64,000 nt of DNA from a virus. The notes below the pieces were generated by a model. The model made no database searches. It worked only from the letters and a program-made list of their open reading frames with translations, and was not told the origin of the DNA. Positions 1 to 64,000 of the stretch are shown here, in pieces; the first letter of the stretch is position 1, and every line of letters starts with the position of its first letter. The stretch spans positions 1 through 64,000 of IMG/VR virus record IMGVR_UViG_3300042453_004683; one strand, written 5' to 3'. Position numbers and translations under genes: made by a program.

Positions 1-3000
1 ACGCCATGTAGTTGACGCCGAGGGGCTCGTTGTCGAGGATGCCGTTGCGGAGCCGGACGGCCGGCTCGATGGCGAGGGCGATCTGCTCCAGCCGCTTCGT
101 GCCGATGGAGGCGATGAAGTGCTTGGCGATGTCGTAGTCGTTGTCGGTGATCAGCGCGACGTTGCTACCGAGCCGGTTGCGCGCGCGGCCCTGCTTGTCG
201 CGTGCGGCGCGGATCACCTCCAGGATGCGCTTGCGACCGCGCTTGCCGACCTTGGCACGGTCGAGCCAGGTGCTCTCGGACTTGATGGCGACGCGCGCGA
301 GGGCGTTGGCGGCGATCTTCTTGGCGTCCTCGGCCTCGGCGCTGGTGCCGACAGGCGTGGAGGTGCCGGCAGCGCCGGGCTCGGCGGGCTTCACCGGCTG
401 GGGCGCCTTGCTCAGATCGAGACGCCGGGCCTCGATCTCCTGCTCCATCGCGTAGATCTTCTTGCGGAGGCTGGCGAGCCACTCGTTGTATTCGGTCTTT
501 GAGCGGACCTTGCGCAACTCATCCTCAACGCTCTGAATGGGCGCTCGGCCTTCCTTCGCTGCCGCGACGAAAGCCTCGACCGAAGCGTTGTCACCGCGCT
601 CAAGCGCGTCGAACGCAGGCAAGGGAAGATCCCCGATACGCGCCCACGCCTCGCGAGAGAAGTTGGGAAACACCCCTCGGCGATAAGAACTGACACCATC
701 CAAGGAGGGAACGCTGAGCTTGGCCCAGTTCACCGCCTCTTGCGCGGTCGCAATGTCGATTACGCCATCAGCGAACTTCTCAACGATGCGCACGGAAGCG
801 CGCAGCGCGATGATCCCCGCCTCGCGGATAGTGTCTGGCGTGAGCCCCTCAAAGGAATTAAGGATGCTACTGCTGACATGGGCCCCCATAAAGGTGCTGA
901 TCGGGGCTGCATCAAACCTGTCGGCAAGCGCGACCTGTTTCGGGTCCACCCCGGCCCTCTTGGCCGCGTATACAACGCCGCCGAGGCTCTGGCCGGGCTT
1001 CCACAAGCGCAACACGTCCGGCGCGTCAACCAGGAGGCGTCGCGTGATCTCCTCGTTCACGCGCGCCACACGTTCGGGCGAGACGTCCACGCCGTCGAAC
1101 ATGTCCACCACGACATCGTAGGCGTACCGGATCGTGTCCATGAAGGCGTCCGGCGTCAGCGCGGACTCCAGCACCTCCTCCGCCGTCTCGCTCGCCACGA
1201 GGCGCTGGATCCGCGCTGGCGCGAGCGCGTCGAGCACGTCCTGCGGGTCGCTGTTCTCGGCGAGGGCTTCCGCCAGGGCTGCCTCGTCGGAGGCAGCCAT
1301 CGACGCCAGGACCTCCTCGCCCTGCACGCCCACGTCGTCGGGGCCGCCGCGGAGGATCGCCCACGAGCCGTCGTTGAGACGGGCGACCTTGAGGTCCGTG
1401 GTCCTGCTGGTGCCGTCGCCGTAGTTCTCCAGCGACGCCGGCTCCACCATGTCGGCCGGGATGTCCATGTCGCCGAACAGGCGCGACTGGTCGTCTACGT
1501 CGGCGATGAACGTGGCGCGGTCGCGGTCGCGGAGGGCCGCCTTCGCCTTCTCGCGGCGGAGCGTGGCGCGGGCCGCGCGATCGACCTTCTCGCTGTCCAC
1601 GAGCGAGCGGAACGCGGCGAGACTCTGCTTCGCCTGCTCGGTGATCCGCGCCGGCGTGGTGTCGTCGTTGGCGAGGCCGGGCGCGACGAGGTTGTCCAGC
1701 TCGCGCTGGATGTTGTCGATGGCGGTCTTGTACTTGGCGATGTCCTCGGGGGAGGCGACCCGCGGCAGCCGGCTGATGCTGAGCAGGCGCTTGTCGCCAT
1801 TCTTGGCGTTGAGCGGCGCCCCGTCCACGTCGCGGAGGAGCCGACGCCAGCCGGCGCGGTCGACCGGCAGCTCGCCCTTGGCGGCCAGATCCTTGACGCG
1901 ATCACGGGCGGCAGCCAGGACTTCGAGACGCCGGGCGTAGTTGTTGGCGACGGCCACCGGCTCGGTCTTGGTGGTCGCCGGAGCCGCGCGCCGGACTGGA
2001 CCGGCCCCGCCGGGCAGGCCCTTCAGCGGGTAGATGGTCTCGCCCTTGACCTGGATGCTGAAGTTGTCGGCGTCGAGGACGTTCGGCGCCCACGCCTGGT
2101 CCGTGAGCAGGCGCCGGATGGGCGCGTCGCCGAGCATGGCCTCGGTGACGGCCAGCGCGTTGCGGTCCTCGCGGTCGAGGAGGTTGACCGCTTCCGGCGC
2201 GTCGGCGCGGAAGGAGCCTTCGGCTGCGCTTGATCGAGTTCTCTGCGATGCGGGCGTGCCCGTCGATGCAGGAGGATCAGGTGGCTGCGAGGTCCGAGAG
2301 ATTGGCGCAGGCGCAACCGGAATAGTAGGCGTCGACGGCGCGGTAGGCACGGACGAAGACGGAGAGGACTGCGGGAAGCCGGATCGACGGATGAATGCGT
2401 CGATATCTGCTTCCGACGGCGGCGGCGGTCGCTGCGGCAGAGGAGGCAAAGGCGCGCGGGGGACCGTCGTGGTGCGCGGCGCCGCAGGTGATGTTGGCGC
2501 TGCTTGTGGCGCGGGAGCAGGCGTCGGAGCCGGTGCCGGAGTGGGAGGCGGAGCCTGTGTAGGTGCTGAAGCGCGCGGAGTCGGAGCCGCGGAAGAAGTC
2601 GGGGGAGTTGACGGAGCGGCGCTCGGGTTCAGAGGCGCCTGCTCCAGCTCGGCGGCATTCTCGTAGTTCCCGGACAGAAGGTCCCTGCCGATCTGCTCCA
2701 GGCGCTCGGCGGCGGCCTCCCGGGCCACCCGGTCGCCCAGCCCTTCGAGGGCGGTGACCAGCGGTGCGCCCTCGCCCGTGGGCGCCTCGAAGGCGCCGGC
2801 GGCGGTCGACGGCGGCTGCGCCGCCCGCACGGGCGAGAGCCGGTTGATGCCCTTGGCGGCGCCCTTGATCGCCAGCGGCAGCGTGACGTCGGTGGCGAAG
2901 CCAGGGGCGAACAGCGAGGTGCCGAAGCCAGCGGCAGCGCCGAAGGCGGCGCCCGCCACGCGACCCGTCGTCTCCGCGTCCTGCGCGGCGTCGGAGTCGG

Positions 3001-4240
3001 CGCCCGCGTACGTCGCCAGCGCCCGCGCCATGCGGCCGCCGAGCGTGCCGTAGGTGCGGCCGAGGCGCTCGACGGGCTCGTCGCCCATCGACATCGACCG
3101 ACCGATCTGGTAGGGGATGTCCGTGAGGCTGACGTCCTTACCGCGCCGGTAGTCAGTGAGCACCTTGCTGGTGCCGGCGCCGGCGCCGATGGCGGCGGAC
3201 ATGATCAGGTCGTCGAACTTGAACACCTTGTCGGCCGTCGTCTTGTCCATGACGACCAGGTTGCCCTTGGTGTCGAGCCCGATGACGTGAACGGCGTTGT
3301 CCTTGACGGCCGTGAGCGCCGCGCGACCGAGCCGCCCCTGGCGAACGTAGTCCTCGTACGTGTCGCCGGTGAGCGCGCTCTGCGGGAAGACGATGCCGAG
3401 GTCGCCGAAGGCGCCGCCCGGAAGCTCCCGCCCGCGGACGGCGAGGCCGACGGCCAGCCGGAGCGCCCGCTTGTTGAGCTTGTCGAACTCGTCCGCCGGA
3501 AGCTGCGTGGGATCGGTCAGGCCGCGGTCCTTGATCAACCCTTCCAGGATCCGGCGCTTGCTCTCCGCCAGCGTGAGGTTCGGGTCCATCGAGAGGTAGG
3601 ACTGCGCGATGTCCGGGTTCTTGGCGGCGAAGTCCTCGGCGTCCTTGATGAACTGCTTGAAGGCCGGGCTGCTCTTGCTGGCGAGCCCGCCGAAGGCGGT
3701 GTCGGGGTCGGTGAAGATGGTGTTGGTCGTGACGGGCCGAATGCCGCCGGGCTCTGCCTTCTCGACCTCGCGCTCGTCCAGCTCCAGCGAGCGGAAGTCG
3801 CGGTCGCCCGGGTTGATGTACGGGCGCAGATCGACGCCGGCGGTGCGCTCCAGGTCGGCTGGCGCGACGCCGAGGGAGGCGGCCGCGGTGGTGATCACCT
3901 GCGCGGTGTCGATGCTCTGGCCCTGCTCGCGAGCCCGCCGGGCGGTGTCGTAGACGGTCCGCCGCGCGGTGCTGGTGGAGATGGTCGGCGCGGCGGAGGG
4001 CTTGTCGGTGATCCGCGTCTTGATGGGGGCGAGCCCGGGCAGATCCCGGACGACGGGGCGCACGGCGGGAGCGGCGGTTGAGGCGGGCTCCGTCGCCACC
4101 TCGACCGGCTGCGCCTCGACCACCGGGGCTTCGACTGTCGGCTTGACGGGCTCCGCCGCGGGCGGCGCGGCGGGTGCTTCCACCTTGACCGGATCGGGCG
4201 TGAGCTTGGTCTTGAGGGGCGGCAGGCCAGGAAGGGACAC
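1..4240 (-). CDS. Giant putative internal virion/ejection protein (>1400 aa, 3' end outside window)
   Basis: GTG at 4240 with GGAG RBS (MSLPGLPPLKTKLTPDPVKV...). Frame checked open by hand at 480-1020, 2220-2700 and the left edge; the track reports no stop-terminated ORF in this frame. Last gene of the virion operon in the window. Confidence 0.85.
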   Translation of the reverse strand, partial: MSLPGLPPLKTKLTPDPVKVEAPAAPPAAEPVKPTVEAPVVEAQPVEVATEPASTAAPAVRPVVRDLPGLAPIKTRITDKPSAAPTISTSTARRTVYDTARRAREQGQSIDTAQVITTAAASLGVAPADLERTAGVDLRPYINPGDRDFRSLELDEREVEKAEPGGIRPVTTNTIFTDPDTAFGGLASKSSPAFKQFIKDAEDFAAKNPDIAQSYLSMDPNLTLAESKRRILEGLIKDRGLTDPTQLPADEFDKLNKRALRLAVGLAVRGRELPGGAFGDLGIVFPQSALTGDTYEDYVRQGRLGRAALTAVKDNAVHVIGLDTKGNLVVMDKTTADKVFKFDDLIMSAAIGAGAGTSKVLTDYRRGKDVSLTDIPYQIGRSMSMGDEPVERLGRTYGTLGGRMARALATYAGADSDAAQDAETTGRVAGAAFGAAAGFGTSLFAPGFATDVTLPLAIKGAAKGINRLSPVRAAQPPSTAAGAFEAPTGEGAPLVTALEGLGDRVAREAAAERLEQIGRDLLSGNYENAAELEQAPLNPSAAPSTPPTSSAAPTPRASAPTQAPPPTPAPAPTPAPAPQAAPTSPAAPRTTTVPRAPLPPLPQRPPPPSEADIDAFIRRSGFPQSSPSSSVPTAPSTPTIPVAPAPISRTSQPPDPPASTGTPASQRTRSSAAEGSFRADAPEAVNLLDREDRNALAVTEAMLGDAPIRRLLTDQAWAPNVLDADNFSIQVKGETIYPLKGLPGGAGPVRRAAPATTKTEPVAVANNYARRLEVLAAARDRVKDLAAKGELPVDRAGWRRLLRDVDGAPLNAKNGDKRLLSISRLPRVASPEDIAKYKTAIDNIQRELDNLVAPGLANDDTTPARITEQAKQSLAAFRSLVDSEKVDRAARATLRREKAKAALRDRDRATFIADVDDQSRLFGDMDIPADMVEPASLENYGDGTSRTTDLKVARLNDGSWAILRGGPDDVGVQGEEVLASMAASDEAALAEALAENSDPQDVLDALAPARIQRLVASETAEEVLESALTPDAFMDTIRYAYDVVVDMFDGVDVSPERVARVNEEITRRLLVDAPDVLRLWKPGQSLGGVVYAAKRAGVDPKQVALADRFDAAPISTFMGAHVSSSILNSFEGLTPDTIREAGIIALRASVRIVEKFADGVIDIATAQEAVNWAKLSVPSLDGVSSYRRGVFPNFSREAWARIGDLPLPAFDALERGDNASVEAFVAAAKEGRAPIQSVEDELRKVRSKTEYNEWLASLRKKIYAMEQEIEARRLDLSKAPQPVKPAEPGAAGTSTPVGTSAEAEDAKKIAANALARVAIKSESTWLDRAKVGKRGRKRILEVIRAARDKQGRARNRLGSNVALITDNDYDIAKHFIASIGTKRLEQIALAIEPAVRLRNGILDNEPLGVNYMA

Positions 4241-4289
4241 GCGGCGCTCCAGTCGGCGCCTCTATGCTAACCCGTTCGGCCCCTCGACG

Positions 4290-4621
4290 CTACCCCCGCT
4301 TCGGCCTCGGCGCGATGGGCGCGCGCCGGCCAGCGTCCTTGGCGGCCACTCCGCCAGGCGCTGCACGGGTGCTCGGGGTCTTGTCCTTGTCGACCACCTT
4401 CGTCGGCCGGCAGTACTCGCTGTCGCCGCCCGCGCCGCACGGCTTCCCCGTCTTGGTATCCTTCCACTCCTCCTTCGTCCAGCGCCGTAGGCTCTCGCCC
4501 TTCTCGCCCTTGCGGACGTCGCCGCGCTGCTTGCGGCACTTGGCGACCGCCTGGCTGGCACGCGCCGACGGCCACACCGCGTACTCGGCCTTGATCTTCC
4601 GGGTACACTCGTCGTCGGCCA

Positions 4622-4625
<4 letters not shown>
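4290..4625 (-). CDS. Small basic Cys-containing protein, DUF5872-like
   Basis: WPSARAS...LRRWTKEEWKDTKTGKPCG...YCRPTKVV..KTP resembles the recalled DUF5872 pattern; overlaps the stop of the upstream gene. Confidence 0.65.
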
Positions 4626-5913
<1,288 letters not shown>

Positions 5914-5914
<1 letters not shown>

Positions 5915-8900
5915 CAGACGATCCTCGTGCGCTGGTTGGCCGTCGCGAGCGGGATCGCGTCGCCGCGCTGCCCGCCGAGGAGGCGCTTGAACACGTCGCG
6001 CTCGCCCGGACGCTGGAGGGCGCCGACGTCGGTGCCGCCACCAAGATCTTTGATGAGGGCGTCCTCAAACGATCGCGGGTCGATCCCCTCAACAGGCGTC
6101 TTTCGCGGGGGCTCTCCCGGCTCAGGAGCGTACAACGGGTTGTCGTCCGGCTTCGGCGGCTGCGGCATCCTGACAGAGCGCGTGGGAACGTCAGCAGACG
6201 GCGCCTCGTCGCTCCCACCGACCACACGTTCGCGAGCAACGGGCGAGGGATCCTTCTCACGGATGCCGGGCAGACCGCGGCGAATGGTGGCTCCCGCGGG
6301 GCCGGGTTCCGCCACCCGAACGGGAGCCTTCACCTCGGGCAGCGTGTCTGCGCCGCCAAACGCGCGACGCACCAGGAAGGACCGCTCACGGGTCGCGGCG
6401 CGGTCGCCCTTGAAGTACGCGCGGAGCCGGTCGGTGACGCGGACCACCTCGTCGGGGCCCTTGCCAGAGGCGGCGAGGATCCGCTGGCGCTTGCTCTCCG
6501 CGGCGTCGGCACGGATGCGCCGAAGATCGCTCGCAGCCTGCTGAGCGGGCGTCTGCGTGGCACGCACGGACGGGGCGCCTTCGGGTGACTTCGCCGCTTT
6601 CACGGCGTCCCACTGTGCCACGGCGGCGTCCAGCATCTCATCGACATCCGGCTGCGGCGCGCGGGCGCGAACGTCGTCGGCGCGCTCCATCAGGCGCGCG
6701 ACCCGCCTGTAGCTGGACAGCGGGATGTCCTTGCCGGCGTCGATATCCGCCTGCTGCCGCTTCCGCTCGTCCTCGATGCGGCTCTCCAGCCCGGCCAGCC
6801 GCTGCGACGGCAACGGCGTCCCGATCGGTTCATCGCTCGCGGCGATGCGGAGCCGCTCCCGCACACCTTCCGCAGTGATCCGCTCGTCGCTGCGGGCGTC
6901 CTCGCCCGTGCGGCGGTACAGGCTCGCCTCGGCCGCGAGCTGCTCCGGGGACATGCCCTCGGCCTGCCGCTCGAACCGCTCCTTCTGCCGCTCGACGCGC
7001 TCGGCCTTGGCGCGCTCCTTCGACGCCTCACTCCGCCCCGAGAACCGGATGGCCGCGTTCGGGTTGGCGGGTTCGCCGAAGGTGGCGCGGAGTTCGCCCT
7101 GCCCGCCGCGGCCCACGATGCCGTCGACGGGGACGCTCTCGACGATCTTGTCCTGCTTGATGACGCGGACGTCGCCGTCGTCGGTGACGACGATCGCCTC
7201 GTCAGGGAGCGCCTGGAGGGCGTACTTGGCCGGCGTCGGCTTGCGGATCCCCTTCACCGTGCGGGTCTTGGGAGGCTCGTCGACGATCTCCAGGCTCTTG
7301 TCGGAGGACAGCGGGTCGAGCGCGTCTTGCGGATCGAGCGCGTCCCGGTCGGCATCGGCCTGCGAGGCGGGCTTCTTGATGAAGTCGGCGACCTCGCGGA
7401 TCGCAGCGTCCGCACCCGCGTCGGTCACCTGGCGGAACTCGCCGCCGTCCTCGCTGTACTCCGCCTTGCCGTCCACGATGCGGTAGCGGTACCCGTCGTC
7501 GGGCTTGCGCGGATCGGTGAACACCTCGCCGTCCTCGACGTTGCGCGGCGTTCGGTAGCCTGCGCGCATCTCACGCGCGATGTCCACCGGTGCGTAGGCG
7601 CTCTCCTCCTCGCGCATCTTGACCCCGCTCTCCGCGGCGGCCTCGCTCGCCTCCCTCATGCTGAGGCTGAACCCGGAGAACCCTCCGTAGGCATCAATCA
7701 GGTCGGTGACCTGCTTCGACGCCTCAGCGTCGCTACCAGCACGCAGCCGCCCGACCAGCGGACGAACGGCGACCTGCTCGCCCGAGGTGTCCACGATGGC
7801 CGCCCGCTCGGGTTCGCCGGCTGCCTCCATCTCCTCGCGGGGGATGGACGTGACCGGTTTGCCCTGCAAGTACCGGATGGCGACGTCGCTGCCCTCGTTG
7901 TAGAAGTATTCGACGCCAGGCTTCTTCCCCTGCACGAACATGATCGGGGGCGCGACGCGCGCCTCGATCTCCTCGCGGGTCAGGAACTTCCCCGTCTCCT
8001 TGTCCTTGATGTACTTGCCGGCGTACTGGTGCTCCTCGTCAAACGCCTTGGCGGCGGCGCTGCCCGGCGCGATGTCCTCCTCGAACTGGACGTACTCGTC
8101 GCGGCCAGCGTGCTTGCCCATCATCGGCGGCTTCTTGCGAAGCACCTGCTTGATGTACTCGGCGGTCGCTTCGTAGTCGTCGAAGCCGGGGACGAAGTTG
8201 CCGTCCGCGTCTTTCGTGCCGACGTTCGGGAAGCCGTGCGAGCGCGCCCACGCCTGGAAGGACGGCGACGCGGCGAGCTGGTCCTGGGGCGACGCCTTCT
8301 CGGTGGTCAGCGCCGTCTTGAAGTAGTCGACCGCCTCCTTCGTCAGCCGGTAGCCTTCCAGCGTGTCCAGCGCCTCCTGCTGGAGCTGCGCGACGGCCAC
8401 GTCGTCGAAGCCCGGCAGGCGCTCCTTCAGGCGCGCCTCCGCCTCTTGCGAGGCGGCCATCGCCGCGGCGGCGATCTCGCTGCCCGTCATCTCCGGGCCG
8501 AACACGCTGCCGACGACGCGGAGGTCCTCGTCGATGGTGCGGTCCAGATCGCTGAGGGTGCCGAACGTCTGCTTGGCGCGCTGCCAACCCACGACAGCCG
8601 CGTCCTGCGCCGTTCGCGACGTGCTACCTGCTTCGCCGAGGCGCTTCCTGAACTCCGCCTCGCTGATCTGGTAGACGTCGGTGATGTCGACGTTTGCCGC
8701 CTGAAGTGCGCCCGAGAACGTCGCCGGGAGCGCCGCACTACCGACGTCGGTGTCGCCGAGCAGGGCGCTCTTGGTCAGAGCGGGTACGATGTCCGCGAGC
8801 GCAGCGTCAACGCCATTCGTCGTGTACTCCGCGCGCACCTTCGCAACCGTCGCCTGGTCGCCGGTGGCCGCTCGCGTGGCGAGCGCCGTCCGCGCCTGGA

Positions 8901-9219
8901 GCAGCGCCTCCTGCTGGTTCTGGAGCGCGCGGATCTGCGCTTCCTGGATGTTGCCCGTCATCGTGGAGAGCGTGCCGAGCAGCTTGTTTCGGACAGCGAA
9001 CAGGTCCGACCAGACCTTCGCCTCCGACTGGAGCCGCTTCGCCTGCGTCACCGCACCCGTGGCGTGGTAGTCCTCCAGGATCTTCAGCGCGTTGTTGTAC
9101 GCGCCGACGATCACCTTGTCGCTCGTCGCCAGCCCCGACAGGTTGCCAGGGCTCTCCAGCGCGGCGGGGGCGTTGGTGACGACCCAGCCGTCCCACCAAT
9201 GAGGGAAGGTAGTGCTCAT
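5914..9219 (-). CDS. Large putative internal virion/ejection protein, 1101 aa
   Basis: Helical, Ala/Glu-rich, phage-like codon usage, GGAGG RBS; follows the small ejection-type protein. Confidence 0.75.
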
Positions 9220-9222
9220 GTG

Positions 9223-9882
9223 CTACTGCCTCCCGAAGTAGCGGACCAGATCGGCCATCGCTGCCGGCGGGAGGGTTCCGAGCCCGGGCGCGTCGTTATT
9301 GGTCTGGCCGAGCGCCGCGCGGAGCGCCGCAGCCTCCTCACGGTCGCGCTCCATCCCGTAGGTCTTGAGGCCCGTGCTGACCCCCGTGGCCGCGACGTCG
9401 GTGAGAACGTCGGCAGCGCGCTGCTGCGCTGCAAGGTTCATGCCCTGCGCCTGCGCGAACAGGTTGCGGGCCGTCGCCTGCCGCTGCTGGCCGACCTGCT
9501 GGCTCTCCGCGCGGACGCGGGCCGCCGTCTCCGCCCCCATCTGCGCCCGCTCGCGGGACATCAGCGCCCGGGAGGCGTCCATCGCGCCGCCGCGCCCGGT
9601 GCCCTGCGCCGCGGCCTGCCGCATCGCGTCGTCGCGGAGCGGGGCAGCGGCAGCCTCGGCCGCGCGCATCTCGCCGGCGACCAGCTCCCGCTTCTTCTGC
9701 GGGGTGTAGCCCCAGCCGTGACGCTTGCCGCGCGCCATCATGGACTGCGCGTCCTTGGTCATCTGCTGACGCATCTGACGCTGTGCGCGCGCAGCCGGAG
9801 TGAGGGCAGCGATCCCCTGCCCGAGTCCCTGGATGCCAGCGGCGACACCGCCTGCAATCAGAGCTGAAGCGATGGCAGACAA
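9223..9882 (-). CDS. Small ejection/DNA-transfer-type virion protein (P22 gp7 / T7 gp14-like position)
   Basis: Gly/Ala hydrophobic N-terminus (AIASALIAGGVAAGIQGLGQG) followed by a Gln/Arg/Met-rich helix; TTG start with AGGAGG RBS. Confidence 0.7.
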   Translation of the reverse strand: MSAIASALIAGGVAAGIQGLGQGIAALTPAARAQRQMRQQMTKDAQSMMARGKRHGWGYTPQKKRELVAGEMRAAEAAAAPLRDDAMRQAAAQGTGRGGAMDASRALMSRERAQMGAETAARVRAESQQVGQQRQATARNLFAQAQGMNLAAQQRAADVLTDVAATGVSTGLKTYGMERDREEAAALRAALGQTNNDAPGLGTLPPAAMADLVRYFGRQ

Positions 9883-9903
9883 GGAACCACCTCCTGCGTC
9901 CTG

Positions 9904-9917
9904 GGCAGCCTATCACG
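9904..9917 (-). promoter_or_regulatory. Putative late promoter motif CGTGATAGGCTGCC (extended -10)
   Basis: Same motif at 18655-18668 and 22132-22145; each copy precedes morphogenesis genes. Confidence 0.6.
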
Positions 9918-9941
9918 ATCTGGCCGGACGCGCCACCTGGG

Positions 9942-10844
9942 CTACGAGGCGGGCGACCCGATCGCCAGGTACGACACCGATCGATGCCCGATCGTGAGCC
10001 GCGGGTACAGCGCGACCGTCGCGGCCTCCTTGACGATCGCCTGCCGGATCACCGCCGTGTACTTGTCGGTGTTCTGCGACCCGGCCCAGTCGTCGCCGAG
10101 CGGCTGCTGGATGAAGGCGCGGAACTCCAGCGTGTTCATGCCCGCCTTCGCCTGTCCCGCGCTGACGCCGCCGGGGACGACGAACGCGCCCGCGTGGCTG
10201 TGGGCACGGACGTCCTCGTAGTTGGAGATCCGACCTCCGCGCGTCTCCCGCGTCTCCGGCGCCGTCCCCACGCCGTTGATCACCTCGACGTGGGCGGACG
10301 CGCCGAACTTGATCCGGTGCGCCTCCAAGAGCGTCCCGTTCCAGTACACGTCGAGGTACATGTTGGCGCCAGCCGCGCGCTGGAAGATGAAGTCGCCGAG
10401 GGCATCGGCAGGGGTCGCGGGAGGGCCCGCCGACGGCGCGACGTACTGGTAGCCCTGCTCCATAGCGACCAGCCGCCAGGCGGCCGCGTGGAAGGCGTAG
10501 GAGACGCGGAGGTAGGCGGGCTGCCAGGGCAGCCGGATCCGCGCGCCGAAGCCCATGCACACGGGCTCGTTCTCGTCGTTGCCGGTGAGCGTGGCGCTGA
10601 AGGCCCGCTGCGTCCGCTTGTGGATCTCACCGCCGAGCATCACGATCTCACCCGGCGCGACATGCTCGGGGGCGTGCGTGAACCCGGACGCGAAGTTGCC
10701 TCCCGCCCCGACGCCCGACAGGGAGCCGTTCACGACGCTGTAGAGCCCCTCCTCGGCCGTGTCCGAGTAGAGGTTGTCGCCGTGACCGGACGCGCTGAGC
10801 ACCGACCCGTTCGGGTAGTTGTGCGTGAGTACGACTTCAGGCAT
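9942..10844 (-). CDS. Putative tail protein, 300 aa
   Basis: Beta-rich composition; translationally coupled within the tail cluster. Confidence 0.65.
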   Translation of the reverse strand: MPEVVLTHNYPNGSVLSASGHGDNLYSDTAEEGLYSVVNGSLSGVGAGGNFASGFTHAPEHVAPGEIVMLGGEIHKRTQRAFSATLTGNDENEPVCMGFGARIRLPWQPAYLRVSYAFHAAAWRLVAMEQGYQYVAPSAGPPATPADALGDFIFQRAAGANMYLDVYWNGTLLEAHRIKFGASAHVEVINGVGTAPETRETRGGRISNYEDVRAHSHAGAFVVPGGVSAGQAKAGMNTLEFRAFIQQPLGDDWAGSQNTDKYTAVIRQAIVKEAATVALYPRLTIGHRSVSYLAIGSPAS

Positions 10845-12493
10845 CAGGCGCCTCGCAGGTAGGTCGCGGTGATCACGACATGGGTGTATTCCATACGGAC
10901 CACAGCGGTGCTGCTGAAGTTGACGTTGGCGGCGACGACGAAGAAGTTGGAGATGTTACTGCCGAGGAGGACCGTGCGGGTGTCGATCACGGCGTAGAGC
11001 GCGACGTCCAGCTCGTCGTCGACGAGGCCGGCGATGTCCTCTGAGTTCGGGAAGTACGTGACGTCGGTGTTGTTCACGGCCGTCGCCGCGCGCGACACGA
11101 ACCGGATGGACGAGTCTATCACCGTCGTCGAGCCGCCCGCCGTGTACGCGATGGCGAGCCCGCACAGCGGGGACAGCGACCCGATCGCCGCCGCGTTGAT
11201 GGTGTCGCGCGCCAGCTTGTCGATGTGAACGCGCGCGCGGACCTCCAAGATCCCGGCGTAGGTGGACGTCGGGAAGGTCGAGCCCACGTTTGGTGTGCAG
11301 TAGATCACCGAGCCGGTGTCGTCTTGGAGCGCGGTCCAGTTGGTCGTGCCAGTCAGGTTGACCAACTCGACCGTGTTCGACGTCTCGCTGTTCAGCCAGT
11401 TCTTGATGGTCACCGTCGTCGAAGGTGGGTGCGCCCACGTCTCGTAGCCGTAGATCGGCGTACTCGACGACAGTGGGGTCGGCGGCGCGAGGTGCTCGCG
11501 GACCAGCGCGAATTCGGCGAGGGAGTCCTCGCTGATGTCGTTCAGCGCCGTCTCGATCCGCTCCACGTTGTTCGTGAACACCGTGGCCTGCGACAACGTG
11601 TCGCCTTCGACCAGGCCGGCGAGGCTCACGGACACGAGGCTGGACCGCTCGCGCACGGGCTCGTTGTGCAGCCGGGTCAGGAGTGCGACGCGCGATAGGA
11701 GGCCCACGCAGTCGTCCTCGACGAACCGCTGCTGGTCCACCCGCGGCACCCGGCGGGCGACGATCTCGACGAGGTGAGGCCCCGGCGCGATGTTCACCTG
11801 CGCTTCCAGCGGCACCACCATCATCGGCTGGCCCGGCGACATACTCGCCTGCGCTTTCCGCGAGATGAAGCCCGGGAACCGGGTGCCCGGGATCTGGACG
11901 GATGGGTCGGCGCGGATGCCCCAGAAGTCGCGCCAGGTCGCGTTGAAGATGCCGCTGACGTAGACGATCTCGCCGTCCACCCGGATGCCAAGCTGGAACG
12001 CCGGCGGCTCGTTCATCCGGTAGTATTCGTCGAGTGCGGCGTCCGTCCACGCCAGGAGGTCGCAGGCGTAGGCGTGCGCGGGCTCGCCGCCGCCGGGCTC
12101 GAAGCCGGCCCACACGTACTGGTAGTTCGCCGTGATGAGGAGCTGCTCGAAGCCGCTGTCGAACTCGGTGAAGGCGTCAACCGTCTCCCACTGGAGCGTG
12201 TTGGCGATGATGTGGACGCCGGTCAGCGCCTCCAGTTCGGCGCGCGTCTCCGGCGGCGGGTTGTGCGGCGGGGCGCCAGCGTCGTAGAAGCCGAACGGGA
12301 CGCTGCTCTCGATGACGTCGAACGTGAAGAAGGCGTCGTCGTCAGCCGGCAGACCACCTGCGGTGGAGGCGATGTTCACCTCGTTGACACGCCCGGCCAG
12401 CAGCTCCGCCGGCGGCGCGATGTCCCGGATGAACTCGTCCGTGTCGAACGTCTCGTTGGCGATCGGGATCCGCCGCGGGAAGATGTAAGGCAT
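10844..12493 (-). CDS. Putative tail protein, 549 aa
   Basis: Beta-rich; directly downstream of the nozzle-like gene. Confidence 0.65.
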   Translation of the reverse strand: MPYIFPRRIPIANETFDTDEFIRDIAPPAELLAGRVNEVNIASTAGGLPADDDAFFTFDVIESSVPFGFYDAGAPPHNPPPETRAELEALTGVHIIANTLQWETVDAFTEFDSGFEQLLITANYQYVWAGFEPGGGEPAHAYACDLLAWTDAALDEYYRMNEPPAFQLGIRVDGEIVYVSGIFNATWRDFWGIRADPSVQIPGTRFPGFISRKAQASMSPGQPMMVVPLEAQVNIAPGPHLVEIVARRVPRVDQQRFVEDDCVGLLSRVALLTRLHNEPVRERSSLVSVSLAGLVEGDTLSQATVFTNNVERIETALNDISEDSLAEFALVREHLAPPTPLSSSTPIYGYETWAHPPSTTVTIKNWLNSETSNTVELVNLTGTTNWTALQDDTGSVIYCTPNVGSTFPTSTYAGILEVRARVHIDKLARDTINAAAIGSLSPLCGLAIAYTAGGSTTVIDSSIRFVSRAATAVNNTDVTYFPNSEDIAGLVDDELDVALYAVIDTRTVLLGSNISNFFVVAANVNFSSTAVVRMEYTHVVITATYLRGA

Positions 12494-12494
12494 C

Positions 12495-14600
12495 TCAGGT
12501 CTCCGTCGCCGTGGGGACGCGCCGGCCAGCGGCGACGTCGTGGTCGTCCACCTCCATCTCCAGCGCGATCAGCGCGAGCCGAGCCGGGTACGTCACGGAC
12601 ACCTCGAACTGGAGGCGGCTCACGTCCTTCAGGTCCACCGTGATCGCGCGCGCTGCCGTCCGGCGGCGGGGCACCTTGCGGTTGAGCGCCACCGTCGCCG
12701 AGCCCCAGGCACCCTCGCGCGCGGTGAGCGTCTGCTCGTCGGCGTCCACGCCAGGCGCGTCGTCGAGGCGGAAGGTCTGCTCCTGCGACCAGGCCGTCTC
12801 GAAGTTGCGCCGGAAGCGGATCGTAGCGACCGCACCCTCGTACGTCTCCACGAACAGGACGCGCAGCTCCAGCACCTTCGCGCGCTCGCTCACGAAAGAG
12901 CCGAGCGAGATCAGGTTGCTGCGGAACCTGGACACGCGGGACGGCGGCGTGTAGATCGGCGTCTCGCGGTCGAGGACGTAGATGTCGTGGGAACTGTACG
13001 GACCCGGCGAGCCGCTGGGGGTCACGCGCGTCTGGAAGTCGGTGCCCGCCACGAGCTGGAGCGGGTCGCTCCCGGCGGTGACGCTGACGCCCGCGACGTG
13101 GATGCCGAGGTCCATCTCGCGCCAGCCGAGGCCCTGCGTGTACGTCAAGATCAGCCGGTTGTACGGCGAGCCGATCCGGGGCAGCGCAAACCGTGCCTCG
13201 CCGTGCTCGGGCGAGTACCACGCGACCGCGCGGCTGAGCATCGTCTTGTTGATGCCCGTGCGGAACAGGCGGTTCATCGGGTCGCTGATCCGCTCGATGG
13301 TCTGCCCGTTGAAGTGGTAGATGCCGCTGTCGTGGATGAACAGCAGCCCCATCCCGGGGGCCATCGTGACAGCCGACGGGCCCGTGCAGCCGACGCCGCC
13401 GGGCACCGTCTGCGGCGACGCCAGATCCGTGACGTCCACCATCGCGTTGCGCGTGAAGGCGTACATGCGGCCGTTGAGCGCCGCCAGGGCGGTCACCTCG
13501 GCACCGTCGCGCGTCACGCTCACGAAGTCGTTCTCGGGCCAGGTGCCGGGGATGCCAGGCTGCGAGCGGTAGACGACGCCGCCCTCGGCCGCGTAGAGGT
13601 AGCCCTGGAGTTCCGCCATCGCGTGGAAGATGGGCGTCGAGCGGAGGAACGGCATCGGACCCTTCGCCGACGCCAGGTCGCCCGCCTCGTGGTAGCGGAA
13701 CTCCGCGGCCGGGACCGTGACCAGGAGCTGCGGGATCGTGCCCTGGTTGAGCGTGTCCGGCGTCTGGTAGACGCGGACGTACCGGGTGTGGTCCGGCGGC
13801 GAACACGCGGACCCGACGGCGACGCCGCGGGTGAGGTCGTTGATCTCGATGCCGAGCCCGGTGTTCTCGTCGAGCGCGATGTTCGCGCGGAGCGGCCCGA
13901 AGGTGACCGGCTCCGACGGCGCGGACGGCGCGCTGAGGTTGCCGAGGTAGTCCTCGTACACCAGGTACCAGACGTACGCGCTTCGCAGCGTGCCGCTGTC
14001 CGAGTTCTGGAGCCGGTCGCCGGGCGTGCCGAGGGCGCCTGGGAAGGAGTAGCCGAGCGTGCCCGTCTCGTGCTCGTTGCGCCCTTCCGGCCCGGGGCTC
14101 TCGGGTCCGAGGACGTCAGGCGCATCCGGCTTGACGGTGAAGCCGAGCGGCATCACGTCGCGGTTCTCGGTGATCACCTTCGGCTCAGTCGCTCCGTCGC
14201 AGTAGATCACCAGCGACCCGAAAGTCAGGAACTGCGGCGGGTAGCGCCGTGCGACGTCCTTGCTGACGTTGACGGTGAGCGTATCCCACCGCTGCTTCGT
14301 CGGGTTGTGGATGCGGAGGCCCGTGGTCGTGACGGCCAACAGCAACTCGCGGCGACCACCACGGAGCGTCGCGTGGTGGACGCCGTGGACCACCCCCGTG
14401 ATCCCTGCCAGCGCGTTGCCTGCGCCGGTGTCGCGGATGGCGATCGGCTCGTAGAGCGTCGGCCCCGACACGCTGGTCAGCGCACCGTCTGGGTCGATCG
14501 CCATGTTCAGGATCTGCTCAGCACCCAGCTCCTCGGACGCGACGAACCGCGAGCCCTGCTGGGCGTATGGGATCAGGAGTGGGATGCTGCGCGAGGCCAT
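12495..14600 (-). CDS. Tail nozzle/hub protein (P22 gp10 / T7 gp12-like beta-propeller), 701 aa
   Basis: Size, position after the adaptor, and segments typical of the class (QILNMAIDPDGALT, VYRSQPGIPGTWP, GVGCTGPSAV, GIYHFNGQTIERISDP). Confidence 0.75.
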   Translation of the reverse strand: MASRSIPLLIPYAQQGSRFVASEELGAEQILNMAIDPDGALTSVSGPTLYEPIAIRDTGAGNALAGITGVVHGVHHATLRGGRRELLLAVTTTGLRIHNPTKQRWDTLTVNVSKDVARRYPPQFLTFGSLVIYCDGATEPKVITENRDVMPLGFTVKPDAPDVLGPESPGPEGRNEHETGTLGYSFPGALGTPGDRLQNSDSGTLRSAYVWYLVYEDYLGNLSAPSAPSEPVTFGPLRANIALDENTGLGIEINDLTRGVAVGSACSPPDHTRYVRVYQTPDTLNQGTIPQLLVTVPAAEFRYHEAGDLASAKGPMPFLRSTPIFHAMAELQGYLYAAEGGVVYRSQPGIPGTWPENDFVSVTRDGAEVTALAALNGRMYAFTRNAMVDVTDLASPQTVPGGVGCTGPSAVTMAPGMGLLFIHDSGIYHFNGQTIERISDPMNRLFRTGINKTMLSRAVAWYSPEHGEARFALPRIGSPYNRLILTYTQGLGWREMDLGIHVAGVSVTAGSDPLQLVAGTDFQTRVTPSGSPGPYSSHDIYVLDRETPIYTPPSRVSRFRSNLISLGSFVSERAKVLELRVLFVETYEGAVATIRFRRNFETAWSQEQTFRLDDAPGVDADEQTLTAREGAWGSATVALNRKVPRRRTAARAITVDLKDVSRLQFEVSVTYPARLALIALEMEVDDHDVAAGRRVPTATET

Positions 14601-15148
14601 CAGCGGACGCCGTACCGGGCCATGATGGCCTGCCGCTGGCGCTCGACACGGCTGGCGGACTTGGCCTTCATCGTCTCGACCTCAGCGGCCGCGCGATCCT
14701 TGCGGACCTTGCGCTCGGCCTCCTTGATCGTCCAGGCGGCCTTCCACTCGTCGGCCGTCACGCGGTCCAGGTCGGGGAGGACGCGGGCGTAGTGCGACTT
14801 GATCCGCGCGCCCCACAGCTTGAAGTCCTCCTCGTCGGTCGGGTCGGGGAACCGACCGGGATCCGCGACCGGAGACCACCAGGTCCCGAGGTTGAGGACC
14901 CACCCCTCGGGGTGCCAGTCGTTGACGGGCCAGTAGTCCTTGGCGGCCGGGACGAGCGTGCCGTCGGGCATGACCGCCTCGCGGAGCTTCCGGGTGCCGT
15001 CGTGGGCGATGGCGTAGCGGAACAGCTTGGGCTGGCACACGTCGTCCACGCCGACCGTGTGCGGGCGGACGAACCACGAGCCACGGCCCAACTCCTTGTA
15101 GAGGATGGGCTTCGGCTGGAAGGCGAGATGGGAGTCGAAGGTGCTCAT
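14600..15148 (-). CDS. Hypothetical protein (MSTFDSHLAF..., 182 aa)
   Basis: ATG at 15148 overlaps the upstream TGA (ATGA); the track's extension to 15883 is out-of-frame overlap with the adaptor gene. Confidence 0.75.
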   Translation of the reverse strand: MSTFDSHLAFQPKPILYKELGRGSWFVRPHTVGVDDVCQPKLFRYAIAHDGTRKLREAVMPDGTLVPAAKDYWPVNDWHPEGWVLNLGTWWSPVADPGRFPDPTDEEDFKLWGARIKSHYARVLPDLDRVTADEWKAAWTIKEAERKVRKDRAAAEVETMKAKSASRVERQRQAIMARYGVR

Positions 15149-16713
15149 GGAACGGTGATCCTCTCGAATGTGACGACCGTGCCGCGACCTGCGGACACGA
15201 TGGTGGCAGGGTCGATGACCCCTCCGGGCTGTCCGTGCCGGGCACGGAACTCCTCGATGAACATGGCGTAGCGGCCGTAGTAGTCCGCCGCGCCCGCCGT
15301 GTCCCCATCGTTGAGCTTCATCTGGTGGCAGGTGAGGTTCACGAGGGCCTGGAGGCCATCGCGGTGCATCGGCGCCACCATGTAGTCGTCGGTCAGGGCG
15401 GGCGGAACGCGACGTGCGCGGCCGCGGAGCGAGAGCGGACGATTCGTGATCGGGTAGACCTCGTAGCCGTGGTAGCCGGGCGAGGCGAACAGCGGCCGCT
15501 CGAAGTCGGGGATGTCGGCGCCCGTCCAGGTGAAGGAGGCCGTCGACGTCACGGTGTCGGTCGGCTCGATCTCCTTCAGCAGGTAGAACACGTCTGACGC
15601 GCCGACGTTGTTGTAGAGGCTGCCCGACGCGGTGATGACCGACTTGATGCGGACGTACCAGCGGATGCGGAGGCCGGAGCGGCCGCGGTAGATGGAGCCC
15701 GACAGCGTGCTGTGGTCGAAGCCCAGGCGGACGTCGATGTTCTCCGCGGTCAGAATGATTGAGCCGGTCGAGCCGAGGGTGTTGTGGTCGCGGGCCACGA
15801 TCGCCGACGGCGGGCTCTCGAACAGCGGCTCCGTGACGCCGCGGCTGCCCTCGCCGAGGACGCGGCCGGTGCGGGAACCCCACACGAAGGTGTAGCAGAA
15901 CTCGAAGGATCCACGGTTGAAGTCGCCGACCCAGGTGCCAGACGAGCCGAGGTCGGTGGACGGCGTGAACCGCGGCGACTCGATGGTGATCTTCGGCCCC
16001 CGCGCGATGTGGCGCGGCTCGCCCTTCACCAGCGGCGACGAGCCGCGGGTGTACCAGTGCTCGTTCGTGCCGGGCGACACCAGCTCGACCTCGTTGTTGA
16101 GCGTGTCCATCGTGTAGAGGGCACGCCCCAGCTCGGCGACGTCAGCCGGCATCACGACGTACTTCTGGAAGATCTCCACCCGCGTCTGCACGCTGCCCAC
16201 CGGGATCACGAACGGCAGCGGGTTGACCAGGGAGACGAAGTAGCGAGTCTCGTTTCCGGTCTGACCTGCGACAACCGAAACCCACCACTCGCGGGTCTGG
16301 ATCTCGTAGACCTGCTCAGTCCCACCAGAGGTGACCGTGAACCGGAGCCAGTAGCGACCGTCCCAGGTCTTGTCGGTCGTAGGCACCCACGGGGTCGTGA
16401 GCGTGCTGAGAAGTCCCCCGCCAGGCGCGACGCGGAACTCCAGGATGCGGTCGTTGATGATTGCCGACGGTGTGGGCAACGTAGGCAACACCACACCGAC
16501 GCTGTAGGCGTCCAGCTCGATGTGCGGCAGCACATCGGCGGTGACTTCCGACGCCTCAAACGCCTCAACCGCCTGAGAGGCGAACGTGGCGAAGGCGAGG
16601 TTGATCTCGCGGTTGACGTCGTTGAGCTGCGAGGTCGTTGCGAAGGTCTTGCCCAGCCGGCTGCCGACCATCTCGCGGATCTCTTTGCGCGACGTCGGGG
16701 TATGGAAGCTCAA
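15145..16713 (-). CDS. Head-tail adaptor (tail tubular protein A-like) with a large internal insertion, 522 aa
   Basis: Helical N-terminus (KEIREMVGSRLG...VNREINLA) and C-terminus (PPALTDDYMVAPM...ALVNLTCHQMKL..GD..GAADYYGRY) typical of adaptors; GGAGG RBS. Confidence 0.65.
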   Translation of the reverse strand: MSFHTPTSRKEIREMVGSRLGKTFATTSQLNDVNREINLAFATFASQAVEAFEASEVTADVLPHIELDAYSVGVVLPTLPTPSAIINDRILEFRVAPGGGLLSTLTTPWVPTTDKTWDGRYWLRFTVTSGGTEQVYEIQTREWWVSVVAGQTGNETRYFVSLVNPLPFVIPVGSVQTRVEIFQKYVVMPADVAELGRALYTMDTLNNEVELVSPGTNEHWYTRGSSPLVKGEPRHIARGPKITIESPRFTPSTDLGSSGTWVGDFNRGSFEFCYTFVWGSRTGRVLGEGSRGVTEPLFESPPSAIVARDHNTLGSTGSIILTAENIDVRLGFDHSTLSGSIYRGRSGLRIRWYVRIKSVITASGSLYNNVGASDVFYLLKEIEPTDTVTSTASFTWTGADIPDFERPLFASPGYHGYEVYPITNRPLSLRGRARRVPPALTDDYMVAPMHRDGLQALVNLTCHQMKLNDGDTAGAADYYGRYAMFIEEFRARHGQPGGVIDPATIVSAGRGTVVTFERITVP

Positions 16714-16804
16714 CGCGACCTCCAGAGGCAGGACGCCCCCGCGCAGAGTAACCCGCGCGAGGGCGTTTGGCGAGCCCTCCTTTCAGCGGAGGGCGTCGAT
16801 CGCC

Positions 16805-17323
16805 TTAGTCGGGCAGGGTCAACAGGGCCGACCCGGTGGTGCCGGTGCCGATGTTCGCCGAGCCGAGCGGGGTGCCCAGGGAGACGGTCGCCGCCGTGTT
16901 GCTCGACTGGAACGTGCCGGAGGTGGCGGCGCCCGGGATCAGGTGCAGGTTCTTGGTGATCGCCGTGGTGCCGTCCGCGGTCACGGTGGCAACGCCCTGG
17001 TAGGCGACCCACCCGCCGTAGTTCGCCGCGATGGCCGCCGTGGTGACGCCCCGGTAGCGGGACGGCAGCGAGGAGGTCGCCGAGACGGAGACGAAGTTGG
17101 GGTTGCTGGCGTCGGCGGTGATCACGACCGCGAGGTTGGCCGCGATGGACGAACCGCTCGTGTTCTTCACGAAGCGGTACTTGGTCCGGTAGCCGGTGGT
17201 CGCGTTCAGCTCCTCGCGCACCGCGCCCAGGGGCGGAGCGAGGACGTTGGTGGTGGAGAGGTCGAAGGTCTCGGTCACCAGCCCGGAGCTGATGACGACG
17301 GGATTGCCGTGGGACGCGCTCAT
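16805..17323 (-). CDS. Capsid decoration/cement protein, 172 aa
   Basis: Immediately follows the major capsid gene; KYRFVKN...GVTTAAIAANYGGWVAYQG pattern; ATG at 17323 with GGAGG RBS. Confidence 0.7.
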   Translation of the reverse strand: MSASHGNPVVISSGLVTETFDLSTTNVLAPPLGAVREELNATTGYRTKYRFVKNTSGSSIAANLAVVITADASNPNFVSVSATSSLPSRYRGVTTAAIAANYGGWVAYQGVATVTADGTTAITKNLHLIPGAATSGTFQSSNTAATVSLGTPLGSANIGTGTTGSALLTLPD

Positions 17324-17337
17324 GGTGTGCCTCCTGA

Positions 17338-18489
17338 TCAGGCCGCGAGGTTGTTGGCGATGCCGTGGGCCGGCAGCTCGCTCAGGTGGAAGTTGCCGTA
17401 CATGGTGATGGGCACGATGACGCCGCGGGTGCCGGTGATGCTGGTGTTCTGCGGCTTGCCGACGTGGAACATCTTCAGCTTGGTCTCCATCGACCCGTCC
17501 TTGCCGGGGACGGCCTCGGGGTCGAGGGTGGTGATCCACTTCAGGTAGCGGCTGTTGAGGATGTACATGGTGCCGGTGCCGCTGGCGCCCGCGCTGTTCA
17601 GCACCGTGCCGTTCATCATCGTGGTCGAGTGGACCCGGATGTCGTTCAGCTCGGTGACCAGGAGGCCGGGGGCCTTCACCTCGCCGTTGTCGTTGGCCGA
17701 CGCGGTGCGCACGTTGGCCTTGGCGGCTTCGAGGATGTTGCTGAAGGTCTCGGGGTCGCAGATGCCGACGTCGGGGAACTCGCCGCGGAACTTGCCCTTG
17801 TTGAAGGTCGAGCAGTCGGCGATGACCTTGCGGATCGTCGCCATGCCGTTCGTGTCCCAGTCGGTCGCGGCGCGGTACTGGTTGTAGTGGTGGCTGGTCA
17901 CCGCCTTCGCCAGGTCCATCACCACGTCGGTCTGTGCGCTGGGGGCGGCGAAGTCGAGCAGGCCGCGGATGTTGCCGGTCAGGCCGCCGCCGGCGTAGAT
18001 GCCGTTCAGCGTGATGACGTCGGCGAGCGTGGTGGCGTTCGACGCCAGGAAGGGGTGCTGGGCGCTGACGTTGGCGGCGACCAGGAACCAGTTGATCAGG
18101 TCGTCGGTGAGGCCGTCGACGGCGGCGTCCACCTTCATCTTGATCAGGTTCTGCGCGCTGCCGACGAAGACGTCGCCGGTCTTCTGGACGCTGAGCAGCT
18201 CCTTCTCGGTGAACGCGACGTTGGCCGCGATCATGTGCGGCGACACCTTGGTCTTCTTCAGACCGTCGGTGCTGGTCATCGGGATGGACTCACCGCCCGA
18301 GTAGATCGGGGTGGCGGTGATGCCGGCCGACGGGAGGTGGGCCTCCTCGAAGGGGGCCGAGCCGCTGTGGAGGGTGATGTTGCCCTTCGACAGCATGTCG
18401 CTGATGAGCAGCTTGCCGGTGGCGACCTTGACCTCGGCCGGGCCGAGAGCGTTGATGATCTGCCCAAACTGGGCGTCGGTGAGTCCCAC
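17338..18489 (-). CDS. Major capsid protein (HK97 fold predicted)
   Basis: About 383 aa, very strong codon bias, capsid-like segments (YSGGESIP, NLIKMKVDAAVDGLTDDL, GTMYILNSRYL, ITMYGNF). Probable GTG start at 18489 after GGAGG. Confidence 0.85.
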   Translation of the reverse strand: MGLTDAQFGQIINALGPAEVKVATGKLLISDMLSKGNITLHSGSAPFEEAHLPSAGITATPIYSGGESIPMTSTDGLKKTKVSPHMIAANVAFTEKELLSVQKTGDVFVGSAQNLIKMKVDAAVDGLTDDLINWFLVAANVSAQHPFLASNATTLADVITLNGIYAGGGLTGNIRGLLDFAAPSAQTDVVMDLAKAVTSHHYNQYRAATDWDTNGMATIRKVIADCSTFNKGKFRGEFPDVGICDPETFSNILEAAKANVRTASANDNGEVKAPGLLVTELNDIRVHSTTMMNGTVLNSAGASGTGTMYILNSRYLKWITTLDPEAVPGKDGSMETKLKMFHVGKPQNTSITGTRGVIVPITMYGNFHLSELPAHGIANNLAA

Positions 18490-18607
18490 GGGGACCTCCA
18501 AGACGAGTAGAGGGAGTTGAGAGGCTTCGACTTGCCTCGCGTCTCCCCGGACTCGCCAGGACCCGCTTTGGGGCTACCCTGTTCGTGCCGGAACGCTGCG
18601 CACACCT

Positions 18608-18636
18608 AACGTAGCACGATCGCGCGCGGACGTCAA
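18608..18636 (-). promoter_or_regulatory. Sigma70-type promoter for the capsid operon, TTGACG-17-TACGTT
   Basis: Hexamers with exact 17 nt spacing upstream of the capsid gene. Confidence 0.6.
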
Positions 18637-18654
18637 GGGCGCGATCGGCCGAAA

Positions 18655-18668
18655 CGTGATAGGCTACC
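18655..18668 (+). promoter_or_regulatory. Putative late promoter motif CGTGATAGGCTACC (leaderless terminase transcript)
   Basis: TAGGCT ends 6 nt before the terminase ATG and no RBS is present. Confidence 0.6.
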
Positions 18669-18671
18669 GCC

Positions 18672-20426
18672 ATGCCAGCAGTCGCGCCTACCATCGACAG
18701 GAAGTATCTGCCCGCGTTGCCGGTCAACAGCGGGTTGTGGGTGCCCGACGGATCCTCCGTCGAGATCGTTCAGGGCATGTTCGCCAACTCCATCGCGTTC
18801 GCCTCGCTCTGCCATATCCAGTCTATGGACAGCGTGCCAGGGCCGATGGGCCCGTTGATCACCCCGATCCAGGCCCGCGTCGCCGAACTGTACGACCAGA
18901 AGCAGCATATCTGGATCAACAAGTACCGCCAGGCGATGATCTCCACCCTGTCGATCATGCTCCTCCTGCGGGACTGCATGTACCTCCCCGGTATGCGCGG
19001 TGTGATCGTCACGCAGAAGGAGGACCTGCACAAGGACCTGATGAAGCGGATCATCCTCGCCTACGAGGAGCTGCCGCCCGAGTTCCGCGTGCCGATCAAG
19101 AACGGCACCAGGCTCACCCCGTCGGGGATCGAGTTCGAGCACGGGGGCTGGATCGTCCCCGTCACCGCTGGGTCCGAGAGCCCGGCCGTCGGCTTCTCGC
19201 CCGACCGCGCCATCATCTCGGAGGCGTGCGAGATGGACGACGAGGCGTTCGCGCGCCTCACGCGGAAGTTCATGCCCGCGATCGTCCGCAAGCCATTCGC
19301 GAAGATCGTGATGGAGAGCACGCCCGGCCAGGCCGAGACGAACATGCACCGGCTCTGGTTGAGCACGCTCCGCGGCGCCAGCCGGTTCACGCCGCTGCAC
19401 CTCCGCTGGTACCAGGACCGCCGCGCGATGGTGTTCGACGAGCGGATCCAGCTCGACGAGAACGACTACACCTACCGCGAGCGGACCGGCCTCGGCAACG
19501 CGCTGTCTGACGCCGCACTCCGCTTCCGCAGGATCACGCTCCCCGACTTCGACGGCAAGGACGAGGAGTTCGAGAACAAGTACCCGCCTGACCCGCGCTC
19601 GGGATGGCTCGCGCAACAGAGCCAGGTGTTCGACCGGGAGCCGCTCAACGCGCTCCGCGGCGAGGCCGTCAAGGATCCGCCGGTCGACCACGATGCCGGT
19701 TGCCGCATCATCACTCCGTACGTTCCCGGACGATCGTACCTGATCACGGCGGACCCGGCCAACTTCGGCGCCGTCGGAGACAACAGCGCGCTGACCGTGT
19801 GGGACACGCACACCTGGGAGGAGGTCGCCTTCTGGGAGGGTCGCGAGCAGCCCGACAAGTTCTACGAGCGCCTCGTCCAGGTCGCCCATGCGTACGGGCA
19901 CGAGCAGATCCTCGACGACGAGAGCGTCAGCATCGTCCAGGTCGCCATCGAGAGCAACGCGGCGGCCGTCCTCGGCGCCGCCGTGTTCGACGGCAAGCTC
20001 TCGCTCTACCACGACGACGACGACAAGCCCGGCTGGAACGCCTCCACCAAGACGATCCAGGAAGCCGAGGCCGACACCAACACCATGCTCCGCGACAAGA
20101 GCCTGCGGGTGCGGTCCCTGTCGCTGATCGACCAGCTCTCCATGTTCGACGGCCGCAAGCGTGATCGCCGCGTCATCCGCAACGACGGTACGCAGAGCCA
20201 CTACGACCGCGCGCGGACGGCCATCATGGCCGCCCACATCTTCAAGCGCCGCCGGTTCCGCCCGCCCCTCACGGCTGAGGAGGTCGAGGCCGTCGAGGCC
20301 AAGCGCCGCGGCGAGGAAGCCCGCAGGGTGTTCGAGGCCAAGATGCGGCGCATCTACGGCAATCACCGACCGCGCAAGAGCACGGACCCGCTTGAGTCGT
20401 GGGTTCCGCCCATCAACATCTTCTGA
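18672..20426 (+). CDS. terL: Terminase large subunit
   Basis: Q motif (TPIQ), Walker A variant KYRQAMIST, Walker B AIISEA, coupling motif ESTP, nuclease motifs ITADPA...DNSA, IESN and HYDR. Confidence 0.93.
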   Translation: MPAVAPTIDRKYLPALPVNSGLWVPDGSSVEIVQGMFANSIAFASLCHIQSMDSVPGPMGPLITPIQARVAELYDQKQHIWINKYRQAMISTLSIMLLLRDCMYLPGMRGVIVTQKEDLHKDLMKRIILAYEELPPEFRVPIKNGTRLTPSGIEFEHGGWIVPVTAGSESPAVGFSPDRAIISEACEMDDEAFARLTRKFMPAIVRKPFAKIVMESTPGQAETNMHRLWLSTLRGASRFTPLHLRWYQDRRAMVFDERIQLDENDYTYRERTGLGNALSDAALRFRRITLPDFDGKDEEFENKYPPDPRSGWLAQQSQVFDREPLNALRGEAVKDPPVDHDAGCRIITPYVPGRSYLITADPANFGAVGDNSALTVWDTHTWEEVAFWEGREQPDKFYERLVQVAHAYGHEQILDDESVSIVQVAIESNAAAVLGAAVFDGKLSLYHDDDDKPGWNASTKTIQEAEADTNTMLRDKSLRVRSLSLIDQLSMFDGRKRDRRVIRNDGTQSHYDRARTAIMAAHIFKRRRFRPPLTAEEVEAVEAKRRGEEARRVFEAKMRRIYGNHRPRKSTDPLESWVPPINIF

Positions 20427-20438
20427 GGTGATTTCCTG

Positions 20439-22136
20439 ATGGACAAGAACCAGATCAAGGCCCTGGTCGGTCACCACATCTCGCGGTTCCAGAGCGACGA
20501 GCAGCGCCTGTTCCGCCTGTCGGGGGACTACTACAACGGCCGCTTCAACGCGCTGAACACCGCGCCGGACGGCACCTCGCGCACCGTTCGCGCCGAGCGG
20601 CAGGCGCCGACCGTGAACCTGGTGTTCGCCACCATCGAGAGCGTCCTCAACGCACTGACGCCCGCGACCCAGGCCGTCTACGCCAAGGGCATCACGCCCG
20701 AAGGTGAGGCCGTCCAGGAAGCCGTGGCCCACGTCATCAACGCGGAGCTGCGCCGCAACAAGTTCGTGAACGTCTGCCGGCTCACGCTGCTCGATGCGGC
20801 CATCCGTCGGCGGGGCATCTTCAAGACCGTCCTCCAGGCGGACATGGACCGGCCGGGTGAGTTCCGCGGCGTCACCATCGGGAACGTCCACCCCGCCACG
20901 CTGCTCTACGACCGCGACGCGCGGCTCGCGCAGGAGGTCTCCTACTGGGGTCAGTGCGTGCAGATGCCGTGGCGGGTGTTCACGCAGCGCATCGAGAACG
21001 GCAGCTACGCGCGCCCGGCCAAGGGCGTTCGGATGGAGCGCCGTATCGGGTGGATCGACGGCAGCGGTGTCGCCGGCCAGACGAACGCGACCGCCGAGGT
21101 GTTCGGCTACGCGATCGTGTGGGAGATCTACGACATGTTCAGCGGCAAGGTGATCCACTGGCACGAGGCCAGCGACACCGTGCTGCTGGAGAGCGACATC
21201 CAGGCGCACCCGTTCGCCATGTTCTCCCCGAACCACAACGGCGAGAACCTCGACGGCATCAGCGAGGTGGAGCTGATCCTCCCGCAGCAGGAGCAGATCA
21301 ACGACATCCGTCAGTTGTTCACCCAGGTGGCGTACCGGATGGTCCCGCGGATCATGTTCGACACGGGCATCGTCGACCAGAAGGAACTGGAGGCCATCCT
21401 CCAGGATGCCGCCGGGACCTTCCGCGGCGTCAAGCGCATGACGAACGCGATGGGCAAGACGATCCAGGACGCCTTCTACGCCGTGCCGATGGCGCAGATC
21501 CCCGACGGCCTCATCCAGATCGCGCGACTCCTGGAGGCGGACGCGCAGGTCGCCAGCGGGATGCTGATGCAGCAGCGCGGGCAGGCGCAGAACGTCCGCA
21601 CCGCGCAGGAGATGGCCGTCATGGCGAGCGCCAGCCGCGACCGCCTCAACACCCGAGCGGCGACCTTCAACGACGCGATCTCCGACGTCGCACGGCGGAC
21701 CTTCAACCTGATGGTCGAGTACGTCCCGGGGCCCTACCACTTCAAGGACCGCGACGACTGGAAGCGCGTCACCAACCTCGACCTCCGCAACTTCGACGGC
21801 GACCTGGAGTTGACCCCGTTCAGCCCGATCAGCAGCAACCCGCAGGCCCTTGCCGAGGTCCTCAGCGGGATGGCGAACTGGCTGACGCAGAACCCCGAGA
21901 TCGACCAGCGCAAGCTGACCGAGATGGTCCTCAGCGGCCTCGGCGTGCCCGTCACCCACGCCCTGATCCCGAAGGAGGAGAGCCTCCGCAAGCAGCAGGC
22001 CATGATCGCCCAGGCTGGCGGCGCTCCCGCCGGCGCCGCGATGATGGACCCCGCCGCGATGGAGGCCGCCGTCGCCGAGCAGGACGCGACCGCGCAGGTC
22101 GACCCCGCGATGGTGGCCGTTCCGCCCGGATCGTGA
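20439..22136 (+). CDS. Portal protein, 565 aa
   Basis: Directly after terL; size and segments (DYYNG, NLVFATIES, DAAIRRRGIFKT, RTAQE) plus a Gln/Ala-rich tail are typical of podovirus portals. Confidence 0.85.
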   Translation: MDKNQIKALVGHHISRFQSDEQRLFRLSGDYYNGRFNALNTAPDGTSRTVRAERQAPTVNLVFATIESVLNALTPATQAVYAKGITPEGEAVQEAVAHVINAELRRNKFVNVCRLTLLDAAIRRRGIFKTVLQADMDRPGEFRGVTIGNVHPATLLYDRDARLAQEVSYWGQCVQMPWRVFTQRIENGSYARPAKGVRMERRIGWIDGSGVAGQTNATAEVFGYAIVWEIYDMFSGKVIHWHEASDTVLLESDIQAHPFAMFSPNHNGENLDGISEVELILPQQEQINDIRQLFTQVAYRMVPRIMFDTGIVDQKELEAILQDAAGTFRGVKRMTNAMGKTIQDAFYAVPMAQIPDGLIQIARLLEADAQVASGMLMQQRGQAQNVRTAQEMAVMASASRDRLNTRAATFNDAISDVARRTFNLMVEYVPGPYHFKDRDDWKRVTNLDLRNFDGDLELTPFSPISSNPQALAEVLSGMANWLTQNPEIDQRKLTEMVLSGLGVPVTHALIPKEESLRKQQAMIAQAGGAPAGAAMMDPAAMEAAVAEQDATAQVDPAMVAVPPGS

Positions 22137-22145
22137 TAGGCTACC
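22132..22145 (+). promoter_or_regulatory. Putative late promoter motif CGTGATAGGCTACC
   Basis: Third copy of the motif; overlaps the portal stop codon. Confidence 0.55.
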
Positions 22146-22168
22146 TCGCAACCGGAGCGTGCGCAAGC

Positions 22169-22564
22169 ATGAAGATCGTGGACTTCCAGTGCCAGGTCGC
22201 CGACTGCCGACATGTCGTCCTCGACAAGTTCGAGGACGAGTGCCCGAAGGTCTGCCCCTGGTGCGGCGGCGAGAACACCATGCGCCGCCGTCCGAGCACC
22301 GGGCGGAGCGCGACCACCAACGTCGACGGCGTGCCGGTCGACCTGGGCGACGGTCGGATCCTCTCCACCAAGGAGGAGAAGAACGCCTACCTGTCGGAGC
22401 TGCGGCGGCGCCACAACGACCCCTCGCTCCAGTTCGTCCCCCGCGACGCGGCCCGTGAACGGGTGATGTCGCAGGAGGCCGCCCACAAGGCGTACTCGTC
22501 GTACATGGCGAACGGCGACGTCGATCGCGCGCGCCGCGTGATGAACCGTCGGAGGCGCTCCTGA
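22169..22564 (+). CDS. FmdB-like Zn-ribbon protein, 131 aa
   Basis: MKIVDFQCQVADC...CPWCGGENTMRR; this family commonly follows portal genes. True start is the ATG at 22169. Confidence 0.8.
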   Translation: MKIVDFQCQVADCRHVVLDKFEDECPKVCPWCGGENTMRRRPSTGRSATTNVDGVPVDLGDGRILSTKEEKNAYLSELRRRHNDPSLQFVPRDAARERVMSQEAAHKAYSSYMANGDVDRARRVMNRRRRS

Positions 22565-22983
22565 TGGACGAATACTTCCCCGGGACGAAGATCCGCCGGA
22601 CGCCGCCGTCCGAGATCGTCCCCGCACGCGACTTCCCCCCGCTCTTTGCCGAGATCAGCCGCATCGCTGCCCTCGACGAGGAGCCCTCCCCCACCACCGG
22701 CGATGCCGGCGAGGTCAACATGGACGAGATGGAAGACAAGACCGACCCCGGCATGGCCGAGGGCAAGATGGAGAAGGGCGCCGAGGGCGCCAAGGGCGGC
22801 GCGGCCGGCGGCCTCGACGAACTGGCGAAGATGCTCGGCGTCACCCCCGAGCAGGCACAGCAGGTCATCGACCAGGCGGGCGTGCCCGCCGACGAGCTGC
22901 TCAAGATGCTCAAGGACAACCCCGCCATGCTGGCGCAGGTCCAGGGCGCCCTCGGCAAGAAGCCCAAGGCGAGCATGTACTGA
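22564..22983 (+). CDS. Acidic hypothetical head-assembly protein, 139 aa
   Basis: Stop/start overlap with the upstream gene; strong codon bias; ends KKPKASMY. Confidence 0.75.
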   Translation: MDEYFPGTKIRRTPPSEIVPARDFPPLFAEISRIAALDEEPSPTTGDAGEVNMDEMEDKTDPGMAEGKMEKGAEGAKGGAAGGLDELAKMLGVTPEQAQQVIDQAGVPADELLKMLKDNPAMLAQVQGALGKKPKASMY

Positions 22984-23067
22984 GCCGTCCGAGCAACAAC
23001 GGCTGCTGAACAACCACGGGAGGCCGGGCGCGATGGCCCCGGCCTTCCGCACAACGGAGGACGTCAC

Positions 23068-24087
23068 ATGGAACCCGAAGTCACCACCGAAGCCACCGTC
23101 GAGGCGGTCGCCGCCCCGGCCCCCGCCGCCGTCACCGAGGCGCCCGCCGCGGCCCCGCCGCCCGTCCCCGAGTGGAACGGGGAGATCAGCGGGCTCGACG
23201 CCGTGCTCGGCCTGCTGCCCGACCCGTCGCTCAAGGACGTCGTGCGCGCCGGCGTCAGCAAGGTGCGCGCCAACATGGACCGCGCCTTCCACAACAAGAG
23301 CCAGGAGCTGGCCGCCGAGCGCCGCCGCCTCGCGCAGGAGAAGTCCGACGCGCTGGCGCACATCCAGCAGGCCAAGGAGGCCGCGAAGCTGTGGGCCCAG
23401 GCCATCGAGGACGAGGAGGTCCAGGAGGTGCTCAGCGCGCTCCAGAACGACGCGGCCTACCAGATCGAGTTGCTCCAGGCCGAGCGTGACGAGGCGCGCG
23501 CCCAGGCCGAGGCTGCCAAGGCCCACATCGACAACGTGGCCGCTGCCGTCCGCGAGGCCCTCAGCCGCGAGTACGACGAGCGGGTGAACGCCCTGCGCGC
23601 CGAGCGGGAGAGCGAGCGCGCCGAGCTGGAGGCCGCCCGTGCGGCCCGCGCCCAGGCCGAGGCCGCGCAGACCAAGCTGCGGGAGGAGGAGGAGCGCCGC
23701 CAGATGGACGAGTACGCCCGCCGTATCACCGAGGCCGTCGAGGCCCACGGCGGCCTGCTCCCCGAGAACCAGCGGAACTTCGCCGTGCTGGAGCACTTCT
23801 TCCAGCCGGCGTCGAAGCAGGTCATGCTCGCCAAGGGGCTCACCAACGAGGACATCGACAAGATGTCCGACGAGGTGTACAACGCCCTGCTGGACGAGAC
23901 ATTCAAGGTCGCCGGCCGGATCGCCGCCGCGCTGCACCCGAAGCCGGCCTCGCCGCCCGTGCCCGCGAACCCGAACGCCGTCAGGCCCCCGGCGGTTGCC
24001 GAGGCGCTGGCGACGCAGAGCAAGTCCGGCAACGGCGCACTCACCGGCCTGCCGGCTCAGAAGAAGGTCGTCGCGTCGATCTACTGA
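23068..24087 (+). CDS. Capsid scaffolding protein (coiled coil), 339 aa
   Basis: Acidic/Pro-rich N-terminus, long Ala/Glu/Arg coiled coil, GGAGG RBS, position downstream of portal; ends KKVVASIY. Confidence 0.75.
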   Translation: MEPEVTTEATVEAVAAPAPAAVTEAPAAAPPPVPEWNGEISGLDAVLGLLPDPSLKDVVRAGVSKVRANMDRAFHNKSQELAAERRRLAQEKSDALAHIQQAKEAAKLWAQAIEDEEVQEVLSALQNDAAYQIELLQAERDEARAQAEAAKAHIDNVAAAVREALSREYDERVNALRAERESERAELEAARAARAQAEAAQTKLREEEERRQMDEYARRITEAVEAHGGLLPENQRNFAVLEHFFQPASKQVMLAKGLTNEDIDKMSDEVYNALLDETFKVAGRIAAALHPKPASPPVPANPNAVRPPAVAEALATQSKSGNGALTGLPAQKKVVASIY

Positions 24088-24995
24088 GCCCGGCGGGGGA
24101 GGTCCAGCCCGGCGAGTAGCGCCTCCGCACTGCGCTGCCGCCGGGCGATCCGGGCGTTCGTGATGCGCGCCTGCTCCGCCATCTCGAACTCGAACAGCGC
24201 CTCACGCTCGACTTCGTAAGAGCGGTTGTCGGACGTGATGATCTGCATGGCGTCGAAGTCCAGGATGAAGTGGACCTCCAGCGGCTCGCCGTTGCTGCCC
24301 GTGAACAGCCCGGTGCGGGTCGTGTACTGCTCGATCCGCACCGGCGTGTGCGCGCCACGCGCGAACACGACCGCGACGAAGCCGTTGTCGAGCGCGCCGA
24401 GCGGGTTCTCGACCGCTCCGCGGTTGGGCGGACGCTTCACGTTGATGGCGTGCAGCGAGATCGAGGCGCCCGTCGCGTAGTGGGAGCAGATCTCGTCGAA
24501 CACGTCCTCGAAGATGACCGGCGAGTGCGCCACGGACGCCGATCCTGCGACCGAGGCCCACATCGGAGGCAGATCCAGGGGCCACACGTCGGACGCATCG
24601 ATCTCGATCACCTCCACGGGGTCGAGATCACCCTCCAGGAGGGGCTGAGTGGGTGCCGGCAGCGCCTCGACGGCCTTCACGGGCAGCGGCGGAGGCGTCA
24701 GCGCGACGATCGGGGCGGCCGATGGGACGATCACCGCCGCCAGAGGCGCCTTCACGGGCGCCGGCGTCGCGTAGAAGGGGCCGAGGCCCAGCGAGGCGAC
24801 CCGCTTCGGGCGGTACGCGCGCGGAAACAGCTCCGAGGAGCCCGCCGGGAGGTCCTTGGAGATCCCGAGGGCGTGCCGCGCGTAGGACGCGAGCAGATCG
24901 CCGGCCTGATCGCGGGTCAGGGGCGGCGCCCAGGGCGCCACGGAGGCGGAAACGGCCACGATCTCGTCGATCACGGCCTCGATCGAGGTGCTCAT
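24081..24995 (-). CDS. Hypothetical protein, 304 aa
   Basis: Last gene of a minus-strand operon; Pro-rich linker between two globular parts. Confidence 0.7.
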   Translation of the reverse strand: MSTSIEAVIDEIVAVSASVAPWAPPLTRDQAGDLLASYARHALGISKDLPAGSSELFPRAYRPKRVASLGLGPFYATPAPVKAPLAAVIVPSAAPIVALTPPPLPVKAVEALPAPTQPLLEGDLDPVEVIEIDASDVWPLDLPPMWASVAGSASVAHSPVIFEDVFDEICSHYATGASISLHAINVKRPPNRGAVENPLGALDNGFVAVVFARGAHTPVRIEQYTTRTGLFTGSNGEPLEVHFILDFDAMQIITSDNRSYEVEREALFEFEMAEQARITNARIARRQRSAEALLAGLDLPRRAQ

Positions 24996-24998
24996 GTG

Positions 24999-25667
24999 TC
25001 AGTCCTGCGCGTTTCGGGGGCGGGTGATGTGGAAGCGGACGCCATCGAAGTCCACAGCGGGGCGCGAGAACACATCTTGCGTCTCCGTGTTGATGTAGAC
25101 GGCCGTGATCGGGAACTTCACGGGGTCGTCGGCCGTCCGGTTGGTCACCACGAGGATCTCGTAGGTGCTCCCACGCTTCGGATGACGCCAGAACTGGCCC
25201 GCGCGGACCGCGATGTGGTGTGCGGAGGCGTCGGCGGGCGCCGGAGACGAGGCGCTGGACGCCTCCGGGTCCACGGGGTAAGCGTACGGGACGTAGTTCT
25301 CGCGGTTGCAGCGCGGATCCGCTTCCAGGCCGAGGGCGTGGAAGCCCATCTGGCCCCACCAGTTCGCCTTCTCGCGGTCGCGCTCGGCGTCCTCGGCGGT
25401 CCCCTTGCGTCCTCGGCGCGCCGCGTACTTCATCTCGTGCGTGTCGCAGGCGTATGCGAACAGGTAGTCGGCGATGACGCGCTGCTCAGCATCGTTCTCG
25501 ATGGTCCAGAGGCCACAGGACGCGCCGGCACCGGCCACGAAGTAGGCTTCGTCGCGCATCAGATCGACGACTTCGCGTCCACCCTCGCTCACGTAGCGGG
25601 CCGGCACGCTGTCGAAGCCGGTGTTCAGGTCGTCGGGCTGGCCGCCATGCACCTCGGTGGACATCAC
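24999..25667 (-). CDS. DUF3310 (SaV / T7 gp1.7-like) plus DUF1653-like fusion
   Basis: N-terminal PARY..GGREVVD...MKYAARRGRKG..ED..RD.EKANWW; C-terminal WRHPKRGSTYEI...AVY....VFSRP..DF. Confidence 0.65.
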   Translation of the reverse strand: MMSTEVHGGQPDDLNTGFDSVPARYVSEGGREVVDLMRDEAYFVAGAGASCGLWTIENDAEQRVIADYLFAYACDTHEMKYAARRGRKGTAEDAERDREKANWWGQMGFHALGLEADPRCNRENYVPYAYPVDPEASSASSPAPADASAHHIAVRAGQFWRHPKRGSTYEILVVTNRTADDPVKFPITAVYINTETQDVFSRPAVDFDGVRFHITRPRNAQD

Positions 25668-25813
25668 CGCACCTCGCGGAGCAGACCGCCGGTCAGCGGG
25701 AGGAGGCCCATGAAGGCCATGAGCGGGTCATAGCCGAAGGCGTTGAGCGCGCGGGCGTTGAGGTAGATGGCGGCGACGCCAGCCACCATCAGGATCAGAC
25801 CGTTTCGGGACAT
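25664..25813 (-). CDS. Small membrane protein, 49 aa
   Basis: MSRNGLILMVAGVAAIYL...; two hydrophobic stretches. Confidence 0.55.
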   Translation of the reverse strand: MSRNGLILMVAGVAAIYLNARALNAFGYDPLMAFMGLLPLTGGLLREVR

Positions 25814-25826
25814 GTTGCAAGCCCTC

Positions 25827-26222
25827 TCAGTTGTAGATGATGCCTTCCGGCGGCGCGTCGGTCTGTTCCTCGGCAGCCTCGGCGGCATCCTCCACGTACT
25901 CCATGACGCCCACGTTGACAAGGTGCAGCATGTGATTGCGCGCCTTCTCCGCGTCGCCTCCGAACCGCTCGATCATCGCGCGGATCGCCATGTCGAACAG
26001 GTCGTCGGCGGTCACGAACACGATGTCCGTGCGGGTCCGGGCACGCTTGACGACCTGGATCGCCACCGCGGCCGACATCGCCTCCTCGTCGTCGAGGTCC
26101 ACGCCGCTGTGGTCGAACGGGAGGAGCGCGAACACGGGCTCCTCCTCGCCCGTGGCGGGGTCGGTCCAGGTCGAGGTCTCGACGCAGACGTTGGCGAAGT
26201 GGAGGGTGTCGCGCTCAGCCAC
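25827..26222 (-). CDS. Acidic hypothetical protein, 131 aa
   Basis: Probable GTG start at 26222 overlapping the end of the upstream gene. Confidence 0.65.
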   Translation of the reverse strand: MAERDTLHFANVCVETSTWTDPATGEEEPVFALLPFDHSGVDLDDEEAMSAAVAIQVVKRARTRTDIVFVTADDLFDMAIRAMIERFGGDAEKARNHMLHLVNVGVMEYVEDAAEAAEEQTDAPPEGIIYN

Positions 26223-26505
26223 CGGACGCCTCGACGGCGACGTCGGCGGAGGGGGCGTCGGACGCCTCGTCGACCACCTGGGTCTCGGCGGTGGCCTCGG
26301 AGGGGACCTGGATCGGGTCGGCGAGGGCCGGGACGGCCTCGACGGGGGCCTCGACGGGGGCCTCGACGGGGGCCTCGACGGGGGCCTCCACACCATCGAC
26401 CTTCACGTAGAGGGTGACGGCGCCGCTGGTCACGAGCGCGACGGCGCCGGCCAGGACGGTGAGGACGAAGGCGAGGATGCTGAGGTGGCGCTTGGAGAGG
26501 CTCAT
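26215..26505 (-). CDS. Membrane-anchored acidic protein with (VEAP)n repeats
   Basis: N-terminal transmembrane segment; AAGGA RBS; promoter at 26632-26660. Confidence 0.7.
   Translation of the reverse strand: MSLSKRHLSILAFVLTVLAGAVALVTSGAVTLYVKVDGVEAPVEAPVEAPVEAPVEAVPALADPIQVPSEATAETQVVDEASDAPSADVAVEASGG
26335..26388. repeat. 12 bp tandem repeat GGCCTCGACGGG x4.5
   Basis: Read directly; encodes the VEAP repeats on the minus strand. Confidence 0.9.
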
Positions 26506-26631
26506 GTCGGTGTCCTTGAGGGAAGCAGGTAGAAGCCAACCGGCGGATGAGCGCCCCGTGCAGCGACCAGGAGAACGGACGGTCCTTGCTGCTGTCAGGG
26601 CTGCTACGGGGCGCTCTCCGCTGGCAGATGG

Positions 26632-26660
26632 AGCGTAGCCCGGCAGCCGCGAGGCGTCAA
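26632..26660 (-). promoter_or_regulatory. Sigma70-type promoter TTGACG-17-TACGCT
   Basis: Exact spacing; upstream of the operon starting at 26505. Confidence 0.6.
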
Positions 26661-29600
26661 GCCACCTGACGTCGGCGGCCGTCGTGGATGACGACTTCGC
26701 CCGCGTCGCGGCCGGTCACCAGGGCCTTGTGAAGCCGCGCCTCGTGGTCGTTCACGATCCGCTCCTGCCACCGCTTGGCGAGGCCGTCGATCATCTCGAA
26801 GCGTGACATGTCCAGCGTGTAGGTGCGGTGGATGTCGCCGTCGGGGCCGCGGCTCCGCTTCGAGCGCAGCCGGAGACCAGCCGACCGGAGGATCGTCGAG
26901 AGCTGCTGGAAGTCGGACCGGTCGTTGCCGCCGGGGAGGTGGAGGCCCATCTCCGACTGCTCCTTCCGGGCAGCCGCCAGGAGGGTCGGCACGAGGCTCG
27001 GCGGGATCGGGCGAGCGTCGGTCAACAGCCCGTTCTTGCGCATCTCCGCCATCACGTTCGCCACAAGGCGGGCCTGCGGCAGCACCGCGCGGTAGGTGTA
27101 GATCGTCTCGCCGCGGGACCGATCGACCTCGAACATGCCGACCGCCTCGTGCTGCTGCCGCCGGATCAGGAACTGCTGCGCGTAGATCAGCACCTGCCGG
27201 TTCAGCTTGCCGCGGAGCGCCTCGGACACGATCTCCACCTTCTCGTCGTGCGCCGCGCCTTCGTACCGCTGGCCGAACGTCGTCGCGTACCGGGTCGCCA
27301 GCGCGCGGGTCGCCTCCTCCTTCGACCGGGGACCGTTCTTGTTCACGCGGTCCATCGTCGGCTCGTCCAGAAGCTCGGCCGTGGCGACCTCCTCGGCCTT
27401 CTTCCGGTGGATCTCGCGGACCTGCTCGCGCACCAGCTCGGCCTCGCCAGAGGCGTCCAGGGCGGGCCCGACCTTCCCTTCCAGGTCGGCGCCTTCCAGG
27501 AAGACGTGGCAGGTCTGGAGGCAGGCCATCGTCCAGGTGCGGCCCTGGTGGTAGCCGGACGCGATCGAGGCCGCCTGCGCGCAGCCGAGCACCTGGAGGT
27601 TCAGGTCCTGGTGGTACTCGCCGAGCAGGTACGCGGGCGTCACGTTCGAGAGCCGGAGCGCGATCGTCACCGCCTGCTCGTCCGCCTTGTACCGCTGGGT
27701 GATCGCCTGGGGCGACAGCTTCCACGACTCGTTCGCGCGAGACTCGGCCCACAGCGGATCGTGAGCGACGCCGGAGATGAAGATGCACTGGTCGACCGGG
27801 TGGCGGACGCGGTGAAGCATCTGCTCAACCACGGACGCGGATCCGATGAAGTCCTTGCCGACCAGGACGTGCCGGTGGTCGAACCAGTCGCGCTTGTCGA
27901 ACGAGACGCCGGTCGACATCGCGGTGTTGTAGACCAGGGCGTCGACGGCCAACGCCACCTGGCTGAAGTCCTCCGTCTCCTCGTCGCCTTCGGAGCCGAC
28001 GATCACCCGCGCGCGGCGACCCTCGCCCTGCTCGTCGAGGATCTCCTGGATCCGCATCCCGATGGACTGCGCCAGCTTCCGCTCGTAGACGGCCACGGCG
28101 ACACGCTTGCCCGCCTTCACCTGGCGCATGATCAGCTCGATGTGCCGGTCGTTGGAGGACTGCACCGGCTTCTCGTCCTCGTCGCCCTCGTAGATGGCCT
28201 CGACCTCGGCGAACTGCCACTTGTGCTTCGCCGAGGACCACTCCACGAACGGCGTCGGCATCTCGTCCAGGAGGCTCGCCCGCGCGGACAGGATGTCCTT
28301 GATCAGGTTCCGGGTGCCGAGGGAGGCGTGAGCGTCGGCCAAGATCACCTTGTCGGCGTACGCGCAGGAGGCCACCAGCGCGTTGTAGGCGGCCACCGCG
28401 TCGCGGGAGCGGAGCATCGACCAGATCTGCGTCAGCATCTGCTCGACCTCATCGACCAGGATCACGCTGCCGCGCGCCTTCCAGCCGCGGGCGACCGTCT
28501 TGAGCGCGGCGAACGAGCAGGACGTGTCCGCGTCCTCGACCTTCTTGCCAGACCCGCCGGCCGCGTGGTCGATGCCGAGTCGCTCCGCGAGGTTCTTCGC
28601 CAAAGAGACGAAGGGCGACACGGCCAAGATCCGCTGCCGGGCGGTCTTCGCGTCCTTGACAACGCGCTCCATCAGGTGGGTCTTGCCCGTGCCGGTCCGC
28701 GTCGTCAGCAGCAGACGATCAGGGATCTCCGCGGGGAACTCCGCATGGCCGCGCTCGTTGATGTCCAGCATCACCGGCGAGGTGAGGTAGGCACAGTCGC
28801 CGTTGACGTCGCGCTCAGGGATCGCCACCAGCCGGCGGGGCATGTTGTCGGTGCCGATCGTGATGTCCGGCATCGTGCCGTACTTCTCGAAGTCGAACCG
28901 GAACCGCGTGGAGCACTTGAAGCAGACGACCTGGGTGTGCAGGTCGGTGTGCCGGATGGACGTGTTCGACGCGCACAGCGGGCACGGCGAGCGATCCTCG
29001 GGCATCTCTGGCAGCGGCCAGAGGGCGCTCGCCCAGGTGCGGCCCGTGCGAGGCGCGACGGCAGCACGGTCCTTGTCCGCCTTCCGCTGCAAGTTCTCAG
29101 CCACGCGCTCGGCAAGGCGCCGACGGCGCAGCTCCGCCTGCGACACGCGCGGCACCTCCGGCGCCCAGGAAGCCTCAGCCGCGATGCGATCGAACCAGGG
29201 TTCGAGCGACACGACCTCATCGTGCGGCGCCGGGCTGGAGGAGTAGAGGCGGACCTGCTTGCCGGTGACGCGGTGGAGGCTGCCAGGCACCGGGAAGATG
29301 CGGGTGCCGATGTCCTTGGCCGAGTGGTCCCACCACCAGAGCGCGTCGCCCATGTGCGTGTGCCACGCCTTGATGACGGCCTTCATCTTGGTCGGGTTCC
29401 AGCGGGACGCGGGGAAGCCCTCCTCGGAGGGAAGCCAGTAGACGAGGCAGACACCGTGGCCGGTGTAGATGACGCGGTTGGGCCGCTCGGGCAGACCCGT
29501 CTTGGCCGCCTCCGCGCTGACCCGCAGCGCGAACTTGGTGCGCAGAAGCCACGCCACCACGTCGTCCTCGGACATCTCGTACAGCTTCGCCTTCCGCTCG

Positions 29601-29968
29601 GTACGGGTCGCGCCGAACTCGTCGGCGAACGGAGCGTCGCAGATGTCGACGTCGATGGTCAGGGCGGCGACCTTCGCCAGCTCCTGGAACGTCATCTTGT
29701 GGCTCGGGCGCGCGGTCGAGAAGAAGCCGCCACAGGTCATGTCCTGCCAGTGCTTGTCCCCGATGCCCTTGAGACCGCGGACGCGGACCTCAAGGCCGTC
29801 GGGCGGGAGCGGCAGGTAGTCGAAGGGGCGGGTCGGGACGTAGATGGCAGACAAAGCGGGCCGTCCAGGTGAGCGAAGCCATCGTAGCCCGCTGGCGCCC
29901 GCCGCGCAAACGGCCCCTCGCCCGTGTTCGTCCAGGATCCGCTGGTGAGCGGCGGATCTGGCGATCAC
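26657..29968 (-). CDS. Replication protein: RepB'-type primase domain, Zn finger and UL9/CyRepA-like SF2 origin-binding helicase
   Basis: IDVD, TGHG...YWL, D.GTRIFPVPGSLH (primase-like); CPLC...CFKC; TRTGTGKT, LVDEVEQ, ADAH, MSTGVSFD, QMLHRVRH (SF2). Start uncertain, possibly TTG at 29854. Confidence 0.8.
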   Translation of the reverse strand: MIARSAAHQRILDEHGRGAVCAAGASGLRWLRSPGRPALSAIYVPTRPFDYLPLPPDGLEVRVRGLKGIGDKHWQDMTCGGFFSTARPSHKMTFQELAKVAALTIDVDICDAPFADEFGATRTERKAKLYEMSEDDVVAWLLRTKFALRVSAEAAKTGLPERPNRVIYTGHGVCLVYWLPSEEGFPASRWNPTKMKAVIKAWHTHMGDALWWWDHSAKDIGTRIFPVPGSLHRVTGKQVRLYSSSPAPHDEVVSLEPWFDRIAAEASWAPEVPRVSQAELRRRRLAERVAENLQRKADKDRAAVAPRTGRTWASALWPLPEMPEDRSPCPLCASNTSIRHTDLHTQVVCFKCSTRFRFDFEKYGTMPDITIGTDNMPRRLVAIPERDVNGDCAYLTSPVMLDINERGHAEFPAEIPDRLLLTTRTGTGKTHLMERVVKDAKTARQRILAVSPFVSLAKNLAERLGIDHAAGGSGKKVEDADTSCSFAALKTVARGWKARGSVILVDEVEQMLTQIWSMLRSRDAVAAYNALVASCAYADKVILADAHASLGTRNLIKDILSARASLLDEMPTPFVEWSSAKHKWQFAEVEAIYEGDEDEKPVQSSNDRHIELIMRQVKAGKRVAVAVYERKLAQSIGMRIQEILDEQGEGRRARVIVGSEGDEETEDFSQVALAVDALVYNTAMSTGVSFDKRDWFDHRHVLVGKDFIGSASVVEQMLHRVRHPVDQCIFISGVAHDPLWAESRANESWKLSPQAITQRYKADEQAVTIALRLSNVTPAYLLGEYHQDLNLQVLGCAQAASIASGYHQGRTWTMACLQTCHVFLEGADLEGKVGPALDASGEAELVREQVREIHRKKAEEVATAELLDEPTMDRVNKNGPRSKEEATRALATRYATTFGQRYEGAAHDEKVEIVSEALRGKLNRQVLIYAQQFLIRRQQHEAVGMFEVDRSRGETIYTYRAVLPQARLVANVMAEMRKNGLLTDARPIPPSLVPTLLAAARKEQSEMGLHLPGGNDRSDFQQLSTILRSAGLRLRSKRSRGPDGDIHRTYTLDMSRFEMIDGLAKRWQERIVNDHEARLHKALVTGRDAGEVVIHDGRRRQVA

Positions 29969-29989
29969 TGTGTCGCGGTGCTCGGCTCT

Positions 29990-30036
29990 TTACTCTTATA
30001 GCGTAGTGACACCTGTGACTTTCGAGATCGCCGCTC
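29990..30036 (-). repeat. Degenerate copy of the dispersed AGCGGCGA...CACTA...TAAGA element
   Basis: GAGCGGCGATCTC (13 bp) is identical to 41520-41532 and is followed by CACTACGCTATAAGA. Confidence 0.5.
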
Positions 30037-30135
30037 CCTACGCGATCCTCGCTTGCCGGGCGTGCGTTGACGTGCTACGTGCCCTGTGAACCCTCGCGTC
30101 TTCCCCCCTGGAAGATCTTGCAGCAGGACAAATCA

Positions 30136-30537
30136 GTGAACCTACTTACCTCCACCTTCGTTCCCTCGTACGCCGTGCTCGCGCGCCCGAAGACCCGGCA
30201 GGCGTGTGCCGAGTACGTCCGGCGCCTCGCGGGCTTCCCGCCGAACCCGGCCGTCGTCGTGAAGTTGCAGACGGTGGAGAAGCTGGTCTCCCACGGCGCG
30301 CTGGGCGAGGAGCCGCCTCACCACGTCCGCCCGTTCGGCCTCTACCTGCTCGCCCGCGTGTTCTACCCGACGGAGTTCAAGGAGCTGCTGGAGGAGGCGG
30401 AGGCCGCCGGCGTCTACGGCGAGGTCGCGCCGGACTTCCACGAGAGGGTGTACGCGGAGTTACGCCTCGTGGTCGCCGCCAAGCAGGGGGCTTGCCCGCC
30501 GGACGACTACGGGGTAGATGTCATCGTCATCGACTAA
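30136..30537 (+). CDS. Hypothetical protein
   Basis: GTG at 30136 after AGGA; promoter TTGCCG-17-TACGTG at 30053-30081. Confidence 0.65.
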   Translation: MNLLTSTFVPSYAVLARPKTRQACAEYVRRLAGFPPNPAVVVKLQTVEKLVSHGALGEEPPHHVRPFGLYLLARVFYPTEFKELLEEAEAAGVYGEVAPDFHERVYAELRLVVAAKQGACPPDDYGVDVIVID

Positions 30538-30567
30538 CACCGTGGCGTTAGGCCACAAGGAGGCACA

Positions 30568-31434
30568 TTGGATCCATTGCACACCGACGAGCGCGGATGG
30601 ACGCTCTACCACGCCGACTACCGCGACACCCTCGGGGCTGTCGCTGCGTCCGGCGGCGCTGACCTCATCGCCTTCAGCCCGCCCTATTGTGACGCACGCT
30701 CCTACGGGATGAGCGTCTCGTGGTGCATGGCCGATTACGCTTCACTCGGTGATGCGGTATTCGCCGCGCTCAAGCCCGGAGGTCACGCGCTGGTCAACGT
30801 CGACGCGCCGGTGCGGGAGTGGCGGCCGGGCTTCGGCACGGAGCGCGGCTTTCACCCGTGGCGCCTGATGCTCGACTGGGCCGAGCGCATCGGCTTCCGA
30901 GTGCCCGACAGGCTGGCGTTCGAGCGTTTGGGCAGTCCTGGCGCCTATAGCGGTCGCTTCCGAAACGACTGGGAACCTTTGATCTGGTTCCAGCGCCCAG
31001 GTGCGAAGGGGTTCTTCGATCGCTGGCCTCTCGCGGAAGATGCTGTCGGTGGCGCGTACGCGGGAAAGAGCGCGAAAGCGCGGAAGGTTGACGGCAGCCA
31101 GAACGTACGAGAGGCGTCGGGGCGCGCAGCCGAAGAAGGAAAGAAGCATCGCGGCACTGTGTGGCACGTCGGACGCGGCCATTCCGGCGCGCCTGACATC
31201 GAGGCTGCCGGGCACCCCGCTCGGTGGCCATACAAGCTCGCCTCCGACATTGTGCTGTGCTTCTCAACTCCTGGTGCGCTTGTCTGCGATCCCTTCGTCG
31301 GTGCGGGGACTACTGCGGCGGCCGCGCTGGCGCATGGGCGACGCTTCGTCGGCGGCGACCTCGGGCTTCGGCAGACCGACGGCGTGCCGTGGGTAACCGT
31401 GGCCGACCGGTTGATGCGGCAAAGGCTCGCCTGA
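30568..31434 (+). CDS. Beta-class N4-cytosine/N6-adenine DNA methyltransferase
   Basis: Motif IV SPPY near the N-terminus; HPARWP and motif I DPFVGAGTT near the C-terminus. Confidence 0.92.
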   Translation: MDPLHTDERGWTLYHADYRDTLGAVAASGGADLIAFSPPYCDARSYGMSVSWCMADYASLGDAVFAALKPGGHALVNVDAPVREWRPGFGTERGFHPWRLMLDWAERIGFRVPDRLAFERLGSPGAYSGRFRNDWEPLIWFQRPGAKGFFDRWPLAEDAVGGAYAGKSAKARKVDGSQNVREASGRAAEEGKKHRGTVWHVGRGHSGAPDIEAAGHPARWPYKLASDIVLCFSTPGALVCDPFVGAGTTAAAALAHGRRFVGGDLGLRQTDGVPWVTVADRLMRQRLA

Positions 31435-31435
31435 T

Positions 31436-32008
31436 TTACGCCTCCCAGTAGACCCGCTCGCCGCGGCGGTAGTGCTTCACCCGGATGTCGTTCGCGGTGA
31501 AGTGCTTGTCGCTGAGCGTGAAGTAGTTGTTCGGCAGCAGCGCGAAGCGGCCGCTGTCGAGCGCGACCAGGCTGAGCGGCTTGTGCTCCTGTGGGTAGCG
31601 CGAGAACCCGTCCGACCAGTCGACCCCGATCCCGGTGTGCCTGAGCGGGACCGCGACGGTGCCCTCACCTGACCCGTCATCAAGGCGCCGTCGCTGACGC
31701 ACGCTCCCGGGCAACCCCTCCAGGTACTCGGCGTGCCAGACCTCGACGTGGGCGCCCATGCACCCCCACGGCATCAGCTCGGCGGCGTCACCGGACGCGG
31801 CCCCCTCGCGCCACGCCAGCGCGTGCACAGGAAGGCCGCTCCAGTGCGCCCCGGACTGAAGGAGGACGTGGCAGGCCAGGACCTGGCCCTCGCGGCCGTA
31901 GACGCCGTGCCAGATGCCCTGCGTGGTGCCCTCCGGCATCGCGGGGCCGAGGAAGGCGTTGTCGACGTGGACGTACAGGTGGAACGGGAGGCTGGTGTGG
32001 CGGGGCAT
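31436..32008 (-). CDS. Conserved-looking phage hypothetical protein, 190 aa
   Basis: GAHWSGLPVHAL, EHK..LVALDSGRFALLPNN; a pattern I recall from phage hypothetical proteins. Confidence 0.7.
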   Translation of the reverse strand: MPRHTSLPFHLYVHVDNAFLGPAMPEGTTQGIWHGVYGREGQVLACHVLLQSGAHWSGLPVHALAWREGAASGDAAELMPWGCMGAHVEVWHAEYLEGLPGSVRQRRRLDDGSGEGTVAVPLRHTGIGVDWSDGFSRYPQEHKPLSLVALDSGRFALLPNNYFTLSDKHFTANDIRVKHYRRGERVYWEA

Positions 32009-32051
32009 CGACGACGATCCTCTGGTGAGGGGAGCCGTTGCCTAACCCGGC

Positions 32052-32080
32052 TTGACGCCCGGCGCCTCCCGCGGTAGTCG
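32052..32080 (+). promoter_or_regulatory. Sigma70-type promoter TTGACG-17-TAGTCG
   Basis: Exact spacing upstream of the DUF262 gene. Confidence 0.5.
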
Positions 32081-32112
32081 TGTGGTGTTCCTGTCCAGGA
32101 GGATCTACGTCG

Positions 32113-32985
32113 ATGTCCCGCCGCCGAAACACCAAGTACTCGCCCGCACATGCTCCCCCGCCGCCTTCTCCAGAGGCGATCGCGGCGCAGGAGGCGCGCG
32201 TCGCTGAGATCTCGGCCGCAGCGTCCGCCGCGAAGGCGATCTACGACCGTGGTCCCCTCGCCGTCAGTGAAGGGATGTTCGAGTCGCCTCAGACGCGTGT
32301 GGATCAGGTCGCGCACTTCGCACGGTCGCGGACGTTGTTCCGCATCCCGAACTACCAGCGCGAGAGCGTGTGGACCGCCGAGCAGGCGCGGCATTACGTC
32401 TCGGACGTGTTCTGCGGCAACCGCCCTGCGGGAGTGTTCGTCTTCCGCGAGCGGTCGATCCGCTACAAGGACAACCCGAACAGCGTCCGTGTGCTCGACG
32501 TGCTGGACGGCCAGCAGCGGCTCCTGGCGATGGGCGCGCCGTGCTTCCGCGGGACGGTGGAGGACATCGCCAACCTCCGCGCTCAGCCAGTGTTCGGGCC
32601 CGCGCCGTGGTTCGACTTCGAGGCGACAGACTACGACAAGTCCTGGCGTGCGACGCCGGCAGACGCGCAGCACGATCTGTCTCGGCTCCTGGACGAGAAT
32701 ATTCGCGACCACACGTTCGTGCCCAGTTGCGTGCCACTGTTCTACCTCGGCCACCACGCCTGGCGGAAGGCCGTGCGCAAGGACGGCGCTGCGTCGAACG
32801 CCCCGCTGGAGATGCGCGCCGCGCACGCATCCTCCGTGGTCAGCCGCATCAACCTGCTCCTGATCGTCCTCCCGCCGTCGATGCCGCTCGACGCGCTGCG
32901 GCTCTGGTTCCGCGCCATCAACAGCGGCGGCACGCCGATGTCCGCCGAGGACCTGGAGCGCGCGTTGGCGGCCGACGGCGATTGA
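32113..32985 (+). CDS. DUF262 (ParB/Srx-like, GmrSD N-terminal) domain protein
   Basis: IPNYQRESVW, VLDGQQRL and FRAINSGGTPMS are the three hallmark DUF262 motifs; ATG at 32113 with AGGAGG. Confidence 0.88.
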   Translation: MSRRRNTKYSPAHAPPPPSPEAIAAQEARVAEISAAASAAKAIYDRGPLAVSEGMFESPQTRVDQVAHFARSRTLFRIPNYQRESVWTAEQARHYVSDVFCGNRPAGVFVFRERSIRYKDNPNSVRVLDVLDGQQRLLAMGAPCFRGTVEDIANLRAQPVFGPAPWFDFEATDYDKSWRATPADAQHDLSRLLDENIRDHTFVPSCVPLFYLGHHAWRKAVRKDGAASNAPLEMRAAHASSVVSRINLLLIVLPPSMPLDALRLWFRAINSGGTPMSAEDLERALAADGD

Positions 32986-33042
32986 CGGGTTGCCCGCCGT
33001 GGGCGGCCGCGTTACGGGTGATGCGAGGAGATACCTTCTACA

Positions 33043-33468
33043 ATGAGCCGCGCCCCTTCATTCCCGACGAACGCCTGGTGGGGCGCCGACGAGCTGACGC
33101 CGGACGGCCGCGAGCCGAAAGGTCGGATCGACGCGCCCTTCCTGATCACGCAGGACCACATGCGCGACCGGAAGCCGCTACCGCTCCCAGACGAGGTGCA
33201 CGCCATCGTCGGCATCGTCCGCGAGTTCATGCGCCTGGAGCGCCAGCTCTTGAACGAGTCGCCCCTCGCGCGTCCGTCCGCCGCGCTCGACCTGGTGAAG
33301 CGTGGCTACATGGTCAAGGGACCTACAGGGCGGCTGTCGCTGACGCCGCTCGGGCGGATGATCCAGTGGCGCCTCGCGCAGCTCCGTGCGTACCAGCTCG
33401 GCCAGGAGATGCAGCAGGCGCCCGCCGACGTGGAAGCGTTCATGTCCGATGATGAGGAGAATATCTAA
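33043..33468 (+). CDS. Hypothetical protein, 141 aa (possible winged-helix-like C-terminal half)
   Basis: AGGAG RBS; LVKRGYM...LSLTPLGR; coupled to the next gene (TAATG). Confidence 0.65.
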   Translation: MSRAPSFPTNAWWGADELTPDGREPKGRIDAPFLITQDHMRDRKPLPLPDEVHAIVGIVREFMRLERQLLNESPLARPSAALDLVKRGYMVKGPTGRLSLTPLGRMIQWRLAQLRAYQLGQEMQQAPADVEAFMSDDEENI

Positions 33469-34343
33469 TGCGTTGCCTTGAACTCTTTGCCGGCGCCGGC
33501 GGCGCAGCCATCGGTCTGGAGCGAGCCGGGCTGACCCACGCTGCCCTCTGCGAGTGGGACCGCGCTGCATGCGCCACGCTGCGCGCTGCGGGGTTCGGCC
33601 CCGTCGTCGAGGGCGACGTGCGCGACATTGACGCCATCGCCGCCGCGGCGGGGCCCGAACCTATCGGGGCGATCTGGTCCTCTTTCCCCTGCCAAGCCTT
33701 CTCCGCCGCCGGGAAGCGCCTCGGCGCCGCCGACGAGCGCAACGGGTGGCCGTGGACGGTGGACGCGATCGACCGCTTCCGCCCGACGTGGTTCCTTGGG
33801 GAGAATGTTCGCGGGCTGTTGTCGCCTCCTGGCAATTACCTTGCGCGTGTCATCCTGCCCGACCTGCACGCCCGGTTCGCGTGCGTCGGCTGGTGGCTAC
33901 TCGACGCCGCCGACTACGGCGTGCCACAGCATCGGCGGCGGGTCATCCTCTGGGCAGGCCCGCGGCCGTTGGCGATGCCGGCGCCGACGCATGGGCTGGG
34001 TCGGCCGCTGCCGTGGGTGGGTGTCAGCGCCGCTTTGAGCGTCCCTCCTGGTGCGTTCGTTCAGTCAGGTATCTGCCGCTCGGACAAAGGCGGCAGAGGC
34101 GCCCCTCGCGAAGTCACTCGTCCGAGTCCGACAGTGTCAAGTTCCTCGCGGATCTACCTCCAGCGCGATAATGTCATCCGCGCACTGACTCCAAGCGAAC
34201 ACGCGGTGCTTCAGGGCTTTCCTCCGTCTCATCCATTCAAGGGCACAAAGGCGCGCGTGCACCGGCAGATCGGGAACGCTGTGCCGCCTCTGCTCGCAGA
34301 GATGGTCGGGCGCGCTCTCTTGGAGGCTGATTGTGCGGTCTGA
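33468..34343 (+). CDS. C5-cytosine DNA methyltransferase
   Basis: ELFAGAGG, FPCQAFS, ENV, PQHRRRV, LQGFP, QIGNAVPP. Confidence 0.95.
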   Translation: MRCLELFAGAGGAAIGLERAGLTHAALCEWDRAACATLRAAGFGPVVEGDVRDIDAIAAAAGPEPIGAIWSSFPCQAFSAAGKRLGAADERNGWPWTVDAIDRFRPTWFLGENVRGLLSPPGNYLARVILPDLHARFACVGWWLLDAADYGVPQHRRRVILWAGPRPLAMPAPTHGLGRPLPWVGVSAALSVPPGAFVQSGICRSDKGGRGAPREVTRPSPTVSSSSRIYLQRDNVIRALTPSEHAVLQGFPPSHPFKGTKARVHRQIGNAVPPLLAEMVGRALLEADCAV

Positions 34344-34728
34344 CATACCTTCTATCCGCCATCGTATCCGCCAGCGCGTCGCCGATGGCCTGTACCGCGT
34401 GGCCGACGCCATCGGCGATCTCGCCGACCGCCTCGACGTGGAGGTCGACGACGAAGACGCCGATGGCGCTGAAGCCGCTGACGGCGATGCCCACGACAAG
34501 GACCCGATCGCGATCGCGCTGAAGGGTTGCGTCGAGATCCCGCACCCGTTACCGAAGGTGATGAGGGACCTCAACAAGCACTACACAGCCATGCAGATCG
34601 AAGGCTTCGTCGGCGCCTGGCGCCGGGCGAACGGGAAGATCCACATCGCCTTCGCCGCGCACGACGAGGCCCTCCTCGATCACCTCAACCGCCACCTCGG
34701 CCAAGCCATCGCAGGAATATACGAATGA
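34333..34728 (+). CDS. Hypothetical protein, 131 aa
   Basis: GGAGG RBS; overlaps the end of the methyltransferase gene. Confidence 0.65.
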   Translation: MRSDIPSIRHRIRQRVADGLYRVADAIGDLADRLDVEVDDEDADGAEAADGDAHDKDPIAIALKGCVEIPHPLPKVMRDLNKHYTAMQIEGFVGAWRRANGKIHIAFAAHDEALLDHLNRHLGQAIAGIYE

Positions 34729-35150
34729 CCTCCGAGCGCCTCTCCCTCCTTCCCTCTGCCATCCGTGATCGCCGCCGGCTCTCCACGACGAGCACGCTGG
34801 ACACGCTCCCGGACGCGAACGTGCTGGCGGCGATGCTCCGCGACGACCTCCGCGACGCGGGCCTCTTTGTCCGCGTCGGCGTGTGGCAGCCTGATGCGTC
34901 GTTGTACGGCAACTACCTGGTGCCGCCGGCGTTCGGCGGCGTCCACATCTACGCCAGTGACGCCAAGGACAGCCAGCCGGTCGCCTCCATTCTCCTCTGC
35001 ACGGCCATTGTCATCGTGGTGACGCGGGCCGACAACGTGACGACCCGCATCCCGTACGCCGGCCGCGGCTGGCTCGCGGCGACGAAGGCGGCCCTCGTGG
35101 CCGAGCACGTCGTCGACGCCCTGGCGACGATCAAGCCGGCGGGTGTGTGA
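34725..35150 (+). CDS. Hypothetical protein (MTSERLSLL...)
   Basis: ATGA overlap with the previous gene. Confidence 0.65.
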   Translation: MTSERLSLLPSAIRDRRRLSTTSTLDTLPDANVLAAMLRDDLRDAGLFVRVGVWQPDASLYGNYLVPPAFGGVHIYASDAKDSQPVASILLCTAIVIVVTRADNVTTRIPYAGRGWLAATKAALVAEHVVDALATIKPAGV

Positions 35151-35511
35151 TGGTGGACTGCCGCGCCTCGCCGGGTTAGGCTGCCCGGCAGCGGAGGTAG
35201 GCCGCCCGCCCGTGTCCGACTTCACACGCTCTGTTGCCGCCGCCGTCCGGGAGCTCGAAAGCCCGGACGGCTGGTGCCGTTGTGAAGCGGCCGTACCGGC
35301 CGAGGACCGCATCGTCGCTCGCCTCGCCGCGCTCCTCGACCAGGAGGTGACGCCAGAGCTGGACCTGAACGCGCGCCGCGTCCTGGTCCGGCTGGCCTCC
35401 TACAGGGCGCTCCTCCACGAGGACGGTGCCTGGTCAAAGTCGCGCGCCGACGCGGGGAGGCGTCGGCGGCAACGTGAAGTCGAGGTGGTGGTCGTCAGGC
35501 GAAGAAGGTAG
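35143..35511 (+). CDS. Hypothetical protein
   Basis: Fills the end of the operon; start uncertain. Confidence 0.45.
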   Translation: MCDGGLPRLAGLGCPAAEVGRPPVSDFTRSVAAAVRELESPDGWCRCEAAVPAEDRIVARLAALLDQEVTPELDLNARRVLVRLASYRALLHEDGAWSKSRADAGRRRRQREVEVVVVRRRR

Positions 35512-35524
35512 AGGCGCCCCACAT

Positions 35525-36088
35525 CTACCGCATGTAGCGCGCCTGAAGCGCGCCGACGGCGCCGAGCAGGAACAGCAGCGCCTCGCCGAAGGGCGCGGGG
35601 CAGACCGTCCGCGTGAGCGTCTCCCCGGTGCGCGCCAGGTCCTTCGGCGCCCACTCCAAGGGCAACGGCACCTCGGAGTGCAGCAGTTGCCTCCCGAGCG
35701 TGTCCGCGTGGTGGGTGAAGTGGACGCGGCCAACGGGCGCGCGGCCCGCCGCCGACTGCCAGGTGATGGACACAGACAACGGCCAGTCGCCGTCGTCGTC
35801 GGGGTCGGTCGTGGCGACGTTCTCGCGGAACCAGTAGGCGATCAACTCGACCAACTGGCCGGTCGTGAGCCACAGCGTCGTGTGGTCGAGGTAGTCGTGC
35901 GCCTTGACCTCGCCATCCTCGTCCGCCAGATCCACCCGCAGGAGCGTCTGCGCGAGGGTGCTGTCGGGCGCACACGACAGCCGGGCGAGGTTGCCGTCGT
36001 CGCAGCCGACCACAATCAGCACGCAGTCAGGCACGGCGAAGCAGTCGCTGGCCTCGTACCGGACGGTGACTTCGATGACGCGCGGCAT
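35525..36088 (-). CDS. Hypothetical protein, 187 aa
   Basis: Codon bias and operon context. Confidence 0.7.
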   Translation of the reverse strand: MPRVIEVTVRYEASDCFAVPDCVLIVVGCDDGNLARLSCAPDSTLAQTLLRVDLADEDGEVKAHDYLDHTTLWLTTGQLVELIAYWFRENVATTDPDDDGDWPLSVSITWQSAAGRAPVGRVHFTHHADTLGRQLLHSEVPLPLEWAPKDLARTGETLTRTVCPAPFGEALLFLLGAVGALQARYMR

Positions 36089-36090
36089 GT

Positions 36091-36408
36091 TCAGGCCCCC
36101 ACGCGGGTGACGTGGCGACGAAGGGCCGTCGCGGCCGAGAACTTGATGTTGGCGCCGACGGTCGAGCCTTCGTCGGCGTCGACGAGGATGCGCGCGGCGC
36201 GCTGGAAGGTGCCGAAGCCGCGGAAGGTGACCGCCGCCTCGGCGATGTCCGGCTTCTGGAGTTGGGTCGAGATGATGCCGTGCTCGGGGTCGAACAGCGC
36301 CTCGACGATCTCGCTCGCGGCCGCGAGGTTGAGGTCGGGGATCCGCTCGGTCAGGAGGCGTGCGACGTCGCGCGCCATCAGGGACGTCGCGCCGGGGAGG
36401 CTGCTCAT
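36091..36408 (-). CDS. HU/IHF-like DNA-binding protein with an atypical arm, 105 aa
   Basis: N-terminal helices, VTFRGFGTF and KFSAATALR match the HU/IHF signature; ATG at 36408 (ATGA overlap). Confidence 0.75.
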   Translation of the reverse strand: MSSLPGATSLMARDVARLLTERIPDLNLAAASEIVEALFDPEHGIISTQLQKPDIAEAAVTFRGFGTFQRAARILVDADEGSTVGANIKFSAATALRRHVTRVGA

Positions 36409-36872
36409 GTGGGGGTGTCCTGGATCTGGAGGCTGTGGACGCGGACGCCGATGGGCAGCAGGCGCGCGTCGTCCAGACGCACGCCCGGCTGCTCGGACTG
36501 GATGATATAGATGCGCAGGTCCTGGTCGACCTCGCCGACGCACCAGATACCGCGCCGGGTGAACTGCCAGTGGCTCACCGCGCGGCGCATCCCGAACGTG
36601 CCGGGCGAGATGCCGAGCACGTCGCGGTGCTCGTCCTGGATCTGCGGGTCGTAGCAGTTCGCGTCGACGAAGCCGATCGGGGAGACGAAGTACCGCAGCG
36701 CACGCGCCGTCTTCGGGTGGCGGATCAGGTCGTACATCGTCCAGGTCGCGTACGGCAAGAGCGCCTTGCGGATGTCGTCCTCCGTGAGGAGGCGCCCGTC
36801 GACGACCAGCTTCAGCAGGTCCTCCGGGACCTCGTGGTCGACCGGGATCAGGCGCTTGCGAGACGGCTGCAT
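36405..36872 (-). CDS. Hypothetical protein (MQPSRKRLIPV...)
   Basis: Codon bias; start uncertain. Confidence 0.65.
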   Translation of the reverse strand: MQPSRKRLIPVDHEVPEDLLKLVVDGRLLTEDDIRKALLPYATWTMYDLIRHPKTARALRYFVSPIGFVDANCYDPQIQDEHRDVLGISPGTFGMRRAVSHWQFTRRGIWCVGEVDQDLRIYIIQSEQPGVRLDDARLLPIGVRVHSLQIQDTPT

Positions 36873-36959
36873 CTGGCTTCCGTGTCTGTGGGGCACGCCT
36901 CCGCTATCCCGCGTCGTCCTCGGCGTCAAGCGCCTGGATGTTCCGCTTGAAGTCGTTCA

Positions 36960-37538
36960 TCAGGTGACCACCTTGGCGAGCAGGTCGATCATCTCGTTGA
37001 GCGACACGCGCTTCGCGGGCAGCGAGTTGTCGGCGAGGATGGCGTCGATGTCGTCGGCGACCCCGTAGGCGCTGTCGAACGCGCCGCACGCGATCGTCTT
37101 GCGCAGTTCGATCAGGGCACGATGCACGTCGAACAGCGTGGACAGGGCGACTACGCCCGCCTTGTCGAGCTGCCGCGCCTTGTCCGCCTTGGCGCCCTCC
37201 TCGTCGGCCATCCGCCAGACGTCGAGGAGCGCGTGCACGAGGGCGCGGCCGACGGTGGTGCCGTAGTACTCCTTTGGCGCGCGGTTGTAGGGGCGCACCA
37301 GGAACAGGTAGAGCCCCGCGCCGTCCACGGGAAACACGCCGTCGACATCACGGGCGTGCGTTTCCAGGTGGCGCATCAGCGTGCAGTTGGCGTCGTAGCG
37401 GGCATAGTCCGCATCACGCATGTCCACCTGGTCGAGCGTCAGGGCGTCACCGCCCCAGCGCACGTCGGCGTTCAGCCGGTCGAGGTGCGCGTCCATGTCG
37501 GCCTCGAAGGCGGCGACGTCATCGGCGATGGTGCCCAT
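36960..37538 (-). CDS. Hypothetical protein, 192 aa
   Basis: Translationally coupled to the upstream gene. Confidence 0.7.
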   Translation of the reverse strand: MGTIADDVAAFEADMDAHLDRLNADVRWGGDALTLDQVDMRDADYARYDANCTLMRHLETHARDVDGVFPVDGAGLYLFLVRPYNRAPKEYYGTTVGRALVHALLDVWRMADEEGAKADKARQLDKAGVVALSTLFDVHRALIELRKTIACGAFDSAYGVADDIDAILADNSLPAKRVSLNEMIDLLAKVVT

Positions 37539-37921
37539 CAGGCACCGCCCTTAGCGGAGGTGCAGCCGCGCCAGGTGGCCTCGACGTGGGCGTCACCGTC
37601 CGCGTCGGTGTAGGCGTGCGTCTCGTAGAGGTGCTTGCCGTCCCACGCCGCGAGCTGGTAGGTGCACTCGGCGTCGCTGGGGGCCAGCGTGTTCGCGTCT
37701 TCGCTGTACTCGAAGACGCAGTTCGCGAACACCTCGATGACGACGCCGTTGGCCGTGGCGAGCTGCTCGTTGTCGTCGTCATCCCAGGAGACGTGATCCG
37801 CGATGGCGGCGCAGATGGCGTCGACGGCGGCCTGCGCGGTGAGGCCGCTGAAGCCGCCCACCTCGTCGAAAGCGTCGCACCAGGCGAAGAACATGTCGTC
37901 AGTGACGTAGGTACGGGGCAT
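37538..37921 (-). CDS. Acidic hypothetical protein, 127 aa
   Basis: AGGAG RBS; promoter TTGACG-17-TACGTG at 37956-37984. Confidence 0.75.
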   Translation of the reverse strand: MPRTYVTDDMFFAWCDAFDEVGGFSGLTAQAAVDAICAAIADHVSWDDDDNEQLATANGVVIEVFANCVFEYSEDANTLAPSDAECTYQLAAWDGKHLYETHAYTDADGDAHVEATWRGCTSAKGGA

Positions 37922-38004
37922 CGAGGGGCTCCTGGTCGTTTGAGGTTACTCCACACACGTATCCGGATCGCCCGCCGCCGTCAACGCCTCGCCAGCAAAG
38001 AACA

Positions 38005-38034
38005 AGGGCCGGAGGCGTCGCCACCTCCAGCCCT
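38005..38034. terminator. Stem-loop, possible intrinsic terminator for the 38934 gene
   Basis: AGGGCCGGAGG...CCTCCAGCCCT, followed on the minus strand by TGTTCTTTG. Confidence 0.5.
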
Positions 38035-38055
38035 GTCACAAGCGCGCCCCGAGAG

Positions 38056-38934
38056 CTACAGCTCCAGGCAGTTGCCGAGCGTGACCTCGTAGCTGTCGAC
38101 GTTCCAGCCGCCGTCGAGGCCGCCGTCCCACCGCTGGCGCGCGCCGAAGCAGAGCGGGCCCTCGCCGCCGACGTCGACCGGTACGGTGACGTGCAGCCAG
38201 ACCGAGCCGTCGACCAGCGAGTTCGGGAGCGGCTGCGTGTCGTAGGGGTCGCCGACCTCGCCGTACTCGACGTTCCAGATGTCGAGCGGGCGGTAGCCGC
38301 CGAGCGGGCCGGTGCCCTCCTCGCCGACGCCGCCGTCGGGGTCGCCCATCGGCCCCTCCTCGGGCATGTACTCCAGCAGCTCCTCCGCGGTCAGCGGGTC
38401 GCACTCCTCGGACCAGACCTCCAGGTCGAGGTCGGGGTCGCACTCCCCGAGCGGGTCGCTCGCGTCGCCGGACGCCCACCGCTCGACGTAGCGGTCCATC
38501 GGCGCGATGCTGATCATGCCGGGCTGGATGTTCTCGCCGTAGGGGTCGGCGAGGTAGTCCCACGGCGTCACCAGCAGGACCGCGGCCGGCCAGGCCACCT
38601 TGCCGCCGTGGAGCGCCATCCGCTCCATCCACGCCTTCGCGGCGGGCATGGAGGTGGCGGTGATCATCCGCGAGACGATGTGCTGGAGGGGCGACCGCAG
38701 GGCGGCCGGCGCGCGGCGGATCACCATGTTCATCTCGGTGATCGCCATCGTGGCGCCGACGACGCGACCTTCCTTGAGGGCCTCCAGCGCCTTGCAGAAG
38801 ATGGAGGACGTCTGTCCCGCCAGGCGGGCCAGCTCGGCCTCCTCGGCGGGCGTGATGGCGTGGGCGTCGCGCGGGACGATGGCTGCCGCGGTGAGGGTGA
38901 TGGCGAGGGCCAGGGAGGGGATGATGGAACGCAT
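38056..38934 (-). CDS. Secreted/exported acidic protein, 292 aa
   Basis: Sec-type signal peptide MRSIIPSLALAITLTAAAIVPRDAHA; own promoter TTGACG-17-TACGAT at 39001-39029. Confidence 0.75.
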   Translation of the reverse strand: MRSIIPSLALAITLTAAAIVPRDAHAITPAEEAELARLAGQTSSIFCKALEALKEGRVVGATMAITEMNMVIRRAPAALRSPLQHIVSRMITATSMPAAKAWMERMALHGGKVAWPAAVLLVTPWDYLADPYGENIQPGMISIAPMDRYVERWASGDASDPLGECDPDLDLEVWSEECDPLTAEELLEYMPEEGPMGDPDGGVGEEGTGPLGGYRPLDIWNVEYGEVGDPYDTQPLPNSLVDGSVWLHVTVPVDVGGEGPLCFGARQRWDGGLDGGWNVDSYEVTLGNCLEL

Positions 38935-39036
38935 GGGTGAGTACGTCTCCGGTTGGGTGTTCTACTGAGCCTGTTGGTCGCCCGACGTCCGGGCGGGTGC
39001 ATCGTAGCCGGGCGGCTGTCAGCCGTCAACGGTCGA

Positions 39037-39522
39037 TCAGGTCATCTCGACGCGGGGGTCGAAGGCGGCGTTCCACACGCGCATGAGCGCCCGCGCGAGT
39101 GCGACGCCCTCGATCGGGTGCCTGCTCAGCAGCTCGCCGGCATCGCCGAGGGCGTCGCGCACGATGAACGCGCGGAACTCGCCGTCCTCGAACACAGGCA
39201 GGCAGACGTACCGCGGGCTCGCGCGGCGGAGCATCGCGGCGACGTGTCCCGTCGAGGCGGGGCAGAGCAGATCGGGGTAGGTGCCGGGCTTGACCCATCC
39301 GCCTCGGCCGTTGACGTGGAGCGCGTGGGCGAGTTCGACGCCAACGTACATGCAGTGGATGCGCACCTGCTCGCGTAGCACCTCCAGCGCGCCGTCGCGG
39401 GTGTCCGCCGCATCTGCGCCGCTCACGGCGATCTCTCCAACGGACGCAGCCCATCGCCCGCGGCCGTCCTCCCACACGTCGATGAAGGGCGGGTCGGTGT
39501 CATCCGTGCGTACATCATCCAT
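39037..39522 (-). CDS. Hypothetical protein with a HicB-like N-terminal segment
   Basis: EDGRGRWAASVGEI..SGA..ADTRDGALEVLRE resembles the HicB N-domain; weak match. Confidence 0.5.
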   Translation of the reverse strand: MDDVRTDDTDPPFIDVWEDGRGRWAASVGEIAVSGADAADTRDGALEVLREQVRIHCMYVGVELAHALHVNGRGGWVKPGTYPDLLCPASTGHVAAMLRRASPRYVCLPVFEDGEFRAFIVRDALGDAGELLSRHPIEGVALARALMRVWNAAFDPRVEMT

Positions 39523-39758
39523 CAGTCCCTCCACTGAGCCGTCTGGAAGATGCCTGCCACGTAGTCACCCGCGGGCGCGAGGTCACCGACCTGGTGAAGC
39601 CCGTACTTGGCGAACTCGGTGAGAACCCGCGGCATGTTGTGCTTCGGCGCGATCAACGCGACGCGCCACTGATCGACCGCCTTGTGGGTGACGCTGCACG
39701 AGAACGCCAGTTCCTTGCTGAGGTCTTCGATGGCGTCGTGCAGGTTCCCGAACGACAT
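39522..39758 (-). CDS. Hypothetical protein, 78 aa
   Basis: TGATG coupling on both sides. Confidence 0.65.
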   Translation of the reverse strand: MSFGNLHDAIEDLSKELAFSCSVTHKAVDQWRVALIAPKHNMPRVLTEFAKYGLHQVGDLAPAGDYVAGIFQTAQWRD

Positions 39759-39997
39759 CAGGCACCCCGCTTGGCGAGCTGGGCGCGGAGCCTGGCGACC
39801 TCGGCCTCCAACTCGGTCACGCGGTTGATGGAGGCGACGGACCAGACGCGCTCCTGCCGCGCGTCGTTGTCGACGAGGCGCTGCTTCAGGTCGAGCCAGG
39901 ACGACTTGCGGTCGCCCGAGTTCGTCGGGAGGTCACGCTTGCGGCAGATCGCCGCCAGTTCCAGCCAGTTCATGCCATCGTAGATGCTTTCCATCAC
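39758..39997 (-). CDS. SAP/HeH-like domain plus short coiled coil, 79 aa
   Basis: YDGMNWLELAAICRKRDLPTNSG..K...DLKQRL fits the SAP motif pattern. Confidence 0.55.
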   Translation of the reverse strand: MMESIYDGMNWLELAAICRKRDLPTNSGDRKSSWLDLKQRLVDNDARQERVWSVASINRVTELEAEVARLRAQLAKRGA

Positions 39998-40003
39998 AGT
40001 ACC

Positions 40004-40267
40004 TCAGTCCTTGTCGATGTTGTAGACGGTCTCGGTCGTCACGGTGTAGCTGGTGACCGACTTGTCGGGCGCGAGCACCCACACGCGGACCGCCTCGGCT
40101 TCGTACATGCCGACGAGGTAGTCCTGCGCGGCCTGGAGGGCCAGGTCCTGGACGCTCTGGCCGGAGGCGCGGTGCTCGCGCTCGCCGAGCCGGCAGATGT
40201 CCACCCCGTCGAGGGTGCAGGCGGTGTTGTCGGTCACGAAGATGAAGTAGGTGTTGTCCGTGATCAT
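40004..40267 (-). CDS. Hypothetical protein, 87 aa
   Basis: ATG at 40267 with AAGGAG RBS. Confidence 0.7.
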   Translation of the reverse strand: MITDNTYFIFVTDNTACTLDGVDICRLGEREHRASGQSVQDLALQAAQDYLVGMYEAEAVRVWVLAPDKSVTSYTVTTETVYNIDKD

Positions 40268-40363
40268 GGCGTTCCAGGGCTCCTTCTCGGTTGTTGCAGG
40301 GCGGCGGCTTTGTTGTTCACGCCGGCCGCCTGCCACAGCAGTAACCGGGCGGCGCCCCAGGCG

Positions 40364-40591
40364 TCAAGGTTCCTTCGCGATCCCAGCCAACTTCGCGTCC
40401 AGCGCGACCTTCCCGTGCATCCGCGCGCGGATGAGGAGAACGCCCTCCGGCAGCGTCGGCGTCCGCGCCACCTGCTCGTGGAGGGACGCGAGCTGATGCG
40501 CCAGGAGACGCAGGCGGTAGTGCGTCTCCTTGATCCAGTGGTAGGTGGACAGCAGCGTCAGGTAGATAGCAAGGCGGATGAACAGCATCAA
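40364..40591 (-). CDS. Small protein with an N-terminal transmembrane segment
   Basis: MLFIRLAIYLTLLSTY; coupled to the upstream gene. Confidence 0.55.
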   Translation of the reverse strand: MMLFIRLAIYLTLLSTYHWIKETHYRLRLLAHQLASLHEQVARTPTLPEGVLLIRARMHGKVALDAKLAGIAKEP

Positions 40592-40935
40592 CCATCCATG
40601 CGCTTGCGGGCGCGGTTGTAGGCAGCGGTCACCTTGGCCTCGAAGGTGCCACGGCCGATGACGATGGGGCTGCGGATGGCGACGTTGCTCCGCGCGTACT
40701 TGGCGATGTACGTCGCGAGCACGTTGGCGTCGTCAATGGCCTGCACGGCACGCTCACGCCACAGGTCGCGCTCGCGGGCGAGGAAAGCCACCTCATCCTG
40801 CAAGCGCCGCACGTCGGCGTCCGTAGGGGACACGCCGATCACGCCCGGGATCGCGCCCAGGTCGGCCATCACGGGCCGGTTGTGATCGACGGCGCCGAGG
40901 TCGCGCACCTGGTCACGGCCGATGGCGACACTCAC
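40588..40935 (-). CDS. Hypothetical coiled-coil protein, 115 aa
   Basis: GGAGG RBS, GTGA overlap. Confidence 0.65.
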   Translation of the reverse strand: MSVAIGRDQVRDLGAVDHNRPVMADLGAIPGVIGVSPTDADVRRLQDEVAFLARERDLWRERAVQAIDDANVLATYIAKYARSNVAIRSPIVIGRGTFEAKVTAAYNRARKRMDG

Positions 40936-41123
40936 TTGTCACCTCCGGCGATCAGCGCCTCAAGCTCGGCGACACGAGCCTCCAGCGCGCGGACCTGCGC
41001 CGCACGCTCGCGTGCGAGGTTGAGGTAGGTCACCGCGTCGTCGCGCGCGGCCGCCTGGGCGCGGATGGCCTTGGCGAGGCGCCGGTGCAGACGAGCGACT
41101 TCGAGCAGTTCTTCCACGGTCAT
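40932..41123 (-). CDS. Hypothetical coiled-coil protein, 63 aa
   Basis: ATG at 41123, AGGAG RBS, promoter TTGACG-17-TACGTC at 41170-41198. Confidence 0.7.
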   Translation of the reverse strand: MTVEELLEVARLHRRLAKAIRAQAAARDDAVTYLNLARERAAQVRALEARVAELEALIAGGDK

Positions 41124-41407
41124 CGGGCTCTCCTGTGTGAGCGGCGTTGAGTGCCGCGACCACGCCAACGACGTAGCAAGGTGCCCGCCAGCCGTCAAGC
41201 AGCCCAGCTCGTCCAGGTGCGGTAGCCACATACCAACGCCGTCAGGTGGTCCTCCATCAGTATGTTTACCACCCCCTCCGCTGCTCTTTGGCCGGAAAGA
41301 GTCAACGCGCCACTACGCACGCCGCTACGCATTACACGCCGCCCGCCGTACGCGCGAGTACGGTGAACACGCCAGCCGCTACAAACCGCAACACGGCCAA
41401 AGAAGGC

Positions 41408-41429
41408 TGGGCAGCGGCGAAAGTTGACA
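41408..41429 (+). repeat. Dispersed inverted repeat A (TGGGCAGCGGCGAAAGTTGACA)
   Basis: 21/22 match to the reverse complement of 60042-60063. Confidence 0.85.
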
Positions 41430-41543
41430 GGTGGGCGCAGGATACCGCTCATGTTCTGCGAGAATGCGTCAGGGGTCTATCGTAGGGTATATAATCGAAA
41501 TCGCCGAGAACGTGGTAACGAGCGGCGATCTCACCGCCGGGGG

Positions 41544-41566
41544 TGATCCACTATCCTCCTAAGATC
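41544..41566 (+). repeat. Dispersed inverted repeat B (TGATCCACTATCCTCCTAAGATC)
   Basis: 23/23 match to the reverse complement of 60013-60035. Confidence 0.92.
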
Positions 41567-41619
41567 CTATAGACCCGTGCGCCCTGGATCGCGTCCGGCG
41601 TGGACCCCGTAGGGCGGGA

Positions 41620-42330
41620 GCCGGGAGGCTACCGGGCTATGACCTGGCCGGCTGGGTCATGTGCAAGCGGTAGAAGGGGCGGCTGAGACATAGGACATGA
41701 AGTCAACTGGTGCAAGGGGTGTAAGTCAGAAGAAGGGGTCGGGGTGGTGCGCGGCAGCGCACCGGGGGGCGCGACCGGGGGGCCTGGTGGCGGCGCGGCA
41801 GGCGGCGGGCGCGCTTGTGGGTGGGGTGCGGGGTTGTGCGGGGGGCGCCCGCTACCCGGCGGGGGGTGCGCGCTTCCCCTCCCGTCAGGCGGTGTGGCGC
41901 GTGGTAGACCGTGCCCCGTCTCACCCACGGTCGGCGGGCGCGCGGCGGCGGCCCGGACCCGCGGGGTCCTACGCTGCTCACCCCGTGAGGGACCGCGGGG
42001 CAGGGCAGGGGAAGAAGGGGTCAGGGTCGGCGGCGGGCGGGCGGGCGGGCGCCCCGGGCCCCGGGCCTGCGGGCGGACGTGGCCCGTGCTCGCACGCTAC
42101 GGGCCCCAGGAGGCGCGTTGCCCCGGCGGGCGGGCCAGCGGTCGGGCCCCGGCGGGCGGCGCCTGGAAAGGGGCTTCCCGTGCAAGCGCGGGCGTCGGTG
42201 GTAGCCCCTACGTCAGACGGCTACCCGGAACGCGAGAAAGCCCCGACGGGCGGACCGTCGGGGCAGGCGGGGCAGGCGAGGTCAGGCGGGCGCGCGGCGG
42301 GCGGGCGGGCGGGCGGGCGCCCGCGGCGGC
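41620..42330 (+). other. G-tract-rich non-coding region with (GGGC)n runs
   Basis: Many G3-G6 runs; GAAGAAGGGGTCRGGGT at 41729-41745 and 42011-42027; only low-complexity ORFs. Confidence 0.7.
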
Positions 42331-42824
42331 TACGGGCGACGGGCGGCGGGCGACGGGCCCGGGGTCTCAGCAACCCACGTCAGGAGGGCCAGCCCGACAA
42401 GCGCGGCGGCGCCAGCGCCCGACCCTGCGAGGGCGAACCACGGGATCGCGATCGCAAGGGCCAGCGTGCACGCTGCCCCGACGGCGGGCCCGGCGGCATC
42501 GGCCATCGTCGCGCCCGCGGCATCGGCCCAGCGCCCGAAGGCGCGGCGGGCCAGCGCCAGCGCCCCGACGACACCCCCCGCGGCGGCCCCGGCGGTCCGG
42601 GCGGCGGCCCCGATCGCCTTGCGGGGCGTGGTCCGGGCGGACGCGATCACGCGCTGACCGCGGGCCCCGTTCGGGCGGCGGCGGGAGATGACGATCGCGC
42701 ACTCGATGTCAGCGCAGACGGTCCAGAGCCCGACGACGGCGGCAACCGCGAGGGCCAGCGGCGCCAGCGCGAGACAGGCGAGGGAGGCGAGGGTCAAGGC
42801 GAGGGCGGCGGGGACGAGCAGCAT
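42330..42824 (-). CDS. Membrane protein, 164 aa, divergent from the early array
   Basis: ATG at 42824 after ACTTGGAGTGCCTACA (same RBS style as the early genes); hydrophobic N- and C-terminal segments. Confidence 0.6.
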   Translation of the reverse strand: MLLVPAALALTLASLACLALAPLALAVAAVVGLWTVCADIECAIVISRRRPNGARGQRVIASARTTPRKAIGAAARTAGAAAGGVVGALALARRAFGRWADAAGATMADAAGPAVGAACTLALAIAIPWFALAGSGAGAAALVGLALLTWVAETPGPSPAARRP

Positions 42825-43035
42825 TGTAGGCACTCCAAGTTGAGGGGCGGCGGCGCGCCCCGGGGGAACACTCGCCACGTAATGCGGCATCGGATCCGGG
42901 CAAGGCGAGATTAGCGCACAAGCGACGGAAAGTTGAAAGCGTCGGGCGGGCGGGCGCTTTCGACGATCGGCGGGCGGAGTGTTCACCGCTTTCACCGTTA
43001 TATCTGTAGGGCCCGACGGCGGGCGGCGGGTGGTC

Positions 43036-43196
43036 CTCGAGAAGCTCGAGCCTATCGGCATTCTCGAGAATGGGATCCTCGAGCGGCGCGCGGCTGGGCT
43101 CGAGCGGCGGCGGGGTCAGCTCGCGAGCGGGTCAGCTCGACAGACGGGCGGGCGGAACTCGACACTCGACACGGGCGGGCGGGCTCGACACTCGGA
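43036..43196. repeat. Cluster of CTCGAG (x5) and CTCGAC (x4) hexamers
   Basis: CTCGAG at 43036, 43045, 43063, 43078, 43099; CTCGAC at 43136, 43158, 43165, 43184. Confidence 0.9.
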
Positions 43197-43236
43197 TCGC
43201 CCCCAAGTACTGCGACCAGGTTGTGTACCTGTATCT

Positions 43237-43379
43237 TATGCTGCAACGCAGCATGACCATAAACGATGGATCACCTTGCTCTATGGATCGCGCTGATCGG
43301 CATTCTCGACAATCGAGGGTCGGCCCTATGCTGCAACGCAGCATGACGGGCCAGGTCCTATGCTGCACCGCAGCATGAC
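43237..43379. promoter_or_regulatory. Three palindromic operator-like sites TATGCTGCA(A/C)CGCAGCATGAC
   Basis: 21 bp copies at 43237-43257, 43327-43347 and 43359-43379; core ATGCTGC-N3-GCAGCAT. Confidence 0.8.
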
Positions 43380-43460
43380 GGCTGGAAGGTCGAGAACGTC
43401 GGCCCTATGCGGATCGTAGCGGTTTCTATCGCTTGCCTACAAATATCTGCCCCGCTCCCC

Positions 43461-43489
43461 TTGGCGGCGGCGAGCGCCCGCCATATGAT
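43461..43489 (+). promoter_or_regulatory. Early promoter TTGGCG-17-TATGAT with upstream AAATATCT
   Basis: Exact spacing; AAATATCT also precedes the promoter at 46559. Confidence 0.65.
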
Positions 43490-43561
43490 GTCTGTGCCAC
43501 CCAGCGGCGCGCCCGACGCGCCCGCTCCCCTCCCCTCCCCTCCCCCTCCGGAGTGTGCCCC

Positions 43562-43873
43562 ATGACCGATCCCGCGCTTGACCCCCGCTGCTCCTCCTGG
43601 ACCTTCAATGCGGACGGTACGCTGACCGTCCGGGCCCCCGCGGGGCAGGAGCGCCCCATTCGGGCCCTCATGGCGGCTATGGGCTACGTCTGCCCCATCG
43701 TGGAAGACATGCCCGATGGTAGCGTGCTCATGCACGATTCCCGCGCGATTGTCGAGATCTTCAATGACTGGCCCGTCAGCGGCCGCCGGTGCGACCCCGA
43801 CCCCGAGGCCCCCGGCGGGCCGTGGTATGACGGCCCGGATCGCTGCGTGGTCGACGTGCTCAACCGCTACTGA
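43562..43873 (+). CDS. Early hypothetical protein, 103 aa
   Basis: ATG at 43562 after GGAGTGTGCCCC. Confidence 0.7.
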   Translation: MTDPALDPRCSSWTFNADGTLTVRAPAGQERPIRALMAAMGYVCPIVEDMPDGSVLMHDSRAIVEIFNDWPVSGRRCDPDPEAPGGPWYDGPDRCVVDVLNRY

Positions 43874-43876
43874 CCT

Positions 43877-43988
43877 GCCCGCCCCCTTGCGGGGGCCCCG
43901 CGTTTGCCCTATCGGTATGCGTACTGGTAGGGCATACCCGGCGCCCCGGCCCGGATTGTGCGTTTCACCTATTGGAGTGTTCCCGATG
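43877..43988 (+). repeat. Intergenic hairpin/RBS module, copy 1
   Basis: GCCCGCCCCCTTGCGGGGGCCCCGCG, then a 13 bp hairpin (43905-43934), CCCGGCGCCCCGGCCCGGATTGTGCGTTT and TGGAGTGTTCCCGATG. Confidence 0.85.
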
Positions 43989-44195
43989 TCCCGTCGAACG
44001 ATGGTTGAGATTGTTGATTGCTACGAGGATCCCGCGCTTGCTGCGGGGCGCGCGTGGCTTGAGGCCCGCCGGGAAGCGGATCGCCTCAGCGCGATCGCGC
44101 GGCATACCCCGTCCTATGCGGACCGGGCCCGCCGGGCCCGTGAGGATGTCGCCTTGCTTGAGGCCCTCATCCACCAGAAGTACGGTACCCCGTAG
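43986..44195 (+). CDS. Early hypothetical protein, 69 aa
   Basis: ATG at 43986 at the end of module copy 1. Confidence 0.7.
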   Translation: MSRRTMVEIVDCYEDPALAAGRAWLEARREADRLSAIARHTPSYADRARRAREDVALLEALIHQKYGTP

Positions 44196-44311
44196 CCCGC
44201 CCCCTTGCGGGGCCCCGCGCTTGACGGATCGGCGTCGTGTCGATCCGTCAACCCCGGCGCCCCGGCCCGGATTGTGCGTTTGCTTTCAACCTGTATGGAG
44301 TGTTCCCTATG
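44195..44311 (+). repeat. Intergenic hairpin/RBS module, copy 2
   Basis: Same flanking blocks as copy 1 with a different-sequence 14 bp hairpin (44221-44251). Confidence 0.85.
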
Positions 44312-44797
44312 TCCACCGACACCCGTTACCGCGTCCTCTGCGCCGATGTCTCCCCCCTCGACCACGGCGGTACGTTCTACCGCGGCAACCTGACCGATGG
44401 GTTTGACGTGTTTGAAGTACAGCCCGTCGTCGCCTTTGTGGGCGAAGACGAGGCGGCCGATGTCGGTTTCCCCTTCTGGAGCCGTGAGTCCTTCCACGAT
44501 CGGGAGGACATCGCCGCTACCCTGTCCGATCGGCTCACTCTCGGGTACGTCGGCGCCGATCGGCTGCTCGGTCGCGATGTCGACAGCCTGACGGACGCTG
44601 AGATCCTTGAGGTTGTGTACGCTCGCCATGCGGTCGGCTGCGGTACCGACGAGGGCCCCGCGGGGTGGAGCGCGGATCTCCCCCTTGAGGATCTCGGGAT
44701 CGATCCCGCTGACGGCGCGGCGGCCGATGATGACTTTCGGCGCGATGTCCTCGGGGAAGACGACGACACCGACGACGACACCGACGACGGCGAATAG
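44309..44797 (+). CDS. Highly acidic early protein, 162 aa
   Basis: ATG at 44309; Asp/Glu-rich, ends EDDDTDDDTDDGE. Confidence 0.75.
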   Translation: MSTDTRYRVLCADVSPLDHGGTFYRGNLTDGFDVFEVQPVVAFVGEDEAADVGFPFWSRESFHDREDIAATLSDRLTLGYVGADRLLGRDVDSLTDAEILEVVYARHAVGCGTDEGPAGWSADLPLEDLGIDPADGAAADDDFRRDVLGEDDDTDDDTDDGE

Positions 44798-44950
44798 CAG
44801 CCCCGCCCCCGCCCACCGTCGGCGGGTCGCCCCGATGACACCGGCTTAGCCGCTGGTGTCATCCGGCCGGCTCACCCTGAACGGTTGTTCATGGCCCGGA
44901 TCCGTCAGTCAACCTGGCGCCGTTGCGCGCCTATGCCCGGAGTGTTCCCT

Positions 44951-45277
44951 ATGTCCGATGTCAAGCCGCCCCGCCTCCCCCCGATCGATACCCTCGCCCG
45001 CATCGTGGCCGATGTCCGGCGGGATCTCTACCGCTACGACGCTGACGACGTGCCCTATATCCAAGTCACGATCGGGATCGACGGCCGCGGCGGGTGGGGC
45101 TACCAGACGGGCGATAACTCGTATTCCGGCGCGGCCTACCACTACCCGTACTGGGGTGTCGCCGAAGTCTACCGCCGGCGCGACGTGCGCGAGACCGCGC
45201 GAGACGTGGCCCGTCAGCTCCGCAACGATGCCGCAGAAGCGTACTGGGCCAGCGAACCCTACGCCCCCCGCGAGTAA
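44951..45277 (+). CDS. Early hypothetical protein, 108 aa
   Basis: ATG at 44951 after GGAGTGTTCCCT; motif WGYQTGDNSYSGAAY. Confidence 0.75.
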   Translation: MSDVKPPRLPPIDTLARIVADVRRDLYRYDADDVPYIQVTIGIDGRGGWGYQTGDNSYSGAAYHYPYWGVAEVYRRRDVRETARDVARQLRNDAAEAYWASEPYAPRE

Positions 45278-45373
45278 GCCCCCGCTGGCGCCCGCCGTCC
45301 CCTCCCGTTCCCCTCTCAACCCGCCCGCCCCGGCGCCGTCAGCCGGCGGGCCCCTCAATACGGAGTGTTTCCT

Positions 45374-45769
45374 ATGCCCTACCGCCCCGCGCCGTTCACC
45401 GGCTACCGCAAGGCCCTCTATGTCTATGTCCGCACGACGTTCAATGGCGCGCCCGCCGTCGTCTGGGGCGGCTACCCGCCCGCCGGCGCGGGCGTGGCGA
45501 GCGTCAACGTCCCCGACCCCGCCCGCTGGACCGGCAAGCGGCGGGTCAACGTCCCCTATCTGGGGCTGCCCCTCAAGCTACAGGCGCTGTTCATCGGCCG
45601 GATCGTCTGGGCCCGCGCGCTTCACCGGCGCCGGCACGCCCTCCCCTGTCTGTCCTGCTACAACCCCGGCCCCGCGCCCCGCCCGCGTGACAGCCGGGGC
45701 CGGTTCGCCCCGCTCCCCGACGCGCCGCCCGTGGCCTACTGGCAACCGCCCCGCCCGTGGAACGGGTAG
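45374..45769 (+). CDS. Basic early hypothetical protein, 131 aa
   Basis: ATG at 45374 after GGAGTGTTTCCT. Confidence 0.65.
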   Translation: MPYRPAPFTGYRKALYVYVRTTFNGAPAVVWGGYPPAGAGVASVNVPDPARWTGKRRVNVPYLGLPLKLQALFIGRIVWARALHRRRHALPCLSCYNPGPAPRPRDSRGRFAPLPDAPPVAYWQPPRPWNG

Positions 45770-45912
45770 CCCCGCCCGGTAGCTTCCCCGCCCCGTCGGG
45801 GCGCCCCGCCGGTACCACGGCTGACCCGCCGATCGTGGTACCCGCCGGCCGCTGGCCCGATGTCTCTCCCTCAACCCCCGGCGCCGCCGCGCGCCTCCCT
45901 CAGGAGCGTTCC

Positions 45913-46110
45913 ATGCGCAACCGCCCCGCCCATTCGGGCTTGCACGTTCTCGACTACTACAACCCCGCCCGGACCACGGCCGACCCCGACGGCTGGCGCG
46001 ACCGCGAGACCGCCCGCGGCCGCCGCGCCCGCCGCCGCGGGTACGCCCGCGCGGAGCGGATCGATCGCGCCCTCGCCGCCGCCGACGCGGCCGCCGGGGG
46101 TGCCCGGTGA
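45913..46110 (+). CDS. Arg-rich early hypothetical protein, 65 aa
   Basis: ATG at 45913 after AGGAGCGTTCC. Confidence 0.6.
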   Translation: MRNRPAHSGLHVLDYYNPARTTADPDGWRDRETARGRRARRRGYARAERIDRALAAADAAAGGAR

Positions 46111-46514
46111 GCGCCCGTGTAACCGTCGGCGGCCCCTCCCCCGCCGCGCCCCCCGAGCTGGGGCCCTACGCCCAGCGGATCGCCGTCATCCGCCCGCTGC
46201 TCACCGGGGAGCGCGCCGAGGTCTGGACCTATGGCGGCGACGGGATCGCGATCGTCAGCGTCGACAAGCCGCGCGGCCGGTCCGCCGGTGGGCGCGTGGT
46301 CTTCGCCGCCACCGGCTACCCGCAGAGCGTCAGGCGCTTCGGCGACATTGGGATCGCGGGTAACGTGTTTGACTATGGTCTTTACTGGGCCGACGAGTCC
46401 GCCGATCTCGCGGCCGCCGAGGATGTCACGATCGATCGCGCGTGGTGGGGCTCTGCCCTCGCCGACGCGGCCGCCGGCGCCGTATTCGCTGCGGCTGAGC
46501 GCGCCGGCCGGTAG
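46107..46514 (+). CDS. Early hypothetical protein, 135 aa
   Basis: GTGA overlap with the previous gene. Confidence 0.6.
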   Translation: MSARVTVGGPSPAAPPELGPYAQRIAVIRPLLTGERAEVWTYGGDGIAIVSVDKPRGRSAGGRVVFAATGYPQSVRRFGDIGIAGNVFDYGLYWADESADLAAAEDVTIDRAWWGSALADAAAGAVFAAAERAGR

Positions 46515-46558
46515 CTGCCCCGGCACGGGGGAAAGATTAGAAATATCTCCCCCGGCCC

Positions 46559-46587
46559 TTGACCCCCTCCCCTCAGTCAGATATAAG
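46559..46587 (+). promoter_or_regulatory. Early promoter TTGACC-17-TATAAG
   Basis: Exact spacing; AT-rich upstream element AAAGATTAGAAATATCT. Confidence 0.7.
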
Positions 46588-46647
46588 AGTGTATCACCCG
46601 GCGGGCAGACAACCCCCCGCCGCTTCCCCTCCCCGGAGTGTGTCATC

Positions 46648-46983
46648 ATGGCGTTCCCTTCCGTAAAGACCCTTACCACGCGCCTCCCCCTGTCCGCCGA
46701 TCAGGCCGCCGAGCTTCGGAAACTCGCCGCCGACGGGCGCAAGCCCGGGGTCATCCTCGCCGCCGCCGATCGGATGCTCGGCGCGCATGGTGTGGAGCGT
46801 ATCGTGCCCGACCGGGCCATGAATGACCCGTGGTGCGCGGACCGTGGGATCCGCTACGTCAACCGCGGCGATAGCTACGATGACACCCTGATCCACGACA
46901 CCCGCCGGGATACGTGGCGCGTCTGTAGCTGGGCGGGCATCATCGAGGCGCAGCCCGCCCGGTTCAACGGCGCCGGCTTCTAA
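46648..46983 (+). CDS. Early hypothetical protein, 111 aa
   Basis: ATG at 46648 after GGAGTGTGTCATC; motif GAHGVE...YVNRGDSYDDTL...W. Confidence 0.75.
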   Translation: MAFPSVKTLTTRLPLSADQAAELRKLAADGRKPGVILAAADRMLGAHGVERIVPDRAMNDPWCADRGIRYVNRGDSYDDTLIHDTRRDTWRVCSWAGIIEAQPARFNGAGF

Positions 46984-47059
46984 CGCTGTAGCTGGCTCCC
47001 TCCCCCGCCGGGCGCGGTCCGCCCGGCCTGTCCCTGTAACTCTGTCCCTATGGTGACCT

Positions 47060-47308
47060 ATGGTGATCTTCATTGTCGCGCGTGAGTACTTCCGTTCCGC
47101 CGGGCACACTGTCCAGGGCATCACTTGGGCGGCCTACCTTGACGGTGAGCGCGTCGGCGGCGGCTACCTGCCCCCCGACGCGGTGAGCGGGAACCACGCT
47201 GCGCGGTATCGCGTCAATCAGGCGGCCGTGGCGGCCGGTCTCGGCGACATCGCCGCCGCAGCGTGCGAGATCGTGCGCGTCCCCGTCAACCGGTTGCGCG
47301 ACGCTTAG
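47060..47308 (+). CDS. Early hypothetical protein, 82 aa
   Basis: ORF in the array; weak RBS. Confidence 0.55.
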   Translation: MVIFIVAREYFRSAGHTVQGITWAAYLDGERVGGGYLPPDAVSGNHAARYRVNQAAVAAGLGDIAAAACEIVRVPVNRLRDA

Positions 47309-47346
47309 GCCCCTCCGTCTCAACGTCCACACTTGGAGTACGCATC

Positions 47347-47766
47347 ATGCCCCGCCCCCGTCTCGTGCCCGCCCACGCCCTCCGCGCCGCCGTCCCCGGC
47401 GCGGCGCTCCCCGAATGGGCCCGCCGCCACAACCGCGCCGTGTTCGATCCGCAGGGCTTCGAGCTGCCGATCGTGTTGCTCTGGCGCGCGATCGTGTCGG
47501 CCCCCGACCTGCCCGTCAGCCGGCAGACGGCAACCACGATCCGCGCGCGCTACGCCGCCGAGCACCGGCACCGCTACGGCTCCCCCGTCACCGATGATTG
47601 CGTCATCGGGGAGGCGCTGGCCGCCGCCCTCGCCCCGGACGGCACCGCCGCCGAGCGGCTCAACGCCGCCGCCGACCTGCTCAACGGGGAGATCGGCCGC
47701 CTCGACGGCGGTACCCTGTCCGGCCTGCTCGTGGCCGCCGCGGCCCGCGCGGGCGTGACCCTGTAG
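47347..47766 (+). CDS. Early hypothetical protein, 139 aa
   Basis: ATG at 47347 after TTGGAGTACGCATC; motif LLNGEIGRLDGGTL. Confidence 0.7.
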   Translation: MPRPRLVPAHALRAAVPGAALPEWARRHNRAVFDPQGFELPIVLLWRAIVSAPDLPVSRQTATTIRARYAAEHRHRYGSPVTDDCVIGEALAAALAPDGTAAERLNAAADLLNGEIGRLDGGTLSGLLVAAAARAGVTL

Positions 47767-47807
47767 CAGGGCCGCCCGACGGCGAACGGCGCCCGCCGAC
47801 AACGGCG

Positions 47808-47913
47808 CCGGCATCGAGTGCATTAGCCGTGGCAGTACGGGTAACCCGCATGGGGCGGGTGACCTGGCCGCCTATGGCTACACGCCCGACCCTTCCGGCT
47901 GCAATGATGCCGG
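47808..47913 (+). ncRNA. Putative structured RNA element (nested long hairpin)
   Basis: CCGGCATCG/TGATGCCGG, TAGCCGTGG/CTATGGCTA and GGTAACCCGC/GCGGGTGACC pair concentrically, with G-U pairs on the plus strand. Confidence 0.45.
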
Positions 47914-47950
47914 ACAGCGCCCCGGGGAATGGGGAGACAGGGAACGCACA

Positions 47951-48589
47951 ATGTCTGACCGTAGCAGCACCACGCTCACCCGTCAGGGTTTCCACGTCAC
48001 CATCATGGCGGAGGTTGACCCCTTCGCCTGCGCCGTGTCCGAACTGGCCGACCGGGGGCACGTCGTCCAGACGTGGCAGGGCCCGTATCACGGGTGGGCG
48101 ACCTTCACCCCCGGCCAGCCGCGCCGGGACGATCGGGGCGTGACCCACAACCGCCCGCCCCGCCCCTCCTCGTGCGGGGGGAACTGGCGCGTCGTCAAGG
48201 CCGCCGGCCCGTCTCAGGGTGACAGCTACCGGATCTGGTACAACGCCGACGAGATCCCCGCCGACGAGCGCGCCGCCTTCGCCGACAACGCGGCGGCCAT
48301 GATGAACGGTACGGTGTCCGCCTATGGGCTGACCGTCGAGATCCGCGCGACGCCCGGCGGCTCGGTACTCGCGGAGTCGGCCCTGTTCGGGTTCTGGATC
48401 GAGTACCGCCCCGACGGTGCCACCCTCATTCAGGAGGCCGACGGCGCCGGCATGATCGACGAGGCGATCCACAAGGCCCGCCGCAACGCAGCCGCCGCCG
48501 TCACCCGCCTGCGCGCCGAGGCCGACACGATCGCCGCGGCCATGCGCCGGGACGCCGACGCGATCGCCGCGGTCTGCGCGGGCGTGTAG
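47951..48589 (+). CDS. Early hypothetical protein, 212 aa
   Basis: ORF with RBS and consistent codon usage. Confidence 0.7.
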   Translation: MSDRSSTTLTRQGFHVTIMAEVDPFACAVSELADRGHVVQTWQGPYHGWATFTPGQPRRDDRGVTHNRPPRPSSCGGNWRVVKAAGPSQGDSYRIWYNADEIPADERAAFADNAAAMMNGTVSAYGLTVEIRATPGGSVLAESALFGFWIEYRPDGATLIQEADGAGMIDEAIHKARRNAAAAVTRLRAEADTIAAAMRRDADAIAAVCAGV

Positions 48590-48735
48590 CCCCTCGGGGC
48601 GGGTGCCCCTTCTTCGCGCCCGTCCCCGGCCGGCCTCGTCGCACGTCGATCCGGCCGGACGGCGGGCGCTGTCTGACCCCCTCTCCCCTTGCCTGCTGCC
48701 CTCCTCCCCTCCCGCAAACACTACAGGTACGCACA

Positions 48736-49224
48736 ATGACCGCCGCCGCTGACCGTCAGCCCGACTTCGCGATCGTCCTCGCCCCCGCCGAGAGCGCAGA
48801 CGGCTGGCCCGTCCCGCCGCCCGGCCTCGTCGGCGTGAGGCCCGTTCTGGCGGTCGACCGCCGCGGGTGCTTCCGGTGGTGCTCGCCCGAAGTCCTGACC
48901 GCCGCTGAAGTCGTGGCCTATCTCCCGGTCATGGGCGAGGGCTCCACCGCCGAGCAGAGGAAGGCCGCCGCTGAATACCTGCTCCGGGCGGTGTCGGGTC
49001 TCCACCCGGACCGGGAGGGGATCGATATGGCGATCCCCGCGGATCGCGTCGTCGCCGAGCGCCGCAAGGGAACGCACGACATCGCCGCCTTCACCCCGGC
49101 GTACCCCGTGCTGCTCAACCGCTGGCGCCCCTACGGCGCGCGCCCCTCGTGGCCCGCCGTCCGCCGATGGGGTCGCGGTCCCCGGACCTACGCGCGCCTG
49201 CTCAAGCTGGCCGCCGCTGTCTGA
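48736..49224 (+). CDS. Early hypothetical protein, 162 aa
   Basis: ORF with the same ACGCACAATG start context as the previous gene. Confidence 0.7.
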   Translation: MTAAADRQPDFAIVLAPAESADGWPVPPPGLVGVRPVLAVDRRGCFRWCSPEVLTAAEVVAYLPVMGEGSTAEQRKAAAEYLLRAVSGLHPDREGIDMAIPADRVVAERRKGTHDIAAFTPAYPVLLNRWRPYGARPSWPAVRRWGRGPRTYARLLKLAAAV

Positions 49225-49325
49225 CGTAGCTCTCAACGGCGCCGGCCGGTCTGACGGTCGGCGGCCCTCCCCTCCCCTGTCTGCTCCCCGCTCAACGACC
49301 GCCGTCGCGGCCGAAGGATCCCGCC

Positions 49326-49601
49326 ATGTCTGAGCCTGAGATCATCATCGTCGCGGGCCTCGGCCTGAAGGCCGTGCACGCCCGCAGCACCACACGCGAT
49401 GGGCGGCCCCGCGTCGAGTACGCGCCCCACGGCCACCCCATCGCCGCGCCCGTCGCGGGGTGCTGGGCGTACACCGCGAGTACCCGCACGCTCACCCCCG
49501 ACGAGGCGCGCGAGGCGATCGCGTTCGAGCGCGCGCAGGCGATCCCTCGTGGTGTGGGTTGCGCCGACCCCTCGTGCTGGTGCCGCGGCATCGTGCCTTA
49601 G
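49326..49601 (+). CDS. Early hypothetical protein, 91 aa, C-terminal Cys cluster
   Basis: AAGGA RBS; CADPSCWC. Confidence 0.65.
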   Translation: MSEPEIIIVAGLGLKAVHARSTTRDGRPRVEYAPHGHPIAAPVAGCWAYTASTRTLTPDEAREAIAFERAQAIPRGVGCADPSCWCRGIVP

Positions 49602-49747
49602 TCTCTCCCCTCCCCCTCCCGCCGCCGGGAGGGTGCAACCCGCCGACGGTCGGCGGCGCGCCGAAGCGTACCCCGGTCGCGCCGTGTCTGAAGTCGTCGG
49701 CGGCTTTCACCCTGTCGGGATTGTCCCTCACAATGTCAGGAGCTGCC

Positions 49748-50314
49748 ATGTCCGCCGATGTCCTGCCCGAAGTCGCCGCTGCAATCGTTTGTTTGTCCCG
49801 CGCCGCCGGGATCGCGCGCCCGCCCGTCACCTTCCGCCCCGTGCCGGGGCTGCCCCTCGTCGTCTTCGATCTGACGGCCGCCGCCTTTCCCGTCGATCGT
49901 CGCGAATGGTACGCGGTCCCCGTCAACGATGCCGCCGCCGTCGCCGCGTGGGTTGAGGCGGGGACGCTGACGCCGGACGAGATCGCGAGCGCCTTGTGCG
50001 AGTACCACGTACAGGGCGAGGCCGCCGAGCAGGCCGCCGTCGCACTTGGTATGGTGATCTTCCATCTCGACGAGGGTACCGCCGAAACGCTCACCGCCCA
50101 CCCCTGCGCCGCTGCCCTCGCCGCCGCGTGCGAGGCGGGCCGTCTGCTTGGATGGATCGCGGACGGCTACGCGCTGGGCGTCACCGTCCCCGCCGAGCAC
50201 CCCGACGCGGCGCGGGAGATCTTGGCCCCGCTCGGCTACGTCCTGCGCGCCGAGCGCCCCGCCGAATGGTGTCCCGCTGGCACCACCCGGCAGTCGTGGA
50301 TCTTCGGATACTGA
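49748..50314 (+). CDS. Hypothetical protein, paralog 1 (MSADVLPEV...)
   Basis: ATG at 49748 after TGTCAGGAGCTGCC. Confidence 0.7.
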   Translation: MSADVLPEVAAAIVCLSRAAGIARPPVTFRPVPGLPLVVFDLTAAAFPVDRREWYAVPVNDAAAVAAWVEAGTLTPDEIASALCEYHVQGEAAEQAAVALGMVIFHLDEGTAETLTAHPCAAALAAACEAGRLLGWIADGYALGVTVPAEHPDAAREILAPLGYVLRAERPAEWCPAGTTRQSWIFGY

Positions 50315-50357
50315 CTCAGACGTTTCGATCCCTCGCCTCACCCTGTCAGGAGCTACC

Positions 50358-51011
50358 ATGCCCGCCGACGCCCTTTCCATCGTGGTCCGCCTCACCGCCG
50401 CCGCTCTCCAGTACGGTGAGCGGATCGCCTTCCGCGCCGTCGTCCTGCCGTTGCTTGACGGCACCTTCATCCTCGCCACGTTCGACCGGCGGACCGTGGC
50501 GCTCACCCTCGCCGACGCCGAGCAGGCGGCCCTTGCCGCCGAGGGTGACGGCGCATGGCAGGACATCCCCGACGCCGAGCGTGACCCGGACAGCCTCCCG
50601 CTGGACAGCCTGCTCGGCATGGTCCGCGCCTCCGCCGTGGCCGACTGGGACGTGCTTTCGCGCGTGGCCGTGGCCGCCGGTCGTGCGCTCGTTATCCCCG
50701 GCGCGCTGGTCGGCGCGGATGACTGGGCCCACCCGTGCTGGCCCGACCTGCGCGCGCTGCTCGTCGACGCGGTGACGGTGGAGACGCCGAGCGGGTACAC
50801 CTACGCCACCCCCGGAACGCCGGTCGCCGACAAGCCGATCGCCAGCGTCAGCGCGTGCGACGAGGGCGGCGTCGACATCTGGCACACCGTCGCCGGCAAG
50901 GCCGCCGTCGTCCGCATCATGGCGCTGCGCGGCTACGCGCCCTGCTACGAGCACGCGCCCGCCTCCCGCGCGGACGGTCTGATCATGACCGCGTGGCGCT
51001 GGATCGGCTGA
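50358..51011 (+). CDS. Hypothetical protein, paralog 2 (MPADALSIV...)
   Basis: ATG at 50358 after TGTCAGGAGCTACC; shares AHPC and the C-terminal GY..E..W..G pattern with paralog 1. Confidence 0.7.
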   Translation: MPADALSIVVRLTAAALQYGERIAFRAVVLPLLDGTFILATFDRRTVALTLADAEQAALAAEGDGAWQDIPDAERDPDSLPLDSLLGMVRASAVADWDVLSRVAVAAGRALVIPGALVGADDWAHPCWPDLRALLVDAVTVETPSGYTYATPGTPVADKPIASVSACDEGGVDIWHTVAGKAAVVRIMALRGYAPCYEHAPASRADGLIMTAWRWIG

Positions 51012-51032
51012 AGAATAACAGCACAATCTCCC

Positions 51033-51076
51033 TTGCCGGTCGGCGGTGAGGGAGATACAAGAATGGAAACCCCGCC
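51033..51076 (+). promoter_or_regulatory. Promoter TTGCCG-17-TACAAG with ATGGAAACCCCGCC leader
   Basis: Duplicated at 52006-52049. Confidence 0.6.
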
Positions 51077-51100
51077 CCCACCGCCGGCGCTGGAGATACG

Positions 51101-51451
51101 ATGCTCACCATTGACGACTACCGCCGCACCGTCGGCTTCATCGCAGGAAACCTGCGGCATATCTGCCGCGGCGGTTTCATCCGCAGCACCGAGGGGTTGC
51201 GCGAGGCTGCCGAGCACGCGGTTCAGATGTCCCGCTGCTTCCACAACCCCGACAACGCGATCAAGGTCCTCGGCTTCTCCGGCAACGCGGACGCCGCCGA
51301 GGACGCGCTCGGCTGGAGCGGACTGGTCGCGGGCTGCCGCTCCTTCGACGAGCTGGTACACCGCAAGGCATACTATGCCTTGCTCGCCGATGTCGAAGCT
51401 CTGCTCGTGGACATCACCTTCGACGAGGAGGCGGCCGATGCCTCCGCGTAA
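51101..51451 (+). CDS. Hypothetical protein, 116 aa
   Basis: TGGAG RBS. Confidence 0.7.
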   Translation: MLTIDDYRRTVGFIAGNLRHICRGGFIRSTEGLREAAEHAVQMSRCFHNPDNAIKVLGFSGNADAAEDALGWSGLVAGCRSFDELVHRKAYYALLADVEALLVDITFDEEAADASA

Positions 51452-51986
51452 GAAGAAGCCAGCGGCACCGCCGCCCGCACCTGCCCCGCCCCCCGCTGTC
51501 CAGCGGCCCGCCGCGCCGAAGCCGCCCGCCTTCATCCCGCCCTCCCCGTGGCGGCGGTTCGACCCGCTCTGCCACGTCACCCTCGGCCTCGACCGGCTGA
51601 CCTTCGGGTCGGCGGCCGATGCCTCCTGGGCGGCCGAGCGGGTGGTGTCAGCGCACCCCGACCTCCCCGCCGACGTGGTGGATCTCCTCCGCACGCTGGC
51701 CGATGACATCGGCCGGTGGGATGCGGCCCTCGTCGACGCCGCCGAGGCTGTCAACGAGGCAGAGGACCGGGCGGAGAAGGCCAACGACGCTGCGGCGATC
51801 CACGCCGCCGCTTCGAGCAGCACGATCGATGAACTGAACGAGGAGATCGGTAAGCTCCGCAGCGCCGAAGACAGGTACGGTGAGCAGATTGACGACCTCG
51901 CCGAGCAGGTCGACACCCTGCGCGCCGAGCGTGACGCCGCCCGGCAGGTCCTCGCAGACATGCTTCGCCACGCCGGCCTCGTGTGA
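51438..51986 (+). CDS. Pro-rich N-terminus plus coiled-coil protein, 182 aa
   Basis: ATG at 51438 after GAGGAGG. Confidence 0.7.
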   Translation: MPPRKKKPAAPPPAPAPPPAVQRPAAPKPPAFIPPSPWRRFDPLCHVTLGLDRLTFGSAADASWAAERVVSAHPDLPADVVDLLRTLADDIGRWDAALVDAAEAVNEAEDRAEKANDAAAIHAAASSSTIDELNEEIGKLRSAEDRYGEQIDDLAEQVDTLRAERDAARQVLADMLRHAGLV

Positions 51987-52005
51987 GATTATCTGGTCCA
52001 GGTAC

Positions 52006-52049
52006 TTGCGGGTTTCGCCCGGACCAGATACAACGATGGAAACCCCGCC
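52006..52049 (+). promoter_or_regulatory. Promoter TTGCGG-17-TACAAC with ATGGAAACCCCGCC leader
   Basis: Copy of the element at 51033. Confidence 0.6.
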
Positions 52050-52062
52050 TGGAGTTCTCGCC

Positions 52063-52353
52063 ATGCAGACCGACACCCCGGCCGTCCCCGCCGATGTCCT
52101 CGACCGCGCCCGCGCCCTCGCGCGTGGCAGCTACCAGCGCAGCCTCCTCGACGGCTACGCCCGCTGGTCGGGCGCCGACCTGCGCGGCGCCGCGAAGCGG
52201 TGGAGCGGGCGGTACGCCGCCTCCCGCTCCGGCCTGTTCCGCCGCCTGCGCAAGGCGGGCCTCGACGTGGCCGTGCGCTACGTCACCACGTCCAACAACC
52301 GGCAGGCCGTCGCGCTCTGCCTGGCGGGCGTGCCCGTCAGCGCGGTACCGTAG
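52063..52353 (+). CDS. Basic hypothetical protein, 96 aa
   Basis: ATG at 52063 after TGGAG; motif YQ..LLDG..RWSGADLRG. Confidence 0.7.
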   Translation: MQTDTPAVPADVLDRARALARGSYQRSLLDGYARWSGADLRGAAKRWSGRYAASRSGLFRRLRKAGLDVAVRYVTTSNNRQAVALCLAGVPVSAVP

Positions 52354-52354
52354 C

Positions 52355-52549
52355 ATGGCACCCGCGTGGTACACCTCCGCCAACCTGGCGGGGCTGGCTC
52401 TGGCCGCGCTGGTCTGCGCCATCGCAAACGTCGGGCTCGGCGTCGTGCTCGGACACGGCGACGAGCACTACCCCGCCGCCGTGGTCTGCGCGGTGGTCGG
52501 GTTCTTCCTGACACTGCTCGCCAAGGCGGCGAGCAACGACGGCCTGTAG
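52355..52549 (+). CDS. Small protein with two transmembrane segments, 64 aa
   Basis: Two hydrophobic helices; starts 1 nt after the previous stop. Confidence 0.6.
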   Translation: MAPAWYTSANLAGLALAALVCAIANVGLGVVLGHGDEHYPAAVVCAVVGFFLTLLAKAASNDGL

Positions 52550-52598
52550 CGGGCTGCCGCGCCCCGCTGTGCTGTTCCCTTCACCTCTGGAGTCTCCA

Positions 52599-53006
52599 AT
52601 GACCGCCGCCCCCGCCGCCTTCGACCCCTCCGCCGACAACACCCTTCCGCCTCCCCCGGAGACCATCGTGCTCGACTTCTACGTCATCGACAACATCCGC
52701 CGCCTCCCCCTCACCGTCGGCCCCAACGGTACCCCGTGCCCGACGGTGGGCTTCACGGACGATCCGCCCCAGGTCTTCCAGTCCCCCGACATCGACGGCG
52801 ACCTCACCGTCCGCGTGGTCCGCCGCCACGTCGGCGCCACGGGCGACGTGGAGTGGGTCGACGTGGGCGACCCCGCCTACTCCCTCAAGGAGTTCCGCGC
52901 CATCACCGCCGGGCTGGTGTGCGACGGTGCGCTGACCCGCGCCGAGGCCGACGCGCTGGTCAACGAGGCGGCGGCGCTGATCGCCCGCCCGCAGGTGAGC
53001 GAGTGA
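52599..53006 (+). CDS. Hypothetical protein, 135 aa
   Basis: ATG at 52599 after TGGAG. Confidence 0.7.
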   Translation: MTAAPAAFDPSADNTLPPPPETIVLDFYVIDNIRRLPLTVGPNGTPCPTVGFTDDPPQVFQSPDIDGDLTVRVVRRHVGATGDVEWVDVGDPAYSLKEFRAITAGLVCDGALTRAEADALVNEAAALIARPQVSE

Positions 53007-53296
53007 GGCTCGCCCGCGCCCGCCGGCGGCTGACGCTACGCGGGCTGGTCGCCCTGCGGCCCACCGGGTTCGTCCGGCTGCCGATGGTGGCCGGCACCGT
53101 GCCGCGGCTGGTCCATCGGAGCAACGGGATGTTGTTCCTCGTGGTCCGCGAGGACCGCGTGTTCCCCGACATCGGCCGCTTCGGCCTGTCCATCGTCGAC
53201 TACGTGCCCCGCCTCGACGGGCGGGCCAGCATCCGGCTGACCCGCCGCTGGCGCGGCTGCGCGGCCGATGGTACTGGTGTCGAGCTGCCCTTCTGA
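53003..53296 (+). CDS. Basic hypothetical protein, 97 aa
   Basis: GTGA overlap. Confidence 0.55.
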   Translation: MRLARARRRLTLRGLVALRPTGFVRLPMVAGTVPRLVHRSNGMLFLVVREDRVFPDIGRFGLSIVDYVPRLDGRASIRLTRRWRGCAADGTGVELPF

Positions 53297-53332
53297 TTGT
53301 GTGATGACACTCACCCCTGGAGCACTGACACC

Positions 53333-53602
53333 ATGCCCCTCGCCCCCTACAACACGTCCCTCGACCTGCCCACCCTGTCCGGCATCCTGCCCGCCGACTT
53401 CGACCCGACCCTCTGGTCGACGCCGGAGCTGCGCGAGTACCCCGCCGACCCGACCTCGCCGGCCATCTGCGACGTGATGCTCTACTCGATCCACCTGGAC
53501 ACGCGCCGCTACGTCAACGTCGCCTTCGGGCGTGACCTCGCGGACATCATCGACCGGAACCCAGCGCACGCCGCCTGGATCAAGTCGGCGGTGAAGAAGT
53601 GA
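53333..53602 (+). CDS. Hypothetical protein, 89 aa
   Basis: ATG at 53333 after TGGAG. Confidence 0.7.
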   Translation: MPLAPYNTSLDLPTLSGILPADFDPTLWSTPELREYPADPTSPAICDVMLYSIHLDTRRYVNVAFGRDLADIIDRNPAHAAWIKSAVKK

Positions 53603-53751
53603 GCGAGTTCCTGGTGCTCACCGGCATGGCGTGCTACGTCGTGGCCGGCGTCTGGTGGTCCGAGTTCGCTCGGATCACGCTCGACCAGCGGGTCGCGCGC
53701 CGGTTGGTGTGGGCAGTCATCGTCCCCGTCATCCTCTGCAATCTTCCCTGA
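53599..53751 (+). CDS. Small membrane protein, 50 aa (not in the track)
   Basis: GTGA overlap; MSEFLVLTGMACYVVAGVWW...LVWAVIVPVILCNLP. Confidence 0.55.
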   Translation: MSEFLVLTGMACYVVAGVWWSEFARITLDQRVARRLVWAVIVPVILCNLP

Positions 53752-53765
53752 CAGGATCCCCGCTT

Positions 53766-54653
53766 ATGTTGACCATCGAACTCGACTACCTCGGCGTCCT
53801 CGGCAACCTCGTCGAACTGGCAGGGTCCGGTCACGTCCGCCGCGGGCGAACCTCGACCCCGTGGGTGTCATTGTCGGCGCCCATCTTCATCGACTTCTAC
53901 GTCGGCGCCGGCTGCCGGCTGCCGCTCCTGACCACCAAGAAGATGCACACGCGCAGCATCCTCGCCGAGCTGGTCTGGTTCCTGCGCGGCGACACCAACG
54001 TGCGCTGGCTCCAGGCGCACGGCGTCACCATCTGGGACGAGTGGGCCGACGCCGCCGGCAACCTCGGCCCCGTCTACGGCCACCAGTGGCGGCGCTGGCG
54101 CGACGAGCGCAGCGGCACCAGCATCGACCAGGTGCAGCGCGTCATCGACGGCTGGCTTCGCGACCCCTACGACCGCGGCCTGGTCGTGTCCGCCTGGAAC
54201 GTGGCCGACCTCGGCTCGATGGCGCTCCGTCCGTGCCACTACGCATGGCAGATCACCTGCCCGGAGCCGGGCGTGATGGACATCCACGTTCAGCAGCGCA
54301 GCGCCGACTGGTTCCTCGGCGTGCCGTACAACCTGGCCTCGTACTCGGCGCTCCTGATCCTGCTCGCCAAGGCGGTCGGCGTCACGCCAGGCACCGTCTG
54401 GTGGAGCGGGGCCGACTGCCACCTGTACCTGAACCACGTCGAGGCCGCGCAGCGGCAGTTGGCGGTGCGGGCTGCGGCGCTGGAGAGCGCGTTCACGGGC
54501 ACGGACAGGTACACCGCCCCGTGCCTCGTCGTCTCGGACGAGGCCGACATCTACTACGCCGTCACCGACGAGGGCGCGTTGACGCTGGACATGTTCGAGG
54601 TGACCGGCTACAACCCCGTGGGCCCGGTGATCCGTGCGCCCGTCGCCGTGTAG
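53766..54653 (+). CDS. thyA: Thymidylate synthase
   Basis: PLLTTKK, ELVWFLRG, IWDEWA, LGPVYGHQWR, catalytic LRPCH, QRSADWFLGVPYN, DCHLYLNH; start ATG at 53766. Confidence 0.96.
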   Translation: MLTIELDYLGVLGNLVELAGSGHVRRGRTSTPWVSLSAPIFIDFYVGAGCRLPLLTTKKMHTRSILAELVWFLRGDTNVRWLQAHGVTIWDEWADAAGNLGPVYGHQWRRWRDERSGTSIDQVQRVIDGWLRDPYDRGLVVSAWNVADLGSMALRPCHYAWQITCPEPGVMDIHVQQRSADWFLGVPYNLASYSALLILLAKAVGVTPGTVWWSGADCHLYLNHVEAAQRQLAVRAAALESAFTGTDRYTAPCLVVSDEADIYYAVTDEGALTLDMFEVTGYNPVGPVIRAPVAV

Positions 54654-54915
54654 GAGACTTGACCATGAAGCCGTCTGACCTACTGCTGTCGCTCATGCCG
54701 AGCGTGATGTCCCTCGACGAACTCGCCGGCACGGTTGCGCACAACGTCCGCATCCGTTACTGATTGATCGTCAGCGGCTTCACCTACACCACCACGAGAC
54801 ACCACGTCATCGAATACTGCGGCGTCGGTGGCTTCTACATCAAGACGCCCGACTTCGCGATCAACCTCGACTTCACCCCGCGCTGGATGCGCACAACCAC
54901 GACCGGAGGATACTG

Positions 54916-55371
54916 ATGGACAGCATCAAGAACGAACTCATCCGTCTGCGGAACGAGGGCCGGATCGTGGCCGGCACCTGGAACGACACCCAGGTCATCC
55001 TCGTGATGGCGCCCGACCGCGTGGCCGACATCGACGCCGAGATGCGGCGGCTGCACCTCAACCCCGTCGGCGAGCCCGAGCCTGAGTACGGCAACGTCAC
55101 GCGCAGCTATGTCGCCGCTGACGCGGACGCGGCCTTGCCGGTTCCGGGGCTCGCCAACGCCTCCATGCGGCTGCTGAAGGCGGGCCTCGTCCGCAGCGTC
55201 TACCTCGACGTGCAGAATGGGCGCCTGCACGTCCTCTGCTACGTCAAGGAGGGCGACATCGCGGAGGTGAGCAGCGCCCTCGAAGACATCGGACTGCGCG
55301 TCGCTCCGGCCTACAGCGGCTGGGGCAGCACCGGGACCGAGTACGGCTGGGTCGGCTACCACCCCGCCTAA
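54916..55371 (+). CDS. Hypothetical protein, 151 aa
   Basis: GGAGG RBS and codon bias. Confidence 0.7.
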   Translation: MDSIKNELIRLRNEGRIVAGTWNDTQVILVMAPDRVADIDAEMRRLHLNPVGEPEPEYGNVTRSYVAADADAALPVPGLANASMRLLKAGLVRSVYLDVQNGRLHVLCYVKEGDIAEVSSALEDIGLRVAPAYSGWGSTGTEYGWVGYHPA

Positions 55372-55946
55372 TCTGCGGACACGTCGATGATGCCGTAGTC
55401 CTGGCCGGCAGCCCCGGCCGGGACGCTCACACCACCAGCGCCACCAGCGCCACCAGCGCCGCCTCGCCCGGACACGATCGCCTCGGTGACGAGGCGGCCG
55501 ATCTCGGCGAGGCGCTCGGCGTCCGTCGCCTCGACCTTCTCGCCCGCGTACTTGCGCTCGGCGTCTGCGGCCTCCTTGCCGAACATGCCAGCGACAGCGA
55601 GTACCTCCTTCGCGGCCGCGACGCGCGCGTTCGCTGGAGCGTCCTCGTTCCCGGCGATGTCCATCAGCGTGTTCAGCGCGCTCTCGGCCAGGTCTACGGC
55701 GGTCGAGCGCAAGGCGAACCGCTGGCGGTTGACACCGTGCGCGTGCGCGGCGGCCAGCTCGCGGGTCACGCTGGTGCCGATGGCGATGTCCGCCTCCGTC
55801 AACCCCGTCTCGCTGGCGATGACGGCCATCGGGACCGACGCCACCAGCATGTCGCGGACGCGCTGCACGAGCGCGAGGTCGGCAGTCCACGAGGCGGCGG
55901 CGGTGGCGTCGGCGGCTCGGGTGAGATAGGCGGTCCGCGGCGGCAT
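55368..55946 (-). CDS. Probable terminase small subunit
   Basis: N-terminal HTH (MAVIASETGLTE) then ALNTLMDIA...PANARVAAAKEVLAVAG, typical of TerS oligomerisation helices. Confidence 0.6.
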   Translation of the reverse strand: MPPRTAYLTRAADATAAASWTADLALVQRVRDMLVASVPMAVIASETGLTEADIAIGTSVTRELAAAHAHGVNRQRFALRSTAVDLAESALNTLMDIAGNEDAPANARVAAAKEVLAVAGMFGKEAADAERKYAGEKVEATDAERLAEIGRLVTEAIVSGRGGAGGAGGAGGVSVPAGAAGQDYGIIDVSAD

Positions 55947-55993
55947 CTTTGTGGGCGTCTCCTACCCACCCCCATAACACGCGGGAGGTCCCT

Positions 55994-56422
55994 TTGCACC
56001 GCGACATCACGCTCATCCTGGCCTCAACGCTCGACGGCTGCATCGCCCGCCCGGACGGTGCGCTGCCGATGCGCGACCCGGAGGACCTCCGCCACTTCCG
56101 CGCGCTGACGATGGGCACCGACTGCGTTGTTGGGCGTGTCACGGCTGACACACTGCCCGTGCTGAAGGGACGTCGCCTGCTGGTGATGAGCGGCGGCTGG
56201 ACGACGGCCTACCGCGGCGAGCACGTCATCGTCGGCAGCGTCGAGGAGGCCATCAGCGAGCGGTACGTCGGCGAGCCGCTTCACGTCATCGGCGGCGCCC
56301 AGGTCTACGAGCTGTGGGCCGACATCGCCGACGGCGTGTCCGTCACCTGGCTCCCGATCGTGGGCGGCCCCGGCTGGATCCGGCTCGGACCGAAGATGCG
56401 GGAGAGATTATTGGTGGATTGA
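55994..56422 (+). CDS. folA: Dihydrofolate reductase
   Basis: ITLILA....GCI..DGALP...EDLRHFRALTMG..VVGRVT...LKGRR, VIGGAQVY; TTG at 55994 after GGAGG. Confidence 0.9.
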   Translation: MHRDITLILASTLDGCIARPDGALPMRDPEDLRHFRALTMGTDCVVGRVTADTLPVLKGRRLLVMSGGWTTAYRGEHVIVGSVEEAISERYVGEPLHVIGGAQVYELWADIADGVSVTWLPIVGGPGWIRLGPKMRERLLVD

Positions 56423-56424
56423 GG

Positions 56425-56453
56425 TTGACGGCGGTGGAGGGCCGAGGTACTTG
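56425..56453 (+). promoter_or_regulatory. Promoter TTGACG-17-TACTTG
   Basis: Exact spacing upstream of the R-M fusion gene. Confidence 0.55.
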
Positions 56454-56515
56454 TGTGGAAGCGGCGGGCAGCGAACCCGCCGGGCACCCGACCCCGCAAC
56501 ACCAGGAGAACACGC

Positions 56516-58999
56516 ATGAGCAAGACCCTGACCGCCAGCCTGTCCCGTGCCGTCAACGAGAAGGACGTCGAGAACGCCTACCGCGCGGCCGTCACCGACG
56601 TGGTGGGACCGTCCGTCGCCTGGACGTCGCCGCACCAGACCGACGGCGTGGCGACCTGGACGACCGCGCCCGCCACCGTCCGGCTGCTGCTGGAGGCGAA
56701 GTTCCAGCAGGACCTGAAGTCCCGCGTCGGCGCGTGCAACGTCCTCGGCCAGATGATCCTCTACCTCAAGCGGTTCGAGGCGGCCGGCGACGCCGTGCCG
56801 AACGTGCTCCTGGTCGGCGACAAGGACGAGTGCTTCGTCCTCTCCACCGACGCCGTGCGCGGCTTCCTGGCCCTCGACATCGACTGGTCCGTGGCGCCCA
56901 GCAAGGGCAACCCCGACCTCACCCGCGCGCTCGTCCAGGGCGTCAACCTCATGCCCTACGTCTACGACACGACCGGCGCCTTCAACTTCCGCGACGTCAT
57001 CGCCAAGGTCGACGCGCTCGCCCAGGGCGTCGCGCACCAGGTCCGCGCCACGCCCTCCAACATCAGCGCCATCTTCGCCTACTGGCGTGACCGCGTGTTC
57101 CGCAAGGGCGACGGCAAGCACGCGCTCACCGCGACCGAGCAGGTCGACGTGTTCCTGCGCTGCCTGTTCCTGCCGACCGACGTGGCGCTGCACCCCACCA
57201 AGAAGGGCGTCCTCATCGTCCCTGGCTACCAGGACGGCGTGCTCGTGAACGCCGACCAGTACGCATCCTTCTTCAGCCACTTCGTCCAGGGCTACAAGCC
57301 CGCCGAGGTCGAGCACTTCTACGCCAACAAGGACCGCCTCGTCGACGAGGACGACCGGCGCCGGCAGGGCGCGTTCTTCACGCCCGCGCTGTGGGTCGCG
57401 GAGGCGCACCGCGAGATGGACCGCGTGCTTGGCGAGGGCTGGCGGCGTGACTGCGTGGTGTGGGATCCGGCTGCCGGGACCGCCAACCTCACCCGGGACT
57501 ACACGGACTGGGGCTGCCTGATCTCCTCGACGGCTGAGAAGGCCGACGTCAAGGTGATGCGCGAGAACCGCTGGGGCGGGCAGGTGTTCCACTACGACTT
57601 CCTGAACGACGACGCGCCCTCGCCGTTCTTCGGCCCCGACGACGGCGACAACCGCATCCCGTCCGCCGTGGACCGCGTGCTCCGCGAGGCTGCGAAGGCG
57701 GGCAAGCGGCTGGTGTTCCTGGCGAACCCGCCGTACGGTACTGCGGGTGTTCTGGGCAAGGACAGCAAAGAGGGGATTGCGACCAACGCCACGAACGGTC
57801 ACATGAAGAAGGCAAAGATGGGCAAGGCGGCAAGCCAGCTCTACGCGCAGTTCATGTTCCGGTTCATGCAGATCGCGCAGCAGTACGGGTTCACGCGCAC
57901 GACGGTCGGCCTGTTCAGTCCGCTGAACCACATGTGCAGCGGCTCCTACGCCAGGTTCCGCCAGTGGTGGTACGCGCGGAACGCCTACCAGGGCGGCTTC
58001 ATGTTCCAGGCGTCGCACTTCGCCGACGTGTCCGGCGCGTGGGGCATCTCCTTCACCGTCTGGTCGGAGGGCACGACGCCCCTCAACCGCGACATCGAGA
58101 TCGACCTGCGTGACGTCGCCGACTTCCAGGTGCGGAGGATCGGCGGGAAGATGCTCGCCGCCCCTGATGGTCGAGGGGCGACGGACTGGCTGGCTGAAAG
58201 TGCTTCAAGCCCCAACGCGGACGCACCAAAGTTCTCCAGCGGGCTGAACCTGTCCGATGCGTGGGACGGCGGCTGGCGCTCTGACGCGATCTGCGGCTTC
58301 GTCGCAAAGGCCAACTGCCCGCAGCAGCAGCAGATTGTGTTCTGGCTGTCGGGACCGTTGACCGACAAGCGTACGAAGACGTCGATCGTCTGCGACAACC
58401 GGGCGTGGCGCCGTGCCGTCGCCCTGTTCGGTGCGCGGAAGCTGGTGACCGGCAACTGGATCAACGACAAGGACGAGTACCTCGCCCCCGACGAGGCCGC
58501 CGCCGGCTACGACCAGTGGGTCAACGACTGCCACATCTACGCCCTGCTCCACCCGTCCAACAACTGCACGGCCATGCGCGACGTGCAGTACAAGGGCAAG
58601 TCCTGGCGCATCAAGAACAACTGGTTCTGGCGCACCCGCACGGACACGCTCGCCGCCACCAACACCGTCAACACCGGCGGGCTCTACCGCGACGCGCGTG
58701 CCGAGAACGAGGACGCCTACTTCGCCAAGGTGATCGACGGGCTGGCGCTTAGCGACGACGCCCGGCGCGTCCTCGACCTGGTGGACACGCTCTGGCTCAA
58801 GAGCCTCGACGTCAGGGAGGACTTCGCCGCGGGCCACCCCGACCTCCACCTGATGGCGCACGACGCCGGCGTCTACCAGCTCAAGCAGCTCTGGAAGGCG
58901 CTGTACCCGACGGAGTGGGAGGAGATCCGCGCGGCGCACAAGGCGCTCGCCGACCGCCTCCGGGATGGCGTCTACGACTACGGCTTCCTCCGCCGGTAG
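56516..58999 (+). CDS. Type IIG-like restriction-modification fusion (PD-(D/E)xK nuclease-like domain plus gamma-class N6-adenine methyltransferase), 827 aa
   Basis: N-terminal EKDV...TDG...LLLEAK...Q...Y; GAFFTP, motif I VWDPAAGTANL, motif IV ANPPY; ATG at 56516 after AGGAG. Confidence 0.8.
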   Translation: MSKTLTASLSRAVNEKDVENAYRAAVTDVVGPSVAWTSPHQTDGVATWTTAPATVRLLLEAKFQQDLKSRVGACNVLGQMILYLKRFEAAGDAVPNVLLVGDKDECFVLSTDAVRGFLALDIDWSVAPSKGNPDLTRALVQGVNLMPYVYDTTGAFNFRDVIAKVDALAQGVAHQVRATPSNISAIFAYWRDRVFRKGDGKHALTATEQVDVFLRCLFLPTDVALHPTKKGVLIVPGYQDGVLVNADQYASFFSHFVQGYKPAEVEHFYANKDRLVDEDDRRRQGAFFTPALWVAEAHREMDRVLGEGWRRDCVVWDPAAGTANLTRDYTDWGCLISSTAEKADVKVMRENRWGGQVFHYDFLNDDAPSPFFGPDDGDNRIPSAVDRVLREAAKAGKRLVFLANPPYGTAGVLGKDSKEGIATNATNGHMKKAKMGKAASQLYAQFMFRFMQIAQQYGFTRTTVGLFSPLNHMCSGSYARFRQWWYARNAYQGGFMFQASHFADVSGAWGISFTVWSEGTTPLNRDIEIDLRDVADFQVRRIGGKMLAAPDGRGATDWLAESASSPNADAPKFSSGLNLSDAWDGGWRSDAICGFVAKANCPQQQQIVFWLSGPLTDKRTKTSIVCDNRAWRRAVALFGARKLVTGNWINDKDEYLAPDEAAAGYDQWVNDCHIYALLHPSNNCTAMRDVQYKGKSWRIKNNWFWRTRTDTLAATNTVNTGGLYRDARAENEDAYFAKVIDGLALSDDARRVLDLVDTLWLKSLDVREDFAAGHPDLHLMAHDAGVYQLKQLWKALYPTEWEEIRAAHKALADRLRDGVYDYGFLRR

Positions 59000-59002
59000 C
59001 TG

Positions 59003-59031
59003 TTGACGTCGGACGGATCAACAGATACACC
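59003..59031 (+). promoter_or_regulatory. Promoter TTGACG-17-TACACC
   Basis: Exact spacing. Confidence 0.55.
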
Positions 59032-59092
59032 AACAGTGCCTGGCGCCATCGACGCCGGGCGCCCCCAACCCACCAGCAGGAGAACCACCACC

Positions 59093-59755
59093 ATGTTCCT
59101 CAACCCGACCGCGCTCAACAACTTCATGGCCGCCCTGGCCGACGCCCGCCGCACCATCGAGGAGCGCGCCGTTGCGCTCGGGACGACGCTCAGCGACGAC
59201 GACCTGAAGGCGCTCGCCACCGGCGGCAGCACCAACACCGGCTGGCTCGGCAGCATCCCCGTCCACATCCCCGACGGGAAGGGCGGCGCCTACAAGACCG
59301 AGTGGACGCTGTTCGACCACCCGCAGATCGGCACCGTCAAGCTGAACTTCTGGCACGCGCCCGACCCGCGGCGCATCCCGCACAACCACCCGTGGCGGTA
59401 CGAGTACCAGTCGTTCGAGTCGCGCATCATCTCGGGCGGCTTCAAGGAGACGTGCTACCGCGAGTCGCCGACCGGGCTCTACTACTCGTTCGAGAAGTAC
59501 GTCTACCCGGATGGCCTCTACAACGTGAACTCCACTGATGACGGCATCTACCACACCGTCGATGAGGTCGAGCCCGGCACCATCACGCTGATGGTCTGCG
59601 GGCCCCGCAAGCCGGAGTGGGGCTACCTCTTGCTCGGTGAGCGTGATGAGAACGGCTACTTCACCGGCGAGGAGGTCCGCTTCGACGACCCGCGCGTCGC
59701 CGACCCGGGCTTCCGCGAGGCGTTCCTGGTGCTCAACCCGATGAAGCGGAAGTAG
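59093..59755 (+). CDS. Cupin-fold (cysteine-dioxygenase-like) protein, 220 aa
   Basis: PHNHPW...SRIISGGFKE...YHTV...TLMVCGP..PEWGY. Confidence 0.7.
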   Translation: MFLNPTALNNFMAALADARRTIEERAVALGTTLSDDDLKALATGGSTNTGWLGSIPVHIPDGKGGAYKTEWTLFDHPQIGTVKLNFWHAPDPRRIPHNHPWRYEYQSFESRIISGGFKETCYRESPTGLYYSFEKYVYPDGLYNVNSTDDGIYHTVDEVEPGTITLMVCGPRKPEWGYLLLGERDENGYFTGEEVRFDDPRVADPGFREAFLVLNPMKRK

Positions 59756-60012
59756 ATACAGGCCACACACGCGCCAGCGCGTCCAGACGCCGCCAGGCCA
59801 GGCCGGGTTCACAGCCCGCCCTGGCCTTCGCCTTTGGGGCGAGCGCGCCTTCCCGGCCCCGTTCTGTGCAACGGCGGCCCCGTCCTGCCCCGCCCTCGCC
59901 CGCCCCTCGCCCGCCCCTCCTGTAGTATTCCAGGAGCACGGAGGACGACTGCCCCTCGCGAGGTACGGCTGCCGCTCGGACCCACGGTGCCACGCGCCAC
60001 GTCTCTCTCTAC

Positions 60013-60063
60013 GATCTTAGGAGGATAGTGGATCAGGCGGTTGTCAACATTCGCCGCTGCCCA
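60013..60063 (-). repeat. Inverted copy of repeats A and B, adjacent to each other
   Basis: Reverse complements of 41408-41429 and 41544-41566, separated by 6 nt. Confidence 0.9.
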
Positions 60064-60402
60064 CGGCGTTCTCATGCGGTCGAGGGCAGTCCTGTACGGT
60101 ATCAACCCGATACGTTTCGGCCTCCCTTTGGCGCGTCGCGCATAGTGGATCGGACGCCGAGCCACCATCGTAGCCGACCGGCAACCGGCGAGAACACCGT
60201 AACCGCAGGCGAAAGTGGAAACCGTGCGGGCCAACATCGCACCGGAAGCGGCTTGCTCCAGCGCGCCGACACGCCATCCGCGAGGAACATCCTTGCACGG
60301 TTACGTCCGGCGTGTTACTGGAGGGGCGGCCGCATCGTGCGGCATGTTCACCCCCCGCTGCCGGCGCCTCCGCCGCCAGCCCCTTCACACTGGAGACCCG
60401 CC

Positions 60403-60759
60403 ATGTCCGACACCGAGACCTCCGCCGTCGACACCGAGACCGCCGCCACCTCCACGCGGAAGACGCTCGCCCTGAGCCTCCGCATCCTCGCCCGCGAGCT
60501 GGGCGACAACGTGTTCGACATCAACACCGCCGCCGCCACGCTCAGCATCGGCCGCAACGGCATCAACGCGAAGCTCAACGCGCTGATGCGCTCCGGCGCC
60601 GTCGAGCGCGTCGAGCGCGGCCGCTACCGCATCAGCACCTGCCTCAGCATCGACGAGATCGCCGACGCCCTCGACGCCTCCGACGGCCGCCGGAAGTCCT
60701 GGACCGACGAGCGCCGGCAGAAGGCGAGCGAGACCCGCAAGGCCCGCAGCGCCGCGTGA
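60403..60759 (+). CDS. Winged-helix DNA-binding protein, 118 aa
   Basis: INTAAATLSIGRNGINAKLNALMRSGAVERVERGRYRI; ATG at 60403; promoter TTGCAC-17-TACTGG at 60293-60321. Confidence 0.75.
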   Translation: MSDTETSAVDTETAATSTRKTLALSLRILARELGDNVFDINTAAATLSIGRNGINAKLNALMRSGAVERVERGRYRISTCLSIDEIADALDASDGRRKSWTDERRQKASETRKARSAA

Positions 60760-60795
60760 TGCGAGGTGGCGGGCGTGGAGGTCGCAAGCCCTCCC

Positions 60796-62184
60796 CTACC
60801 CGCTGCCGAACAGCGCCCCGCGGAAGCTGTAGCCGAGGATCGCCGTCTGCCGGCCCCCGATGATGAACTCACGGGCGGTCTGGCAGGCGGCGATCCAGTC
60901 GTTTCCGGCGGCGGCGCGCTTGCCCGTGGCGGACACGTCCACCAGGACGAGCCCCTCCTCCGCCCACTGGCGGAGCAGGACGTTGGCGTTGTTGCCCGTC
61001 TCGCGCGCCCACTGGAGCATCTTCGGCGCGGTGACGAACCCGTCCTCGCCAGGCGACACGGGCCACGCCCCAACGAGCGTCTCCTGCCCGCTGTAGCCGA
61101 GGCCAAGCACCCGGCTCGGCTGGCTCGCCATCCAGGACAGCAGGCCCGCGAGGGCGTGCGCGCCCCGGTCTGTGGCGCCCGCGGTCACCGCGACGCAGGA
61201 CCGCAGCTCCTCGATGAGCGCGAGAGTGTCGACGGGAGCAGCGATCGTGGCGTCGGCGTTCACCATCTCGGCTGCCAGCGCGATGAGCGCGGCGTACCGC
61301 GCGACCCGCCGGACGGTCGCATCCGTCTCGGCTGTACCACCGGCAAACACCGTATGCCACTTGGCGAACTGCCCGACCAGGCGGTTGAGCCCGCCGTCCT
61401 TCGACCGGACGATGCGAACTGCGGCGACGGCGAAACGCTGCCCGATGTGCCCGCTGCCGGCGGCGATCTGCACCTTCAGCGCGGCGACGTCCCGGCCGGC
61501 CTCGGCGGATACGCCCCCGAAAGGCGACCGCGGCAGTGGCAGCAGGCGCGCCTTGGCCCCCGTCCGCGTGCGGGTGAGGTTGAGCAGCAGCTCCTCGTTG
61601 GTCGAGGCCGCGATGGAGTGCCACTCGCGGACGCCTCCCGTCGCGTCGTGCGTGAACCTCCCCTCCTGGAAGGCGTACACGAAGTCGAGGAACGTGGCCG
61701 CGCCGCCCTTGTCGGTGCGCGCCTGCCCCTCGTTGACCAGGAGCGGCAGGTTGCGGAGGACGGCCGCGTGCCGGAGGAGCGCCGCGTCCTTGGTGCGCCA
61801 GCTCTCGCGGAGGCAGCCGGGCGCGCCCCACATGCTCTCCATCGCGGAGAGCGCCACGGTCTTCCCGGTGCCGGACGGTCCGCCGATGTCGAGCACGAAG
61901 GGCTCGATGTCCGCCCCGGCCTCGCGGAGCGGCTCGATGAGGATGGACGCGAGGCTGGCGAGGCACGCGACCTGGAGGCCCGGGTAGCGGCGGACGATCT
62001 CCCAGGCGGCGACCGACGCGGACGGGTCGCCCGTCGGGCGGATCTTGCTGTACGGGAACGTCGACCGCGCCGGCGGGATGAACTTCGGCGCGTGCGGCAT
62101 CGCCGGTCCGAGGCGAAGCGCGGGCAGCATGAAGTGGCCGGTCGGCTGGAACCCGTAGTGGTGCGTCTTGCTTTGATCTGCCAT
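60796..62184 (-). CDS. DUF927 / Cch-like AAA+ replicative helicase, 462 aa
   Basis: GPSGTGKT, SMWGAP...SWRT, LPLLVNE, W..IAASTNE, GAKARLL, GHIG. TATGCT lies 6 nt before the ATG (leaderless). Confidence 0.78.
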   Translation of the reverse strand: MADQSKTHHYGFQPTGHFMLPALRLGPAMPHAPKFIPPARSTFPYSKIRPTGDPSASVAAWEIVRRYPGLQVACLASLASILIEPLREAGADIEPFVLDIGGPSGTGKTVALSAMESMWGAPGCLRESWRTKDAALLRHAAVLRNLPLLVNEGQARTDKGGAATFLDFVYAFQEGRFTHDATGGVREWHSIAASTNEELLLNLTRTRTGAKARLLPLPRSPFGGVSAEAGRDVAALKVQIAAGSGHIGQRFAVAAVRIVRSKDGGLNRLVGQFAKWHTVFAGGTAETDATVRRVARYAALIALAAEMVNADATIAAPVDTLALIEELRSCVAVTAGATDRGAHALAGLLSWMASQPSRVLGLGYSGQETLVGAWPVSPGEDGFVTAPKMLQWARETGNNANVLLRQWAEEGLVLVDVSATGKRAAAGNDWIAACQTAREFIIGGRQTAILGYSFRGALFGSG

Positions 62185-62279
62185 ACCCGGAGCATAACCT
62201 GTTCGATTGCCCCTTGCACGGTTGGTGGCTTAGTGGTATGTGATTGGCGGCGGTCCGCTGGCCGCAAGGAGAACAGAGC

Positions 62280-62639
62280 ATGAGCCCTCACCGATCCGAT
62301 GATCCGCACTACAACTCCGTGGTCTTCGTCAGCACGTCACCTTCGAGGATGTGGGGTCTGGACAACTACGCACAAGCGGTCGCGCGTAGACTGCGTGACG
62401 CCGGATACGTAGTAGTGCTTGACGAAACGGCGCCTCAGCCGCGTGGTGTCTGCTACCGCCGCCACAAGAGTCTGCCCCCGCGCCATCGGATCTTGGAGAT
62501 CCTCCTCGACGAGTTCGAGGCGGGCGTCCATGTGGTGAACGAGGTCTTCAATGATGGTCACCATCACATCACCATAGGGCACGAGGGCGACTGCCCCAGC
62601 GGCGAGCACCATTACATCACCCCTTCCAAGCGTCGCTAA
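62280..62639 (+). CDS. Hypothetical protein, 119 aa
   Basis: ATG at 62280 after AAGGAG; promoter TTGCAC-17-TATGTG at 62214-62242. Confidence 0.7.
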   Translation: MSPHRSDDPHYNSVVFVSTSPSRMWGLDNYAQAVARRLRDAGYVVVLDETAPQPRGVCYRRHKSLPPRHRILEILLDEFEAGVHVVNEVFNDGHHHITIGHEGDCPSGEHHYITPSKRR

Positions 62640-62650
62640 GGAGAACCACC

Positions 62651-63355
62651 ATGCCCTACAATCGCACCCGCCATCAGGAACTCACCGACGTCCTCAACAA
62701 TGGTCTCGCCCGCGTGGCTGGACCGCAGCTCGTGGACGACTTCACGGACTCCTCCGATGAAGCCTTCGCCTCCATGCTGGATGACGTGCTCGACATCATC
62801 AAGGACCGCCTCAACAACGGGCGCAACTCGGCCGTGGTCGACCTCCTGTTCACGCCCGCGAACATCCTCATGGCCGGCCGCCTCGTCGAGGCGCTGGAGG
62901 AGCGGGGCTTCTACTGCTCCGACATGCGGCACAAGAGCGAGGAACTCCGGGCGGACTACCTGACCTTCGAGGCAGTCCTGCTGCCGCTGAAGGAGGAGGC
63001 TGTCGATGGGCCGGGCGTGATGGAGGCCCAGATGCACGAGGCGGACGTCACCTCCGCAGTGGGCACCACCAACGACATCACGCCCGGGACCGTGGTGAAG
63101 GTCTCCTCGCCCAAGGGGTCGCGTCGGGCGGAGCAGGCGCGAAACGCTCTGCGTACCGCCGGCTACGACGTCATCGCTGATGTGTTTCACCTGACGAACT
63201 GCGCGATCCCCGTGCTGGGCTATCGTGAGGGCGCTCCCGAGGCGGAACGTATCAAGAGGCTTCTCATCGATCTGTTTGGAAGCGCGCGCTCCAATCTCCA
63301 CAACCCCCGCACGGATCTGACGCCGGACACCTACTACGTCCACATCAACGACTGA
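62651..63355 (+). CDS. Hypothetical protein, 234 aa
   Basis: AAGGAG RBS; C-terminal domain resembles the previous gene product. Confidence 0.75.
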   Translation: MPYNRTRHQELTDVLNNGLARVAGPQLVDDFTDSSDEAFASMLDDVLDIIKDRLNNGRNSAVVDLLFTPANILMAGRLVEALEERGFYCSDMRHKSEELRADYLTFEAVLLPLKEEAVDGPGVMEAQMHEADVTSAVGTTNDITPGTVVKVSSPKGSRRAEQARNALRTAGYDVIADVFHLTNCAIPVLGYREGAPEAERIKRLLIDLFGSARSNLHNPRTDLTPDTYYVHIND

Positions 63356-63376
63356 CGCACCAGGACGAACCGCACC

Positions 63377-64000
63377 ATGATCCCCCTCTACGGCAACCCG
63401 CACGCGACCTTCACCGTCCGGGCGTCACCGACTTCGCTGATCGACCTGCGCTCCCTGGTCCCTGGCGTCCTCGTCCACGGCAAGGGCGCCCGGCGGTGGG
63501 TCAACGTGACGGCCCTTCGGCCGTGGGATCACCGTGCGGACGGCCCCGAGCCGTTGACGTCGCGCCTCACGGTCGCGGCGCCTGGCGTCACGCTGATCGA
63601 GGGGCACCTCCGCGCCCGCGGCCTCGCCTTCGACGTCAAGGTGAGCGGCGACCTGGAGCCGCTGTCCCGCGGCGGCAAGGACGTCAGCGACGCCATCGTC
63701 GGCCCGCTCATCGAGCGAGGCCGCACCGGCATCCGACGTCTCGCGGACGAGGGCTGGGTCCGCACCGGTCTCGCCGAGCGGGTCTACCCGATGCAGGCCG
63801 AGTTGGTCGGCCGCATCGAGGGCGGCGCGCGGGCGCTCCTGCTCGTCTGGCCCGGCGGCTCGGGCAAGACCTGGGCTGCGCTGCTGGCGGCGTTCACGGC
63901 GATGTCACTCACCCGGGCGCCCATCGTCTGCGTCGTCCCCTCGAATGTCCGCCCCGGCTGGGCGCGGGACGCGGCGCGGATCACCGACACGGAGATCCAT
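63377..64000 (+). CDS. SF2 (SNF2/DEAD-like) helicase, 5' part only (not in the track)
   Basis: ATG at 63377; YPMQ Q-motif, WPGGSGKT Walker A, CVVPSNVRPGW motif Ia; runs off the window. Confidence 0.8.
   Translation, partial: MIPLYGNPHATFTVRASPTSLIDLRSLVPGVLVHGKGARRWVNVTALRPWDHRADGPEPLTSRLTVAAPGVTLIEGHLRARGLAFDVKVSGDLEPLSRGGKDVSDAIVGPLIERGRTGIRRLADEGWVRTGLAERVYPMQAELVGRIEGGARALLLVWPGGSGKTWAALLAAFTAMSLTRAPIVCVVPSNVRPGWARDAARITDTEIH

Follow-up and report, generated by a model that had tools for sequence, protein, structure and literature searches.

Clustered CTCGAG sites in a phage genome purged of this hexamer belong to a conserved CTCGA(C/G) repeat array between divergent gene arms

Iteron-type replication origins, such as phage lambda ori and those of iteron plasmids, are the natural basis of comparison for a short array of direct repeats in non-coding phage DNA. 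Short repeat arrays also reportedly lie beside the terminal repeat of phage T7, as Dunn and Studier are said to have described in 1983, and in short-terminal-repeat podoviruses (T7/N4-type) the genome ends lie at the head of the early-gene arms. In phage P1, the pac site spans 161 bp and contains seven TGATCA/G repeats (PMC10028697), and its cleavage is gated by Dam methylation (PMC10028697, PMC12707154). The locus described here was first noticed because it groups five CTCGAG (XhoI) sites within 70 bp, and the first-pass annotation had proposed that the palindrome itself was retained as a methylation- or cleavage-sensitive switch comparable to P1 pac. As shown below, what relatives of this phage conserve is a repeat with CTCGA as its core, in which the palindrome is one of two interchangeable forms.

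The stretch of DNA studied (the window) covers 64 kb from the start of an IMG/VR viral contig (G000), which is 94,133 bp long and has a GC content of 69.5%. Gene calls were made with a GC3-based heuristic, which missed two methyltransferase genes. The main genome for comparison was G001, an IMG/VR relative of 96,570 bp with a 73% identical portal. The two genomes were collinear at an offset of about +10 kb, and their small-gene block (31-54 kb) was not alignable at the DNA level. A giant ORF of G001 encoding 3,729 aa matched both ends of the G000 contig, indicating that G000 is a nearly complete circle, broken within this gene. The giant protein had no Pfam, PHROG, or PDB-sequence match, and a protein atlas gave weak leads only, to "(large) polyvalent protein" domains. 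An N4-like reading, with the giant protein as virion RNA polymerase and three hairpins beside the array as its promoters, had no family match in its support and was dropped. The ribonucleotide reductase of G001 (L019:7679-10165, minus strand) gave a weak match to an intein-splicing domain, below the Pfam cut-off. Since no integrase or resolvase was found above threshold in G000, the phage is probably virulent. Among 50,697 records of cultured phages, none matched G000 in its DNA or portal, and contig scans of isolate and MAG genomes found no relatives. The clade consists of uncultured, very divergent, roughly 95-kb GC-rich phages whose early genes nearly all lack a known family.

Hexamer counts against a Markov expectation over the whole contig gave five CTCGAG sites where 55.0 were expected. 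All five lay in the cluster (43036, 43045, 43063, 43078, and 43099), so the first-pass claim that the sites are grouped here and missing elsewhere holds over the full 94,133 bp and is stronger than originally made; the chance of five uniformly placed sites falling within 69 bp is about 1e-12. For the 64-kb window, dinucleotide shuffles predicted 38.4 ± 5.8 sites. G001 contained a single CTCGAG compared to 68.3 expected. The suspected absence of CTGCAG was also correct (0 vs 19 expected in the window and 0 vs 17.8 in the contig), and CTAG was absent from both G000 and G001, with about 103-105 expected (0 vs 103 in G000). The same avoidance was seen in codon choice, as had been proposed from Leu-Glu pairs. 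None of the 103 Leu-Glu dipeptides in G000 was written CTC-GAG (44 expected), and all seven Glu codons following CTC were GAA, although just 9% of all Glu codons are GAA; in G001, CTC-GAG was used 0 times compared to 49 expected, and GAA followed CTC in 13 of 13 cases.

The purge was specific for palindromes: it affected 15 of the 38 palindromic hexamers testable in G000, compared to 3 of 1277 non-palindromic ones, and the corresponding numbers for G001 were 21 of 37 and 2 of 1272. Together, the 15 purged palindromes of G000, of which CTCGAG is one, had 15 sites left where 391 were expected. The restriction-type avoidance suggested by the first-pass annotation is therefore real. One of the three purged non-palindromes was CTCTTC, an EarI/SapI-type Type IIS site (0 vs 18 expected in G000). 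Synonymous sites of G000 and G001 were near saturation (same codon in 67.0%, compared to a random expectation of 60.8%), yet CTC-GAG was missing from the Leu-Glu pairs of both genomes, which argues that the purge has been kept up by selection in both lineages and was not merely inherited. It follows that the surviving CTCGAG sites are probably constrained.

Leftover purged palindromes were enriched in the variable small-gene block, with 11 of 15 in G000 (p = 7e-5) and 18 of 37 in G001 (p = 4e-4), and the enrichment persisted without CTCGAG. It is independent of gene calls, whereas the noncoding counts of leftover palindromes overstate the non-coding survivors owing to the missed methyltransferase genes. 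The contig carries four DNA methyltransferase genes rather than the three first noted. Two of them contain surviving purged palindromes (TGGCCA at 31225 and GCATGC at 33567), which suggests that these genes were acquired recently. No XhoI-family nuclease was encoded in G000 or G001.

The five CTCGAG sites make up the left half of an array of ten cores (Table 1), in which CTCGA is unchanged, the flanks vary, and GGGCGG-type spacers are interleaved. The other elements listed in the first-pass annotation were all present, i.e., four CTCGAC copies (43136, 43158, 43165, and 43184), a 14-bp palindrome enclosing one CTCGAG (CATTCTCGAGAATG, 43059-43072), and a pair of ATCGGCATTCTCGA(G/C)AAT boxes at 43054 and 43296. 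Further core copies lay outside the array, namely a fifth CTCGAC at 43305 and GTCGAG at 43389. Three of the CTCGAG sites had G..C-type flanks or a palindromic context, two as GCTCGAGC (43044 and 43098) and one within the 14-bp palindrome. With nine CTCGAS in 200 bp, the array was the densest window of the genome for this motif. Successive cores were spaced by 9, 18, 15, 21, 21, 16, 22, 7, and 19 bp, and helical phasing was thus only partial. The G-rich spacer GGGCGGGCGG often preceded core copies, and eight of its ten plus-strand copies in the contig were found at 42.0-43.2 kb; ACTCGACAC did not recur in the contig. The single-strand fold of the array was unremarkable (z = -0.7), and the array therefore most likely acts as duplex DNA. 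A coding role was rejected because indels between relatives were not multiples of three and because all 16 gene-43 homologues use the short start, which also means that an extended 243-aa ORF at 42330-43061 is not real.

TABLE 1 Coordinates of features in the contig and its control region (TRF, Tandem Repeats Finder)
Feature	Position	Strand	Remarks
Major head protein	17338-18501		
Large terminase	18717-20426		T4-type headful enzymes nearest, weakly (22-26% identity)
Portal, SU10-type	20439-22136		
Helicase/Rep-like replication protein	26657-29854		
N6/N4 DNA methyltransferase	30568-31434		
C5 DNA methyltransferase	33468-34343		
Gene 43	42330-42824	-	Small hydrophobic basic protein, 164 aa; only flanking gene conserved, family of 16
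Left flank and gene-43 leader	42825-43026	-	Strongly conserved in L057 and L058
Iteron array	43036-43190	+	10 same-orientation cores: five CTCGAG, CTCGCGAG at 43120, four CTCGAC
Five CTCGAG sites	43036-43104	.	Sole copies in G000 contig
19-nt repeat, first copy	43054-43072	+	ATCGGCATTCTCGAGAAT
21-bp tandem unit, x2.2	43078-43123	+	CTCGAGCGGCG...; TRF
27-bp tandem unit, x1.9	43144-43194	+	ACGGGCGGGCGG-NN-CTCGACACTCG; TRF
7-bp ACTCGAC tandem	43157-43172	+	Within 27-bp unit; TRF
Right array boundary	43192-43219	+	Conserved; CTCGGATCGCCCnCAAGTAC..CCAGG
AT-richest 100-bp window of contig	43215-43314	.	49% GC vs 69.5%; directly right of array
Three 17-bp palindromes/hairpins	43238-43376	+	ATGCTGC-A(A/C)C-GCAGCAT; starts 43238, 43328, 43360; z = -3.2
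19-nt repeat, second copy	43296-43314	+	CTCGAC version, then ATCGAG; 242 bp from first
Sigma-70-like promoter match	43461-43489	+	TTGGCG-17-TATGAT; consensus match only; ahead of gene 44; sole match in 2.7 kb
Gene 44	43553-43873	+	First rightward small gene; probable ATG 43562; no family; not conserved in G001
ThyA-like enzyme	53766-54653		
Primase-helicase	60796-62184		
D12/Dam-like DNA methyltransferase	69075-70004		
C5 DNA methyltransferase	77436-78383		
Giant 3,729-aa ORF (G001)	L015:2780-13969	minus	G000 counterpart split: window 2-4240 and contig 88747-94038

The array was located, as the first-pass annotation had it, in the main divergent intergenic region, which spans 730 bp between gene 43 and gene 44; genes to its left run leftward and those to its right run rightward. 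None of the neighbouring genes had a family match or was recognisable as a regulator. The left flank contained GAAAGCG..CGCTTTC, a tandem TTCACCG at 42982 and 42991, and a ACCGTTATATCTGTAGGGCCCGACGG block, and the array began about 25 bp from a conserved TATATCTGTAGGG block of the gene-43 leader. To the right of the array followed, in order, the AT-rich window, the three palindromes, the promoter match, a C-rich tract, and gene 44. By their sequence, the palindromes may be operator-like or hairpin elements. The CTCGACA copy at 43305 could be read from the sequence as TCGACA-15 nt-TATGCT. Rfam and tRNA scans of the region were empty, and the GC skew followed the coding strand, i.e., the direction of transcription, with no origin signal.

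To the left of gene 43, a 1.1-kb stretch (41232-42329) contained G-rich blocks and no convincing gene, and the control region thus extends over about 2.2 kb with gene 43 as its sole gene. The equivalent gene-poor gap in G001 was 1.2 kb (52287-53464). A TTGACA..TATATAAT-like patch in this stretch (41424-41495) was the second AT-richest window of G000. G-quadruplex motifs were distributed asymmetrically, with five of seven on the plus strand at 41.8-42.4 kb (41819-42357), where (GGGC)3-4 runs at 42035 and 42299 flank the 3' end of gene 43, and six of eleven on the opposite strand at 43.5-48.2 kb (43512-48166). The template strand thus carries the G-runs in either arm, and C-rich tracts would appear in the transcripts. 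Rightward early genes of both phages had C-rich tracts (CTCCCCTCCCC) a short distance upstream of their ribosome-binding sites, in G000 at 43525-43545, 49267, and 49605 and in G001 at 54377 and 56518. Of the 16 plus-strand copies of CCCTCCCC in G000, 13 lay at 43.5-51.5 kb, including copies at 45.6-51.5 kb.

A metagenome scan with the alignment of the 16 gene-43 homologues gave four contigs. A homologous control region was present in four sequences, the close relatives L057 and L058, which are short contigs, and the distant relatives G001 and L060, and the array was compared across these and G000, i.e., five sequences in two subclades. IMG/VR motif scans with the 17-nt hairpin, GGGCGGGCGGGCTCGAS, and a 26-nt left-flank block returned chance hits or G001 only, and scans with gene 44, gene 35, and the gene 43 pair gave nothing useful.

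Conservation in L057 and L058 covered the gene-43 leader as far as ACCGTTATATCTGTAGGGCCCGACGG and also the right boundary (CGGATCGCCCnCAAGTAC); between these flanks, the array differed from that of G000 by indels and C/G swaps. It consisted of five CTCGAC and one GTCGAC, three of the CTCGAC forming a 7-bp tandem, and contained no CTCGAG. About 55 bp holding the first CTCGAG copies were extra in G000, and in the aligned copies CTCGAG of G000 stood opposite CTCGAC. G001 and L060 had a single copy, GGGCGGGCGGGCTCGAGCTTCGCCCGG (conserved GGGCGGGCGGGCTCGAG), which provides the only CTCGAG in the 96.6 kb of G001. The 33 nt around this site were identical between G001 and L060, while the flanks showed substitutions and a 14-nt indel. 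Between G000 and G001, whose control regions span 2.2-2.4 kb, the best common word in these regions was CGGGCGGGCGGGCTCGA (G000 43172-43188, 17 of 17 identical), and GAAGCTCGAGCC of G000 was the exact reverse complement of GGCTCGAGCTTC in G001. The AT-richest 100-bp window of the genome abutted the element in both G000 and G001, and in G001 the two AT-richest windows flanked it. Over all five sequences, CTCGA was invariant in 22 array copies, and position 6 was C in 15 and G in 7.

An element containing CTCGA(G/C) was thus found at the same place in all four relatives, with a copy number that varied among them, and its positional conservation indicates that it is likely functional DNA rather than a product of chance. 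The cluster of CTCGAG itself was not conserved: its methylatable palindromes numbered five in G000, none in L057 and L058, and one each in G001 and L060. Because the close relatives write the array as CTCGAC, the conserved unit is a CTCGA(C/G) iteron with a G-rich partner and not the XhoI palindrome. It is probably the repeat that matters, and not the restriction site.

Other elements of the control region also differed between relatives. In L058 (1-80, reverse), the three palindromes of G000 were replaced by TAGACAC-CG-GTGTCTA and TAGACA-CGGT-TGTCTA, i.e., the palindromic form was retained and the sequence swapped. The replacements hold three CTAG, the tetramer absent from both complete genomes, a second case of a purged word that persists in the control region alone. 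CCATGG, absent from G000 and depleted in G001 (6 vs 26 expected), occurred six times within roughly 1.1 kb of L060 early DNA (reverse strand; at about 980-1110 of the upstream sequence, and at 53 and 381). G001 and L060 carried TGTTTCAC-C-GTGAAACA (L017:14082-14098; G001 54082-54098), the universal parS palindrome with one central base added, which avoids the purged CACGTG; G000 had at 42982-42999 only the tandem TTCACCG..TTTCACCG. No ParB_N domain was detectable in G000 or G001.

We tentatively read the array as a set of protein-binding iterons, most likely of origin type, while giving this reading distinctly less than even confidence. The five CTCGAG would be copies of a short iteron with the invariant core CTCGA and C or G as the sixth base. 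At least ten same-orientation copies, partly arranged as 21-, 27-, and 7-bp tandems, would form a duplex-DNA array on which a sequence-specific DNA-binding protein loads, giving a multi-copy protein-DNA complex. Binding of this kind is suggested by the invariant core with variable flanks, the uniqueness of the locus, its fixed boundaries, its varying copy number, and its deep retention, and the constancy of the core amid changing flanks argues for binding sites rather than a recent duplication. Replication origin would be the likeliest role, since in their layout the iterons adjoin the most AT-rich and most easily melted patch of the genome. The XhoI palindrome would then arise incidentally wherever the iteron has G as its sixth base, and CTCGAG may survive there because the core is unchangeable and a tight cluster is effectively one vulnerable locus.

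Several observations weigh against an origin. No candidate for the binding protein was recognised among the neighbouring genes, which lack family matches, and the two replication genes (helicase/Rep-like and primase-helicase, Table 1) are 13-17 kb away, whereas a cognate initiator would be expected near the repeats. The single copy in G001 and L060 is too few for a classical iteron origin, and the partial helical phasing also counts against one. An adjoining AT-rich region, as needed for unwinding, was found in both G000 and G001, but the same would be expected of promoters. A regulator array is nearly as likely as an origin-type function.

It is accordingly possible, though on balance unlikely, that the array is transcriptional, with a phage or host regulator bound to the CTCGA(C/G) copies to switch divergent early promoters, in cooperation with the three ATGCTGC-N3-GCAGCAT operators and with the pair of ATCGGCATTCTCGA(G/C)AAT boxes, which lie 242 bp from each other. 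The position of the array between leftward and rightward gene arms fits this, as do the closeness of its start to the TATATCTGTAGGG block of the gene-43 leader, the operator-like palindromes and then the sigma-70-like promoter to its right, and the TCGACA-15 nt-TATGCT arrangement created by the copy at 43305. Moreover, no T7-type RNA polymerase was found in the phage, in a search that was weak in that its control matched no control genome, and host RNA polymerase therefore probably transcribes the region. On the other hand, at least ten same-orientation copies, including 7-bp tandems, would be unusual for operators, no regulator gene was recognisable nearby, and the promoters are consensus matches only, with one in 2.7 kb.

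A role in packaging is doubtful. Here, the terminase small subunit or an end-processing complex would bind the array, and the genome would end in or near it. A unique short-repeat array heading two arms of small early-type genes, an SU10-type portal, and the P1 pac precedent (PMC10028697) are compatible with such a role, and both L057 and L058 stop about 70-100 bp to the right of the array. However, G000, G001, and L060 assembled straight through it; a 127-bp terminal repeat of G001 lies elsewhere, inside a gene, and looks like an assembler circle; and the large terminase gene is 23 kb away, its nearest, weakly similar enzymes being of the headful type.

We consider it similarly improbable that the repeats expanded without a function of their own, the G variant having spread by slippage or conversion in a variable early block that turns over fast by recombination, and being either not yet purged or carried in a host without an XhoI-type enzyme. 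The enrichment of leftover purged palindromes in the variable block of both genomes makes this somewhat plausible, and the first CTCGAG copies lie in the roughly 55 bp absent from L057 and L058, in an array whose copy number differs between relatives. Against it, the flanks of the five copies are dissimilar, as they would not be after recent duplication of one unit, the element is kept across subclades with near-saturated synonymous sites, and a purge maintained by selection should quickly remove cost-free G variants.

Least probable is the original proposal of a deliberately retained CTCGAG switch that responds to methylation or cleavage. Such a switch would act as a pac site, genome end, or origin, and either a host XhoI-type system or a phage methyltransferase would read it. 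By analogy with P1, the purged hexamer could serve as a unique genomic address whose state of methylation or cleavage is sensed by a CTCGAG-reading protein, which is a very unlikely arrangement; it is just as unlikely that such a protein, which might stem from an XhoI-type restriction-modification system or a phage methyltransferase or might interact with one of them, makes origin firing, early transcription, or packaging depend on this state. In favour of the switch, no other CTCGAG remains in either of two genomes in which continuing selection purges the hexamer, palindromic extensions occur at four of six independent sites (GCTCGAGC, CATTCTCGAGAATG), the phage carries four methyltransferases, and methylation-gated cleavage has its precedent in P1 pac (PMC10028697, PMC12707154), but the palindrome as a switch was not supported, since the homologous array of L057 and L058 is CTCGAC only and that of G000 half CTCGAC, neither G000 nor G001 encodes an XhoI-family nuclease, the terminase gene is about 23 kb from the array, and a phage methylase protecting CTCGAG would make the genome-wide purge unnecessary.

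Where restriction-type sites are purged genome-wide, the few that survive mark DNA that selection keeps unchanged, and in this phage they point to an unannotated control element, be it an origin, a regulator array, or a packaging site. Searching for clustered survivors of purged palindromes could find functional non-coding elements widely in phage genomes. If the palindrome were read after all, the locus would add a new case in which a phage developmental switch is made from a restriction or methylation site, and reading CTCGAG as an address would amount to a pac-like epigenetic gate that uses a restriction site purged from the rest of the genome.

Like P1 pac, the locus in G000 groups short repeats with methylatable palindromes into about 160 bp, and the phage has methyltransferases of its own. 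It differs in that P1 pac lies inside pacA while the terminase gene is 23 kb distant here, in that the palindrome is not conserved in close relatives, and in that P1 shows no purge of GATC, in contrast to the removal of CTCGAG from the rest of this genome. As in the restriction-site avoidance of virulent phages (reviewed in PMC12707154), depletion in this probably virulent phage was strong, palindrome-specific, and visible in synonymous codons; in contrast to that pattern, all survivors of one purged hexamer sit in one repeat array, and the sole CTCGAG of a distant relative is kept in the same element.

The short repeat arrays beside the T7 terminal repeat share with the present array imperfect repeats of 7 bp and a non-coding location where the early region of a podovirus-like phage begins; their sequences are unrelated, and no T7-type RNA polymerase was detected here. 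Iteron origins such as lambda ori and those of plasmids differ from the array in that its core is only 6-7 bp, some copies form 7-bp tandems, its spacers are rich in G, an initiator gene is missing next to and around it, and distant relatives have a single copy. The likeness, which is one of sequence layout, is that in both cases short repeats in the same orientation share an invariant core and are spaced partly by about two helical turns, at a locus unique in the genome with an AT-rich patch alongside and a copy number that varies between relatives.
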